Shown: piece by piece, positions 1-32,000 of the stretch
How the letters are laid out: every line of letters starts with the position of its first letter
Numbering within the stretch: position 1 is the first letter of the stretch
Source: Candidatus Saccharimonadota bacterium
GTDB taxonomy: Bacteria; Bacillota_I; Bacilli_A; Mycoplasmatales; Hepatoplasmataceae
Direction: 5' to 3'
Assembly: GCA_027925325.1 (NCBI GenBank)
Contig: AP027133.1
Location: 574,195-606,194 of the forward strand
Length of the DNA: 32,000 bases
Notes under the pieces: generated by a model
The model's database searches: none
Told to the model about the DNA's origin: nothing
The model's input: the letters and a program-made list of their open reading frames with translations, nothing else
Position numbers and translations under genes: made by a program

Positions 1-311
1 ACTTTAGGATAATCAATTTTATCAACTTGAGCTCGAAGCGCTTGTACTGCTGAACCCTTTGATTTATTTAAAATTTTTGTTTGTAATTGTGTTGAATCGG
101 CAACAATAGGCATCAATCCGCCCAATGCATAAAGTTCTTTTACAACAATTCCCTTTGCTGATCCTCCAATTGAAACATTACAAAAAAGATATGAAATATC
201 ACTTTTTTTAAAAGTAACAAGAGCTGTCTTAATTTTTTGATTATTTAAAACATTGGCCGCTTCCACTCCAGCATGACCGGCTCCAATAATTATTACATCG
301 TATTTTTTCAT
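1..311 (-). CDS. mnmG: tRNA uridine 5-carboxymethylaminomethyl modification enzyme MnmG (GidA). Only the N-terminal part is in the window; the gene runs off the left edge.
   Basis: Minus-strand translation from the ATG at 311..309 gives MKKYDVIIIGAGHAGVEAANVL...CNVSIGGSAKGIVVKELYALGG...ILNKSKGSAVQALRAQVDK. This contains the FAD GxGxxG fold and characteristic GidA N-terminal motifs. The track shows no ORF here because the gene is truncated by the window. Confidence 0.85.
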   Translation of the reverse strand, partial: MKKYDVIIIGAGHAGVEAANVLNNQKIKTALVTFKKSDISYLFCNVSIGGSAKGIVVKELYALGGLMPIVADSTQLQTKILNKSKGSAVQALRAQVDKIDYPK

Positions 312-340
312 AAATTAATTTTATCAATAATTAGAGTAAA

Positions 341-1390
341 TTAAATTTCTCGTGTATATTTATCTGCTAAATTACTATTACTTTCGATATATTCAACTTT
401 TATTTGCAAATGATTATTATTAATTAATTTAAATGATTGATCCATATAATCTTTTGCTTTTGTTTTACTATTCACTTTCCCTTTTTTGATTCAAGAAATT
501 ATTGTTTTGTTATCTTCATATACCAAACAATTATCTATTTCATTTTTTATTAAATATTTAACAAATTGTAAAAATGCAAAAGCCTCTATTTCATTTGCCC
601 ATTCACATTCAGAATTTTCTTTTTTACTTAATAATTGGCCTTTTTGATCAGCAATTATTGCAAGTCCTATTTTATTTTTATTTGAAGAAATGGCTCCATC
701 AATATAAAAAATATTATTATTTGAATTATTGTTGTTGTTTTTATTTAAATTTTTAATATATTTTGCAAAATCTAAATAAAAAATAACAGTTGAAATTTGA
801 CTTAAAAAAGATAATAAATCTTTTTCTTTTGCAATCTTTTTGATTTTATTATTAAAATGAATATAAAAATTATCGAGAAGTCCTTCATTAAAAATTTGTT
901 TTAAATTATCTTTTTCCCCTTTAATAAAAAAATATAATTTTTTTAAATTATCTTTTTGATAATTAATATCGGTTGAATTTAAAATATCTTTTATTAAATT
1001 ATCTGCACTTTCATTAGTAACAGATAAAGATTTTTTTTCATTTAAAATTGAACTTATGATTTTAATAATTTCATTTCTATTTTGCAATAATTTTTGATTA
1101 TTGTTAAATTTTGAATTTTTATCTAAATGAATTTTAATTCTTTTTAAAAAAGAAATTTTTCCATCATAATCTAATTCATCAAAAATTTTTCTCATTTTTT
1201 TTCAATTTGATAAATCTTTAAAAACTTCAAAAATTTGATTATCCTTTAAGTTTGTCTTTTTTACAAAATCACTAATAAAATTAGAAAATTCTTTATAATC
1301 TTCACTTATTAATGTAACTTTCCCGTTTTTAGGATTTCAAAGTAATTCAAGTATCTTATCAATCGCGATTTTTAATTCATATTCTTCCAT
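341..1390 (-). CDS. Hypothetical protein (349 aa) with a C-terminal RNase H (type 1) fold domain and an unassigned N-terminal region of ~200 aa.
   Basis: Track ORF 491..1195 extends in the same frame through TGA codons at 491, 1202 and 1337, up to the ATG at 1390 (a TAA lies just upstream) and down to the TAA at 341. All codons were checked. The C-terminus carries a DEDD-like pattern: FYIDGA, ANEIEAFA, LVYEDNKTI, SNLADKY. Confidence 0.6.
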
Positions 1391-1402
1391 TTAAACTCAA
1401 TT

Positions 1403-2179
1403 TTATTTTCCTCTCAATACTAGTCAATCAGCAATTTCAGCATAGATATTTTCTTTTGTTTCTTGATATTTATATCGCGCTCATTTTGCTCAAAAATAAG
1501 CCGTAAAGATTCTTGCTATTACAAACTTGTAATAATCAAAATCTAAAGAAAGATTAATATAAGTTTGTAAAAAAACATCCTCTTGTTTTTTTGTTAATTT
1601 TCTTTTTACAATAAAACTCGCAAGATCTAAATATTTGCTATTAATTCCACCATATTCATAATCAATAATTTTAATATTATCATTATTTAAAATTAAAATA
1701 TTACCATCTACAATATCATTATTTGCATAAACAAGATCCTTGTTTAAAAATTTTAACACTTCTTCTAAGATAATACTTTCATTTGGATAATTAAAAATTT
1801 CTTTTTGTGTATTTAAAAAATTTCAAGTTTTTAAAAAATTAGGTTCTCTTAATTTTGTATTATTTTTAATTTTAATATTATGAAGTCGATAAATTTCTTT
1901 TGCACAATTAATCAAAATTTGATCTTTTACCTCTTCTGTTTTAAACGCTTTATGTTTAATTATTTTTGTACAAAAATAATTATTTTCAATCTCTAAATAA
2001 TCAAAAACTTTTAATTCTTTCAAAATTAAAATTTCTTGATTTCCATAAACATCAGTAAATTTGTTTTTAACAAAAAACTTACAAATAATATCATTTTTAT
2101 AATAAACATTATTTGATAATCCAATTTTATCTTTTGCTCAATTAGGATCAATTTTAATTATTTTTTCGTTTTTTTTCAT
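1403..2179 (-). CDS. Choline/ethanolamine kinase-like phosphotransferase (APH/ChoK fold, LicA-like).
   Basis: Track ORFs 1490..1759 and 1823..2023 share a frame and join via TGA codons, ending at the TAA at 1403. Kinase motifs are NNDIVDGNILILNN (catalytic loop) and IIDYEYGGINSKYLDLASF. The start is assigned to the ATG at 2179, which overlaps the pyrG 3' end by 26 nt. The start is less certain than the body. Confidence 0.65.
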
Positions 2180-3761
2180 ACTGATAAGCGGCATTAATAA
2201 AAGATTCAAAAAGTGGATCTAATTTATATAAGGTCGTATTGAATTCAGGATGAAATTGAACACCAATATAAAAATCATTATTTTTATATTCGACAATTTC
2301 CACTAAATTATTTTCCGGATTAATTCCTGAAAATAATAATCCTTTTTGTTCTAATTCCTTTTTATATTTATTATTAAACTCATAACGATGGCGATGTCTT
2401 TCCTTTATCATACTTTTCTTATATATTCTTTTTGCAAGCGTATTATCAATTAATTTACAATTATATTCACCCAAACGCATTGTTCCACCTAATTTTTTTA
2501 AATCTTGATCTTTAAGTAAATGAATAATAAAATTATTTTTATTTGGATTTAATTCTTCATGATAAACATTTAATTTAGCGATATTTTTGGCAAATTCTAA
2601 AATTAATAATTGCATCCCAAAACATATTCCAAGTAATGGAATATTATTTTCTCTTGCATATTTAATTGCACTAATTTTTCCTGAAGTTCCTTCAATTCCA
2701 AATCCTCCAGCGATAATTATTCCTGAAAAATTTTTTAAATCATTTACATTTAAAGATTTTGCATCAAATAATTCTATTTTTAAAGAAATTTTTTGATAAA
2801 TGGAAATAATTCTTAATGATTCAATAATTGAAAGATAAGAATCTTTTAAATTATGATATTTACCAACTATTACAATTTTAATTTCGCCAATTTTTTGATC
2901 TTTAATTAATTTATCAATCAATTGATAATTTTTAATTGGTGAATATTTTAAATTTAAATTTAAAATATCTGCAATTTTTTGATCAATTTTTTCATCTACT
3001 AATTTTTGAGGAATTTGATAAACACTATCAACGTTTTCAAGTTCAAAAATATAATCTTTGTGAACACTACAATTAGCTGAAATTTTATCAATGATTGTAG
3101 AAGAGATTTTTTCTTCACTTCGTGTTACGAGAAAATTAGGAAAAACACCAAGACTATGCAATTGTTTCACACTATGCTGAAAAGGTTTACTTTTATATTC
3201 TTTATTTATTTTAAGAAAGGGAATAAAACCAATATGAATATTTATGACATTTTCTCTTTGAAACTGCAATTGTCTAATCGTTTCAAAGTAAGGAATAGAT
3301 TCAATATCACCAACCGTACCACCAATTTCAACAACTAAAAGATCATATCCATTTAAATTTTTTAATACAAGTTCAATAATTTTGTCGATAACATTAGGAA
3401 TAATTTGAACTGTTTTACCCAAATATTTTCCCTTTCGTTCATCTTCTATTAAATTACTATAAATTTTTCCTGAACTAATTGAAGAATTTTTTGTAAGATT
3501 TTGATTAATAAATCTTTCATAATGACCAATATCTAAATCTGTTTCTCCGCCATCTCTAGTAACAAAAACCTCTCCATGTTCAATTGGTGAAATTGTCCCT
3601 GGATCAACATTTAAATAAGGATCAAATTTCATCATATTTACTTTTAATTTTCTTTCTTTAAAGATAGAAGCAAGCGAAGCAGAAAAAATACCTTTTCCTA
3701 ATGATGATAATACTCCACCTGTTATAAAAATTATCTTCCCATTTATTTTTCTATAATTCAT
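2154..3761 (-). CDS. pyrG: CTP synthase.
   Basis: Intact 535-aa ORF. It has the N-terminal synthetase domain (FITGGVLSSLGKGI) and the C-terminal glutamine amidotransferase domain (LGICFGMQ, HRHRYEFN, QFHPEF). Confidence 0.95.
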   Translation of the reverse strand: MNYRKINGKIIFITGGVLSSLGKGIFSASLASIFKERKLKVNMMKFDPYLNVDPGTISPIEHGEVFVTRDGGETDLDIGHYERFINQNLTKNSSISSGKIYSNLIEDERKGKYLGKTVQIIPNVIDKIIELVLKNLNGYDLLVVEIGGTVGDIESIPYFETIRQLQFQRENVINIHIGFIPFLKINKEYKSKPFQHSVKQLHSLGVFPNFLVTRSEEKISSTIIDKISANCSVHKDYIFELENVDSVYQIPQKLVDEKIDQKIADILNLNLKYSPIKNYQLIDKLIKDQKIGEIKIVIVGKYHNLKDSYLSIIESLRIISIYQKISLKIELFDAKSLNVNDLKNFSGIIIAGGFGIEGTSGKISAIKYARENNIPLLGICFGMQLLILEFAKNIAKLNVYHEELNPNKNNFIIHLLKDQDLKKLGGTMRLGEYNCKLIDNTLAKRIYKKSMIKERHRHRYEFNNKYKKELEQKGLLFSGINPENNLVEIVEYKNNDFYIGVQFHPEFNTTLYKLDPLFESFINAAYQYEKKRKNN

Positions 3762-3844
3762 AATATTAAAATTATAAATAAAATAGTAATTTTATTTAAT
3801 TGTAATTTTTATATACTTTATTAAAATATATTATTTAATTGTTT

Positions 3845-5323
3845 ATGAAAAAAATATTTATTACAACCCCTATTTACTATCCTAATGATAAATTGCATAT
3901 CGGTCATGCTTATACTACAATATTAGCTGATATTTATAAGAGATATAAAAAAATGCAAGGATATGAAGTTTTTTTTCTTACAGGTTCAGATGAACATGGG
4001 CAAAAAATAACAGAAAAAGCAAGACAAGAAAAGCAAAACGAAAAAGAATATGTAGATAAAATTATTGAAAATTTTAAATTATTATGAGCAAAATTAAATA
4101 TAAATTACGACTACTTCATAAGAACAACTGATAAATATCATGAACAATTTGTACAAGAAACTTTCCAAGAATTATTAACAAAATCTTACATATATAAGGG
4201 CAAATATAAAGGATTATATTGCAAATATGATGAAACATTTTTTACAGAGAAACAAGCTCTTGTTGGAAATATCTGTCCAGAATGTAAAAGAAAGTTAGTG
4301 TCCTTAGAAGAAGAAAGTTATTTTTTAAAAGTAACTTTATTTAAAAATTGAATAAAAGAAAAATTACAAAAAACCGATTTATTAACTCCAAATCATCTTA
4401 AAAAAGAATTAATAAATAATTTTTTAGATAAATCATTTTCTGATTTATCAATTACAAGAAAATCAATAAGATGAGGAATAAGTCTCTTAAATGATAAAAA
4501 TTATGTCATTTATGTCTGATTTGATGCACTATTAAATTATCTATCTGTTTTTAAAAATAAAGAAAGTAAATATAAAGTAACTGATATTTGAAAAAAAGAT
4601 TCGAATTGAGAAATTTTACAGATAATCGGAAAAGAAATTACAAGATTCCACGCATTATATTGACCGATTATTTTAAAAATGAAAAATTATCGTACTCCTA
4701 AAATTTTCGCTCACGGTTGAATAGTAACAGATCAAGGTGAGAAAATGTCGAAATCAAAAAATAATGCTATTGATCCATTATTTTTAATTGATAAATATGG
4801 AAGTGATGCAATTAGATTTTATTTGGTGAAAAATATTGCTCTAGGAGAAGATGGAAGATTTTCTGAAAATTTATTAATAAAAACAATCAATGGAATATTA
4901 GTAAATAAATATTCAAATTTAATCGCTCGAACAGATAAAATGTTAAATAAATATTTTGCAGGATTTATACCACAAGAAATAATTTATAGTGATTATGAGA
5001 TAAATTTGTCAAAAGAGATTAACAATTTCAAAAATAATTATTATAAGTTTATGGATCAATTTAAACTTAATCAAGCAATTGATGAAATTATTAAATATAT
5101 TGAAACTTTAAATAAATACATCGAAAATAAAGAACCTTGAAAAGAAAAAGATCAAAAATACTTAAAGGTAATCTTAAATTTTTTAACAAAAAATATTTTC
5201 GATCTTTCTTATCTATTTTCTCCTTTTATTCCAAATTCATTTCAAATTATAAATGAGTGATTAAATCAAGGAGATTTTACAAAAAAAATTAATAAAATAA
5301 ATTTTTTATTTACAAAAATATAA
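3845..5323 (+). CDS. metG: Methionine--tRNA ligase.
   Basis: Track fragments 3839..4087 and 4745..5140 are in one frame and are joined by several TGA=Trp codons. Motifs: HIGH (LHIGHAYT), KMSKS (EKMSKSKNN) and the CPECKRK zinc knuckle. I prefer the ATG at 3845 over the TTG at 3839. The gene ends at the TAA at 5321-5323. Confidence 0.93.
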
Positions 5324-6235
5324 TTATTTATATAATTCTGTATCAATTAATTTAACTTCCGTAAAATCAATCTTATTTAAATTGGCTTTATCAAAATTTA
5401 CCGCTTTTAATTCGGCTCCTTTTAAATTAGCTTTTGCAAGATTTGCTCTACTTAAATTTACATTAAGTAATTTAGCATTACTAAAATCAACATGAGATAA
5501 ATTTGCATAAGATAAATCTACATTTTCAAGAATTGCATTTTTTCAAGTTGATAAATTTAAATTAGATTTACTTAAATCTGTCTTTTTTAAAGTTGTTCCA
5601 TTAAAATTAGCATAACTGAAATTTGTTTTATTAAAATTACAATTTATAAATTTAGCATTAATAAAACTTCCTTTTTTAAGAGACATATTTTTAAAATTTG
5701 TTTTATTAAAATTTGCTCCATCAAAAATCGGAGCAATAAAATTTAAATAGCTAAATTTTGCATCCAAAAGATTTGTATTACTAAAATTAACTTTTCTTAA
5801 TTTTTCGCCAATAAAATTTATTAAAAATTTTTTATTATTAATTGAAAAATTACTTAGATTAGCATTTGTAAGATCACTTTTTGCAAATCTAATTTTTCTG
5901 AAATTAGCATCAGTAAGATTTACATCATTAAAGTTAGCATCAGTAAAATTAACTTTTAAAAAATTTGCTTTAGTAAGAGTTGCATTTTTAAAATTTGCTT
6001 CTGATAAATTACATTTTATGAAATTAGATTCCTTTAAATTTGTCTCTATAAAATTTGCCATCTTTAAATTAGATTTTTTAAATAATGAAAAACTTAAATT
6101 TGCTTTACTAAAATTAATTTTATTTAAATTTGATTTTGCAAAAAGAGAATTATTTAAATTTTTGGTTGAAAAATTAATTCCTGTTAAATTTTTATTTTTA
6201 ATTTCTGTAATTTCTTTTTTATTATTATTTTCCAT
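5324..6235 (-). CDS. Pentapeptide-repeat protein (303 aa), almost entirely A(D/N)LxX-type repeats.
   Basis: Track ORF 5543..6235 continues through the TGA at 5543 to the TAA at 5324; all codons were checked. Repeats of the type ANLSFSLFKKSNLKMANFIETNLKESNF and ANFTDANFNDVNLTDANF run along the whole length, and there are no TM segments. The start lies 11 nt downstream of the helicase-nuclease stop on the same strand. Confidence 0.85.
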
Positions 6236-6246
6236 AAAATTCCTTT

Positions 6247-9200
6247 CTATAAATTAATAGTATTTTTAATAATTTTTTCAATATTATTTAATTCCATTTT
6301 TTGATTATTAAATCAATTTGAAATTCAAATACGATAAAAATTATAACCTCTTTCTTTTAAAAAGTCTTGCTTTGAAATATCTCTCTCTCTTACAGATTTA
6401 TAAGAATTTTTAATCGCCTGATCAGATTCTATCAAAAGAATTATTTTATGATTTTCATCATAAAATAAAAAATCTGCTTTATATCCATAAGTTTTATCTC
6501 TATTTATTACATATAAATTATATCTTTTTGCTATCTTTATAAGTTCTTGATATAAATCTTTTTCAAATTTAGAATTAAAATTTTTAATACTAAATTGATT
6601 TTGATTGATTATTTTTTTATTATTATATGACTTAATACAATGTTTTAAAAATCTATAAAGAATATAAATTCCACTTTCTAAATTATCTTTATGTGCTTGA
6701 TTACGAATAAAAAAATTCTCAAAATCATTTTGTCTAATTGACGTAATTACATACATTTTTAATTTTGCTCTTGTAACCGCAACATTAATTCTATTTACTC
6801 CGCCAAATTTATTAATTGGACCAAAATTAAAAGATATTTTTCCTTCTTCATTTCTTCCATACAAAGTTGAAAAAATAATTATATCCCTTTCGTCCCCCTG
6901 AACATTTTCAATATTTTTAACAAAAAGATTGACATCATCACTATTAATTCAATTAGAAAAATTAAAATCATTATAACTTATACTTGCTAATTTCTCTGAA
7001 AGATATTTTTCTTGTTTTGAGTTCATTGTAATAATTCCAATAGATTTTTTATTTAAATTTAAATTATTTTTAATTTGATATAAAATTTCTATAATTTTAT
7101 CGATCTCGTTATGATTAAGTCCATTTTTATAAATTGAATCTTTTAATTCAAAATATTCTATCGGTTGAAAATTTTTATTTTTTCCATTTTTACTAATAAA
7201 TATAAGATTATCATTATAAAAAATATTATTTGAATATTCAATTAATTCCTTAAAATCAGAACGATAATGATATTTAAGCATAATATGTGGAAATTTAGTT
7301 TTTGCATAATTTAACAATGACAATTTATCATCAATTAAATTTTTCTCCTCAAATTTTTCAAATTCTTGATCAATATTTCTTGATACAAAAAAATTGGTTG
7401 GAGCTAATTGCTTTTCATCTCCTAAAATTACAACTTTTTTAGATCTTTCAATCGCAGGTAAACTTCTTTCAATAAACATCTGTGAAGCTTCATCAAAAAT
7501 AACAAGATCAAACTTATCCTTAAGATCAAAAATACTTGAAATTGTCTCAGGATTTAATAATCAAATTTTATATAAATTCTTAAAGGTATCTTTTTCAGTT
7601 TTTAAAAACATTTTGATACCTCATTTTTTTTTCGGATCAAAAACTATTCTTTTAAATTGGGGCGATGAATTTTCAAAATTTATTAAAAATTGCTTTGCTA
7701 AATAATACTTTGTTATTTCCGAGAATTTTTTAATTTTTGTTTGTCTTAAATTTATAAATTTATCATAATTATTTTTTCAATCAAATATTTGATCTCTTAA
7801 TTTAAATATATATTTATATTTATTAAGTCTTTCTCGAAAAATTTTAAATTCTATTATTTGCAAAAGTTTATCAAATTTTATTTTCTGACTTTTTATATAG
7901 TTAATAAAATCTTTTAGAAATGAAAATTCTTCTTCAGAAAAATTTTTTATTATTTGAAATTTGTTAAATTTCAAAGTTACATTTTGCTCTTCTTTTTTAT
8001 ATTTTGTAATTAATTTTTCCTGATTTTTTAAATTATCAAAAAAAATCTTATTATATAAATCTTCTATTTTAGTTTTAGTTTGATGATAATTTTTTAAATT
8101 TAAAAGACAATTTTGCAAAAATGTAATCATTTCTGTCATATCTTGATTTACTTGTAAATCTCTTTTTAAACCGGCGAATTTTCGATCATATTTTCTTTTG
8201 CTATTTAAAAATTTTTTCTTTAAAAGGAAAAAATTGTTTTTTAAATTTAAATATTTTTCTTCAATATTTTCCTTTTTCAAATAATTTGAAAATATATTAA
8301 AAACAAAATTATTTTTAATTACCAAATTAATATAATCAACTAAAAATGGTGTAAAAACTGAAAGATATATTAAATCATCACAAATCTTAAATAATTGTTC
8401 AAATCGATCAATTGGATAATCAATTAGAAATGAGCTTAAACGATCATTTCTAAGATATTCATAAATATCTTTATATTTTTTTTCATTTCAATTTTGTAAT
8501 AAATCTTTTCATAATAAAGATATCGTCTTTTTTTCTTTTTTTAATTCTTCTTTTTTTCCATTAATCAAAAAATTAAAATAATCAGAAATATCACCATCGT
8601 TTTTTTTAATAAAATCCAAACCATAAATATTAGCTATTTCATCTCTTAATTTGATCATTTGTTCAATTTTCGATAATAAATTATTTTCAAATAATTCTTT
8701 TATTTTATTTAAAAAAATAGAAAAATTATTATTTTTATTTCCTTCATTTAAAATAAAAGAGTTGATTTTTTCATCATAAATACTCTCTTTTAAAAATTCA
8801 TTAAAATTTTTAAATTTAAAATAAAACTCCTCAATTAATTCATATATTTTTTTATTTTCAAAAAATTCAATATCTTTATAAAAATCAATTGAATCCATAT
8901 TTTTTAAATACTCTACAATTTGATCTGATAAATTGTCAATCTTATTAATTTCTTCTTGAAATTTTTTATCATTAATAAATTCAAATTTTTCTGTTTCTAA
9001 TATTTTTTTTGCCGCTTCATAAGATTGATTTATCTGTTGATAAAAATCACCTTTATTATTCATATCTGTAAGATAAAACGCAAATTTATTTAAATTATTC
9101 AATCTTTGATAAATAACATCAAGCGCAGCTCTTTTTTCTGAAACTAAAGCAATTTTTTTATTTTTTAAAATAGCATCATAGATGATTGATAAAATTGTTT

Positions 9201-10311
9201 GTGATTTTCCTGTTCCAGGAGGTCCTCAAATAACTAAATTATTAGTCTTATTTTCATTTATTTTTTTTAAAGCAAAAAACTGTTGATTATTTAAATTATC
9301 AATATAAAATAATCCTTTTTCATCAAGATTATATGCATTTTTTTCAATATGATTATCAAACAAAAATTGAGAATTTTTTTGTGAATTTTTTTTATTTACT
9401 AAACTATATCTTTCTAGTTGTTTTGTAAAATATCCTTTTTCTAAAATTAAATTTAGATCTCTTTTTACAGCATTATCATACTTATCAAAAAAACCGATTG
9501 TAAAACTTTTTTCTATCTTAAAAAGAAAATTAAATTTTTCAATGTTACTATAATCTTTAAATTGATCTAAATTATCAGAATAAGATTCAAGATAGGTAAT
9601 AATTTCTTTTTTATTTCTTTTAAAATTAACAAATAAATTTTTAATATTTGATAAAAATGATTTTTCATAATCAAAATAATAATCTTTATTTTTTAAAAAA
9701 TTTTCAATTATAAAATTGTTAACTATAACATCTCTTGTATTATCATAATACATTCTTACTTTATGTAAATTATTATCAAATATTAAAATTATCGGAACAA
9801 AAAAAATTGGTGATCTAATAGGAATTGTCTTATTTATATTTGTAAAATTTGTAAGAAAATAATAAGGGACAAAATAAAAGGTTTGATAACCGATTTCATT
9901 TTTAATTTTTTGATTTTCTTTTTCAATATTATTAAAAATTAAAAAATTTTTTTCTTGATCTGTTTTTTTACTAGAAATTTTTTTTCTAATTTTTCTACAA
10001 TATATTTTTTCTTTATTTTTTATATAAAATAAATTAAAATTTTTAATAAAATTTTCCTTATTTTCAATAATATTCAATTTTAAATCAACTTTTAAATTCT
10101 TAATATCTTTTTTTAAAAAGCTATTTAATTTTAATAATGATTCTTCTTGTAAATTGGAAATTGAAAAATTATAATTAGTACTTTTCGATGTTCAAATATT
10201 GCGATTTCTCTTATTTAAATTTGTTAGCTTTTTTTGAAAATTTTCTAATTCCTGTTTAAATTTTTCTGATATCTTTATTTTTTGCAAATTATTTTCTTCT
10301 TTATGCTTCAT
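6247..10311 (-). CDS. Large (1354 aa) DUF4011-like / Upf1-like SF1 helicase / Vsr-DUF559-like endonuclease fusion (Hhe-like architecture).
   Basis: Five track ORFs (6325.., 6949.., 7777.., 8509.., 9226..) all share one frame and are separated only by TGA. The ends were checked codon by codon: ATG at 10311 preceded by AGGAG and an upstream TAA, and TAG at 6247. Motifs: Walker A VIWGPPGTGKSQT, motif II VIFDEASQM, motif III ILGDEKQLAPT, VQGDERDIIIFS, RINVAVTRAK. The C-terminal nuclease-like block is YKADFLFYDENHKIILLIESDQ...RERDISKQDFLKERGYNFYRIW. Confidence 0.8.
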
Positions 10312-10425
10312 TTCTTATCTCCTAAATTTTCAAAAAAATGAATAAGTAAAATTATTATATATTTTTATAAAAATATAAAATTAAGATATTTTTTAAATAT
10401 TTAATTAAAATATAATTAATTTAGA

Positions 10426-11154
10426 ATGACTAATGAAGAATTAATTTTTATTAAAAACAATAATTATGATTATTATTTAAGAATAATAACAAAAATAGAA
10501 GATGAGTATCAAAAAAGTAAAAAAATAAAACTAGCAAATATTTTTTCTGCTTTTTTTTATTATCTTGGTTATTTAATTTTGATTACTTTATTTCAAAACG
10601 CCGCTGCTTTAAGTTTTGCAAAAAAAGGACAATTTAGAAAAGCTGCTTTATATGCATTGCTTGGTTTAAATATTTTTTTCTTTTTATATTTAGGAGAAAG
10701 TAAAAAATGAAAAAAACATTATAATCAAAAAATTAAAAAAATAAATTTAACTCAAGAAATTCAAGAAAAAATTAAAAATCAAGAATTTTTAAAAGGCTTA
10801 ACAGAAGATAAATTAGAATTAATTAAAAAAGAAAAATTATTTAATACAAATCCTCCTAAAGATAAAATCAAATTAGGCTTAGTTTATGGCTCAAGTGTAA
10901 GAGCTAAAAATTTATTTAAAGATATTGGGGCAAATATTGTAAATGTAAGTGGAGGAAAAATGCAAAGTTATTTTTATCTTTTAAATGATGCAAGAGAAGA
11001 TGCGATCGAACAGATGATTAAAAATGCAATATTAACCTACGGTGAATTAGATAATAAAGAAATTCATAATATAAGATTATCAACATCACAAATTGCAAAT
11101 GGTGCAAGTGAAATTTTAGTATATGGAACGGTTGTTAAAAATAAAAATTCTTAA
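10426..11154 (+). CDS. Membrane-anchored YbjQ/UPF0145-domain protein (242 aa): two predicted N-terminal TM helices, a K/E-rich linker and a C-terminal YbjQ domain.
   Basis: Track ORFs 10426..10710 and 10960..11154 are in one frame and join through the TGA at 10708. The C-terminus LGLVYGSSVRAKNLFKDIGANIVNVSGGKMQSYFYLLNDAREDAIEQMIKNA...ILVYGTVVK aligns well by eye to E. coli YbjQ ([43 protein letters not shown]...VSGTAVK). Hydrophobic segments: IFSAFFYYLGYLILITLF and ALYALLGLNIFFFLYL. Confidence 0.72.
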
Positions 11155-12902
11155 TTTATTAAAATTACAGCAAATTTTTTATTCTCAGTTTCCATTTTAC
11201 TTACAAGTTCTTTGATTTGCTTTTCCTCTAAATAATCATCATGTCTTATTTGTTCAAAATTTCTTAAACCCATTTCCCCAATCATTTGATAAAGGGATGC
11301 AAGTGAATTTATTGCTCTCAATTCAAAATGAATTTCATAAATTTTATTAGGAAGAAAATCTCGATCACTATTATAATAAAGAATCTTTTTTGGTTGTTTA
11401 AAAATATTTTGTTCAAATTCTTGTTTTAAATAATTTTCAATTGCAAAAATCATCTCTAATAATTTTAGAGTATCAATTTTTTCTATATCATCTTTAATAC
11501 TATGCAATCCTTTTTCTAAAGATAATATTTTTGTGCTTCCAATTTGATCTCTTTCAAAAATATTTATTTTAAATTGACTATCATATAGAAAAGGTGAATG
11601 TGTTGCAAATATAATGTATATACTCTTAAATAATTCCTTATTTTTTGCAATTAAATTTTTTAAATATTTTTTTAATTCAATTTGTAAAGGAATTGATAAA
11701 TTATTTTCCGGTTCATCAACCATAATAATTTTAATTTGATCATTAGAATTATCATGAATAATAGAATTTAAAGTAATAATAAAATCTAAAAAGACCTTTG
11801 CTCCATTACTATTATTTTTACTTTCGTTACTTCCTATTAATCAATCACCTTTAGAATTAAATTGTAATTTTATTTGATTATTTGTAATATTTATTTTAAT
11901 TTCAAAATCAATGAATTCAAAATTTTGTAAAACCTTTTTTAAATTATTTCGAATCTTTTCTTCAATTTTTGATTTTTCTTCATTTTTTTCATTTCCATTA
12001 GGCATTTCATAATAAAATTTTAATTGTTCTTTTTCAGGATATAAAAAATTTAAAATATCATTAATTCTTGCCTTTTCCGAAAAAGCTTCACCTGTATTTA
12101 TTCTTTCAAACAAATAATTTAAATCAAAATTATATTCAAGATCATTAATTCTTGAATTATTTTTAAGATAAACAATTTCAGGTTTCTTGATCAAAATTTT
12201 TTCAATATTTAAAAAAACTCTAAAAATAAATTCAGTTTTTAAATAAATTTTAGTGTTATCTATATTTAAATAAGCAATCTCAGAAGTTAATTCAAATCTT
12301 CCTTTGCTTTTTGCATATGAAATTACTCTTTTAATCTTATTAAATATTTTTTCTAATAATTTTTGTGTTTTTAGACCAACATTGTAATCTCTAAATTCCT
12401 GATAAAAATTTTTATAGAAATCTTCATTATTAGGATTTTTAAGATATTCAAAAATAATTTTTTTATAAATTGAATTATTATCAAGTGCATGTAAATAATT
12501 ATTATTAGAATCTACTCCTACTTTTCTTCCTTCATTTCGAAAAATATTCATATATTTATCTTTTAAACTCTTTGGAAATAAATAATTTAAACTATTTTCT
12601 AATATTTTTAATTCTTTTTCCGAAAAATTATAATTAATAAAAACTCTCGATACGATATCTTCTTCTTTTTGGATCGCAAAATTTATTTTTTCAGAACCCT
12701 TAATATCACGTAAAAATTTAGTTCTTAAATCTAAATTATTTCTTCTTAAAAAAGTTACCGCTTCTAAAAAAGATGTTTTCCCAGAAGAATTTAAACCCAA
12801 AAGTAAATTTATATTATTACTATATAAATCTATCTTTTGTTTTTTAAAGATTGTCTTTATCCCCTCTACTTCAAAAGAAATTTTATTTTCTTCTATATTC
12901 AT
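11151..12902 (-). CDS. ABC/OLD-family (AAA_15/AAA_21-like) P-loop ATPase, 583 aa, with an unassigned C-terminal region of ~145 aa.
   Basis: Track ORFs 11151..11723 and 11841..12902 share a frame and join via the TGA at 11841; the gap codons were checked. Motifs: Walker A LLLGLNSSGKTSFLEA, a long helical insert, Walker B IKIIMVDEPENNLSIPLQ, and the His-switch region IIFATHSPFL. Confidence 0.75.
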
Positions 12903-13046
12903 ATTCTTAATTCTCCATTTTAATATATTTAATTTATATTTTTTAAATTATATATAATGTTTGATATAAAATAAATTATAAATATAATAATAATTTATCT
13001 TTTTTAAAATTTTTCGATTTAGATTAAATGTAACTTTTTGCCTATT

Positions 13047-13820
13047 TTAAATTTGATAAAATTTTTTAGCATTTTTATTTGTGATATCTATTAATTTATT
13101 TAATTCAATATTTTTCATTTTAGCAAATTCTTCAAGTACATATTTTAAATAAAAAGGATAATTTTTTTTACCACGAAATGGAACAGGAGTAAGATATGGG
13201 CAATCTGTTTCGAATAATATTTTCTCAAGTGGGATAATTTTTGCATTTTCTTTTACTTGATTTGCATTTTTAAATGTAAGAATTCCGTTGACACTAATCA
13301 TTAAATTTTTTAACTTTAAAAATTGTAAAAGAATTTTCTTTTCGCCGGTAAAAGAATGTATTAAATAATTTAAATTAGGAAATTTTAAGATTATTTCATA
13401 AATATCCTCATAAGCATCTCTTCCATGAATAACAACCGGTAAATTTAATTCATCCGCTAATTTTAACTGAAAAATAAATCATTTTTTTTGAATTATTTTT
13501 TCAGTTAATTTTATATTTCTTGAGTAATCAAGTCCTATTTCTCCAATAGCTTTAATTTTTTCTTTATTTTCTATGATTGTTTTTTTTAATCATTTAGCTT
13601 TATTTTGATCTAATTCTTTTACATCATAAGGATGAATTCCAAGCACAGGAATTAATTTTTTATATTTTTTATTTAAATTTAAAATTTCTTCTATTGAATT
13701 TAAATCTGTTCCAATATTAAAAACATATTCAAGTTCATTTAAAGATTTCTCTATTATATCTTCTAAATTATCCTGATAATATGACTTAACAAGATGAGCA
13801 TGTGTATCTATTGCTTTCAT
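13047..13820 (-). CDS. tatD: TatD-family metal-dependent DNase/hydrolase.
   Basis: Track ORFs 13047..13301 and 13590..13820 share a frame and join via the TGA codons at 13590 and 13479; the gap was checked. Motifs: IDTHAHL, GEIGLDY, PVVIHGRDA, HSFTG, ETDCPYL. Confidence 0.9.
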
Positions 13821-13825
13821 TTATT

Positions 13826-15166
13826 TTATTTTCCTATACAAAAAGTACTAAACAATTGATAAATATAATCTTCATCTAATTCTTTTCCTAAAATTTTATA
13901 AAGATCTCTTAAAATTATTTCAATTTCAAATGAAATTATATCTTCTTGATAATTTTCATCGATCATTTTGATTATATTTGTTAATTTTTCATTTATATTT
14001 TTGAAATTATTAATTTGATTATCTGTAATTAAAATTGCTTCTTCAATTGTAAATTTTGCAATTAATTTTGTTTCAATATATTTAATAATCGCCTTTTCAA
14101 GTTCTAAAATATTATTTTCTTTTGCAGAAATTTTTAATAAATTATCATTTAATTTATTTTTTTTAAGTTGATCTTTTTTGTTTAAAACAGTGATTATTTT
14201 ATTAGAATAATTACTAATAATTTCCTTAAAATTATTTAATTGTTTATTTACTGATTTCGTACCATCGATAAGTAAAATAATAATATCGGCATTTTTTAAT
14301 GTATTAAATGATTTTTTAATTCCGATCTTTTCTACTTTATTACCGAATTTACGAAGTCCTGCTGTATCTTGGAATGTTATTAAATGATTTTTTAAATAAA
14401 TTGATGATTCTACAACATCTCTTGTTGTTCCTTTGTAATTTGAAACAATTGCTCTTTCTTCATTTAAAATTTTGTTTAATAAGGTTGATTTTCCGGCATT
14501 GGGTTGTCCAATTAATGCAATTTTAATTCCCTTTCCAATTTTAATTACTTTCGTTGATTCATTTATTACCTTTAAAAATTCTTTATTTAATAATTTTAAT
14601 TCTTGATTTATTTTCTTTAAATTATAAATCGGAAGATCAGTATTTTCTGGATAATCAATTGCGACTTGAATTCTTGAGATTATATCTTCCAATTTTTTTA
14701 TTATTTTATTAATAAATAATCCTTGTTTATTATTTAAATTTTTTGTTGCCTGATTTGCAAGTGTGTAATCATTAGTAAGAATAAGCGTATTAATCGCCTC
14801 TGATTGTGTTAAATTAATCTTTCCATTCATAAATGCCTGTTGCATAAATTCACCAGGATTTGCTTGTGTAATATTCATTTTTGATAATTTTTCAATTATT
14901 TTATTTGCAATTACCATCGATCCATGAAAATGAATTTCACAAACATCTTCTCCTGTAAAAGAATTTGGCTTTTTAAAAAGTAAAACAAGTGTATCATCGA
15001 TAAATTCTTTTGCAAAAAATAACTTATGAAAGGTAACAGAATTTGCCTTTATCTCTAGATCCTTATATAGATTTTTCGCTATGTTAAAAGTAGCAGGACC
15101 AGAAATACGAATAATTCCGACATTTTGATTTATTGGTTTTGTAACTAAAGAATAAATTGTTTGCAA
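13826..15166 (-). CDS. mnmE: tRNA modification GTPase MnmE (TrmE/ThdF).
   Basis: Intact 446-aa ORF with G-domain motifs GQPNAGKSTLLN, DTAGLR and NKKD, and the C-terminal CIGK motif. It uses a TTG start at 15166 with a GGAG about 8 nt upstream. Confidence 0.93.
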   Translation of the reverse strand: MQTIYSLVTKPINQNVGIIRISGPATFNIAKNLYKDLEIKANSVTFHKLFFAKEFIDDTLVLLFKKPNSFTGEDVCEIHFHGSMVIANKIIEKLSKMNITQANPGEFMQQAFMNGKINLTQSEAINTLILTNDYTLANQATKNLNNKQGLFINKIIKKLEDIISRIQVAIDYPENTDLPIYNLKKINQELKLLNKEFLKVINESTKVIKIGKGIKIALIGQPNAGKSTLLNKILNEERAIVSNYKGTTRDVVESSIYLKNHLITFQDTAGLRKFGNKVEKIGIKKSFNTLKNADIIILLIDGTKSVNKQLNNFKEIISNYSNKIITVLNKKDQLKKNKLNDNLLKISAKENNILELEKAIIKYIETKLIAKFTIEEAILITDNQINNFKNINEKLTNIIKMIDENYQEDIISFEIEIILRDLYKILGKELDEDYIYQLFSTFCIGK

Positions 15167-15210
15167 ATAAAACTCCGAATATTATTTTATTAAATTTAAA
15201 ATATTAAATC

Positions 15211-15471
15211 TTAATTTTTAATACAGGAAATAATCGTTCAAGTATCAGGTCATCAATCAGTTCCGATAAGCGTATCACAAAAAGCAATAAAGAGAAATGC
15301 AATTAAGATAAATAACAAAATATATTTTACTAAAAAATAAATTCCCTTAAAAAAATAATTAATAAAAAAATTAACAATGATTACAATGATTACTATCAGA
15401 AAAATCAATATTATTATTCAGAAGAGCATGATTCAATATCATGCTCAATCACTATAAAAATTATTAACCAT
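15211..15471 (-). CDS. Small hydrophobic Trp-rich membrane protein, paralog A (86 aa, 7 TGA-encoded Trp).
   Basis: This gene is invisible under the standard code. Under code 4, the ATG at 15471 to the TAA at 15211 reads MVNNFYSDWAWYWIMLFW...(hydrophobic)...FIAFCDTLIGTDWWPDTW.... It is paralogous to the adjacent gene, with conserved terminal motifs. Confidence 0.55.
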
Positions 15472-15517
15472 AAAATTTCTTAATTCTTTAATAAAGTTAA
15501 TTATTTATTTTATTAAT

Positions 15518-15838
15518 TTAATTGCCATTTATTCAATCGACTAAATTTCAACTTGATGGTCATCAATCTGTTCCAATAAACGTATCACAAAAAGCAATAA
15601 ATAGAAAAACAGAAAGAGCAACACCAACAATCGGACCGATAATTTTAAAAATTAAAGCAAGTGAAAATTTAAAAATAAATTTTAATAATATAAATATAAA
15701 AATAAAAGCAAGAATTGCAATTAGTAATCAGAAAATGAAAGTTCAATATCATTCTCAATCGCTATAAAATGCACCAACTGAATTACCCAAACTTGCCCCT
15801 AATTGTCCAAAATCATTATACACAGATTTTAATTTCAT
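15518..15838 (-). CDS. Small hydrophobic Trp-rich membrane protein, paralog B (106 aa, 8 TGA-encoded Trp).
   Basis: Under code 4, the ATG at 15838 to the TAA at 15518 reads MKLKSVYNDFGQLGASLGNSVGAFYSDWEWYWTFIFW...FIAFCDTFIGTDWWPSSWNLVDW.... The + strand track ORF 15522..15767 is its antisense shadow. Confidence 0.55.
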
Positions 15839-15896
15839 ACTCTTTCCTTTAATTTTTTTATACTATCAATATTATAACAATGATATTATAACTAAA

Positions 15897-16829
15897 TTAA
15901 GAATATTTATTAAAAAAGTCCAAACTTAAAAGATATTTTTCTTTTAAAGTAAAAACATCTTTTATTATTTCTAATAATTTTCCTTCTGTAATTTTTCTAA
16001 TATAAAATTCACTTTTTAATTGATCTTTCAAATTATTAATATTTATAATAATGAGTTCATCCGAAATATTTTTTTTAAGATGTGGATTTAAAATCTTAAG
16101 AACATATTGATAAATTCCTACTTGTCTTCAATAATCAAAATTATTCCCCTCTGATGAGGTTTTAAGGTCACAAACATGAATCATTTTTGTATCCTTATTT
16201 ATAAGTAAAAAATCAATTTCTCCCATAAAAATTCCATCAGGATGATAAAATTTTAAATTATGTCCAATTACAACAAAATTTTTCTGATCCAAATAATTAA
16301 TAAATTCTAAAACTTCTGTTGATTGTGTTGAAATTAAGATATCTTCTTCATTTTCTAAATAATCAACAATTTCTCTTTCGATATTTTTTCCATAATCAAT
16401 CGATTCTTGCAGTTTTATTTTTCCAAGTATTTTAAGTGTTTGACTATAAATTGTTTGCTTAGTAAACATCTTTACTTGATCTTTAATTAATTTTAATTCA
16501 TATAAAACTCTTTTACCTTTTTCAGAATTTCAATTAATTCAATTTCAACCAAATTCATTTACCATTTTATCTAAATCTACATTAAATTCTTTTTCTTTTT
16601 TAATTTGTTTTAATTTATATTCTCCTAAAAGAGGGAGAATATAAGGTTCGTTAAATTTATTCAAAAATTCTGATAAATTAGTATTACTTGGAACACTTAA
16701 AAATTCATTATTTTGTTCAAGATAATAAAAATCTAAATTTTTATATGGTTGATATAATTTAGTTTTTTTAATTAATTTAAGTTTAATTTTTTGCTGTAAT
16801 TCTGGATAATAATAACGAAAATTTTTCAT
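15897..16829 (-). CDS. Hypothetical protein (310 aa) with a candidate PD-(D/E)xK nuclease motif.
   Basis: Track ORFs 16128..16469 and 16545..16829 share a frame. They join via the TGA codons at 16530/16539/16545 and extend past the TGA at 16128 to the TAA at 15897; all codons were checked. The candidate motif is GEIDFLLINKDTKMIHVCDLKTS (D...D-x-K). The ATG at 16829 abuts the rsmI stop at 16830. Confidence 0.5.
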
Positions 16830-17663
16830 TTATTTTATTTTCTTCTCTTGTTTTAATAGATTATATAATTGATTTTTTTTAATTTTACTATCAAATAAAT
16901 TATAAATCTTTAAAATTTGTTGATCTTTTAAATTTAAATTTTGTAAAAAATTTAATCTTTTTTTAATTCTATCTAAATCTTTTTCAATATTTAAAATATT
17001 TTTTGTCGGTAAAATGACAACAAATTCCCCTTTTAGGTTTTTTTGATTTAAGAGATCTTTGATTGTTGATTTTTTTATCTCTTCAAATTTTTTTGTAAGT
17101 TCTCTTGCAATTATAATTTCTGTGTCCTCTTGATAATATTTTGAAATCAAATTTAAAGTATCAACTATTCTTTTTGGCGATTCATAAAATATAATTAAAT
17201 CAATGAAATTTTTCAAATTTTCAAGCTGTAAAATCAATTTTTCTTCTTTACGGTCAATAAAACCAATAAAAGCAAAAGAATTAAAAATTATTCCACTTCC
17301 ACTCAAAGCGGTAGTAATTGCACTAGGACCAGGAATTGGAATAACCTCTATATTTTTTGTTTTTAAATAATTAACTGTGAATTGCCCGGGATCAGAAATT
17401 AATGGAGTTCCGGCATCTGTAATTAATGCACAATCTCCTTCTAATAATTTTTGATAAACCAATTCTTTTATTTTAATTTCATTAAATTTATGTAAAGAAT
17501 ATAATTTAGAATTTTTTATCTGATAAAAATTTAATAATTTTTGTGAATTTAAAGTATTTTCACAAAAAATAAATTTAACTTTTTTTAAAATTTCTAAAGC
17601 ACGTAATGAAATATCAGAAAGATTACCAATCGGGGTTGCAATTACATAAAATTTATTGCTCAT
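16830..17663 (-). CDS. rsmI: 16S rRNA (cytidine1402-2'-O)-methyltransferase RsmI (tetrapyrrole-methylase fold).
   Basis: Intact 277-aa ORF with FYVIATPIGNLSDISLRALEILK, TDAGTPLISDPG, IPGPSA and FYESPKR. Confidence 0.9.
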   Translation of the reverse strand: MSNKFYVIATPIGNLSDISLRALEILKKVKFIFCENTLNSQKLLNFYQIKNSKLYSLHKFNEIKIKELVYQKLLEGDCALITDAGTPLISDPGQFTVNYLKTKNIEVIPIPGPSAITTALSGSGIIFNSFAFIGFIDRKEEKLILQLENLKNFIDLIIFYESPKRIVDTLNLISKYYQEDTEIIIARELTKKFEEIKKSTIKDLLNQKNLKGEFVVILPTKNILNIEKDLDRIKKRLNFLQNLNLKDQQILKIYNLFDSKIKKNQLYNLLKQEKKIK

Positions 17664-18177
17664 TTTGCCCTTCTAAATTAAAATAATTATTTATTAAAAA
17701 ATTAAAAAAAATCTCATTTTCAATAATATTTGTATTTATCGCTAAATTAATTAGTTTTTGCTCTTTTAAAGAAATTTTTGTCAATAAAAAGCAATTTATT
17801 AATTGTCTTGTATATTCATCAGCTTGCAAAAAAGTATTTTTTATTTTAATTAAATCTTTACTTAAAAATAAACTTTTAAATTGATCATTTATTTTGAAAT
17901 TACTAAAATTAAATTTACGATTTTTTAAATAAGATAAAATAAATTCTAAATTACGATTTCATCTAAAATAACTAATTTTAAATTCTTGATCAATTTTCTG
18001 TAATTTTAAAAATAAAAAAACTAATTTTTTAAGATTACGATAATTTCATTTATCGATATTTTCAATTATCTTTCAATTTAAAATTAATAACTCTTTTTCT
18101 TCTGTTTCAATAAATAATTCTTCTTTATTAAAATCATCTAATTTTTCATTAATTTGTTTTTCAATTAAAATTTTCAT
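17653..18177 (-). CDS. Hypothetical protein (174 aa) at the position where holB (DNA polymerase III delta') lies in related genomes. No P-loop was recognised.
   Basis: It is absent from the track because three TGA codons break it. Under code 4, the ATG at 18177 to the TAA at 17653 is open and reads MKILIEKQINEKLDDFNKEELFIE...NLEGQNEQ. Its 3' end overlaps the rsmI start by 11 nt. The functional assignment is positional only. Confidence 0.45.
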
Positions 18178-18187
18178 TTTTAAAAGT

Positions 18188-18814
18188 TTATTTTAAGTCC
18201 TTTATTATTATTTCAACTATTTCATTTACTTTTTTATTTCCATCAATTATCAAAAATCTCTTATTTTCTTTTTTTGCTAATTGTAAATATCTTTTACGAA
18301 TTTGCTGATGAAAATTTAAATCATAATTATCAAATTTATTTGTTGTTCGCTTATTTTTAATAATTCGTTTTCGTGCGATTTTAGGATCTAAATCAATTAA
18401 ATATGTTCTCTTAGGATTTACATCTAAAGTTGCTAATTTACTTGTTATAATAATATCTTGATCTTTTACTCCTTTTAATCCTTGATAAACAAAAGTGGAA
18501 TCAGTAAAACGATCACAAATTACAATTTTATTGTTTTTTAAATTGGGAATTATAAATTTTTGAATATGCTCCGCTCGATTTGCCTGCAATAAAAATAATT
18601 CTGTAATCGGAAGAATATCATAATTGACAATTAAATCTCTTGTTTTTAAAAGAAATTCATTACCTGAATTCCCTGGTTCTCTTGTAAAAATAACTTCTTT
18701 ATTTTTTAAAAAATATTTATCATCTTTTAAAAAAATTTTTTTTAATTCATCAATAATTGTTGTTTTTCCTGCACCGTCAATTCCTTCAATTGTGACAAAA
18801 TTTTTATTTCCCAT
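18188..18814 (-). CDS. tmk: Thymidylate kinase.
   Basis: Intact 208-aa ORF with the P-loop FVTIEGIDGAGKTT and the DRF motif (CDRFTDSTFVYQG). Confidence 0.93.
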   Translation of the reverse strand: MGNKNFVTIEGIDGAGKTTIIDELKKIFLKDDKYFLKNKEVIFTREPGNSGNEFLLKTRDLIVNYDILPITELFLLQANRAEHIQKFIIPNLKNNKIVICDRFTDSTFVYQGLKGVKDQDIIITSKLATLDVNPKRTYLIDLDPKIARKRIIKNKRTTNKFDNYDLNFHQQIRKRYLQLAKKENKRFLIIDGNKKVNEIVEIIIKDLK

Positions 18815-19410
18815 TATATTTCCTCTTGATTTTCAAAAACATATTTCATCGTATCTTCATTTAAATAACTTATATTTAAATCTTTCGGAACCCCTAATTT
18901 TATTTTTGAAAATAAAAATTTTCGTTCCTTAAAGCCTTCTTGTAATTCTTTTTTAAAAACTCTGATAATAATTTCACTTTCAATTGAAGGAGGTGTAAGA
19001 AAACTTATTTTTAAAATTTTTTCATTTTGATGTAAAAAATCTTTTAATCTCAATATAACATTATTTAAATTATTATTATTTAAATAATCACTCTTGTGAT
19101 TAAAATTTAAATTAAATATTTTTATTGTTTGATTTTGATATAAATCATAAATTTTAAAATAATCATTTAAATTTTCAACAATATAAATAAAATCATTACT
19201 CAATTTACAGTTAATACATTCTTTTCCTTCATAAAAAGTTTTACATAAATTGCAAAAATTAATATTATCTAAAAGATTTATAATTTTAGTTAATTTTTTT
19301 AAATTTTCTTCTTTATCTTTAATAAATTCAATCGCTAATCTTTGAGCTTGTTTTGGTCCTATTGAAGATAATAAATTCAATTCATTAATTAAAATATTTA
19401 AATTTTTCAT
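18814..19410 (-). CDS. recR: Recombination protein RecR.
   Basis: Intact 198-aa ORF with the helix-hairpin-helix region SIGPKQAQRLA and a C4 zinc finger (CNLCKTFYEGKECINC). Its stop overlaps the tmk start (TAATG). Confidence 0.88.
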   Translation of the reverse strand: MKNLNILINELNLLSSIGPKQAQRLAIEFIKDKEENLKKLTKIINLLDNINFCNLCKTFYEGKECINCKLSNDFIYIVENLNDYFKIYDLYQNQTIKIFNLNFNHKSDYLNNNNLNNVILRLKDFLHQNEKILKISFLTPPSIESEIIIRVFKKELQEGFKERKFLFSKIKLGVPKDLNISYLNEDTMKYVFENQEEI

Positions 19411-19417
19411 TTTTTAA

Positions 19418-21256
19418 TTATGTATTAACTATTTCTAATTTGTCGCCAAAAATTCTCTTATATTTATCAATAATCTCTTGATTTACAATTTGATCAATTT
19501 TAATTTTTTCCGTAACTTTTTTATCTTCTGAACGAAGTTTTTTATAAACTAAATTTAATTTATTCCAATCTGCAGAAAGAATTGGAAGTAAAATTACTTT
19601 TTCACCAAATAATTCTTTAATAAAAGATAAAAAATTTTCTTCAAGTGAAAAGTTTTTAAAAATAGTATATTGTTGTGAATTTGGCAATCCAAAAATAATA
19701 ATTGAATCTTTAGAAGAAACAAGAATTTTTCCTTCTAATAGACAAGAAACATATTCCTTTATTGATTTTTTATTAATATAAGAAGAAAGATAATTAAATC
19801 GATCAATAAATTTCTTTGTTTTTTTCTTGTCAAATTCAAAAAGAACGGTAAGATAATGTTTAATATTTACAAAATCAGTAATTACATTTTTCTCATTTTT
19901 ACCTTCAGTAATCTTAATTTTTCTAATTGCAAAATCAGTATTTAAATTATTAAATTCACTTTCGATAATAAAACTTTCAATCTCCTCAGTTTTTGCATTT
20001 TCAATCTCTTGTTCCGAAATTGAAGTATCTTCTTCTGCAAGCAAATTTTTTTCAACTTTTTCAGAATCAGAAATTTCTTCTTCAAATTTTTCTTCTTCTA
20101 ATTTATTTTCGCTAAGTAAATCAGATTTTTGATCATCAATTTCTTCTTCAATTGATTTTTCTTCTTCAATTGATTTTTCTTCTTCTATAAAATTTAAATT
20201 ACTTTCTTCATCATTTTTTCTATCAATATATTCTGCTTCTTTAACTGATTGATCTTCATTAACTTCATTATCAGATTCAGAATTATCCTTAACAATAAAA
20301 ATATTTATTAAAGATAATTTAAGTAAATAAGGATCTTTTACATTTATTGATAAATTTATAAGATTATTTAATAATTTTTGGTATTTTAAATTACCTTCTA
20401 AAATATTATCTGTAAGATAATTTATTAAAACTAATAAAAAATTTTTAAAATCAACTTCCGATTTTTGAATAAAAGAGAGCATTTTCTTATTATCTTTTAA
20501 ATAGTCTTTTAAAAGATGATTGGGTAATATTCCTAAGATTTTTGTAATTTTTTCCTCATTTAAATCTTTTGAATAAAGAAAAATAGTTTCAAGATAAGAT
20601 ATCGCATCTCTTAATGAACCATTTGCGATTTTTGCGACATATTTTAAACTATCATCAGAAATATTGGCTTCTTCAGCTTCTGCAATTTCTGTAATTTTTG
20701 CAAGAATCTCTTTCTCATTTAATGTTTCTAAATTTAAAATTATCAAACGAGAAAGAACTGTTTCTGGAATTTTATTAATTTCAGTAGTTGCAAGCAAAAA
20801 AATTGTTTTTTCAGGCGGTTCTTCTAATGTTTTAAGTAAAGCATTAAAAGCTGACTTTGAAAGCATATGAATTTCATCAATAATATAAACCTTATAAAAA
20901 GATTTTGTCGTTGCATAATTAGATTTATCTTTAATATCCCTAATCTCATCGACACCATTATTTGAAGCCGCATCTATTTCAATTACATCAAAACTTGAAA
21001 AACTATTAATTTCATTACAAGAATCACAATTATTACAAGGATTATATGATTTACTATCTCTTTCCTTACAATTAATCGCTTTTGCAAAAATTCTTGCTAG
21101 TGTTGTCTTTCCGACCCCTCTTATTCCATAGAAAAGATAACCATGATTAATTTTATTTTCTAAAATTGAATTTATTAAGATTTGTTTTACAATTTTCTGT
21201 CCACAAACTTGATCAAAGTTTTTGGGACGATATTTAATATATAAAGAATTTGTCAT
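19418..21256 (-). CDS. dnaX: DNA polymerase III subunit tau/gamma.
   Basis: Intact 612-aa ORF with the AAA+ Walker A GIRGVGKTTLARIFAK, a zinc module CNNCDSCNEI, Walker B YIIDEIHML and sensor LATTE. A long acidic insert follows. Confidence 0.93.
   Translation of the reverse strand: MTNSLYIKYRPKNFDQVCGQKIVKQILINSILENKINHGYLFYGIRGVGKTTLARIFAKAINCKERDSKSYNPCNNCDSCNEINSFSSFDVIEIDAASNNGVDEIRDIKDKSNYATTKSFYKVYIIDEIHMLSKSAFNALLKTLEEPPEKTIFLLATTEINKIPETVLSRLIILNLETLNEKEILAKITEIAEAEEANISDDSLKYVAKIANGSLRDAISYLETIFLYSKDLNEEKITKILGILPNHLLKDYLKDNKKMLSFIQKSEVDFKNFLLVLINYLTDNILEGNLKYQKLLNNLINLSINVKDPYLLKLSLINIFIVKDNSESDNEVNEDQSVKEAEYIDRKNDEESNLNFIEEEKSIEEEKSIEEEIDDQKSDLLSENKLEEEKFEEEISDSEKVEKNLLAEEDTSISEQEIENAKTEEIESFIIESEFNNLNTDFAIRKIKITEGKNEKNVITDFVNIKHYLTVLFEFDKKKTKKFIDRFNYLSSYINKKSIKEYVSCLLEGKILVSSKDSIIIFGLPNSQQYTIFKNFSLEENFLSFIKELFGEKVILLPILSADWNKLNLVYKKLRSEDKKVTEKIKIDQIVNQEIIDKYKRIFGDKLEIVNT
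20141..20185 (-). repeat. Perfect 18-nt tandem duplication plus a partial third copy inside dnaX, encoding EEKSIE repeats.
   Basis: ttcttcttcaattgattt occurs at 20141-20158 and again at 20159-20176, followed by ttcttcttc. The protein reads IEEEKSIEEEKSIEEE. Confidence 0.85.
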
Positions 21257-21334
21257 TTTTACTCATATTATTATTTAAATATATTAGTTATTATAAAACT
21301 TTTATTAATTAATAATTAATAAAAGTAAATAAAA

Positions 21335-21412
21335 AAAGTCGCACATGACACTTCTCGACGTGGCTGCTTTGTTTCCAACCTGACCAGGTTACAAGGTTAT
21401 CATTGCGACAAT
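21335..21412 (-). ncRNA. ffs: Small (4.5S-type) signal recognition particle RNA.
   Basis: The minus-strand sequence gtcgcaatgataaccttgtaACCTGGTCAGGTTGGAAACAAAGCAGCCacgtcgagaagtgtcatgtgcgac contains the conserved SRP domain IV motif (CCAGGUCAGGU..GGAA..AGCAGCC). The 5' gtcgcaatga pairs with the 3' tcatgtgcgac, and a U-run follows. It lies immediately upstream of dnaX, as scr does in Bacillus. The ends are approximate (within a few nt). Confidence 0.8.
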
Positions 21413-21434
21413 AGAAATTATAACATTATTTAAT

Positions 21435-22679
21435 TTAGAATTTTTCAAAATCAAGATATTTTTTAAGAGCTTTAGGTACTATTATTGATCCATCTTTTTG
21501 ATAATAATTTTCAACAATTGCCGCAAATAAACGATCAATTGCAAGAGCAGAACCATTATAAGTATAGACAAATTCTTTTTGTCTATTTTCTTGATCAATT
21601 AATACCCTCGCATTCATTCTTTTTGCTTGAAAATCACCGATGAAAGAAAGGGAAGAAATTTCGCGATATCTTTTTTGCCCTGGAAATCAAATTTCAAAAT
21701 CAATTGTTTTCTGACTTGCAAAAGATAAATCACCACTACAAAGATTAACCAAACGATAAGAGATTTCAAATTGATCTAATAAATCCTCAATTAAAGAAAT
21801 CATCTCCTTAAAATCATTTTCAGAGTGATCTTTTAGACCGATCTTTACAATTTCAACCTTTCGAAATTGATGTAAACGAATAATTCCTTTTGTATCTTTT
21901 CCCGCTGATGCTGCTTCTTTTCGAAAACAATTTGTAAGTGCAAAATACTTTAAAGGTAATTGTTCTTTTTTCAAAATTTTATTATAGACTAAATTGGTAA
22001 GAGAAACTTCTGCTGTCGGAATTAAAAATTGTTTATTTGTAAGTTCAAATAATTCATCTCTAAATTTTGGTAATTGAGCGGTATTGTAAAGCATTCGCTC
22101 ATTTACAATCACCGGACAATCAATCATTGTATATTTTTTTTGCAAATTAAAATCAAGCATAAATCTTTCTAAAGCAAAAATCATCAATGCTGCTTCATTT
22201 TGATAAATAACATGTCTTCTTCCAGATAGAGAAATTGCTTCTTTTTCTAAAATTAAATTTTTCTTTTTTAAAATATCTAAATGAAAAAGAGAATCCTTTT
22301 TATGATTATTTTTTTCTACTGTTTTTAAGACAATATTTTCCTTTTCACCATTACCGATCGGAACATCATTAAGAGGAATATTAGGAAATAAACTAACAAG
22401 TTCTTTTATTTTTGCTAAATCAAGTTTATTTTTATCAGAAATTATTTTTATTTCATTTGAAAGAATTTTGGCATCATTTTTTAAATTAAAATTACCGATT
22501 ATTTTTTTTGATAAGTTATTTAATTTATTTCTTTTTTGTTCTTCAATTATTAAATTATCAGCGTATTTTTGGTAGATTTTAATAAAGGCATTAAAGTCTT
22601 TTTTATTAAAATCACTTTTTTTAGATAAATTTTTTAGATAAAAATCTTTATTATTAATTAATTCTTTTAAATTAAACAT
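21435..22679 (-). CDS. serS: Serine--tRNA ligase.
   Basis: Track ORFs 21435..21617 and 21687..22679 share a frame and are joined by the TGA at 21687. It has an N-terminal coiled-coil arm and class II motifs (FRKEAASAGKDTKGIIRLHQF, and EIWFPGQKRYREISS across the join). Confidence 0.93.
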
Positions 22680-22681
22680 AA

Positions 22682-25177
22682 TTAAATATTTTGTTTGTTA
22701 ATTTGTTCTCCTTCATTTTTTGCTTCAATATCTCTAATAATTGTAATTCCTGTAATTTTATTATCATCTCTTAATTTAATTGTTGCAACGCCTTTTGCTG
22801 TTCTTTTAAATTGTGATATCCCACTTATATTTGTTCTAATTACCGTTCCATTTTCTTTAATTATCATTAAATCTTCTGTTTCTTTTACTGTTTTTAAACC
22901 GATTAAACGACCTGCTTTTTCGATATTTAATGTTTTCACACCATTTGCTCCACGTTTTGTTAAACGATACTCATTAATATCAGATAATTTAGCAAAACCA
23001 CGTTCGGAAATTGAAAGAATCAAATTACCATTATTTGATGTCGCAAAACCACAAACATATCCACCTGATAAATTAATTCCTTTTACTCCCTGTGTTACTC
23101 TTCCCATTCTGCGTAATTGATTAGATTTAAATCTTACCGCTCTTCCAGCATGATTTCCGATAATAACATCAACATCTTGTTCTTTTGGAATCTTTGTAAC
23201 CCCGATTAAACTATCATCTTCAACAAGTTTTAATGCTTTCTTACCACTAATATTAATTCTTGAAAATTCTTCTGCAGATGTTTTTTTAACAAGTCCTCGT
23301 TTAGTAAAGAAAAGAAAATCATATTTTTGATAATCGTCAATCGCAACAATGTCCTCAACTTTTTCACCATGATTATCATCGATATTTTTAATAATATTAA
23401 CAATCGGAATTCCTTTTGCATTTTTACTATACTTTCTTATCTCGTATCCTTTTAAACGGTAAACCTTACCAAAAGAGGTAAAAAATAACAGATCTAAATG
23501 TGTATTTGCAAAAGTGATCGTTGAAATAAAATCATGATCACTTGTTCTTGCCCCTTTAGAACCGGTTCCGCCTCTTTTTTGTACATTATATTCATCAACT
23601 TCTAATCTTTTAACATAACCTTTATTGGAAAGGGTAATAATAATATCTTTTTTTTCAATCAAACTTTCATCGGTGATATTTGTATAATTTTGCGAAGAAA
23701 TTTCAGTAAGTCTTTTATCACCATATTTTTCTTTTATCTCATTAAATAAATTAATCAATTCTTTTTGTTGGCGCGATTTTGATGAAATAATATCTTTTAA
23801 ATCCTTAATTTCTAAATTAATTTTTTGATATTCTTGATTTAAATTCTCAATTTCAAGGCCTGTCAATCTTTGCAAACGCATTTCTAAAATTGCCTTTGCT
23901 TGTTTTTCATTTATTGATAATTTTTGTTTTAAATTAAAAATTGCAATCTCTCCCGTTTTTGAATTTTTAATCGTTTTAATAACATTATCAATATCACTTA
24001 ATGCTTTTTTAAGTGCTTCCAAAATCTCTAAACGATCAAGTGCTTTTGTCAATAAAAAATCTGATTTATTTAATAAAACTTCTAATTGATGAGCAATATA
24101 AACCTCTAATAATTCTTTCAAATTAAATAATTTAGGACGGTTATTTTTCAAAGCCAAAAGATTTACAGCAAAAGAAGATTGTAATTGTGTTAATTTATAA
24201 AGCTTATTTACTTCAACTTTGATATCGGCATATTTTTTAAATTTAATAACAATTCTTATTCCCTCACGATTTGATTCATCGCGTAAATCACTAATTGAAT
24301 TAATTTGATTATTCTTAACAAGATCGGCTATTTTTTCAATTAAAACCGATTTATTAATCATATAGGGAATTTCAGTCACAATTGCTTCATCTTTTGCTTC
24401 GTTTATTTCAATTTTAGAACGAATTACAATGCGGCCGTGGCCGGTTTGGTAAACATTTAATAAATCATCCTTATTTACAATTATTCCACCTGTCGGAAAA
24501 TCAGGACCTTTGATTGTTTCGAGTAAATTATGAATTTCAATTGTTGGGTTATTTAATAATAAAATAACAGCATTTAAGATCTCTTTAATATTATGAGGAG
24601 GAATTGATGTTGCCATCCCAACAGCAATTCCTGTTGATCCATTTAATAGTAAATTAGGAATCTTGCTTGGTAAAACAACCGGTTCTGTCTCTGATCCATC
24701 ATAATTTTCTTGAAAAAAAACGGTTTTTTTATTGATATCATCAAGCATTAAAGTAGAAATCTTGGCTAATTTGGCTTCGGTATATCGCATTGCAGCTGCT
24801 GAATCACCATCAATTGAACCAAAATTTCCTTGTCCTTTAACAAGCGGATAGCGAAGAGAAAAAGACTGTGCCATTCGAACAAGCGAATCATAAACAGCGA
24901 CATCACCATGTGGATGATATTTTGCGATAACTTCTCCGACAGCACGAGCTGATTTTTTAAATGATTTATTATAATTCATATCAAGCCCATACATCGCATA
25001 CAAAATTCGACGATGGACCGGTTTTAAACCATCTCGAGCATCAGGAATAGCACGAGAAACGATCACAGACATCGCATAATCAATAAAAGAAGTCTCCATT
25101 TCCTTTACGATTGAGATAGTTTCAATATTTTGATTATCTTGTTCTTTTTTTAATAAATCATTTTGATTTTCCATCAT
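22682..25177 (-). CDS. gyrA: DNA gyrase subunit A.
   Basis: Intact 831-aa ORF with [12 protein letters not shown], the QRDR-like [17 protein letters not shown], the active-site region AAMRYTE and C-terminal beta-pinwheel repeats. Confidence 0.97.
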
Positions 25178-25195
25178 TTTTTTCCTTATCTTAAT

Positions 25196-27139
25196 TTAAT
25201 AATCCAATTTGGCATATAAAGCATTTTTTTCAATAAATTGCTTTCTAGGTAAAACAATTTCACCCATAAGTTCAGAAAAAACACGATCTGCATCTTGAGC
25301 ATCTTCAATTTCCACAAGTAATAATTTACGATTAGAAGGATCCATTGTTGTTTCTCATAATTGTAAATCATTCATCTCTCCCAATCCTTTATATCTTTGA
25401 ATTGAAATTTTAGTATTTTTTTCTAATTTACTTAAAAATTTTTCTTTTTCAGAATCTGTATAGATATATTGTGATGATTTTCCTTTTGTTATTTTATATA
25501 AAGGAGGTTGAGCAATATAGAGATGTTTATTTTCAATAAGATCTCTAAAATAACGAAAAAAGAATGTAAGTAAAAGTGTTCGAATATGTGAGCCATCAAC
25601 ATCGGCATCGGTCATGATAATTATCTTTCCGTATCTAATTTTTGTTAAATTAAAATCTTCATTAATCCCTGTTCCGATCGCTGTAATCAATGCATTTATT
25701 TCATTATTATTAAATAACTTATCAATTCTTGATTTTTCAGCATTTATAACTTTTCCTCTTAATGGTAAAATCGCTTGAATTTCACGATTTCGTCCCATTT
25801 TAGCACTACCACCGGCAGAATCTCCCTCAACAATAAAAAGCTCTGTAATTTGATTATTTTTGGAAGAACAATCTGCTAATTTTCCTGGAAGAGTACTAGA
25901 AAATAAATTGTCTTTTCTACGTGTTAATTCTTTTGCTTTCTGCGCAGCAAGTCTTGATTTTGATGCCTGTTTAATTTTAGCAATCATAAGTTGGGCTTGT
26001 GTTGGATTTTCTAATAGATAATTTTCAAATTGCTCCGAAATAATGTTATTTACAATTCTTCGAACTTCGATATTAGCAAATTTACCTTTGGTTTGTCCTT
26101 CATACATCGGATCAGGGTGCTTTACAGAAATTACAGCGGTAAGACCTTCTTTTACATCATCTCGAACAAAAATTTCTTGTTCTTTTTTTGGTAATTGTTC
26201 CTTTACATATTTATTAATGATTCTTATAATAGCATCAAAAAATCCTTGAACATGCGTTCCTCCCTCAATTGTTGCAATATTATTAACAAATGAAAGAATT
26301 TTTGGTTGATAAGCTGTTGTATATTGTAAAGCAACGTCAACGGTAATATCTTCTTTTTTAGCAGATGAATATATCACATCTTTTGTAATTAATTCATAAC
26401 CTTTATTTAAATAATTAACAAAATCAATTAAACCATTTTTAAATTGATATTTTATTTTTTTAGAATCTATGTCACGATTATCGGTAAATTCAATCAGTAA
26501 ATTTTTATTTAAATAAGCATTTTCTTTTAATCTTTTGTTAATTATTTCAAAATTAAAACTATCTACCCCTTCATTAAAAAGAAAAAAATCAGGTTTGAAA
26601 GTTACTTTTGTTCCTTTGTGTGTGGTTTCACCTAAGTTTTGCAAACCACTTGATTTTGTTCCTCCATTTTCAAATAAAATTGAGTATCCTTGCTTATTTC
26701 GAAAAGAGACAACTTCAAGAAATTCAGATAAGGCATTTACAACCGAAGCACCTACACCATGTAATCCCCCAGAAACTTTGTAACCTGATTTATCACCACC
26801 AAATTTACCTCCAGCGTGCAATTTCATAAATACTGTTTCTAAAGTTGAAACATTTGTTTTTGGATGGATTTCAACAGGAATCCCTCTTCCATCATCAATT
26901 ACGGTAATTGATTCATCGGGATTTAAAATTACTTCTATTTTAGTAGCATAATTTGCGAGTACTTCATCAATTGAATTATCAATTATTTCTCATACTAAAT
27001 GATGTAATCCTTTATCATCAATATTACCAATATACATTCCTGGTCTTTTACGAACAGCCTCTAATTCTTCTAATACTTGGATTGAATTTTGATCATAATT
27101 ACTTTCTATTTCTTTAGTTGTTTCATTTTCCTTTTTCAT
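25196..27139 (-). CDS. gyrB: DNA gyrase subunit B.
   Basis: Track ORF 25355..26827 extends in frame through TGA codons up to the ATG at 27139 (MKKENETT...[14 protein letters not shown]...[15 protein letters not shown]) and down to the TAA at 25196 (...[17 protein letters not shown]...). Both ends were checked codon by codon. It has the Toprim EGDSAGG and [11 protein letters not shown] motifs. Length is 647 aa. Confidence 0.96.
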
Positions 27140-27147
27140 ATTATTTC

Positions 27148-28167
27148 CTAAATTTCAATAAATTGAATTTTTTGTTTCAAATTTTGATCGACTTTTGCTT
27201 TCGGTGATGTAATAAAAGAATTTAAATTTTTATCAAGTAAAATTTTTAATAATAAATTTGAATTTTTTTTATCTAATTCTGAAAAAATATCATCCAAAAG
27301 TAAGATAAATTCTAAATCATATTGCTCTCTTAAATATTCAATAAAAGAAATTACAAGCAATAAAATTGCCATTTTCATGTGTCCATCTGAAGAAATATTT
27401 AAATAAAATTCTTTATCATATTCAATAATATAATCATCTTTTGTAATTGTAATTGGTGGTTTTAAGAGTAGATTTTCTAAAATATAATCTTTTAAAATAA
27501 TTGCTTTTTTGTAATATAATTTTAGTTCTTTATTTAGATAATTTTTTGTATTTTTCTGATAAAAAAAGTTTATGTTTTCAACTTCTTTTTCTCTTATATT
27601 GATTATCTCTTCTTCAAGATCTTTTAATGAATTAACAATTTCTGATTTTAAAGATCGATTTATAACAATTGAATTATTATTTATATCTTGCAAAGAAATC
27701 AATAATTTATCAAAATCTAATAATAACTTTTCATAAATTTTGTGATCTTGTTTAATTAACATATTAATTAAACTTTGTCTTGTTGTTTTTTGATATTTAA
27801 AATTATTGATTAATTTATTATTTATAAAAATTGGAATTGAAACAATTGTCTTATTAATACCGATATTTTCTGTCCCATTAAGTAAAACTTTTTTTTTAAT
27901 TGGAGATAATTCTACATCCAATTCCTTTCAAAGTTTATTAAAATCCAATAATTTTAAATTAATTTTTGCAAGTTGTTGTTCGTTTTTGATTAAATCTTGA
28001 AATTTCTTTGTTCGAAAAGAGGAATTTTCCATTGCAAAAAAAAAGGCCTCTAAGATACTTGTTTTACCGCTGCCATTTTCGCCTAAAAAAACATTTATTT
28101 TTTTTTTAAAATAAATGTTTTTTTCACTATGATTGCGAAAATTTTGTAAATTAATTTCTTTAATCAT
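27148..28167 (-). CDS. recF: DNA replication and repair protein RecF.
   Basis: Track ORFs 27148..27921 and 27928..28167 share a frame and are joined by the TGA at 27928. Motifs: N-terminal INLQNFRNH, Walker [16 protein letters not shown] and Walker [13 protein letters not shown]. Confidence 0.85.
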
Positions 28168-28235
28168 TTGTTATAAATTATACCTTTTTTTAGATTATTA
28201 AAGATAAGTTAATTAATAATGATTAAAAAGAAAAA

Positions 28236-31200
28236 TTATCCTTCTTTTTTCGCTTTATATTGAATTACAGCATGTTTTATAAGTTCTGTTGTCATCGTAA
28301 ATAAAGCTGAAAATATTCAATAAATTGCCAATAAAACAGGAACAATTAATCCCATAAAAACAAACACACCGATCATAATATTTTGTGTTTTATTTTGTTT
28401 TTTCATCGCCTTTTTTGTCTGTTCATCAATTCTTTTTATTCCTTTTCGCTTATTTGAAAGCATTCTTGGCAATTTACTTGATAATCCTTGTGAAAAACCA
28501 ACAGCAACACCAACAAATAAATAAGCAAAAAATAAACTTCCGACACTAAACATTCCCGAAATTGCAGAAATTGAAAATGAAAATTGACCTACTGAGATAA
28601 TTTTATAAGCTGGTAAGGCCGAGATAATTATCCAAATTGAAAGAAAAATTGGCATCGTCACAAAAATCGTTCCTAAAGATGCAAATGGGTTAACATTATT
28701 CTTACGATAAAGAGCCATTATTTCTTGTTGCTTACGCATTTTCATTTGTTTATTCTTTTTATCATATTGTTGATATTTGGCATTTATTTGTGCAACTTGA
28801 GTCTGAACTTCTTGCATTTTTGATTGATTTTTATTAGAACCAAAAGACATCGCATATCCAATTCCTCTTAAAAGGAAAGTAATAATAAAAATTCCAATAA
28901 TTACCCCTCAAACAGCACCTACAGGAAAGATTGATTGAATGATAATTGATAATTGTGCTAATGGTCAAACAAAAAGCCCATACATCGGTCCATAAGATGG
29001 ATCTCATGCATCTTGTCAATCACCAATATCATCTGTAAAAATTTCATGATTATTATTTAAGCCATCTCCTTCGGCTTGACTTAAAATACGATAAAGAGAG
29101 GCTGTAATTCCAAAATTAGCAGTTGTTTCAACCAATGGATCAATCAAACCAGATTGAGAATCAGTATCAAAAGTTGTTCCTATACCGATAAAAGGAGTAT
29201 AAAAATTAACATCACCAGTAAGCGAACTTTTCTGTTTTAAATCCGTAACTTCATCACCATTTTCATCATTATAAATAATTTCATATCCAATATTTATATA
29301 TTGACTATAATCAATTAAATAATTGGCAATTAATTCTTCTCCTTCCACCGTAAATAAATTACTTAAATTATTATTATCGAAATCATCACTATTATCAAAG
29401 AAAAGAAATGCGTTGGGATCAAAATTATTAGCAGCATCTGCTTTATTTGATGCTAATTCGATTATTTGTCAATCTCCATTTTGATCTTCTTCCATAAATG
29501 CTCATCCTGAAGAATCAGTTCGATTAGATTGCCCAGCTTTTGTTCCATCCATTCAATCAGATGATCTTAATACTGATACATTTTCATAAGTTGTAAAATC
29601 ATCTTCATCGCTTAAATCATAATCATAATTACTTTGATATGTTGTTTGACTATTATAAGTCTCATTTTCATAATTATATCCTGTTATTAGTTGCATTGAT
29701 TTTTGACTAGGATAAAAAACCTCTGATGGATCAGAAACACTACGAGAATTAACAACATTATAAGATGTACCAACGATTAAATCGACAGAATCTATTCCAT
29801 TTCCCGTAGAACTATTAAGTAAATAAGGTGAAGTTAAAAAATTAAATCCAGTTGTATAATCAACATTTCCAGCATTAGGAGGACTACTATCTTCATAAAA
29901 AATATAACTAATAATTCCATCGACAGTTTTATTGACATTAGCAGGAATCGTAATATCTTCAATCGTTTGATCTTGATCACTATAATCTAATTGATAGTCA
30001 ATTACTTTTTCAAAATCATATTGAAAATTATCTGTTAAAACCGAAATTTGATCACTAATTGAATTAAATTCGCCTCCTGTTTGAGAATTAACTCCGCCAT
30101 AATAAGCTAAAATATTTGTATATAACTTAACTTCACTTTGATAAAGATCATATTTATCATTACTTACTTCTAATGAATCCTCATTTTGATCCTCAATTAA
30201 TTGATGAGAATAAGTAACACTATCAACAGGAACTCAATTTATTGGATCAATTAAATCAGAAGGACTAACATTACCTACTTGATGATAACTATCAATAAAT
30301 TCTTGTTCTGAATTATTATTTAGAGATGAGAAATCGGTTAAAGGACCGGTATAGTAAGCAAATCCACGTTGCACAGTTGAATAATAATCATCACCATTTA
30401 CAACTTCATCACCATTACTATCAATTACATTATCATTTTCATCATAAGAAAATCCTTGAATATATGCAAGAAAATCATCACTATATAAAGAATTATTATC
30501 AGCAAGATAAGCATAAAATTCAACAGCATCGATCTCTTGATTGTCATTTCCATAAGGATTTGTGACTTCATTATAAATATCATATTCTTCTAAATTAAAT
30601 GTAGTATCTTCTAATCCGTATTGATAAAATTGCTTCTTAACATCACTTGAGAAATAATCAATATTAAAAGGCATTATTAAATATTGATCATCTCTTAAAT
30701 CAACATTTGTTCAATCATATCCTAAAAAAGCTGTTGAATAATAAGTACTAAAAGAAAGATTAGCGACTGATGATAATAAAGAAACTTGATAATCAGCTAT
30801 ATTTTCACCAGGAGTAGTAAATAAGTTATAATCAATATCTTCAGGATCATAATTTTCATTATTTATCCCTAGTAAGTAATTGTAATTAGGTCGATATATT
30901 TCAAATGGCAATAAGAAATTATCCTCAATTATATCATCAGTAAATTGATTATCTCCTGTTGCAACAATTTGATAAGAAAATGTTGATTTTTGTCCTTTAT
31001 ACATATTAGGAACAACAGATTGCTTATTTCCATAAAATTCAAGTCCTCTAGAAACCTGTTGTGTTGTAGTATGCATAAACTCAGCAGCACAACCTCAAAG
31101 GGTAACAACTGTTAAAAAAGAAAATAAAATTCACTTACTATACTTTCTAATTCATTTTAAAAATTTGCTAAAAGAAAAATGACCAGATTCATCTGCTTTC

Positions 31201-31238
31201 TTTACTTCTTCATAAAATGAGTGATTACCTTTTGCCAT
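28236..31238 (-). CDS. yidC: Membrane protein insertase YidC, 1000 aa. It has a lipoprotein-type signal sequence and an unusually large (~700 aa) extracytoplasmic D/N/Y/S-rich domain before the Oxa1/YidC core.
   Basis: Track ORFs 28317.., 29016.., 30234.. and 30711.. all share one frame. I read every codon of the gaps (28851-29015, 29349-30233, 30675-30710, 31077-31238, 28236-28316) and found only TGA, with no TAA or TAG. The start is the ATG at 31238 (a TAG lies upstream). The signal and lipobox read ILFSFLTVVTLWGCAAE. The C-terminal core (FVWPLAQLS...MQEVQTQVAQINAKY...KQQEIMALYRKNNVNPFASL...MPIFLSIW) is YidC-like. It follows rnpA in the conserved order. Confidence 0.8.
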
Positions 31239-31243
31239 CTATT

Positions 31244-31570
31244 TTAATTTGCGATAAATTTATTCAGTAAATTTATAATTATTTGTTCCTTTTTTTTAAA
31301 ATCAAGATTATAAAAATTTGGTTTTGCAATTATTACTAAATTCTTCTTTAATAAATTTAAATTAGAGAATTTTGCAATTATATTTTTAATTTGTCTTTTT
31401 TGTTTATTTCGAAAAACGGCATTACCATGCTTTTTTGGAATTGATATTCCTATCTTTGTTTCATCGGCAGAAAAATAAAAAATTAGAAAATATTCATTAT
31501 AAACCTTTTTGCCTTCCATCAGAATTTTTTGAAATAATTGCTTATTTTTTAAAGAGTAAATCTTTTTCAT
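31244..31570 (-). CDS. rnpA: Ribonuclease P protein component.
   Basis: Intact 108-aa basic ORF directly downstream of rpmH, with GISIPKKHGNAVFRNKQKRQIK (RNR-motif region). Confidence 0.85.
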   Translation of the reverse strand: MKKIYSLKNKQLFQKILMEGKKVYNEYFLIFYFSADETKIGISIPKKHGNAVFRNKQKRQIKNIIAKFSNLNLLKKNLVIIAKPNFYNLDFKKKEQIIINLLNKFIAN

Positions 31571-31582
31571 TAGTTGATTTTA

Positions 31583-31717
31583 TTAATTAGTTAATTTTTT
31601 TCGACCTTTATTTCTACGAGCTTTTAAAATTTTTTGTCCATTTTTACTTGCTTTACGTTTGCGGAAACCATGCGTTTTTGCTTTCTTTCGCTTATTAGGT
31701 TGGTAAGTTCGCTTCAT
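31583..31717 (-). CDS. rpmH: 50S ribosomal protein L34.
   Basis: It is not in the track because it is under 60 aa. The minus strand from the ATG at 31717 to the TAA at 31583 reads [44 protein letters not shown] (44 aa). An AAGGAG ribosome-binding site lies upstream. Confidence 0.93.
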
Positions 31718-31887
31718 TTCTACTCCTTAGATCTTAATTTACATATGAAATTATTATATAATAATTTAACCATTAATAAATAAGTTTAAAGATAAATAAT
31801 ATTGAAAAAAATATTTTATTTCTAATTGTTTTTAACTTAAAAAATATTAATTTAAAATAAAAGCAAAAATATCTTAATAAATTTTAA

Positions 31888-31949
31888 TAATGTGGAAAAT
31901 GTTGAAAAAATGTTGAAAAAATAATAAATTTATTTTTTAATGTGGAAAA
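31888..31949. promoter_or_regulatory. Cluster of DnaA-box-like 9-mers (putative oriC / dnaA-upstream region).
   Basis: TGTGGAAAA occurs at 31891-31899 and 31941-31949, each within the 12-mer taatgtggaaaa. TGTTGAAAA occurs at 31900-31908 and 31911-31919. All four have the same orientation. They are the reverse complement of TTTTCCACA / TTTTCAACA, one or two mismatches from TTATCCACA. The cluster sits in the non-coding region upstream of rpmH, where oriC/dnaA usually lie. Confidence 0.55.
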
Positions 31950-32000
31950 CTAAAGAGTTTTAAATATTTATATTTAATAAATCAATATACATAAAAATTT

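Follow-up and report, generated by a model that had tools for sequence, protein, structure and literature searches.

A divergent helicase-nuclease related to Hhe and ProA adjoins a basic pentapeptide-repeat protein in Candidatus Hepatoplasma scabrum

Our analysis of a 32,000-nucleotide stretch of DNA (hereafter the window) leads us to favor, with reasonable though limited confidence, the presence of an intact helicase-nuclease of a known superfamily next to a genus-specific, basic pentapeptide-repeat protein (PRP), an adjacency that synteny would explain at least equally well as a functional link. A genus-specific functional partnership of the two proteins could still exist, and the evidence bearing on it is weighed below.

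Results and Discussion

Locus and reading frames

The window comes from Candidatus Hepatoplasma scabrum, a tiny bacterium of the isopod gut. With its 606 kb, this genome is indeed that of a reduced mollicute, as an initial annotation of the DNA had supposed. Reading frames were called with translation table 4 (TGA=Trp); translation with table 11 breaks up both genes. In table 4, two minus-strand ORFs are obtained at 6247..10311 (1354 aa) and 5324..6235 (303 aa), containing 10 and 1 TGA-Trp codons, respectively. They are identical to those first reported, which confirms a helicase gene followed 11 nt beyond, on the same strand, by a PRP gene. The 1354-aa protein matches HPPSJP_5240 of Ca. Hepatoplasma scabrum (P0001 in our set) exactly and, since Pfam domains were also found, the two frames are not chance ORFs.

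The helicase stop codon TAG (6247-6249) is separated from the PRP start codon ATG (6233-6235) by the spacer aaaggaatttt (6236..6246, minus strand), in which no terminator was found and whose Shine-Dalgarno-like AAGGA (6241-6245) would provide the PRP gene with its own ribosome-binding site. For the helicase gene, a Shine-Dalgarno sequence AGGAG could be read 7 nt upstream of the ATG (10319..10323, minus strand). The gaps in the orthologous Hepatoplasma loci are 8, 16 and 11 nt, and the two genes are probably co-transcribed. The PRP stop codon directly abuts that of the convergent metG gene (3839-5323, plus strand). The locus is a small chromosomal transcription unit, with a divergent gene upstream and metG downstream.

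Domain organization of the helicase-nuclease

The 1354-aa protein had been described as a three-part polypeptide made of a DUF4011-like N-terminus, a Upf1-like SF1 helicase and a Vsr-like nuclease. Pfam searches bear out the helicase and the nuclease, with AAA_11 (55.7 bits), AAA_12 (65 bits) and MTES_1575 (54.1 bits) all above their cut-offs. AAA_12 corresponds to helicase domain 2A (aa 1006-1191; 6739..7296, minus strand, as for all features of this gene) and includes VQGDERD and NVAVTRAK, and MTES_1575 (cut-off 38.2 bits) to a C-terminal Vsr-like PD-(D/E)xK nuclease (aa 1249-1346; 6274..6567). Every motif string quoted in the initial annotation is present in the translation, namely GPPGTGKSQT (aa 363), DEASQ (940), GDEKQLAPT (964), VQGDERD (1137) and VAVTRAK (1177), as well as ADFLF, LLIESDQ, RERD and RGYNFYRIW. 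The Walker A motif, or helicase motif I (GPPGTGKS, aa 363-370; 9202..9225), and helicase motif II (DEASQ, aa 940-944; 7480..7494) are invariant in an alignment of 20 sequences (A1). Between them lies a long Lys/Asn-rich insertion (aa ~420-900; 7612..9054), which is poorly conserved, with few conserved columns in the same alignment, and aligns only within the full-length profile match. The nuclease motifs GYKADF, LLIESDQ, RERD and RGYNFYRIW are kept in all four Hepatoplasma orthologues. Altogether, these motifs predict a catalytically intact, single-polypeptide helicase-nuclease, whose Upf1-like SF1 core is split by an insertion of ~480 aa.

The N-terminal part of the description holds through homologues and not through a direct match. 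Pfam DUF4011 gave no hit with the window protein, not even when the N-terminus alone was searched at E<=10. The DUF4011 cut-off (22.2 bits) is passed by a 73%-identical orthologue (P0003, 27.8 bits) and by another homologue (P0005, 42.4 bits), and a profile constructed from non-Hepatoplasma homologues only recognizes residues 3-340 of the window protein (9292..10305) with E=2e-35. Homology of this diverged region to the DUF4011-bearing family is only indirectly confirmed.

Relationship to known defence proteins

The protein had also been likened to Hhe, the single-gene anti-phage system of Gao et al. 2020 (NCBIfam NF042953, PADLOC PDLC02194). The homology stands, with E=1.6e-69 and 233 bits for the PADLOC model, but the assignment as an Hhe equivalog has to be rejected, as the NCBIfam model gives 288 bits for a cut-off of 2000. 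Nearer models are the PADLOC candidate PDC-S37, which is the best defence model (E=2.5e-121, 405 bits), and ProA (NCBIfam NF058533), which scores highest among the curated NCBIfam models (370 bits, for a cut-off of 1500).

Like the window protein, Hhe combines in one polypeptide a DUF4011-type N-terminus, an AAA_11/AAA_12 SF1 helicase and a C-terminal Vsr-like nuclease, whose acidic catalytic residues both proteins keep. Hhe defence requires this nuclease, and the substitution E1731A abolishes it (bioRxiv 10.1101/2022.06.16.496414). On the other hand, Hhe is about 1800-1900 aa long against 1354 aa here, the alignment is good only over the C-terminal third of the window protein (aa 898-1344), and the window gene, unlike that of Hhe, is fixed in the chromosome of a reduced genome with a PRP gene downstream. 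PDC-S37, itself still a candidate system, is likewise a single-gene helicase-nuclease, of which the 1550-position model matches the window protein over two stretches only, the best being aa 723-1352. The match to the 1903-position ProA model covers aa 705-1350. Among solved structures, sequence searches recover only those of Upf1-like SF1B helicases (IGHMBP2/Smubp-2, Upf1/NAM7, Sen1). These eukaryotic RNA/DNA helicases share the core motifs, with weak matches (E of 1e-7 or worse), but possess neither the DUF4011 N-terminus nor the fused PD-(D/E)xK nuclease. We place the helicase-nuclease, as a divergent lineage that has been maintained vertically, in the widespread superfamily of stand-alone helicase-nucleases that comprises Hhe, ProA and PDC-S37.

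Possible role of the helicase-nuclease

From what is known of the family, the SF1 motor would use ATP to translocate on DNA or unwind it, and would deliver the fused nuclease, which would then cleave the substrate. By analogy, restriction of invading DNA would be the most probable outcome and cellular role. As the protein lies far under the Hhe and ProA cut-offs and PDC-S37 is only a candidate, the argument for defence is one of remote homology.

The main alternative is genome maintenance. The protein could be a housekeeping enzyme of DNA repair or replication restart and the PRP an unrelated passenger, which we consider possible but rather improbable. Supporting this idea, the gene occupies a fixed position amid core genes (metG, tatD, mnmE) of a 606-kb genome, and other mollicutes with small genomes (Tyloplasma, Spiroplasma, Izemoplasma and Acholeplasma) have also retained homologues. 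Both genes of the pair are under purifying selection, and the helicase-nuclease evolves about as slowly as MetRS (dN/dS 0.20-0.26 and 0.16-0.20, respectively), the PRP showing the most relaxed constraint of the block (0.33-0.41). Furthermore, all P. aeruginosa isolates have a DUF4011 gene in their core genome (PMC10250203), and the defence genes listed in the genome paper are limited to R-M and CRISPR-Cas9. The genomic setting, the MetRS-like rate and the P. aeruginosa core gene are as compatible with housekeeping as with defence. However, Hhe and ProA, the closest relatives that have been characterized, act against phages. The family has highly variable neighbourhoods, and IMG/VR (pro)viral contigs carry about a dozen of its full-length members. 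The gene context also differs between Hepatoplasma, a 39%-identical mollicute homologue and Tyloplasma, whose copy appears to have lost the nuclease catalytic residues, which suggests that the gene is dispensable.

A basic pentapeptide-repeat protein

The 303-aa protein (5324..6235, minus strand) had been presented as built almost entirely of pentapeptide repeats, and this description proved correct. Pfam PF00805 reaches 177 bits over 9 stretches, and some 58 A(N/D)(L/F)xx units follow directly one upon another, with a single register shift near aa 133-138. The AF2 model of residues 1-230 (pLDDT 88.8) was matched by Foldseek to HetL, synthetic beta1 and Qnr, and the model predicts a true all-pentapeptide beta-helix. 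HetL (a cyanobacterial PRP, PDB 3DU1) and the designed beta1 solenoids are the best matches both in structure (4e-13) and in sequence. With about 21-25% identity and 145 bits for the NCBIfam HetL model, under its cut-off of 260, the resemblance to HetL is generic to the repeat and uninformative on function. The PRP reaches the cut-off of none of the curated NCBIfam PRP families, and the searched protein collection contains none of the Hepatoplasma PRPs.

The PRP has a pI of 9.87 and a net charge of +22, with 33 of its 45 K/R residues facing outward at i+1 and i+2, and its orthologues are likewise basic (pI 9.9-10.1). Acidic proteins, for example of pI 4.2 and 5.0, are encoded in the same window, so that this basicity is not forced by AT bias. 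We describe the PRP as a genus-specific, strongly basic pentapeptide-repeat beta-helix.

This charge bears directly on the function first proposed. The pair had been regarded as a two-component variant of Hhe, in which the PRP would mimic B-DNA in the DNA channel or at the nuclease site and would inhibit the helicase-nuclease or serve as its antitoxin. The arrangement of the genes on one strand with an 11-nt gap and no terminator, the conservation of the pair in all four Hepatoplasma contigs and the fold class shared with MfpA, Qnr and AlbG would agree with this reading. However, the reference mimics are acidic (pI 5.3 for MfpA and 5.0 for QnrB1, reference sequences verified), and DNA mimicry is improbable for a PRP that is strongly basic. 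Moreover, the Qnr and MfpA models give only 75 bits of 240 and 51 bits of 360, and the pentapeptide periodicity stops at most 3 residues short of the C-terminus, too close to it for the dimerization helix that MfpA and Qnr carry at this end. As the linkage is also absent from 120 other loci (see below), we judge this reading very improbable; the mimicry premise is dropped, and the two-component variant finds little support.

We are equally skeptical that the PRP acts independently of the helicase as a protector of DNA gyrase. MfpA, QnrB1, AlbG and EfsQnr share with it the right-handed quadrilateral pentapeptide beta-helix, Qnr-like PRPs are common on the chromosomes of Firmicutes, and gyrA and gyrB lie in the same window. 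Yet these genes are 12-21 kb from the PRP gene and do not adjoin it, and the PRP, far under all Qnr, MfpA and SmQnr cut-offs, differs from the topoisomerase-protecting PRPs by its pI (9.9 against about 5), its length (303 aa against 183-218, about 90 residues more) and the missing dimerization helix. Its best structural matches are not topoisomerase protectors either.

Linkage of the two genes

Four of four Hepatoplasma contigs carry the helicase-PRP pair, its genes 8-16 nt apart, and the whole block TatD-AAA_15-(YbjQ)-helicase-PRP-MetRS is collinear across the Hepatoplasma genomes; therefore, the PRP adjoins MetRS as faithfully as it adjoins the helicase. Outside this genus, our survey comprised 120 loci, some of them on short contigs, with flanks no longer than 6 kb. 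A PRP ORF was detected within about 6 kb of homologous helicases in none of the 82 genomic and 38 viral loci, with a detector that recovered 120 of 120 known PRPs. Likewise, tblastn found no PRP remnants near homologous helicases, the 77 complete homologue loci have no recurrent downstream partner, and none of the 120 best helicase homologues carries a pentapeptide-domain fusion. The expected conserved linkage is thus restricted to one collinear genus, for which synteny would account at least as well as functional coupling. In line with the initial annotation, which knew of none, no described system is known that joins such a helicase-nuclease to a pentapeptide protein.

One could nevertheless assume that the PRP is a genuine, genus-specific accessory subunit without mimicry, a cationic rod lying on nucleic acid or on an acidic patch of the helicase and serving as tether, sensor or specificity factor. 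The discrete two-gene unit has kept its tight spacing through roughly 30-35% protein divergence, which is weak evidence for coupling and is discounted in our favored explanation; the purifying selection on both genes and the basic PRP surface point the same way. Against this, the co-occurrence is confined to one collinear genus, the helicase family is otherwise stand-alone, mollicute operons commonly hold unrelated genes and the PRP is the least constrained protein of the block, so that we consider such a subunit unlikely, albeit conceivable. We therefore keep to an intact helicase-nuclease beside a genus-specific basic PRP. If the two do act together, a cationic rod that binds to nucleic acid or to the acidic surface of a protein would be more plausible than DNA mimicry.

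A parallel with other defence systems bears on this subunit. Hachiman HamAB and Gabija GajAB are built on a broadly similar principle, in which a helicase or nuclease is joined by a small partner, but the gene pairs of Hachiman, Gabija and Hailong co-occur across many phyla and that of the window in one genus only. No homology of the window pair to HamA, GajA or HalB was found, and the HalA model gives 57 bits with the PRP for a cut-off of 250. Hailong HalA, described with pentapeptide repeats and an ion-channel domain, is an example of a defence component that contains such repeats. In the same vein, Orc/Cdc6-PRP fusions are known among conflict-system architectures, and PRP-TIR, PRP-Mrr and PRP-PLD fusions occur among the homologues of the window PRP.

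Organization of the locus

The window has a G+C content of about 20% and its genes were read with translation table 4 (TGA = Trp), table 11 breaking the region into many short minus-strand ORFs. Under table 4, we recovered exactly the two ORFs described in the initial annotation, both on the minus strand, namely a helicase-nuclease of 1354 aa (6247..10311, ten in-frame TGA codons) and a pentapeptide-repeat protein (PRP) of 303 aa (5324..6235, one in-frame TGA codon). All the motif strings quoted for the large protein were also found in its translation, which is a 100% match to HPPSJP_5240 from the MAG of Candidatus Hepatoplasma scabrum (606,194-bp contig), a mollicute inhabiting the digestive gland of the isopod Porcellio scaber (PMC10928387).

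Between the helicase stop codon (TAG, 6247-6249) and the PRP ATG lies an 11-nt spacer (aaaggaatttt). This spacer contains a Shine-Dalgarno-like AAGGA for the PRP gene, and a similar AGGAG lies 7 nt 5' of the helicase ATG. No terminator-like hairpin was detected between the two genes, which are likely co-transcribed. A promoter scan stayed at chance level (65 sites vs 61.6 expected), the 20% GC content making such a scan uninformative. At 5323/5324, the stop codons of the PRP gene (minus strand) and of the convergent metG (plus strand) abut with zero intergenic bases. Both transcripts must therefore terminate within the opposing gene or extend into it, and no terminator-like structure was found at this convergent junction. 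The insertion of a mobile element was also considered and rejected: the repeats found in 3500-13200 correspond to AT-rich low complexity or to the 15-nt-multiple periodicity of the PRP gene itself, and no tRNA gene, Rfam element or flanking repeat marking a mobile insertion was observed.

We then estimated dN/dS among the three full Hepatoplasma lineages by the Nei-Gojobori method. The values were 0.33-0.41 for the PRP gene, 0.20-0.26 for the helicase gene, 0.16-0.20 for the MetRS gene and 0.10-0.16 for an AAA_15 ATPase gene, of which only the ranking is reliable because the extreme composition probably biases dS. The PRP and helicase genes are thus genuine genes under constraint, the helicase evolving at nearly the pace of a housekeeping gene and the PRP being the least constrained of the four.

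Domains and family of the helicase-nuclease

An SF1 helicase core had been proposed to share a single polypeptide with a C-terminal Vsr-like nuclease, and profile searches bear out both domains. The core is matched by Pfam AAA_11 (55.7 bits) and AAA_12 (65 bits), and its motifs I, II and VI are intact. In a 20-sequence alignment covering bacteria and archaea, Walker A (GPPGTGKS), DEASQ (motif II), GDEKQLAP, VQGDER and NVAVTRA show no or almost no variation. The solved relatives detectable by sequence are only Upf1-like SF1 helicases (IGHMBP2, NAM7 and Sen1), with weak matches. At the C-terminus, the restriction-endonuclease-like family MTES_1575 (PF18741) covers aa 1249-1346 with 54.1 bits (cut-off 38.2). 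The motifs GYKADF, LLIESDQ, RE(R/K)D and RGYNFYR(I/V)W are common to the four Hepatoplasma orthologues, all of which also conserve the nuclease residues D1280, E1295 and D1297.

As for the N-terminus, which had been described as DUF4011-like, no direct match to Pfam DUF4011 (PF13195) was obtained, even when the N-terminal 352 residues were searched alone at E<=10. However, this domain passes its cut-off in P0003, a 73%-identical Hepatoplasma orthologue (27.8 vs 22.2 bits), reaches 42.4 bits in P0005, a 39%-identical full-length homologue, and is present in the majority of the 120 best homologues of the helicase. In addition, a profile HMM built from 58 non-Hepatoplasma homologues only matches window residues 3-340 with an E-value of 1.9e-35. 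Taken with the orthologue scores, this match therefore points to a diverged DUF4011-type region, recognised through homology and not through a direct Pfam match.

The initial annotation had called the protein Hhe-like. The top PADLOC model is the single-gene candidate PDC-S37 (E=2.5e-121, 405 bits, in two stretches), followed by Hhe (1.6e-69, 233 bits, best stretch aa 933-1344) and then by weak MkoA/MkoC matches. Among the curated NCBIfam models, the nearest are the anti-phage protein ProA and Hhe. ProA (NF058533) scores 370.5 bits against a cut-off of 1500, a full-length match not being reached, and Hhe (NF042953) scores 288 bits against a cut-off of 2000, with a best stretch limited to aa 898-1344. 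Homology to Hhe thus holds at the superfamily level but not at the equivalog level. Since the cut-offs of both validated systems are missed, the helicase-nuclease classifies by sequence as a divergent superfamily member, equivalog of neither Hhe nor ProA.

A parallel can nevertheless be drawn with Hhe, which has in common with the window protein the AAA_11 and AAA_12 core and the C-terminal Vsr-like/MTES_1575 nuclease. Hhe has been reported to act against lambda, T3, T7 and PhiV-1, this activity being lost upon the E1731A substitution in its Vsr-type nuclease (bioRxiv 10.1101/2022.06.16.496414). We infer that the acidic residues of the window nuclease are equivalent to Hhe E1731. The motor would deliver a DNA nuclease, in line with the reported Hhe data.

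Fold and charge of the pentapeptide-repeat protein

The small protein had been described as a pentapeptide-repeat protein, and the analysis agrees with a right-handed quadrilateral beta-helix. Pfam Pentapeptide (PF00805) matches it with 177 bits in nine stretches. It is made of about 58 units of the type A/S/T/V-N/D-L/F-x-x, the pentapeptide period spanning essentially the whole chain and changing register once, near residues 133-138. AlphaFold2 predicts a beta-helix for residues 1-230 (mean pLDDT 88.8) with a dip in confidence at about 125-145. When this model was compared with the PDB using Foldseek, the best matches were HetL (4e-13), designed beta1 solenoids and Np275/276, followed by QnrB1, MfpA and AlbG at about 1e-8. 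The curated cut-offs of the known PRP families are not reached, be it for HetL (145 bits for a cut-off of 260), Qnr (75 for 240), QnrB (58 for 460), MfpA (51 for 360) or Hailong HalA (57 for 250). As modelled, the PRP displays a generic fold of its class with no special affinity to the topoisomerase protectors.

DNA mimicry by MfpA and Qnr relies on an acidic, DNA-like surface. Whereas MfpA (pI 5.33) and QnrB1 (pI 5.00) are both acidic, the window PRP is basic, with a pI of 9.87 and 45 K/R for 23 D/E (net +22), and its orthologues have pI values of 9.9-10.1. The MfpA and QnrB1 sequences used here were checked against 2BM4 (182/183 identical) and 2XTW (identical), respectively. This basic charge is not forced by the AT bias, since proteins of pI 4.2 and 5.0 are also encoded in the window. 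Judged from the sequence and repeat register rather than from a computed electrostatic surface, 33 of the 45 K/R occupy positions i+1 and i+2, which face the outside of PRP structures, whereas L/F and small residues fill the inward-facing positions i and i-2. In MfpA and Qnr, moreover, a C-terminal alpha-helix mediates the formation of a rod-like dimer. Judged by periodicity, the window PRP is devoid of such a helix: its repeats run to within three residues of the C-terminus (about 300 of 303), leaving no room for it. The basic charge, the outward K/R and the lack of a dimerisation helix therefore contradict, at the sequence level, the premise that this protein mimics DNA. More generally, DNA mimicry does not follow from a pentapeptide-repeat fold, and it is worth checking the net charge first.

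Conservation of the gene pair

The three nearest homologues of the helicase, with 63-73% identity, are found in H. crinochetorum and in two Logan-assembled contigs. In all three, an orthologous PRP gene lies 3' of the helicase gene on the same strand, with gaps of 8, 16 and 11 nt, and the pair is thus present in four out of four Hepatoplasma contigs. The PRP gene spans 12065-12973 in the H. crinochetorum locus and 8303-9208 in one of the Logan contigs (L002). The whole block is collinear in Hepatoplasma and comprises TatD, the AAA_15 ATPase, YbjQ (missing in H. crinochetorum), the helicase, the PRP and the convergent MetRS; the genome paper stresses that H. scabrum and H. crinochetorum are extensively collinear (PMC10928387). 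The PRP gene thus adjoins metG as faithfully as it adjoins the helicase gene.

The linkage between the two genes does not extend outside Hepatoplasma. At the locus of P0005, on another mollicute contig, the helicase gene is followed by a 66-aa ORF, and in Candidatus Tyloplasma litorale it is followed by ybeY. We further surveyed 80 representative-genome loci from Bacillota, Mollicutes, Bacteroidota, Proteobacteria, Cyanobacteria and archaea, as well as 38 IMG/VR viral-contig loci. A PRP ORF was found near the helicase homologue in none of 82 genomic loci and none of 38 viral loci, with flanks of up to 6 kb, using a detector that recovered 120 of 120 known PRPs. Neither did tblastn (E<=1, both genetic codes) reveal any PRP remnant in the 82 genomic loci, and a pentapeptide Pfam domain is fused to the helicase in none of the 120 best homologues. 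The genes directly 3' of the helicase homologues are heterogeneous, the largest recurrent family accounting for three loci, so that this helicase family is normally stand-alone. A lack of conserved linkage in other genomes, which the initial annotation had named as refuting its hypothesis, is what we observe outside Hepatoplasma.

The search for PRP homologues was uninformative on the distribution of orthologues, since the Hepatoplasma PRPs are absent from the protein collection used; it returned only generic, for the most part cyanobacterial, matches with about 30% identity. A scan of metagenome contigs gave one generic match (32% identity) and no further orthologous locus. The Hepatoplasma PRPs are missing from this collection of 15 billion proteins and have no precomputed Pfam match in the gene tables despite the PF00805 score. 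This resource may systematically under-represent low-complexity, Lys/Asn-rich proteins encoded by AT-rich genomes. Several of the generic homologues (mostly cyanobacterial or metagenomic; P0128, P0140, P0160, P0168, P0182, P0208, P0224 and P0237) are fused to TIR, Mrr_cat, PLDc_2 or HSDR_N, and pentapeptide modules therefore recur in conflict-system-like architectures.

On this basis, the proposal that the PRP is a DNA-mimic antitoxin of the helicase-nuclease appears very improbable, given both the basic charge of the PRP and the confinement of the pairing to one genus. The genus-restricted neighbour is a weakly supported candidate partner. One could assume that the Hepatoplasma helicase-nuclease has recruited the cationic PRP as a dedicated non-mimic partner, acting as a tether, a sensor or a gate. 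PRP modules do occur in conflict systems, such as Hailong HalA, Orc/Cdc6 fusions, and TIR, Mrr and PLD fusions, but for this pair the evidence consists only of adjacency inside a single collinear genus, and we regard such a recruitment as rather unlikely. Such a partner would bind DNA or an acidic enzyme surface instead of mimicking DNA. If true, the partnership would constitute a previously undescribed two-component variant, in which a defence helicase-nuclease would for the first time have a PRP as its partner. The PRP would then be a new type of accessory for the superfamily and a rare case of a non-Qnr PRP with an assigned function.

Possible functions of the helicase-nuclease

We modestly favour a defence-type role for the helicase-nuclease, which would restrict foreign DNA. 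Supporting this idea, the protein is homologous to Hhe and ProA, members of the family have variable neighbourhoods and are also encountered on (pro)viral contigs, and the context of the helicase gene varies among mollicute lineages. A housekeeping role is less favoured; it would account for the fixed position of the gene among core genes and for the slow evolution of the helicase, and it finds a precedent in Pseudomonas aeruginosa, where a DUF4011 gene is core in every isolate (PMC10250203). In a conservative reading, helicase-nucleases of the Hhe/ProA/PDC-S37 type persist with intact catalytic motifs in a symbiont genome of about 600 kb alongside CRISPR-Cas9, and can behave there like slowly evolving core genes, in the manner of the DUF4011 gene of P. 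aeruginosa. The published defence inventory of the Hepatoplasmataceae lists R-M and CRISPR-Cas9 only (PMC10928387), so the helicase-nuclease gene may be a missing entry.

In the Tyloplasma homologue (P0016, 8001-11705 of its locus), the helicase motifs are kept and the nuclease motifs KADF and IESD are replaced by KINY and LFEN, respectively. The nuclease of this protein is probably inactive, and the apparent loss of its catalytic residues suggests that the gene is dispensable, a further point in favour of a defence role.

Other features of the window

Two further genes of the block lie close to the helicase gene. The first (10426-11154, plus strand), divergent from it, encodes a protein with a YbjQ_1 domain whose N-terminal half is hydrophobic; it is present in both Logan contigs (L002 and L003) and absent from the H. 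crinochetorum locus (L001), where a 324-nt gap is observed. The second (11151-12902, minus strand) encodes the AAA_15/AAA_21 ATPase of 583 aa. Its conservation is the highest in the block (84-91% identity); PADLOC gives weak AriA, PtuA and GajA-like matches, and there is no adjacent partner nuclease. Both were considered as parts of a wider conserved system and set aside, for they accompany the helicase in Hepatoplasma only.

Two conserved-looking minus-strand ORFs of 349 aa (341-1390) and 310 aa (15897-16829) have no Pfam match at E<=1e-5. The only Rfam match of the window is the bacterial small SRP RNA (RF00169, 52.3 bits; 21323-21419, minus strand), located between serS and dnaX; the window is devoid of tRNA genes. 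Finally, yidC (28236-31238, minus strand) encodes a protein of 1000 aa in which 60KD_IMP covers aa 780-987 only. This domain is preceded by an extremely acidic Asp/Asn/Tyr-rich extension of about 750 aa, the whole protein having a pI of 4.2 and 13 TGA-encoded Trp; such a surface-exposed addition is unusual for an essential insertase.

What the first reader, a model, noticed from the sequence alone, without database searches (positions are those of the whole stretch)
5324..12902. Accessory, defence-like island inserted between tatD and metG in an otherwise core origin-proximal block
**Core context.** The flanking genes are universal housekeeping genes. The order gyrB-gyrA-serS-...-tmk-(holB position)-...-mnmE-tatD matches what I recall from Mycoplasma genitalium (MG003 to MG009).

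**The interruption.** Between tatD and metG lie four genes with no housekeeping role:
- an OLD/ABC-type ATPase
- a TM-YbjQ protein
- a giant helicase-nuclease
- a pentapeptide-repeat protein

Three of the four carry domains typical of anti-phage or anti-plasmid systems. By eye the region looks even more AT- and K/N/I-rich than the neighbouring core genes; I did not compute this. I saw no integrase, transposase, tRNA or flanking direct repeats, so how it arrived is unclear. Mollicutes carry few defence systems, so 7.6 kb spent on such genes in a reduced genome suggests they are under selection.
Basis: partly seen in the sequence, partly recalled or inferred. Interest (0 to 1): 0.75.

Follow-up and report, generated by a model that had tools for sequence, protein, structure and literature searches.

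The report
Clade-fixed helicase-nuclease gene block, not an island
The four genes are real and one is a close cousin of known anti-phage helicase-nucleases, but the block is an old, stably inherited and selected part of the chromosome of these isopod-gut mollicutes, not a recently inserted accessory island.

Summary
The window comes from Candidatus Hepatoplasma scabrum, which uses genetic code 4. All four genes are present at the stated coordinates and are intact:
- an ABC-type ATPase (11151-12902, minus strand)
- a membrane-anchored YbjQ protein (10426-11154, plus strand)
- a 1354-aa SF1 helicase fused to an MTES_1575 nuclease (6247-10311, minus strand)
- a pentapeptide-repeat protein, PRP (5324-6235, minus strand)

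ATPase, helicase and PRP lie between tatD and metG in every contig of the H. crinochetorum/H. scabrum clade that I could fetch. Their amino-acid identities and dN/dS values match those of the flanking housekeeping genes. Every Trp codon is TGA. No integrase, tRNA or real flanking repeat is present. Only YbjQ is variable; it is deleted in two lineages.

The "defence-like" reading is partly right. The helicase-nuclease is homologous to PDC-S37, ProA and Hhe but scores below their curated cut-offs. The ATPase is closest to PtuA, OLD, AriA and GajA ATPases but has no nuclease partner. PRP and YbjQ have no defence link.

The block is three separate transcription units. The one tight pair is helicase followed by PRP, and that pairing is specific to Hepatoplasma. 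Interest is modest.

The parts
11151..12902 (-). 583-aa ABC-type (AAA_15/AAA_21) ATPase, HPPSJP_5260. Walker A is GLNSSGKT (aa 36-43), Walker B is DEPE (aa 396-399) and the H-loop is THSP (aa 434-437). A small, non-conserved C-terminal alpha/beta domain spans aa 506-582.
   Evidence: Pfam. PADLOC AriA/PtuA at about 1e-12. The profile against PDB gives PtuA/retron ATPase 5e-13, Eco8 OLD 6e-12, AriA 2e-8 and GajA 2e-7. The AF2 model has pLDDT 71.6 and matches SMC, Rad50, PtuA and GajA heads. There is no Toprim domain and no invariant acidic residue in the C-terminus. The family is narrow, with 34 hits in 1.8 billion representatives.
12903..13046 (.). 144-nt tatD-ATPase spacer, which holds lineage-specific insertions in relatives.
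   Evidence: It is empty in the window, L002 and L011. H. crinochetorum Ps has a 729-aa repetitive protein on the opposite strand here. The Av/Tokyo-type lineages have a 463-465-aa RCC1-like protein here.
10426..11154 (+). 242-aa protein with two N-terminal hydrophobic segments (about aa 36-57 and 72-92) and a C-terminal YbjQ_1 (UPF0145) domain (aa 149-238). It converges on the ATPase, and their 3' ends overlap by 4 nt.
   Evidence: Pfam YbjQ_1 1.2e-18. Hydropathy. No PADLOC hit. The gene is deleted in L001 and L011, leaving a possible 24-aa remnant.
10312..10425 (.). 114-nt, 7.9% GC divergent spacer between YbjQ and the helicase. An AGGAGA Shine-Dalgarno sequence lies 7 nt upstream of the helicase ATG.
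   Evidence: Sequence. GC. The promoter scan is uninformative in this AT-rich DNA, with 105 sites found against 104 expected.
6247..10311 (-). 1354-aa SF1 (Upf1/DNA2-like) helicase fused to a nuclease, HPPSJP_5240. The N-terminal DUF4011-like region covers aa 1-345. Walker A (GPPGTGKS) starts at aa 363. A roughly 550-aa insert follows. DEASQ starts at aa 940, QGDERD at 1138 and VAVTRA at 1177.
   Evidence: Pfam AAA_11, AAA_12 and MTES_1575. PADLOC PDC-S37 2.5e-121 and Hhe 1.6e-69. NCBIfam ProA 370 bits against a cut-off of 1500, and Hhe 288 bits against 2000. Motif conservation. Exact match to the H. scabrum protein.
6274..6567 (-). C-terminal MTES_1575 (Vsr/DUF559-type PD-(D/E)xK) nuclease domain of the helicase protein, aa 1249-1346.
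   Evidence: Pfam 1.7e-14. The D...ExD and RERD motifs are kept in Hepatoplasma but are degenerate in Tyloplasma (P0016) and P0013.
6236..6246 (-). 11-nt spacer between the helicase stop (TAG) and the PRP ATG. It contains an AAAGGA Shine-Dalgarno-like sequence, which indicates a bicistronic operon.
   Evidence: Sequence. The same 8-16-nt spacing is seen in L001, L002, L003 and L008.
5324..6235 (-). 303-aa pentapeptide-repeat protein with about 57 pentapeptides. It is cytoplasmic and strongly basic (pI 9.9, net charge about +22). Its stop codon abuts the stop codon of the convergent metG.
   Evidence: Pfam Pentapeptide 3.8e-53. It scores below every NCBIfam cut-off, for example HetL 145 against 260 and Qnr 75 against 240. 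Charge. A PRP is found only next to the helicase in the H. crinochetorum/scabrum clade.

Best explanation
**What it is.** The 7.6 kb is a vertically inherited block fixed in the chromosome of the Hepatoplasma crinochetorum/scabrum clade. It is not a mobile or recently inserted island. It holds three independent transcription units.

**Unit 1: helicase-nuclease plus PRP.**
- This is a bicistronic operon. The first gene encodes an Hhe/PDC-S37-type single-chain enzyme: an Upf1-like SF1 helicase with a C-terminal MTES_1575 PD-(D/E)xK nuclease and all catalytic motifs intact.
- Eleven nucleotides downstream lies the gene for a basic pentapeptide-repeat protein.
- Inferred mechanism: the enzyme loads on DNA, translocates using ATP and cuts with its own nuclease domain.
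- Inferred targets: foreign DNA or aberrantly replicating DNA, such as phage or plasmid. This is by analogy with Hhe, which reacts to the activity of phage DNA-metabolism genes.
- The PRP is a lineage-specific accessory whose role is unknown. It is more likely a scaffold or nucleic-acid binder than an acidic DNA mimic.

**Unit 2: ATPase.** This is an orphan, very divergent ABC ATPase of the PtuA/AriA/OLD/GajA class. It has no nuclease domain and no nuclease partner. I infer a sensor or regulatory ATPase.

**Unit 3: YbjQ protein.** This is a dispensable membrane-anchored YbjQ protein, unrelated to the other genes.

**Shown:** gene content, domains, intact motifs, positional conservation, purifying selection and host-like composition.

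**Inferred:** the defence role, the DNA substrate and any role for the PRP.
For: **Origin and conservation**
- The helicase is a 100% match to Ca. H. scabrum.
- The block has the same position and order in H. crinochetorum Ps, three Logan assemblies and the Av/Tokyo2021 lineage.
- Against Ps, amino-acid identity is 83% for the ATPase, 72.5% for the helicase and 66% for PRP. For the neighbours it is MnmE 85%, PyrG 81%, MetG 78%, TatD 74%, RsmI 71% and HolB 67%.
- On a close pair, dN/dS is 0.083, 0.115 and 0.319 for those three genes, against 0.050-0.181 for the neighbours.
- Codon usage matches the host and every Trp is TGA.
- There is no tRNA, no real flanking repeat and no integrase.

**Helicase-nuclease**
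- It is homologous to PDC-S37 (2.5e-121), ProA (1.9e-110) and Hhe (1e-85).
- Its catalytic motifs are intact.
- Related copies stand alone among housekeeping genes in more distant Hepatoplasmataceae.
- In a neighbour-joining tree these copies group with the Hepatoplasma proteins.
- 80 metagenomic homologues have no PRP or YbjQ neighbour; the ATPase profile gave one marginal hit, E 5e-4 at L045. This fits a single-gene system.
- The spacer between helicase and PRP is 8-16 nt in all lineages and contains a Shine-Dalgarno-like sequence.

**ATPase**
- Its nearest solved relatives are PtuA, OLD, AriA and GajA.
- A paralogue in H. crinochetorum Ps sits among KAP NTPases and a Tsp45I/methyltransferase pair.

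**Literature**
- Hhe is described as a single gene with helicase and nuclease domains, triggered by the functions of T7 class II DNA-metabolism genes (bioRxiv 10.1101/2024.10.10.617714).
Against: - Defence genes usually turn over quickly and have patchy distributions. Here the genes are as stable and as constrained as tRNA synthetase genes, which fits a housekeeping role equally well.
- The helicase fails the curated cut-offs of both validated families (288 against 2000 bits for Hhe, 370 against 1500 bits for ProA).
- DUF4011 is not detected directly in the window protein.
- The ATPase has no effector partner.
- No phage of Hepatoplasma is known to me.
- The published genome paper lists only CRISPR-Cas9 as a defence system in H. 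scabrum (PMC10928387).
- I could not inspect H. vulgare. No helicase hit from a 662-kb contig appeared among the best 120 hits, so conservation across the whole genus or family is unproven.
- Clustering in the tree may be inflated by the shared AT-rich amino-acid bias.
Confidence: 0.6

Rival explanations
1. The block is an accessory defence island that was acquired horizontally and inserted between tatD and metG. It would be variable among relatives and foreign in composition.
For: - The block is the lowest-GC 7.6-kb stretch of the window, at 18.8% against 23.6%.
- The helicase and ATPase classes are typical of defence islands.
- The block is absent next to tatD in a more distant relative, where tatD is followed by ksgA and prs (L013). 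It therefore arose or moved here at some point before the clade diversified.
- The spacers around the block accept lineage-specific genes.
Against: - The block is present at the same place in all six or more clade lineages fetched.
- Its identities and dN/dS match those of core genes.
- GC3 and codon choice match core genes, and TGA encodes Trp throughout.
- The lower GC comes from codon positions 1 and 2. That is an amino-acid drift effect, and holB and recR show it too.
- There is no integrase, tRNA or direct repeat.
Confidence: 0.1
2. The block has a housekeeping role in genome maintenance. The helicase-nuclease, possibly with the SMC/Rad50-like ABC ATPase, would process the cell's own DNA: end resection, restart of stalled forks or recombination. 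In these reduced genomes it would replace the missing RecBCD/AddAB-type machinery.
For: - Conservation and selection match those of core genes.
- Helicase copies are embedded among housekeeping genes in every Hepatoplasmataceae context seen. One lies next to an AP endonuclease (L004) and one downstream of a UvrD/PcrA helicase (L014).
- The ATPase fold matches SMC and Rad50 heads as well as it matches defence ATPases.
- Proteins with the same architecture are ordinary chromosomal genes in M. bovis (PMC8249566) and M. hominis (PMC12228374).
Against: - The best sequence matches are to defence families (PDC-S37, ProA, Hhe), not to AddA, RecB or Dna2.
- The ATPase profile prefers PtuA, OLD and AriA (1e-13 to 1e-8) over RecF, Rad50 and SMC (1e-6 to 1e-4).
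- The M. hominis homologue is disrupted by an ICE in a viable strain.
- The nuclease motifs are degenerate in the Tyloplasma copy.
- The helicase appears to be missing from H. vulgare, judged from the hit list. An essential repair enzyme would not be expected to be absent.
Confidence: 0.25
3. The four genes form one integrated system. The ATPase senses infection, the helicase-nuclease and the membrane YbjQ protein act as effectors, and the PRP regulates them.
For: - The genes are adjacent in all clade genomes.
- ABC ATPases of this class normally work with a nuclease partner, as in PtuAB, AriAB and GajAB.
Against: - The genes form three transcription units on two strands.
- YbjQ is lost in two lineages in which the ATPase still has dN/dS 0.083.
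- The helicase occurs without the ATPase in L004, L005 and L014.
- The ATPase relative occurs without the helicase in L010.
- None of 80 helicase loci has these partners.
- Adjacency carries no information in genomes that are collinear throughout (PMC10928387).
Confidence: 0.05

Closest known systems
Hhe (single-gene anti-phage system: DUF4011, SF1 helicase and Vsr/DUF559-type nuclease; NCBIfam NF042953, PADLOC Hhe)
   Same: It has the same order of parts: an N-terminal DUF4011-like region, a split AAA_11/AAA_12 Upf1-like helicase core and a C-terminal MTES_1575 nuclease. E-values are 1e-85 (NCBIfam) and 1.6e-69 (PADLOC). The wider family appears to act as a stand-alone gene.
   Different: It has 1354 aa against a profile of about 1800-1900 positions, and only the C-terminal third aligns well. 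It scores 288 bits against a cut-off of 2000. DUF4011 is not detected directly. It is fixed in the chromosome rather than sitting in an island. A PRP gene follows it.
PDC-S37 (PADLOC-DB v2 candidate system) and ProA (NCBIfam NF058533)
   Same: These are the best-scoring models: PDC-S37 at 404.7 bits (2.5e-121) and ProA at 370.5 bits (1.9e-110). Both cover the helicase core and the nuclease (aa ~705-1352).
   Different: The ProA score is far below its cut-off of 1500, and its profile is 1903 positions long. PDC-S37 is, as far as I know, an untested candidate. I found no paper on either.
DUF4011-helicase-MTES_1575 proteins of other Mollicutes (M. bovis Mbov_0647; the M. hominis gene next to ribF)
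   Same: The same domain set is reported for chromosomal genes of small mollicute genomes (PMC8249566; PMC12228374).
   Different: I did not compare the sequences directly. The M. hominis copy is dispensable, being split by an ICE. No PRP partner is reported.
ABC ATPases of defence systems: PtuA (Septu, retron I-A), AriA (PARIS), GajA (Gabija) and OLD nucleases
   Same: It shares the AAA_15/AAA_21 head with an inserted helical region. These are its nearest solved relatives by profile, at 5e-13 to 2e-7, and the fold matches.
   Different: It has no Toprim domain of its own and no adjacent PtuB HNH or AriB Toprim gene. The family is very narrow, with 34 hits in 1.8 billion representatives. It is conserved like a core gene.
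Qnr, MfpA and AlbG DNA-mimic pentapeptide-repeat proteins, and HetL
   Same: It has the pentapeptide-repeat beta-helix sequence pattern (Pfam 3.8e-53). Its best NCBIfam hits are HetL at 145 bits and Qnr at 75 bits.
   Different: It scores below all cut-offs. It has 303 aa against about 180-220. It is strongly basic (pI 9.9, net charge about +22), whereas DNA mimics are acidic (my own knowledge). It is encoded 11 nt after a helicase-nuclease gene.
YbjQ/UPF0145 family
   Same: The C-terminal domain matches YbjQ_1 at 1.2e-18.
   Different: It has an N-terminal extension of about 145 aa with two hydrophobic segments. It scores below the NCBIfam cut-offs (48 against 181). It has no link to defence models.

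Membership tests
Hhe (NF042953 / PADLOC Hhe) | SF1 helicase core with intact Walker A, Walker B and motifs V-VI | tested here: met
   GPPGTGKS starts at aa 363, DEASQ at 940, QGDERD at 1138 and VAVTRA at 1177, and all are conserved across homologues. Pfam AAA_11 and AAA_12.
Hhe (NF042953 / PADLOC Hhe) | C-terminal Vsr/DUF559-type nuclease | tested here: met
   MTES_1575 at 1.7e-14, aa 1249-1346. The D...ExD and RERD motifs are kept.
Hhe (NF042953 / PADLOC Hhe) | N-terminal DUF4011 domain | tested here: inconclusive
   It is not reported for the window protein at E <= 0.1. It is recorded for orthologue P0003 (weak) and for the full-length 39% homologue P0005. The AF2 model of aa 1-345 has no PDB match.
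Hhe (NF042953 / PADLOC Hhe) | Score at or above the curated equivalog cut-off | tested here: not met
   288.3 bits against a cut-off of 2000.
Hhe (NF042953 / PADLOC Hhe) | Confers phage resistance | not testable with these tools
   This needs an experiment.
ProA (NF058533) | Score at or above the curated equivalog cut-off | tested here: not met
   370.5 bits against a cut-off of 1500. The best stretch covers profile positions 1070-1705 of 1903.
PDC-S37 (PADLOC candidate) | Full-length match to the model | tested here: inconclusive
   404.7 bits, E 2.5e-121, in two stretches. The best covers profile positions 726-1342 of 1550. No curated cut-off is given by the tool.
OLD-family nuclease | N-terminal ABC ATPase | tested here: met
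   AAA_15 and AAA_21. Eco8 OLD at 5.8e-12 and a class OLD protein at 1.3e-10.
OLD-family nuclease | C-terminal Toprim domain with conserved Glu and DxD | tested here: not met
   There is no Toprim hit. The C-terminal beta-alpha domain (aa 506-582) has no invariant residue across the family.
Septu (PtuAB) / PARIS (AriAB) | ATPase homologous to PtuA or AriA | tested here: met
   PADLOC AriA 1.1e-12 and PtuA 7.5e-08. PDB PtuA 1.2e-12 and AriA 2.4e-08. The similarity is weak and partial.
Septu (PtuAB) / PARIS (AriAB) | Adjacent nuclease partner (PtuB HNH or AriB Toprim) | tested here: not met
   The neighbours are tatD, YbjQ and the helicase-nuclease. There is no HNH or Toprim ORF. In relatives the upstream neighbour is an RCC1-like or repetitive protein.
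Qnr/MfpA-type DNA-mimic PRP | Pentapeptide-repeat beta-helix | tested here: met
   Pfam Pentapeptide 3.8e-53. The protein has about 57 pentapeptides, with runs of 20 or more in register.
Qnr/MfpA-type DNA-mimic PRP | Family score cut-off and net negative charge | tested here: not met
   Qnr 74.9 bits against 240, and MfpA 50.8 against 360. pI is 9.87, with K+R 45 against D+E 23.
Mobile genomic or defence island | Integrase, transposase, tRNA target or flanking direct repeats | tested here: not met
   No tRNA. Only AT-rich chance repeats. No such ORF.
Mobile genomic or defence island | Variable presence among close relatives | tested here: not met
   ATPase, helicase and PRP are present at the same site in all clade lineages. 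Only YbjQ varies.
Mobile genomic or defence island | Composition or codon usage foreign to the host | tested here: not met
   Codon fractions match those of core genes. GC3 is 0.07-0.10 against a core range of 0.078-0.16, so PRP at 0.069 sits just below it. TGA encodes Trp in 13 of 13 cases. The lower total GC lies within the spread of core genes.

The most novel reading that the evidence does not exclude
The helicase-nuclease and the basic pentapeptide-repeat protein encoded 11 nt downstream form a two-gene variant of the Hhe/PDC-S37 type that has not been described. The PRP would gate, target or scaffold the enzyme. This defence-type module would have been domesticated as a stable, core-like gene pair in a 0.6-Mb symbiont genome, and is probably used against phage or incoming DNA in the isopod gut.
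Probability: 0.2. Interest if true: 0.55.

Novelty: new member of a known kind. Interest (0 to 1): 0.3.

Why it matters
- **Correction.** Lower GC together with defence-type domains is not enough to call an island in an AT-rich reduced genome. The direct comparison with relatives shows a stable block.
- **Stability.** A helicase-nuclease of the Hhe/PDC-S37 type is kept under selection as strong as that on tRNA synthetases in 0.6-Mb symbiont genomes. That is unusual for defence genes. It raises the question of whether this widespread protein class has a cellular role in DNA maintenance.
- **Inventory.** The published defence inventory of Hepatoplasmataceae lists only restriction-modification systems and CRISPR-Cas9. 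This gene, the ATPase and its paralogue next to KAP NTPases would add to that list.
- **New pairing.** The conserved helicase-PRP gene pair is a small, testable lead on what pentapeptide-repeat proteins do outside gyrase protection.

Tried and rejected
1. **Genome-contig scan with a TatD alignment.** The patterns were too specific and found only H. crinochetorum Ps.
2. **TatD protein search.** It gave two more clade lineages and one distant relative. H. vulgare and Tyloplasma were not among the best 120 hits.
3. **Toprim idea for the ATPase C-terminus.** The AF2 model shows a beta-alpha-beta-alpha-beta-alpha-beta domain. The family alignment has no conserved acidic residue. Rejected as a catalytic Toprim.
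4. **PRP as an acidic DNA mimic that restrains the nuclease.** This is weakened by pI 9.9 and a net charge of about +22.
5. **Conserved partners of the helicase family.** 80 metagenome loci had no PRP, YbjQ or ATPase neighbour. One phmmer rerun failed on an option error, so I used a pentapeptide-register detector instead.
7. **Promoter and terminator scan.** It found no more sites than in shuffled sequence.
8. **Literature.** I found nothing on PDC-S37 or ProA and nothing linking YbjQ to defence. The supplement of the genome paper does not list the locus tags.
9. **MPN153/MG140 as homologues.** This rests on my memory only. One paper calls mpn153 non-essential, but I did not verify the homology.
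10. **Rfam.** The only match in the window is an SRP RNA outside the block.

Full report
**Source and gene calls.** The window translates coherently only with TGA read as Trp. Table 4 gives 12,260 aa in long ORFs against 9,134 aa with table 11, and the genes are otherwise split. The helicase protein is a 100% match to HPPSJP_5240 of Candidatus Hepatoplasma scabrum, on a 606,194-bp contig. That genome is a published complete MAG from the isopod Porcellio scaber (PMC10928387).

The genes in and around the finding are:

| Gene | Coordinates | Strand | Length |
|---|---|---|---|
| metG | 3845-5323 | + | |
| pentapeptide-repeat protein (PRP) | 5324-6235 | - | 303 aa |
| helicase-nuclease | 6247-10311 | - | 1354 aa |
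| membrane-anchored YbjQ protein | 10426-11154 | + | 242 aa |
| ABC ATPase | 11151-12902 | - | 583 aa |
| tatD | 13047-13820 | - | |
| mnmE | 13826-15181 | - | |

The order is rnpA, yidC, recF, gyrB, gyrA, serS, SRP RNA, dnaX, recR, tmk, holB, rsmI, further genes, mnmE, tatD (Pfam labels of the orthologous loci).

**Check of the observation.** The domain calls hold:
- ATPase: AAA_15 and AAA_21.
- YbjQ_1 behind two hydrophobic segments.
- Helicase: AAA_11, AAA_12 and MTES_1575.
- PRP: Pentapeptide.

"OLD-type" is true only for the ATPase half. No Toprim domain is found. The small C-terminal alpha/beta domain seen in the AF2 model (aa 506-582; pLDDT 71.6 overall) has no conserved acidic residue across the family.

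The block is indeed the most AT-rich 7.6 kb of the window, at 18.8% GC against 23.6% for the rest. This is not a foreign signature:
- GC3 is 0.07-0.10 in the block and 0.078-0.16 in core genes.
- Synonymous codon fractions are nearly the same in the two sets.
- All 13 Trp codons are TGA.
- holB (14.8% GC) and recR (17.0% GC) are lower still.
- The deficit lies in codon positions 1 and 2. That is what weaker amino-acid constraint produces in an AT-biased genome.

There is no tRNA, no integrase or transposase ORF and no credible flanking repeat.

**Is it an inserted, accessory island?** No, at least not within the clade that can be sampled. ATPase, helicase and PRP lie between tatD and metG in each of these:
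- H. crinochetorum Ps (L001).
- Three Logan assemblies from other samples (L002; L011; L012).
- The Av/Tokyo2021 lineage (L003, L007-L009).

Amino-acid identity of the window proteins to those of Ps:

| Block gene | Identity | Neighbour | Identity |
|---|---|---|---|
| ATPase | 83% | MnmE | 85% |
| helicase | 72.5% | PyrG | 81% |
| PRP | 66% | MetG | 78% |
| | | TatD | 74% |
| | | RsmI | 71% |
| | | HolB | 67% |

Against the more distant Tokyo2021 genome the block genes fall to 51-63%, while TatD, MetG and MnmE are at 71-82%.

On a close pair where dS is not saturated (L001 against L011), dN/dS values are:

| Gene | dN/dS |
|---|---|
| MnmE | 0.050 |
| ATPase | 0.083 |
| MetG | 0.095 |
| helicase | 0.115 |
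| TatD | 0.181 |
| PRP | 0.319 |

What does vary:
- YbjQ is deleted in L001 and L011, leaving a spacer of about 300 nt and a doubtful 24-aa remnant.
- The tatD-ATPase spacer carries a 729-aa repetitive protein in Ps and a 463-465-aa RCC1-like protein in the Av type.

In a more distant relative (TatD 49% identical, L013) tatD is followed by ksgA and prs, and the block is absent. The block was therefore assembled here before the clade diversified, but it is not universal in the family.

I could not read H. vulgare or the tatD region of Tyloplasma.

**Is it one system?** The evidence says no.
- The four genes form three transcription units on two strands.
- YbjQ converges on the ATPase, and their 3' ends overlap by 4 nt. 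YbjQ diverges from the helicase across a 114-nt spacer.
- The ATPase stays under strong constraint (dN/dS 0.083) in exactly the two lineages that have lost YbjQ.
- Helicase homologues in more distant Hepatoplasmataceae stand alone among housekeeping genes at other places: L004 (39% identity over the full length), Tyloplasma L005 and L014.
- The nearest outside relative of the ATPase (P0124, 31% identity) lies two genes from a tatD but has no helicase nearby.
- In 80 metagenomic loci that encode helicase homologues, with 6-kb flanks, no PRP or YbjQ was found. The ATPase profile gave only one marginal hit (E 5e-4, L045).
- Hepatoplasma genomes are collinear throughout (PMC10928387), so adjacency alone says little.

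The one tight pair is helicase followed by PRP. The sequence reads TAG, then AAAGGAATTTT, then ATG, which is an 11-nt spacer with a Shine-Dalgarno-like sequence. The spacer is 8-16 nt in all lineages. A PRP next to the helicase is seen only in this clade.

**The helicase-nuclease.**
- Its best matches are to defence models. PADLOC gives PDC-S37 2.5e-121 and Hhe 1.6e-69. NCBIfam gives ProA 1.9e-110 and Hhe 1e-85.
- It scores far below the curated equivalog cut-offs: 370 against 1500 bits and 288 against 2000 bits. Only the helicase core and the nuclease align well.
- The nearest solved structures by sequence are the Upf1-like helicases IGHMBP2, Upf1/NAM7 and Sen1.
- The catalytic motifs are intact and conserved. 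The nuclease D...ExD and RERD motifs are kept in Hepatoplasma but are degenerate in the Tyloplasma copy.
- The N-terminal 345 aa are homologous to regions annotated as DUF4011 in relatives. The domain is not detected directly, and its AF2 model matches nothing in the PDB.
- A neighbour-joining tree puts the AT-rich, presumably mollicute homologues in one clade with the Hepatoplasma proteins. This fits vertical descent, but shared compositional bias is a caveat.
- Proteins with this architecture are reported as chromosomal genes in M. bovis and M. hominis. In M. hominis one is split by an ICE.
- Hhe is described as a single gene with helicase and nuclease domains. Its activity is triggered by the functions of T7 DNA-metabolism genes rather than by one protein.

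**The ATPase.**
- The family is very narrow. A profile search of 1.84 billion representatives found 34 proteins at E <= 1e-3. The named ones are from Hepatoplasma and Spiroplasma.
- By profile, the nearest solved proteins are PtuA and retron ATPases (5e-13), the Eco8 OLD nuclease (6e-12), AriA (2e-8) and GajA (2e-7). These rank ahead of ABC transporters, SMC, Rad50 and RecF.
- By fold it matches SMC and Rad50 heads and the same defence ATPases equally well.
- No nuclease partner is encoded beside it.
- A paralogue in H. crinochetorum Ps (P0125) lies among two KAP NTPases and a Tsp45I-like enzyme with an N6/N4 methyltransferase. That neighbourhood does look like a defence locus, and it lends indirect support to a conflict-related role for this ATPase family.

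**The PRP and the YbjQ protein.**
- The PRP has about 57 pentapeptides and is below every named-family cut-off. It has no PADLOC hit.
- It is strongly basic, with pI 9.9 and 45 K+R against 23 D+E. This argues against the acidic DNA-mimic model of Qnr and MfpA (the acidity of those proteins is my own knowledge). It favours binding to nucleic acid or to an acidic partner.
- YbjQ has no defence link and is dispensable.

**Verdict.** The "defence-like" label is justified for the helicase-nuclease, weakly for the ATPase, and not for the other two genes. The "accessory inserted island" label is wrong for this clade.

The most likely reading (about 0.6) is a clade-fixed block. Its centre is a stand-alone Hhe/PDC-S37-type helicase-nuclease that attacks foreign or aberrant DNA, with a lineage-specific PRP co-transcribed. 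The main rival (about 0.25) is a cellular DNA-maintenance role, which the core-like stability favours.

Nothing here is a new kind of system. The points worth following are the unusual evolutionary stability of a defence-type gene in a 0.6-Mb genome and the conserved helicase-PRP pairing.

Noticed in passing
window 21323-21419 (-): A bacterial small SRP RNA (RF00169, 52.3 bits, E 7.8e-09) lies between serS and dnaX.
   Followed up: no
window 1403-3791 (-); L001 16569-18935: In H. crinochetorum Ps and in L011, CTP synthase and a choline-kinase domain form one ORF of 786-788 aa. In the window they are two overlapping ORFs in different frames: pyrG at 2154-3791 and choline kinase at 1403-2218 (Pfam 2.3e-09). 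This is a frameshift, a real split or an assembly error.
   Followed up: partly
window 12903-13046; L001 5518-7707; L008 8510-9901; L012 4868-6265: The tatD-ATPase spacer accepts lineage-specific genes on the opposite strand. Ps has a 729-aa repetitive protein there, and the Av/Tokyo-type lineages have 463-465-aa RCC1-like beta-propeller proteins. A second RCC1-like gene follows metG in the Av type, where the window has pyrG.
   Followed up: partly
L001 9678-10000; L011 12672-12960: The YbjQ gene is deleted in two lineages. The spacer of about 300 nt may hold a 24-aa remnant of its C-terminus (tblastn E 0.5).
   Followed up: partly
L095 (H. crinochetorum Ps, CWGI01000001.1 301352-318992): A 27%-identical paralogue of the ATPase (P0125) sits among two KAP NTPases, an unknown 721-aa protein, an N6/N4 methyltransferase and a Tsp45I-like restriction enzyme. 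This is a defence-like neighbourhood about 30 kb from the block. For H. crinochetorum, the table of the 2024 genome paper lists only type I restriction-modification and CRISPR-Cas9, not a type II restriction system.
   Followed up: partly
window 5323/5324 and 11151-11154: Two pairs of convergent genes have no spacer. The metG and PRP stop codons abut. The YbjQ and ATPase 3' ends overlap by 4 nt. No terminator-like site lies at either junction.
   Followed up: no
window 25196-31579 (-): rnpA, a 1000-aa YidC-type insertase (60KD_IMP, 5.4e-26) and recF run straight into gyrB with no dnaA or dnaN between them. GC skew does not change sign anywhere in the window, so the origin is not inside it.
   Followed up: no
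window 341-1390 (-): A 349-aa protein has a C-terminal RNase H-like (RVT_3) domain (3.1e-05) and an N-terminal half of unknown function.
   Followed up: no
L005 10001-13705 (Tyloplasma litorale) and L014 10001-13681: In these more distant helicase homologues the first nuclease Asp is replaced by Asn. In Tyloplasma the ExD motif is also lost. The nuclease may therefore be inactive while the helicase motifs stay intact.
   Followed up: no

Follow-up and report, generated by a model that had tools for sequence, protein, structure and literature searches.

A Hepatoplasma ATPase of the AAA_15/AAA_21 superfamily and a membrane-anchored YbjQ protein: convergent genes that are probably neighbors by descent

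OLD-family proteins (P2 Old, the class 1 and class 2 OLD proteins, and GajA) consist of an N-terminal ABC ATPase of the AAA_15 type, with split Walker A and Walker B motifs and a helical insertion, followed by a C-terminal Toprim domain with a catalytic Glu and a DxD motif. In Gabija, the GajA gene is adjacent to and co-oriented with a gene for the UvrD-like GajB. ATPases of the same AAA_15/AAA_21 superfamily are found in Septu (PtuA, partnered by the HNH-domain protein PtuB), in PARIS (AriA, partnered by the DUF4435/Toprim protein AriB) and in AbiL (AbiLi, partnered by AbiLii).

Here we describe an ATPase encoded in a 32,000-nt window (the whole stretch of DNA that was analyzed) from a Hepatoplasma-like Mollicute, together with the gene converging on it, which encodes a membrane-anchored YbjQ protein (TM-YbjQ). 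The ATPase has the N-terminal layout of the OLD proteins; its distant profile-search relatives carry an OLD-like_TOPRIM domain ∼50–60 aa after the H-loop, and its structural model is matched by Foldseek to GajA (8u7i_A) and to the retron Eco8 OLD protein (9lpa_B). However, no Toprim domain with the catalytic Glu and DxD is detectable in the window ATPase itself. The locus differs from Gabija in lacking an adjacent, co-oriented UvrD-like GajB, since the nearby helicase is Upf1-like, is parted from the ATPase gene by the YbjQ gene, and belongs to a transcription unit of its own. The superfamily is shared with PtuA, AriA and AbiLi, but no HNH domain was found in the four genes scanned at the locus (a likeness to Septu is seen only in one distant ATPase relative, L017, which has an HNH_2 gene upstream), and neither AriB-type DUF4435/Toprim nor an AbiLii partner was found in the C-terminus or among the neighbors. 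Unlike these three systems, the window ATPase family has a clade-specific C-terminal domain.

The C-terminal 90 aa of TM-YbjQ match the YbjQ/UPF0145 family (E. coli YbjQ; PDB entries 1VR4, 2GTC and 1Y2I). Classical family members are soluble and about 105 aa long, whereas TM-YbjQ adds an N-terminal segment of ∼145 aa with a TM hairpin, which is more conserved than its YbjQ domain. A third gene nearby encodes a fusion of an SF1 helicase (AAA_11/AAA_12) with an MTES_1575 endonuclease, as in Hhe, ProA and PDC-S37. It nevertheless scores under the NCBIfam cutoffs for Hhe and ProA, DUF4011 is seen weakly and in one orthologue, and outside Hepatoplasma the gene has no tie to the ATPase or to YbjQ.

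We consider it probable that the ATPase and TM-YbjQ are separate genes, lying tail to tail through descent within Hepatoplasma, and not a two-gene system, because their overlap reflects tight gene packing and the two were found together in one genus only. Each is a variant of a known family that is specific to the lineage, descent having placed the two side by side, and a functional coupling between them is presumably absent.

The features of the locus are listed in Table 1. The window has 22% GC and must be translated with genetic code 4 (TGA = Trp). ORF calling with table 11 breaks every gene at TGA, including those for the ATPase and TM-YbjQ, which are unbroken under table 4, the table used here; the correct genetic code is needed before gene models in such windows are judged. 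The Hepatoplasma-type genome that carries the pair is 0.6 Mb in size. Both genes are functional and under purifying selection (dN/dS 0.16–0.44).

Table 1. Features of the locus, in window coordinates
Feature	Position	Strand	Basis or remark
Pentapeptide-repeat protein, 303 aa	5324..6235	-	Pfam Pentapeptide, 3.8e-53
Helicase-nuclease, SF1 helicase and MTES_1575 nuclease in one ORF, 1354 aa	6247..10311	-	ten in-frame TGA
Divergent spacer, helicase-nuclease/TM-YbjQ, 114 nt	10312..10425	.	gene starts at 10311 and 10426
TM-YbjQ, membrane-anchored, 242 aa	10426..11154	+	TGA = Trp at codon 95, nt 10708-10710 (sole in-frame TGA)
Two-helix TM hairpin, aa 36-65 and 73-91	10531..10698	+	hydropathy scan
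YbjQ/UPF0145 domain, aa 149-238	10870..11139	+	Pfam YbjQ_1, E=1.2e-18
TTAA common to both convergent TAA stops	11151..11154	.	read from sequence and gene models
ATPase, AAA_15/AAA_21 ABC-type, 583 aa	11151..12902	-	TGA = Trp at codon 354, nt 11841-11843 (sole in-frame TGA)
C-terminal ∼145-aa region, aa 440-583, no assigned fold	11154..11585	-	at position of OLD Toprim domain
H-loop ATHSP, aa 433-437	11592..11606	-	read from translation
Walker B and following loop KIIMVDEPENNL, aa 391-402	11697..11732	-	translation; MVDEPENNL = aa 394-402
Walker A/P-loop GLNSSGKTS, aa 36-44	12771..12797	-	read from translation

The ATPase and its relatives

The 583-aa ORF and its GLNSSGKTS, MVDEPENNL and ATHSP motifs are present as initially annotated when table 4 is used. 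The catalytic set is complete, comprising Walker A, a signature-like S-x-G-x-K, the Walker B DE and the H-loop His. The family alignment shows almost complete conservation of G36, N38, G41 and K42; no variation is seen at D396 and H435 in either the 16-sequence or the 32-sequence alignment, and E397 is invariant in the former and nearly invariant in the latter. The orthologues are 82% and 59% identical, with dN/dS of 0.16–0.39.

Two Pfam families are matched above their gathering thresholds, AAA_15 (PF13175, 44.5 bits versus a cutoff of 32.1) and AAA_21 (PF13304, 31.4 bits versus 27). PADLOC gives weak matches to AriA (1e-12) and PtuA (7.5e-8), a best GajA match of 6e-5, and no AbiLi match at E<=0.1; the full-length AriA match looks generic, because it covers the same ATPase residues as Pfam AAA_15. 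An AF2 model built from 32 sequences (pLDDT 74) represents the head well and the C-terminus poorly, and a model from 3 sequences was unusable (pLDDT 45). Foldseek searches with the former return the heads of SMC, Rad50, OLD, PtuA and GajA proteins. Pfam, PADLOC and Foldseek thus agree on the originally proposed OLD/AAA_15 type, in which Walker A and Walker B are split, and place the protein in the AAA_15/AAA_21 superfamily, from which the ATPase modules of OLD, GajA, PtuA, AriA and AbiLi are drawn.

The C-terminal region was described in the initial annotation as carrying no assignable motif, which holds after Pfam, PDB sequence, motif and hhalign searches, all of them empty. No Pfam domain was found in these ∼145 aa, including Toprim, OLD-like_TOPRIM and DUF4435, and no PDB sequence matched. 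The motifs of a catalytic Glu/DxD Toprim (EG..D or DxD) are absent from the alignment, and comparison by hhalign with OLD Toprim regions from the distant relatives gave a probability of 0.05%. From about aa 497 onward the AF2 model (pLDDT 29–55) has only a beta-alpha-beta-alpha-alpha pattern, too uncertain to rescue a Toprim assignment, and the degenerate Toprim or DUF4435 fold for which a search had been suggested was not recovered. One candidate, a 'KKILYYNSD' strand placed like the OLD 'LLVEGxSD', was rejected because hhalign gave it no support.

The ATPase clade is very small and patchily distributed, a search of 1.84 billion representatives giving 34 matches at E<=1e-3. Word-index homologue searches, which are shallow, returned only Hepatoplasma proteins for both the ATPase and TM-YbjQ, and a profile query returned only generic AAA_15 proteins. 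Outside Hepatoplasma, nine non-redundant loci encoding ATPase relatives were available (L005, L006, L007, L010 and L015–L019; 109 kb). Their surroundings include an N6_N4 methyltransferase, Tsp45I and two KAP NTPases (L006), TraG/T4SS (L007), Rep3, ParA and TraG (L015), a convergent TIR_2 gene at a gap of +18 nt (L016), and Abi_2 nearby with the HNH_2 nuclease gene directly upstream (L017). The relatives are matched in PADLOC by AbiLi (down to 8e-24), AriA (down to 1.5e-27), mad3, PtuA and GajA. The locus closest to Hepatoplasma, L005, has an N run ∼0.5 kb downstream of the ATPase. Pfam searches of the variable neighbors (an 86-aa Cys-rich protein, an 89-aa TM protein, and proteins of 721, 276 and 196 aa) gave nothing usable. 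Searched by tblastn with the ATPase, phage sequences yielded a single weak match, to an OLD-like gene of a Helicobacter phage; a plasmid tblastn with the relative P0024 and scans of viral contigs with TM-YbjQ, P0022 and P0012 gave no match.

The defense-type surroundings proposed for the ATPase are thus seen among its relatives (L006, L007, L015–L017), and a defense-type role is plausible, because these relatives adjoin restriction-modification, KAP, TIR, HNH_2/Abi_2 and plasmid/ICE genes. The window ATPase is a Mollicute-restricted offshoot of AAA_15/AAA_21 with its own ∼145-aa C-terminal domain. By analogy with other ABC/SMC heads it would dimerize on ATP, and it could be a self-contained sensor or motor directed against foreign DNA or mobile elements, as suggested by relatives in restriction/KAP islands, in plasmid/ICE DNA and in TIR or HNH_2/Abi_2 surroundings, with neighbors that vary by locus. 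This very small branch of the OLD/PtuA/AriA-type ATPases, restricted to Mollicutes, may be a defense gene in bacteria whose immunity is poorly charted.

A housekeeping role, in which the ATPase would be an SMC/RecN/Rad50-like DNA-maintenance enzyme of the Hepatoplasmataceae and not a defense protein, is consistent with the top Foldseek matches (SMC3, Rad50 and condensin heads), with weak SMC_N and RecF matches, with the proximity of the gene to tatD in Hepatoplasma as well as in the P0010 lineage and with a dN/dS of 0.16 versus L004, as low as that of metG. We regard this role as quite improbable. The small, patchy set of homologues argues against it, as does the absence so far of the gene as a single-copy core gene of all Mollicutes. 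The best-matching families are AAA_15/AAA_21 together with AbiLi, AriA and PtuA, and SMC and RecN score below cutoffs; the helical insertion of ∼300 aa in the AF2 model does not approach the length of an SMC coiled coil; RecF is already encoded in the window (27148–28167); and relatives lie on plasmid/ICE-like DNA and in restriction, KAP, TIR, HNH and Abi surroundings.

The membrane-anchored YbjQ protein

The two TM helices and YbjQ domain ascribed to the convergent partner are borne out by hydropathy, Pfam and PDB profile matches. Pfam YbjQ_1 (PF01906) is matched at 68.1 bits versus a cutoff of 23, passing the gathering threshold, and the TM-YbjQ profile matches 1VR4 and 2GTC (both at about 1e-5) as well as 1Y2I. 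Each of these entries was deposited with five chains, and by analogy the YbjQ domain of TM-YbjQ probably oligomerizes on the cytoplasmic face of the membrane. Conservation within the protein peaks in the hairpin (YY.G..ILITLFQN and L.G.N..FFLY..E, invariant columns among relatives of 40–62% identity), and the linker that joins the hairpin to the YbjQ domain is Lys-rich. Orthologues are 78–60% identical and more distant relatives 40–41%; dN/dS is 0.20–0.44. The combination of TM hairpin and YbjQ domain was met only in Hepatoplasma-like Mollicutes. No PADLOC model matches the protein, and literature searches found no link between YbjQ and defense.

Two independent TM-YbjQ loci were available outside Hepatoplasma, one of them on a contig of 957 bp, making a small sample. 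In the first (L013/L014, 40% identity), the gene order is rnpA-yidC-TMYbjQ-rsmG-parA-parB-ychF, and no ATPase gene is present in 16.7 kb. In the second (L012, 41% identity, the 957-bp contig), the downstream gene is co-directional and there is no ATPase 3' end. Two TM-YbjQ scans of 185,579 species genomes were empty; they are uninformative and do not count as negative evidence, because Hepatoplasma itself was not recovered. TM-YbjQ is conserved in its lineage, and the position of a distant relative between yidC and rsmG-parAB suggests that it could be a constitutive envelope protein, its topology being predicted. As a membrane-anchored member with a conserved TM hairpin, it could help to clarify the function of YbjQ proteins.

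Gene packing at the convergent junction

The TAA stop codons lie at 11152–11154 on the plus strand and at 11153–11151 on the minus strand, so that the convergent pair shares TTAA, as initially annotated. A special role of this overlap is not upheld by comparison. In congeners the same junction has gaps of 7 nt and 20 nt and the TTAA overlap is not kept, and the same overlap recurs at unrelated pairs, namely the pentapeptide/metG junction of Ca. H. crinochetorum and, in L006, the junction of the ATPase relative with an unrelated 721-aa gene. In the genomes examined, the spacing of convergent gene ends ranges from -4 to +20 nt. The TTAA overlap results from dense gene packing in a genome of 22% GC with TAA stop codons. 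The antisense transcription or transcriptional interference initially proposed, if it occurs, would be common to the compact genome as a whole and not peculiar to these two genes. If the explanation by descent holds, then in a code-4 genome as compact and AT-rich as this one, neither a stop-codon overlap nor a defense-like neighbor can be taken as a sign of a system.

Association of the ATPase with TM-YbjQ and the other neighbors

The initial annotation proposed that the two convergent genes might form an effector or sensor module. Adjacent co-occurrence in several unrelated lineages, as expected of a two-gene system, was not found: outside Hepatoplasma a YbjQ domain is present in 0/9 ATPase loci (searched in code 4 and code 11) and the ATPase in 0/2 TM-YbjQ loci, a small sample. 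The available TM-YbjQ neighborhoods outside Hepatoplasma contain neither ATPase nor defense neighbors, which speaks against the recurrent association that had been anticipated. The pair is adjacent only in L001–L004, where the whole tatD-to-metG region is collinear; adjacency within Hepatoplasma is uninformative because the whole region is syntenic.

The variable neighbors allow another explanation, in which the ATPase clade forms a modular defense system with a swappable convergent downstream effector, TM-YbjQ in Hepatoplasma disrupting the membrane or signaling upon infection. A closely abutting convergent downstream gene is present in 3/10 distinct ATPase-family loci, encoding TM-YbjQ (-4 nt), TIR_2 (+18 nt, L016) or the 721-aa orphan (-4 nt, L006), and small TM proteins are encoded downstream of the ATPase in L007 (89 aa) and L017 (214 aa, with a C-terminal TM helix). 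The ATPase has no recognizable effector domain, and the pair is kept under purifying selection in a 0.6-Mb genome. We nevertheless find this explanation unlikely, as TM-YbjQ occurs without the ATPase in a housekeeping setting (yidC/rsmG, L013), the ATPase occurs without YbjQ in all nine loci, and its close relatives P0022 and P0026 have wholly different neighbors. Convergent orientation rules out co-transcription, tight abutment is normal for all convergent pairs of these genomes, and the YbjQ protein is matched by no PADLOC model. A fuller form, in which the Mollicute ATPase clade would be a constant sensor or motor whose effector is exchanged at each locus (TIR, the 721-aa orphan or small TM proteins) and Hepatoplasma would have recruited a membrane-tethered YbjQ oligomer, is likewise unlikely. 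If true, the modular system would be the first role in immunity for the YbjQ/UPF0145 fold.

Upstream of TM-YbjQ, the 114-nt divergent spacer lies where it was initially annotated. The 'helicase-nuclease operon' on its far side is instead a single long ORF, followed after 11 nt by the pentapeptide-repeat gene, a layout kept in L001–L004. The helicase-nuclease (Pfam AAA_11, AAA_12 and MTES_1575) is matched in PADLOC by PDC-S37 (2.5e-121) and Hhe (1.6e-69), and its NCBIfam scores for ProA (370.5 versus 1500) and Hhe (288.3 versus 2000) are far under the equivalog cutoffs. The spacer contains a block kept in three species (about 10344–10366, AAGTAAAATTATTATATATTTTT). Promoter-like matches on both of its strands are no more numerous than expected from shuffled sequence, and the only terminator-like match lies inside the YbjQ coding sequence.

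These observations bear on whether all four genes form one unit, as had also been suggested, in which the ATPase and TM-YbjQ would act with the Hhe-like helicase-nuclease and the pentapeptide protein in a Gabija-like pairing of ATPase and helicase. The genes are contiguous and collinear in 4/4 Hepatoplasma loci, the helicase-nuclease resembles the single-gene defense proteins Hhe, ProA and PDC-S37, and the divergent spacer holds the conserved block. Such a unit is nonetheless very improbable, for the helicase-nuclease was found in Hepatoplasma loci only, and both it and the pentapeptide gene are missing from every non-Hepatoplasma ATPase or TM-YbjQ locus. The four genes form three transcription units on both strands, and the flanking housekeeping genes are just as collinear, so that synteny gives no specific signal. 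The helicase is an Upf1-like SF1 enzyme with its own nuclease and not a UvrD-like GajB, and Hhe-type proteins are described, by their family names, as single-gene systems.

A separate observation concerns the ATPase gene, whose vertical retention, as seen in its place near tatD in two lineages and its low dN/dS, is unusual for a defense gene.

Proteins encoded by the convergent pair

The ATPase and TM-YbjQ genes probably encode independent, lineage-specific variants of known families; their adjacency would be inherited by descent, and the overlap of their stop codons would be a product of genome compaction. When the window (22.4% GC) is read with the standard bacterial code (table 11), its genes are interrupted by TGA; ORF lists made with this code break up nearly every gene, with ten in-frame TGA codons in the helicase-nuclease gene alone, and gene counts from any standard-code first pass would be wrong. 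Translation with table 4 (TGA = Trp) gives long, closely packed genes across the whole window, including pyrG, metG, tatD, mnmE, rsmI, tmk, recR, dnaX, serS, gyrA, gyrB, recF, yidC and rnpA.

Features of the window (nucleotide positions, or residues where marked aa)
Feature	Position	Strand	Description
ATPase gene	11151-12902	-	583 aa under table 4; one TGA codon (codon 354)
ATPase Walker A	aa 36-44		GLNSSGKTS, read from translation
ATPase Walker B	aa 394-402		MVDEPENNL, read from translation
ATPase H-loop	aa 433-437		ATHSP, read from translation
TM-YbjQ gene	10426-11154	+	242 aa under table 4; one TGA codon (codon 95)
TM-YbjQ hydrophobic segments	aa 36-65, 73-91		
TM-YbjQ linker			Lys-rich; between TM hairpin and YbjQ domain
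YbjQ_1 domain	aa 149-238		Pfam E=1.2e-18
Shared TTAA	11151-11154		
Antisense ORF	11533-12012	+	159 aa, within ATPase gene
Helicase-nuclease	6247-10311	-	Single 1354-aa ORF; AAA_11/AAA_12 helicase and MTES_1575 nuclease
Pentapeptide-repeat gene	5324-6235	-	303 aa, Qnr/MfpA-like; 11 nt past helicase-nuclease
Divergent spacer	10312-10425		114 nt; helicase-nuclease/TM-YbjQ
Conserved spacer block	10344-10366		23 nt, AAGTAAAATTATTATATATTTTT
Small SRP RNA, bacterial	21323-21419	-	Rfam RF00169, 52.3 bits; between dnaX and serS
YidC-like gene	28236-31238	-	1000 aa
Small membrane protein	15211-15471	-	86 aa
Small membrane protein	15518-15838	-	106 aa

The ATPase clears Pfam's cutoffs for both AAA_15 and AAA_21 and has the split Walker motifs and ATHSP, which bears out its initial annotation as a member of the OLD/AAA_15 superfamily (GajA, PtuA, AriA). 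Its matches in the defence-system HMM set PADLOC are weak and generic (AriA 1e-12, PtuA 7.5e-8, GajA 6e-5), the best full-length AriA match covering the same residues as Pfam AAA_15, and it fails the defining tests of OLD, Gabija, Septu, PARIS and AbiL. Exhaustive HMMER searching of 1.84 billion representative proteins gave 34 homologues at E<=1e-3, of which 7 reach E<=1e-10; the closer homologues (E below about 1e-6) are AT-rich and about 430-560 aa long, and their contigs, where looked up, are Mollicute-like (17-27% GC). Its nearest relatives are 82% identical (in a Logan assembly) and 59% identical (in Ca. Hepatoplasma crinochetorum). In an AlphaFold2 model built from a 32-sequence alignment (pLDDT 74, pTM 0.75), the head and helical insertion are usable. 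Foldseek matches this model to SMC, Rad50 and condensin heads and to the retron Eco8 OLD protein, the retron-IA PtuA-like ATPase and GajA; TM scores are near 0.3 throughout, indicating a generic ABC/SMC-type head.

OLD proteins among the most distant homologues carry OLD-like_TOPRIM or Toprim_2 about 50-60 aa past the H-loop, whereas the close family has in its place a poorly conserved C-terminal region of about 140 aa. As first described, this region has no assignable motif: no Pfam match and no PDB sequence match were found, and Toprim motifs are absent from the family alignment. A degenerate Toprim was considered, but hhalign against OLD Toprim regions lent it no support (probability 0.05%). 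The AlphaFold2 model is unreliable from about aa 497 (pLDDT 29-55). The antisense ORF, which spans the opposite strand of the conserved Walker B region and is mirrored in the Hepatoplasma locus L004, is most likely no gene but a side effect of reading AT-rich sequence with code 4.

The architecture proposed for the convergent partner (two TM helices, charged linker, YbjQ domain) is retained, and the family profile matches the solved YbjQ homologues 1VR4, 2GTC and 1Y2I. Among relatives (40-62% identity), the TM hairpin (YY.G..ILITLFQN; L.G.N..FFLY..E) is more conserved than the YbjQ domain. No PADLOC model matches the protein, and literature searches found no YbjQ function in immunity. In this membrane-anchored architecture, a by-product of the analysis, the tethered YbjQ domains might conceivably assemble on the cytoplasmic side, probably as oligomers, and serve a constitutive function related to the envelope.

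Adjacency and stop-codon overlap

The two genes are adjacent only in four Hepatoplasma loci, where the whole region from dnaX to metG is collinear, and adjacency there thus carries no specific signal. Nine ATPase loci outside Hepatoplasma contain no YbjQ domain (TM-YbjQ HMM, 109 kb, both genetic codes). A metagenome scan recovered a TM-YbjQ of 40% identity from two contigs of 268 and 322 kb (L013/L014; gene order rnpA-yidC-TMYbjQ-rsmG-parA-parB-ychF), with neither ATPase nor helicase in 16.7 kb; on a short contig (L012, 41% identical), the downstream gene is co-directional, with no ATPase 3' end. These loci, a small sample for TM-YbjQ, argue against the module suggested by the initial annotation. 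A system of four genes, adding the helicase-nuclease and pentapeptide genes, is less likely, since both are confined to Hepatoplasma among the loci compared. Purifying selection acts on each of the four genes (dN/dS: ATPase 0.16-0.39, YbjQ 0.20-0.44, helicase 0.26-0.37, pentapeptide 0.41-0.62, the fastest evolving of the genes compared; housekeeping neighbours 0.16-0.42), the ratios being rough because dS is probably saturated.

The TAA stops do share TTAA, as originally noted. The corresponding gap is 7 nt in Ca. H. crinochetorum and 20 nt in the Logan relative. Of ten convergent junctions counted in these genomes, nine have spacings from -4 to +20 nt, and the remaining one (ATPase/TraG in L015) measures 108 nt. 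An identical TTAA is shared by the pentapeptide and metG genes in L001 (Ca. H. crinochetorum) and, in L006, by the ATPase and 721-aa genes; the window's own metG and pentapeptide genes meet with zero gap. No terminator-like hairpin was found between the ATPase and TM-YbjQ genes, so any convergent read-through would be a genome-wide property.

Contexts of ATPase relatives

Nine distinct loci of ATPase relatives outside Hepatoplasma were surveyed.

Neighbourhoods of ATPase relatives
Locus	Protein	Context
L005	P0010	Near tatD, among housekeeping genes; scaffold gap on the downstream side
L006	P0011	N6_N4 methyltransferase, Tsp45I, two KAP NTPases; convergent 721-aa orphan, 4-nt TTAA overlap
L007-9	P0012	Adjoins TraG/T4SS genes
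L010-11	P0015	3' of rpoBC; Cys-rich 86-aa ORF downstream
L015	P0024	Rep3, ParA, TraG on same contig
L016	P0022	TIR_2 protein, 299 aa, convergent at 18 nt (9606-10505, -)
L017	P0026	At 5582-7886: directly upstream, Abi_2 and 397-aa HNH_2 nuclease (PADLOC HNH 2.8e-29); downstream, 214-aa protein with C-terminal TM helix
L018	P0025	Contig of 2.2 kb
L019	P0014	Flanked by P-type ATPase and rpiB

PADLOC matches of the relatives are to AbiLi (down to 8e-24), AriA, mad3, PtuA and GajA. The contexts make a role in defence or mobile elements plausible, and a further by-product is a small Mollicute AAA_15 ATPase clade, with no detectable Toprim, in such contexts; a housekeeping function, with one relative lying among housekeeping genes (L005), is less likely. 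P0022 and P0026 are closely related, yet their neighbours are completely different, and the ATPase therefore looks self-contained. The main rival, a modular system with swappable effectors encoded convergently, is improbable: it survives only because the sample is small and the TIR and orphan genes offer examples (L016, L006). The orphan (L006 9638-11803, -) comes from a Mollicute genome of 17% GC; it carries a ParB-like 'LEGNRR' motif and matches PADLOC PD-Lambda-5_A weakly (1.2e-4).

Helicase-nuclease and other features of the window

The divergent spacer beside TM-YbjQ is as initially annotated, but the helicase-nuclease 'operon' is one fused ORF, Hhe/ProA/PDC-S37-like. All four Hepatoplasma loci preserve its tandem with the pentapeptide gene, and a helicase-nuclease with a possible DNA mimic (the pentapeptide protein) may deserve separate attention. 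The spacer block is conserved in three Hepatoplasma species, the remaining spacer being variable; the block is possibly a promoter core common to the helicase and YbjQ genes.

The window comes from a Hepatoplasma-type Mollicute; Hepatoplasma are gut-gland symbionts of isopods. Ca. H. crinochetorum carries inserted RCC1/WD40_RLD-repeat genes in two places, one separating tatD from the ATPase gene and the other beyond metG (L001/L002 8510-9901, 19231-21749); the window lacks both, so block borders differ between species. The YidC-like protein is unusually long (1000 aa in the window, 934 aa in L013), and the two are well conserved over only ~250 aa (57% identity). The two neighbouring small membrane proteins have a common motif FYSDW.WYW ahead of the TM helix; both are kept in Ca. 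H. crinochetorum (L002 5756-6365), with no Pfam match recorded for these orthologues.

Follow-up and report, generated by a model that had tools for sequence, protein, structure and literature searches.

The 1000-residue protein encoded on the minus strand at positions 28236-31238 is very probably the single, functional YidC of a Hepatoplasma, with a sequence that reads as a cytoplasmic N-tail, a first transmembrane segment (TM1), an ectodomain of ~690 residues and a five-TM insertase core. An earlier sequence-only reading of the DNA, that of one yidC gene enlarged by an acidic extracytoplasmic domain, holds, with ~690 residues found between TM1 and the core. The gene lies in the window (the whole stretch of 32,000 nucleotides that was analysed) and belongs to an rpmH-rnpA-yidC operon of the usual kind in a genome of 606,194 bp, whose organism is most likely 'Ca. 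Hepatoplasma scabrum', which comes from the woodlouse Porcellio scaber. No second YidC was found in the genome, and the gene at 28236-31238 is the only copy. The features of the locus are as follows.

25196-27139: gyrB, next after recF, downstream of yidC
27148..28167, minus strand: recF, the downstream neighbour of yidC
28236..31238, minus strand: yidC, a 1000-codon ORF with its stop codon at 28236-28238; sole YidC of the genome
28239..29003, minus strand: residues 746-1000, the conserved pre-TM2 segment (W-x-D-A-W ... Y-G-P-x-Y-G), the YidC/Oxa1 five-TM core and a cytoplasmic coiled coil
28278..28901, minus strand: Pfam 60KD_IMP match, residues 780-987
28866..28868, minus strand: codon of R791, the invariant Arg that aligns with the hydrophilic-groove Arg of Bacillus halodurans YidC2
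29004..31076, minus strand: residues 55-745, the acidic, putatively extracytoplasmic domain; an orphan, with conserved scaffold blocks broken by lineage-specific insertions
30879..31076, minus strand: residues 55-120, conserved membrane-proximal start of this domain (G65, E67, Y69, N78), predicted beta strands
31077..31133, minus strand: residues 36-54, TM1 signal anchor, hydropathy peak at ~45, ending in the invariant L47-W48-G49-C50
31134..31238, minus strand: residues 1-35, cytoplasmic N-tail, net positive beside TM1, with a conserved H-S-F-Y-x-E motif
31244..31570, minus strand: rnpA (RNase P protein), whose stop is 5 nt upstream of the yidC ATG
31583..31717, minus strand: rpmH (ribosomal protein L34), which opens the rpmH-rnpA-yidC block

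Translation with table 4 gives one ORF of 1000 codons with an ATG start. The sequence-only reading had described a single code-4 frame with many TGA and no TAA or TAG, and a recount agrees: 13 TGA codons and one TGG, with TAA and TAG absent except for the terminal TAA. Table 11 splits the same frame into pieces of 177, 110, 47, 48, 146 and 121 aa. At the local GC content of 28.5%, one codon in ~15 should be TAA or TAG, and the chance of an open frame of 1000 codons, given the region's own base composition, is ~10^-29.6 (about 1e-30). Six of the TGA codons (W36, W48, W741, W745, W777 and W974) occupy columns in which Trp is invariant or reaches ≥90% among 56 family YidCs, which supports TGA being read as Trp. 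The breaking of the frame 13 times by the standard code is what favours an artefact, be it a lipoprotein gene followed by a normal yidC, a frameshifted pseudogene or an assembly error. However, all 13 breaks are TGA, several of them on the invariant Trp columns, and 14 independent genomes share the same unbroken frame, as do about 50 proteins in databases; two distinct genes at this position in relatives, which the earlier reading had considered, are not seen, yidC being a single ORF in 14/14 family genomes. No internal Met is conserved close to the core (relatives have L or M at M752), and a core made on its own would be without TM1. An artefact is extremely improbable, and the uninterrupted frame here and in relatives rules out two genes, a pseudogene or an assembly error at the sequence level.

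The normal YidC/Oxa1 core that had been claimed is borne out. 60KD_IMP (PF02096) matches residues 780-987 with 87.3 bits against a cut-off of 35 bits, and TIGR03592 gives 92 bits against 84.3. In phmmer, chain residues 11-228 of the 242 of B. halodurans YidC2 are aligned (E 5e-12), which covers all five TMs and places R791, invariant in 56 family sequences, on the Arg in the I-L-I-R segment of that protein. Arg72 of BhYidC corresponds to Arg366 of EcYidC (PMC4252904). Foldseek aligns the full-length model with 3WO7 at E 2.8e-5 and a TM-score of 0.56 on the target. The core has hydropathy peaks at 770-791, 860-875, 898-911 and 959-978, and the predicted model has helices at 775-797, 799-846 (the coiled coil), 854-880, 901-931, 939-965 and 968-999. 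With 93-95% identity to close relatives, the insertase part is conserved, and its dN/dS of 0.03-0.06 shows strong purifying selection.

The N-terminus was first taken for a lipoprotein-type signal, a reading that needs correction. L-W-G-C is invariant in 56/56 family YidCs (the Cys50 codon is at 31089-31091 on the minus strand) and has counterparts in outgroup YidCs (V-T-A-C, I-W-G-C and F-V-G-C). It resembles the lipobox pattern [LVI][ASTVI][GAS]C expected where an N-terminal hydrophobic segment ends, with an atypical Trp at -2, and Lgt (PF01790) scores above its cut-off in 14/14 family genomes. Cleavage is the doubtful part. LspA was not found in this genome with PF01252, nor in any of the 14 family genomes with TIGR00077, which as a positive control detects LspA in 5/5 other Mollicute families, though a very divergent LspA could escape both models. 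Before the hydrophobic core stand 35 residues, of which H6, S7, F8, Y9, E11 and K14 are conserved among 56 family YidCs, unlike the short, non-conserved n-region of a lipoprotein, and the NCBIfam Mollicute YidC models align to the N-terminus from residue 7 onwards. Because LspA is missing from the family searches and the N-tail is itself conserved, a cleaved lipoprotein signal is unlikely; the better fit is a signal anchor that stays uncleaved and may carry a lipid. Since no LspA was detected in the family, TM1 would probably stay attached, with Cys50 possibly diacylglyceryl-modified by Lgt. YidC is also almost the sole lipobox protein in this ~0.6-Mb genome, in which Lgt is kept and LspA is missing, a combination that bears on the decay of lipoprotein processing in reduced genomes.

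No hydrophobic segment lies between TM1 (36-54) and the core (from ~770), and from the positive-inside rule, the known topology of YidC and the composition, we infer that residues 55-745 are extracytoplasmic. The sequence-only reading of ~700 residues rich in D, N, Y, S, T and G agrees with the composition (D 11.4, N 10.1, S 9.6, Y 8.4 and T 6.9%). The acidity is real (pI 4.05, 120 D+E vs 22 K+R) but not specific to YidC. The proteome has a median pI of 9.2, with 30 of 472 ORFs under 4.6; among the large acidic ORFs, most have an N-terminal hydrophobic segment. Extreme acidity is thus a general mark of this organism's anchored, presumably surface proteins and points to location rather than to a special function of YidC. 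The suggestion of a Ca-binding module is not supported: the ectodomain has 4 EF-hand-like loops, not significantly more than the expected 1.5 +/- 1.2, and outside the closest relatives none of them is conserved.

The ectodomain evolves faster than the core, yet it is under purifying selection, with a dN/dS of 0.25-0.34. Its identity to close relatives is 66-82%, and between genera it falls to 16-25%, whereas the core keeps 56-70%. The membrane-proximal ends are its best-conserved parts, and N375, Y461, G490, G578-W579 and G685 are conserved as landmarks within it.

Searches with the ectodomain returned nothing but its own family. Pfam and NCBIfam models find no known domain in residues 1-740, and Pfam scans of 54 family members and 13 sister-clade YidCs give core matches only, plus weak membrane-family noise. 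Among 1.84 billion representatives searched with phmmer, only family YidCs match and no stand-alone homologue of any length was found; the genome holds no paralogue (tblastn) and the ectodomain no internal repeats (BLASTP self-comparison). In profile-profile comparison with the sister clade, the alignment begins only at the pre-TM2 segment. As far as such searches reach, the ectodomain has no detectable relative outside Hepatoplasmataceae YidCs. AF2 modelling of the full-length protein from 16 sequences did not resolve the ectodomain well enough (mean pLDDT 45.6). Modelling of the ectodomain with 54 sequences gave a pTM of 0.71 and a mean pLDDT of 63.5, with 299 residues at pLDDT >= 70, and the best-predicted regions (~65-117, 482-496, 579-592 and 629-688) are beta-rich. 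No solved structure matched this medium-confidence model, but a model of 696 residues is too large for a sensitive fold search, so it could conceal a known fold, for instance a beta-sandwich like that of P1. The ESM Atlas gave no usable feature match (own model pLDDT 0.37, all TM-scores <=0.32). Structure prediction and remote-homology searches, which the earlier reading had proposed, have thus yielded a coherent predicted fold and no match to a known domain or fold. The ectodomain is predicted to be folded, not disordered, and is a candidate new fold.

A single-ORF YidC of 783-1061 aa is present in 14/14 Hepatoplasmataceae genomes searched, this one included, and public protein sets hold about 50 further family YidCs of 783-1002 aa; several of the family genes are deposited as 'hypothetical protein'. 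Near relatives have the same single ORF of 1001-1002 aa with 79-83% identity. Across the family, the ectodomain varies from 409 to 749 aa, and no copy of yidC has a frameshift or stop. These genomes are 0.5-0.8 Mb in size and yidC takes up ~0.5% of the genome. The five YidCs read through outside the family have 354-645 aa and those of the sister clade 554-636 aa. The comparison of lengths that was called for sets the family apart from these, while the range of 250-400 aa originally given for Mollicute YidCs is only partly true, since the PRK02201 YidC sub-models of NCBIfam also span 380-715 positions.

The origin of the extra mass can be read from its ends. WGC and G-x-E-F-Y motifs are common to family and outgroup YidCs, and the Mollicute YidC models of NCBIfam align to residues 7-98 and 736-989. 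The PRK02201 equivalog models NF002566-NF002570 stay below their cut-offs (best NF002567, 221.9 bits vs 452; the remaining sub-models 110-177 bits vs 342-882), and the restriction of their matches to the two ends implies that the ~640 residues between are unrelated. The enlargement is thus an expansion of the outside TM1-TM2 loop already present in other Mollicute YidCs. Both ends of the loop are homologous to ordinary Mollicute YidCs, which excludes a gene fusion and sets aside the original proposal of a fused module. The expansion is fixed in 14/14 family genomes searched as a shared scaffold with lineage-specific insertions. The Hepatoplasmataceae genome paper does not mention yidC (PMC10928387), and nothing was found on enlarged ectodomains in the literature on YidC in Mycoplasma and other Mollicutes. 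Long Mollicute YidCs (600-700 aa) are already known.

Mollicutes have no cell wall, so the ectodomain would lie naked on the cell surface, above the exit site of the insertase. Its likeliest role, though a tentative one, is that of an accessory outside platform, holding or shielding partner surface proteins or the exported portions of substrates without a share in catalysis. This proposal draws on the analogy with the P1 domain of E. coli YidC, which sits at the same place, shows little conservation and is largely unnecessary for insertion (PMC4252904). Descent from P1 itself, as a very divergent and inflated homologue, is very unlikely. The position between TM1 and TM2, the beta-rich character of the best-predicted parts of the model and the better conservation of the membrane-proximal ends, which recalls the P1-TM interface of E. 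coli YidC (PMC4252904), would agree with it. However, YidC_periplas (PF14849) matches neither residues 1-740 at E<=10 nor any of 54 family members at E<=1, a PDB profile search with the yidC product finds the core only, and the alignment of E. coli YidC to the full-length model has an rmsd of ~22 A. No YidC chain of E. coli or T. maritima came up in the fold searches with Foldseek and VIA, which are insensitive for a model of 696 residues. This reading is further weakened by the failure to find SecD/SecF (PF02355) in the 96.5%-complete, single-contig genome, with a positive control in 12/14 reference genomes, which implies that the docking partner of the E. coli type is missing.

Next in probability, though still somewhat unlikely, is that the ectodomain is a host-facing module (an adhesin, a shield or a cation-binding surface) for which YidC is merely an essential, never-lost anchor. 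Exposure on a wall-less ectosymbiont of the isopod midgut gland, the 120 acidic residues, and fast evolution with many indels, as is often the case in surface proteins, are in line with such a role, and other large surface proteins of Hepatoplasmataceae have been proposed as adhesins (PMC10928387). Nevertheless, adhesin-type domains or repeats were not found, the EF-hand-like loops are neither significantly enriched nor conserved, the acidity is shared with other anchored proteins, and a dN/dS well below 1 gives no whole-domain sign of diversifying selection. That the 690 residues are near-neutral bloat, a tolerated loop expansion without a function of its own, is quite unlikely. The low identity between genera relative to the core, the variation in length and the lack of a known domain are in its favour, and rapid divergence with many indels is compatible with weak constraint. 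Against it are the retention of the domain in all 14 of these small genomes, a dN/dS clearly below 1, the conserved landmarks, the coherence of the predicted fold and the absence of frameshifts and stops from every copy. A bolder combination is unlikely but worth stating: the ectodomain would be an unseen fold through which the sole insertase doubles as a surface organelle that receives acidic surface proteins or touches the host, and YidC would be the main remaining client of Lgt, an uncleaved lipidated anchor after the loss of LspA. If true, this would explain the survival of Lgt in a 0.6-Mb genome.

YidC/Oxa1 insertases are universal and usually compact. Here, very small genomes (0.5-0.8 Mb) have independently built and kept an outside domain twice the size of the Gram-negative one. 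Presumably exposed to the lumen of the host gut gland, it lends itself to a test of what an insertase gains from an outside domain, and it is a candidate surface marker for symbionts of isopods and other crustaceans. The practical effect is small: the entries deposited as 'hypothetical protein' could be annotated as yidC.

The P1 domain of Gram-negative YidC is a beta-supersandwich that docks on SecDF/SecYEG, and the role of this large outside domain is still poorly understood. E. coli YidC (548 aa; PDB 3WVF, 6AL2) has the same order of parts as the Hepatoplasma protein, namely an N-in TM1 anchor, a large outside domain, a pre-TM2 segment and a five-TM core with the groove Arg, and in both the large domain is poorly conserved relative to the core. 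The Hepatoplasma ectodomain is about twice as long (~690 aa vs ~320 aa for P1) and strongly acidic. Hepatoplasma has no periplasm or outer membrane, and its TM1 ends in a lipobox-like Cys, unlike that of Gram-negative YidC. The chlamydial-type YidC (NF002168, a model of 795 positions) is another unusually long YidC from a host-associated lineage; the similarity is confined to the core (residues 756-993 vs model positions 554-779).

Firmicute YidCs are lipoproteins. In SpoIIIJ and YidC2 of B. subtilis and in B. halodurans YidC2 (PDB 3WO6/3WO7), which is the closest solved core to that of Hepatoplasma YidC, a Cys likewise directly follows the N-terminal hydrophobic segment. In these Gram-positive proteins of ~260 aa in total, the lipobox leads almost straight into the core, whereas in Hepatoplasma 690 residues lie between; the Hepatoplasma protein also differs from them in having 35 conserved residues before TM1, and its family has no detectable LspA. 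Also close are the long Mollicute YidCs (PRK02201; NF002567, NF002568 and NF002569; 607-715 positions) and those of the 554-636-aa sister clade, which share the N-tail, TM1, the juxtamembrane motif, the core and an enlarged TM1-TM2 loop. In Hepatoplasma, this loop is 2-3 times longer than theirs.

Under translation table 4, the yidC frame (window 28236-31238, minus strand) is one ORF of 1000 codons with an ATG start, and table 11 splits it into pieces of 177, 110, 47, 48, 146 and 121 aa. In a recount of its codons, TGA occurs 13 times and TGG once, TAG is absent and TAA stands only at the end, which bears out the single long, TGA-rich frame proposed by the sequence-only reading. TGA thus makes up 13 of the 14 Trp codons of the gene and all seven in the ectodomain. 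Given the base composition of this region, one TAA or TAG is expected about every 15 codons, so that an open frame of 1000 codons has a probability of ~10^-29.6. Among 56 homologues, the TGA-encoded W36, W48, W741, W745, W777 and W974 sit in columns where Trp is invariant or makes up at least 90%. The long frame is genuine and TGA encodes Trp; gene callers using the standard code would break yidC apart.

The C-terminal part of the protein (residues 746-1000) is a canonical YidC core, the only one in the genome and strongly constrained. Pfam 60KD_IMP matches residues 780-987 with 87.3 bits (cut-off 35 bits) and TIGR03592 scores 92 bits (cut-off 84.3). In phmmer, residues ~750-982 align to chain positions 11-228 of the 242 in Bacillus halodurans YidC2 (PDB 3WO6/3WO7). 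In that alignment R791, which is invariant in 56 family sequences, matches the hydrophilic-groove arginine (BhYidC Arg72, equivalent to Arg366 of the E. coli protein; PMC4252904). Even a low-confidence full-length model still matches 3WO7 (E 2.8e-5). Neither tblastn nor a Pfam-model search found a second YidC in the genome; therefore, judged from the sequence, the enlarged protein must be the cell's working insertase. The window is the final 32 kb of one 606,194-bp contig, and the locus has the classical rpmH-rnpA-yidC order adjoining the replication origin:

rpmH (L34), upstream of yidC
rnpA, upstream of yidC, its stop 5 nt ahead of the yidC ATG
28236-31238, minus strand, yidC
27148-28167, recF, directly downstream of yidC
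gyrB, downstream after recF and followed by another large ORF

The 68-nt gap between yidC and recF (window 28168-28235) holds no ORF of at least 60 aa. Firmicutes usually carry a jag/khpB-type gene after yidC.

The enlarged YidC is a feature of the whole family Hepatoplasmataceae. In a six-frame search of 40 relatives, all 13 other family genomes had the core match 2.5-3.2 kb away from the N-terminal one. When the relatives were checked for two separate genes, every family genome gave one uninterrupted frame; all fetched regions are single unbroken table-4 frames encoding proteins of 783-1061 aa with ectodomains of 409-749 aa. Public protein sets add about 50 further family members (783-1002 aa) and sister-clade YidCs of 554-636 aa, and five YidCs read through outside the family have 354-645 aa. 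The 250-400 aa first given for Mollicute YidCs is too narrow, as NCBIfam models forms of 607-715 positions, but the Hepatoplasmataceae proteins are still the longest met in this analysis. Databases already contain the gene, labelled yidC in one genome; the best database match is a yidC-annotated protein of 'Ca. Hepatoplasma crinochetorum' (83% identity, 1002 aa). Some other family YidCs stand in the databases as 'hypothetical protein', among them P0011 (846 aa, HPAVJP_5940 of 'Ca. Hepatoplasma vulgare') and P0032 (923 aa, TYPL_5280 of 'Ca. Tyloplasma litorale'); both carry PF02096, and their annotation could be corrected. No discussion of the size or extra domain of YidC was found in the family genome paper (PMC10928387) or elsewhere in the literature.

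The N-tail (residues 1-35) is lysine-rich and lies beside TM1 (36-54), the sole N-terminal hydrophobic segment; none follows between TM1 and residue ~770. By the positive-inside rule and the known topology of YidC, residues 55-745 would lie outside the cell. This segment has a pI of 4.05, 120 D+E versus 22 K+R and no Cys, in line with the acidic domain of ~700 aa first described. Pfam and NCBIfam gave no match to it, it contains no internal repeat, its own genome encodes no paralogue, and phmmer, run without filters against 1.84 billion representative proteins, found YidCs of this family alone. The NCBIfam Mollicute YidC models cover only residues 7-98 and 736-989. The loop thus starts and ends in sequence that ordinary Mollicute YidCs share by descent, and what has been added lies in between, within a TM1-TM2 loop that was there before. 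The ectodomain is an expansion of that loop and did not arise by fusion to another gene.

Among the three closest genomes, identity is 66-82% in the ectodomain and 93-95% in the core, with Nei-Gojobori dN/dS of 0.25-0.34 and 0.03-0.06, respectively; across genera, identity is 16-25% and 56-70%. In the family alignment, well-occupied scaffold blocks (55-120, 161-180, 361-380, 481-520, 561-640 and 681-745), with landmarks at N375, Y461, G490, G578-W579 and G685, are divided by low-occupancy, lineage-specific insertions. The ectodomain is therefore under purifying but relaxed selection, constrained far less than the core, and has been enlarged by insertions into the scaffold that the family shares. 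With 16 sequences, AlphaFold2 modelled the whole protein poorly (mean pLDDT 45.6). For the ectodomain alone, 54 sequences gave a mixed alpha/beta model (pTM 0.71, mean pLDDT 63.5, 299 residues at 70 or above), whose surest parts are beta strands at ~65-117 next to TM1 and at ~482-496, 579-592 and 629-688 in the C-terminal third. A new fold is probable, although a model of this length and medium quality does not prove it.

The predicted proteome has a bimodal pI distribution (median 9.2), with only 30 of 472 ORFs below pI 4.6; a hydrophobic segment opens most of the large members of this acidic group. Together they look like a set of strongly acidic surface or secreted proteins, and extreme acidity is a general mark of the organism's anchored and presumably surface-exposed proteins, which supports the outside location of the ectodomain and not a function specific to YidC. 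Acidic giants of 1649 and 2107 aa occur; example acidic loci in this genome (G000) are 235692-249588, 264777-270698 and 296961-301566. Family ectodomains have a pI of 4.05-4.9, except that of P0047 (928 aa), the only basic one (pI 8.5, 75 D+E versus 79 K+R). The earlier suggestion of a Ca-binding module finds no support in this basic member or in the EF-hand-like loops, which number four versus 1.5 +/- 1.2 in shuffles, none being kept beyond the closest relatives.

The motif L47-W48-G49-C50 is invariant in 56 of 56 family YidCs, and outgroup YidCs carry similar x-x-[GA]-C motifs. Firmicutes have a lipoprotein-type YidC, and the motif fits descent from it. Lgt is encoded in all 14 family genomes (here at G000:C1:442328-443065). 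LspA was not found in this genome with PF01252, and TIGR00077, a model that finds it in five of five other Mollicute families of the order, detected none in the 14 family genomes. With no LspA found and a conserved H-S-F-Y-x-E motif in the 35-residue N-tail, cleavage at Cys50 seems unlikely; TM1 probably stays attached, and Cys50 may be lipid-modified. The lipoprotein-type signal noted at the outset is better read as an uncleaved anchor. A rough search of this genome for proteins with [GAS]-C behind an N-terminal hydrophobic stretch picked up YidC and one multi-pass, channel-like protein and nothing else, and looser lipobox scans added nothing convincing; this near-absence of other candidates, resting on a crude motif scan, is a lead and not a result. 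At G000:C1:324174-327364, outside the window, lie three tandem paralogous ORFs (346-349 aa) whose N-terminal regions are nearly identical; every one has 4-5 hydrophobic segments.

The main interest lies in a probable new fold on a universal machine and in the occurrence of Lgt without LspA. The ectodomain would lie right over the insertase on the surface of the wall-less cell, where it could form an accessory platform, outside the membrane, for exported segments or for surface proteins that partner with it. We tentatively favour this as the likeliest role. A role facing the host or the environment is possible and ranks next, and it is rather unlikely that the expansion is weakly constrained bloat. 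Slightly more doubtful still is a cryptic homologue of P1, the periplasmic domain of Gram-negative YidC: family YidCs give no PF14849 signal and SecDF was not found in this genome, so membership in the P1 family is not supported. As a functional analogue of the ectodomain, E. coli P1 is nevertheless the nearest, occupying the same position and being poorly conserved, as the ectodomain is here; insertion does not depend on P1, which also contacts partners of the Sec machinery (PMC4252904).
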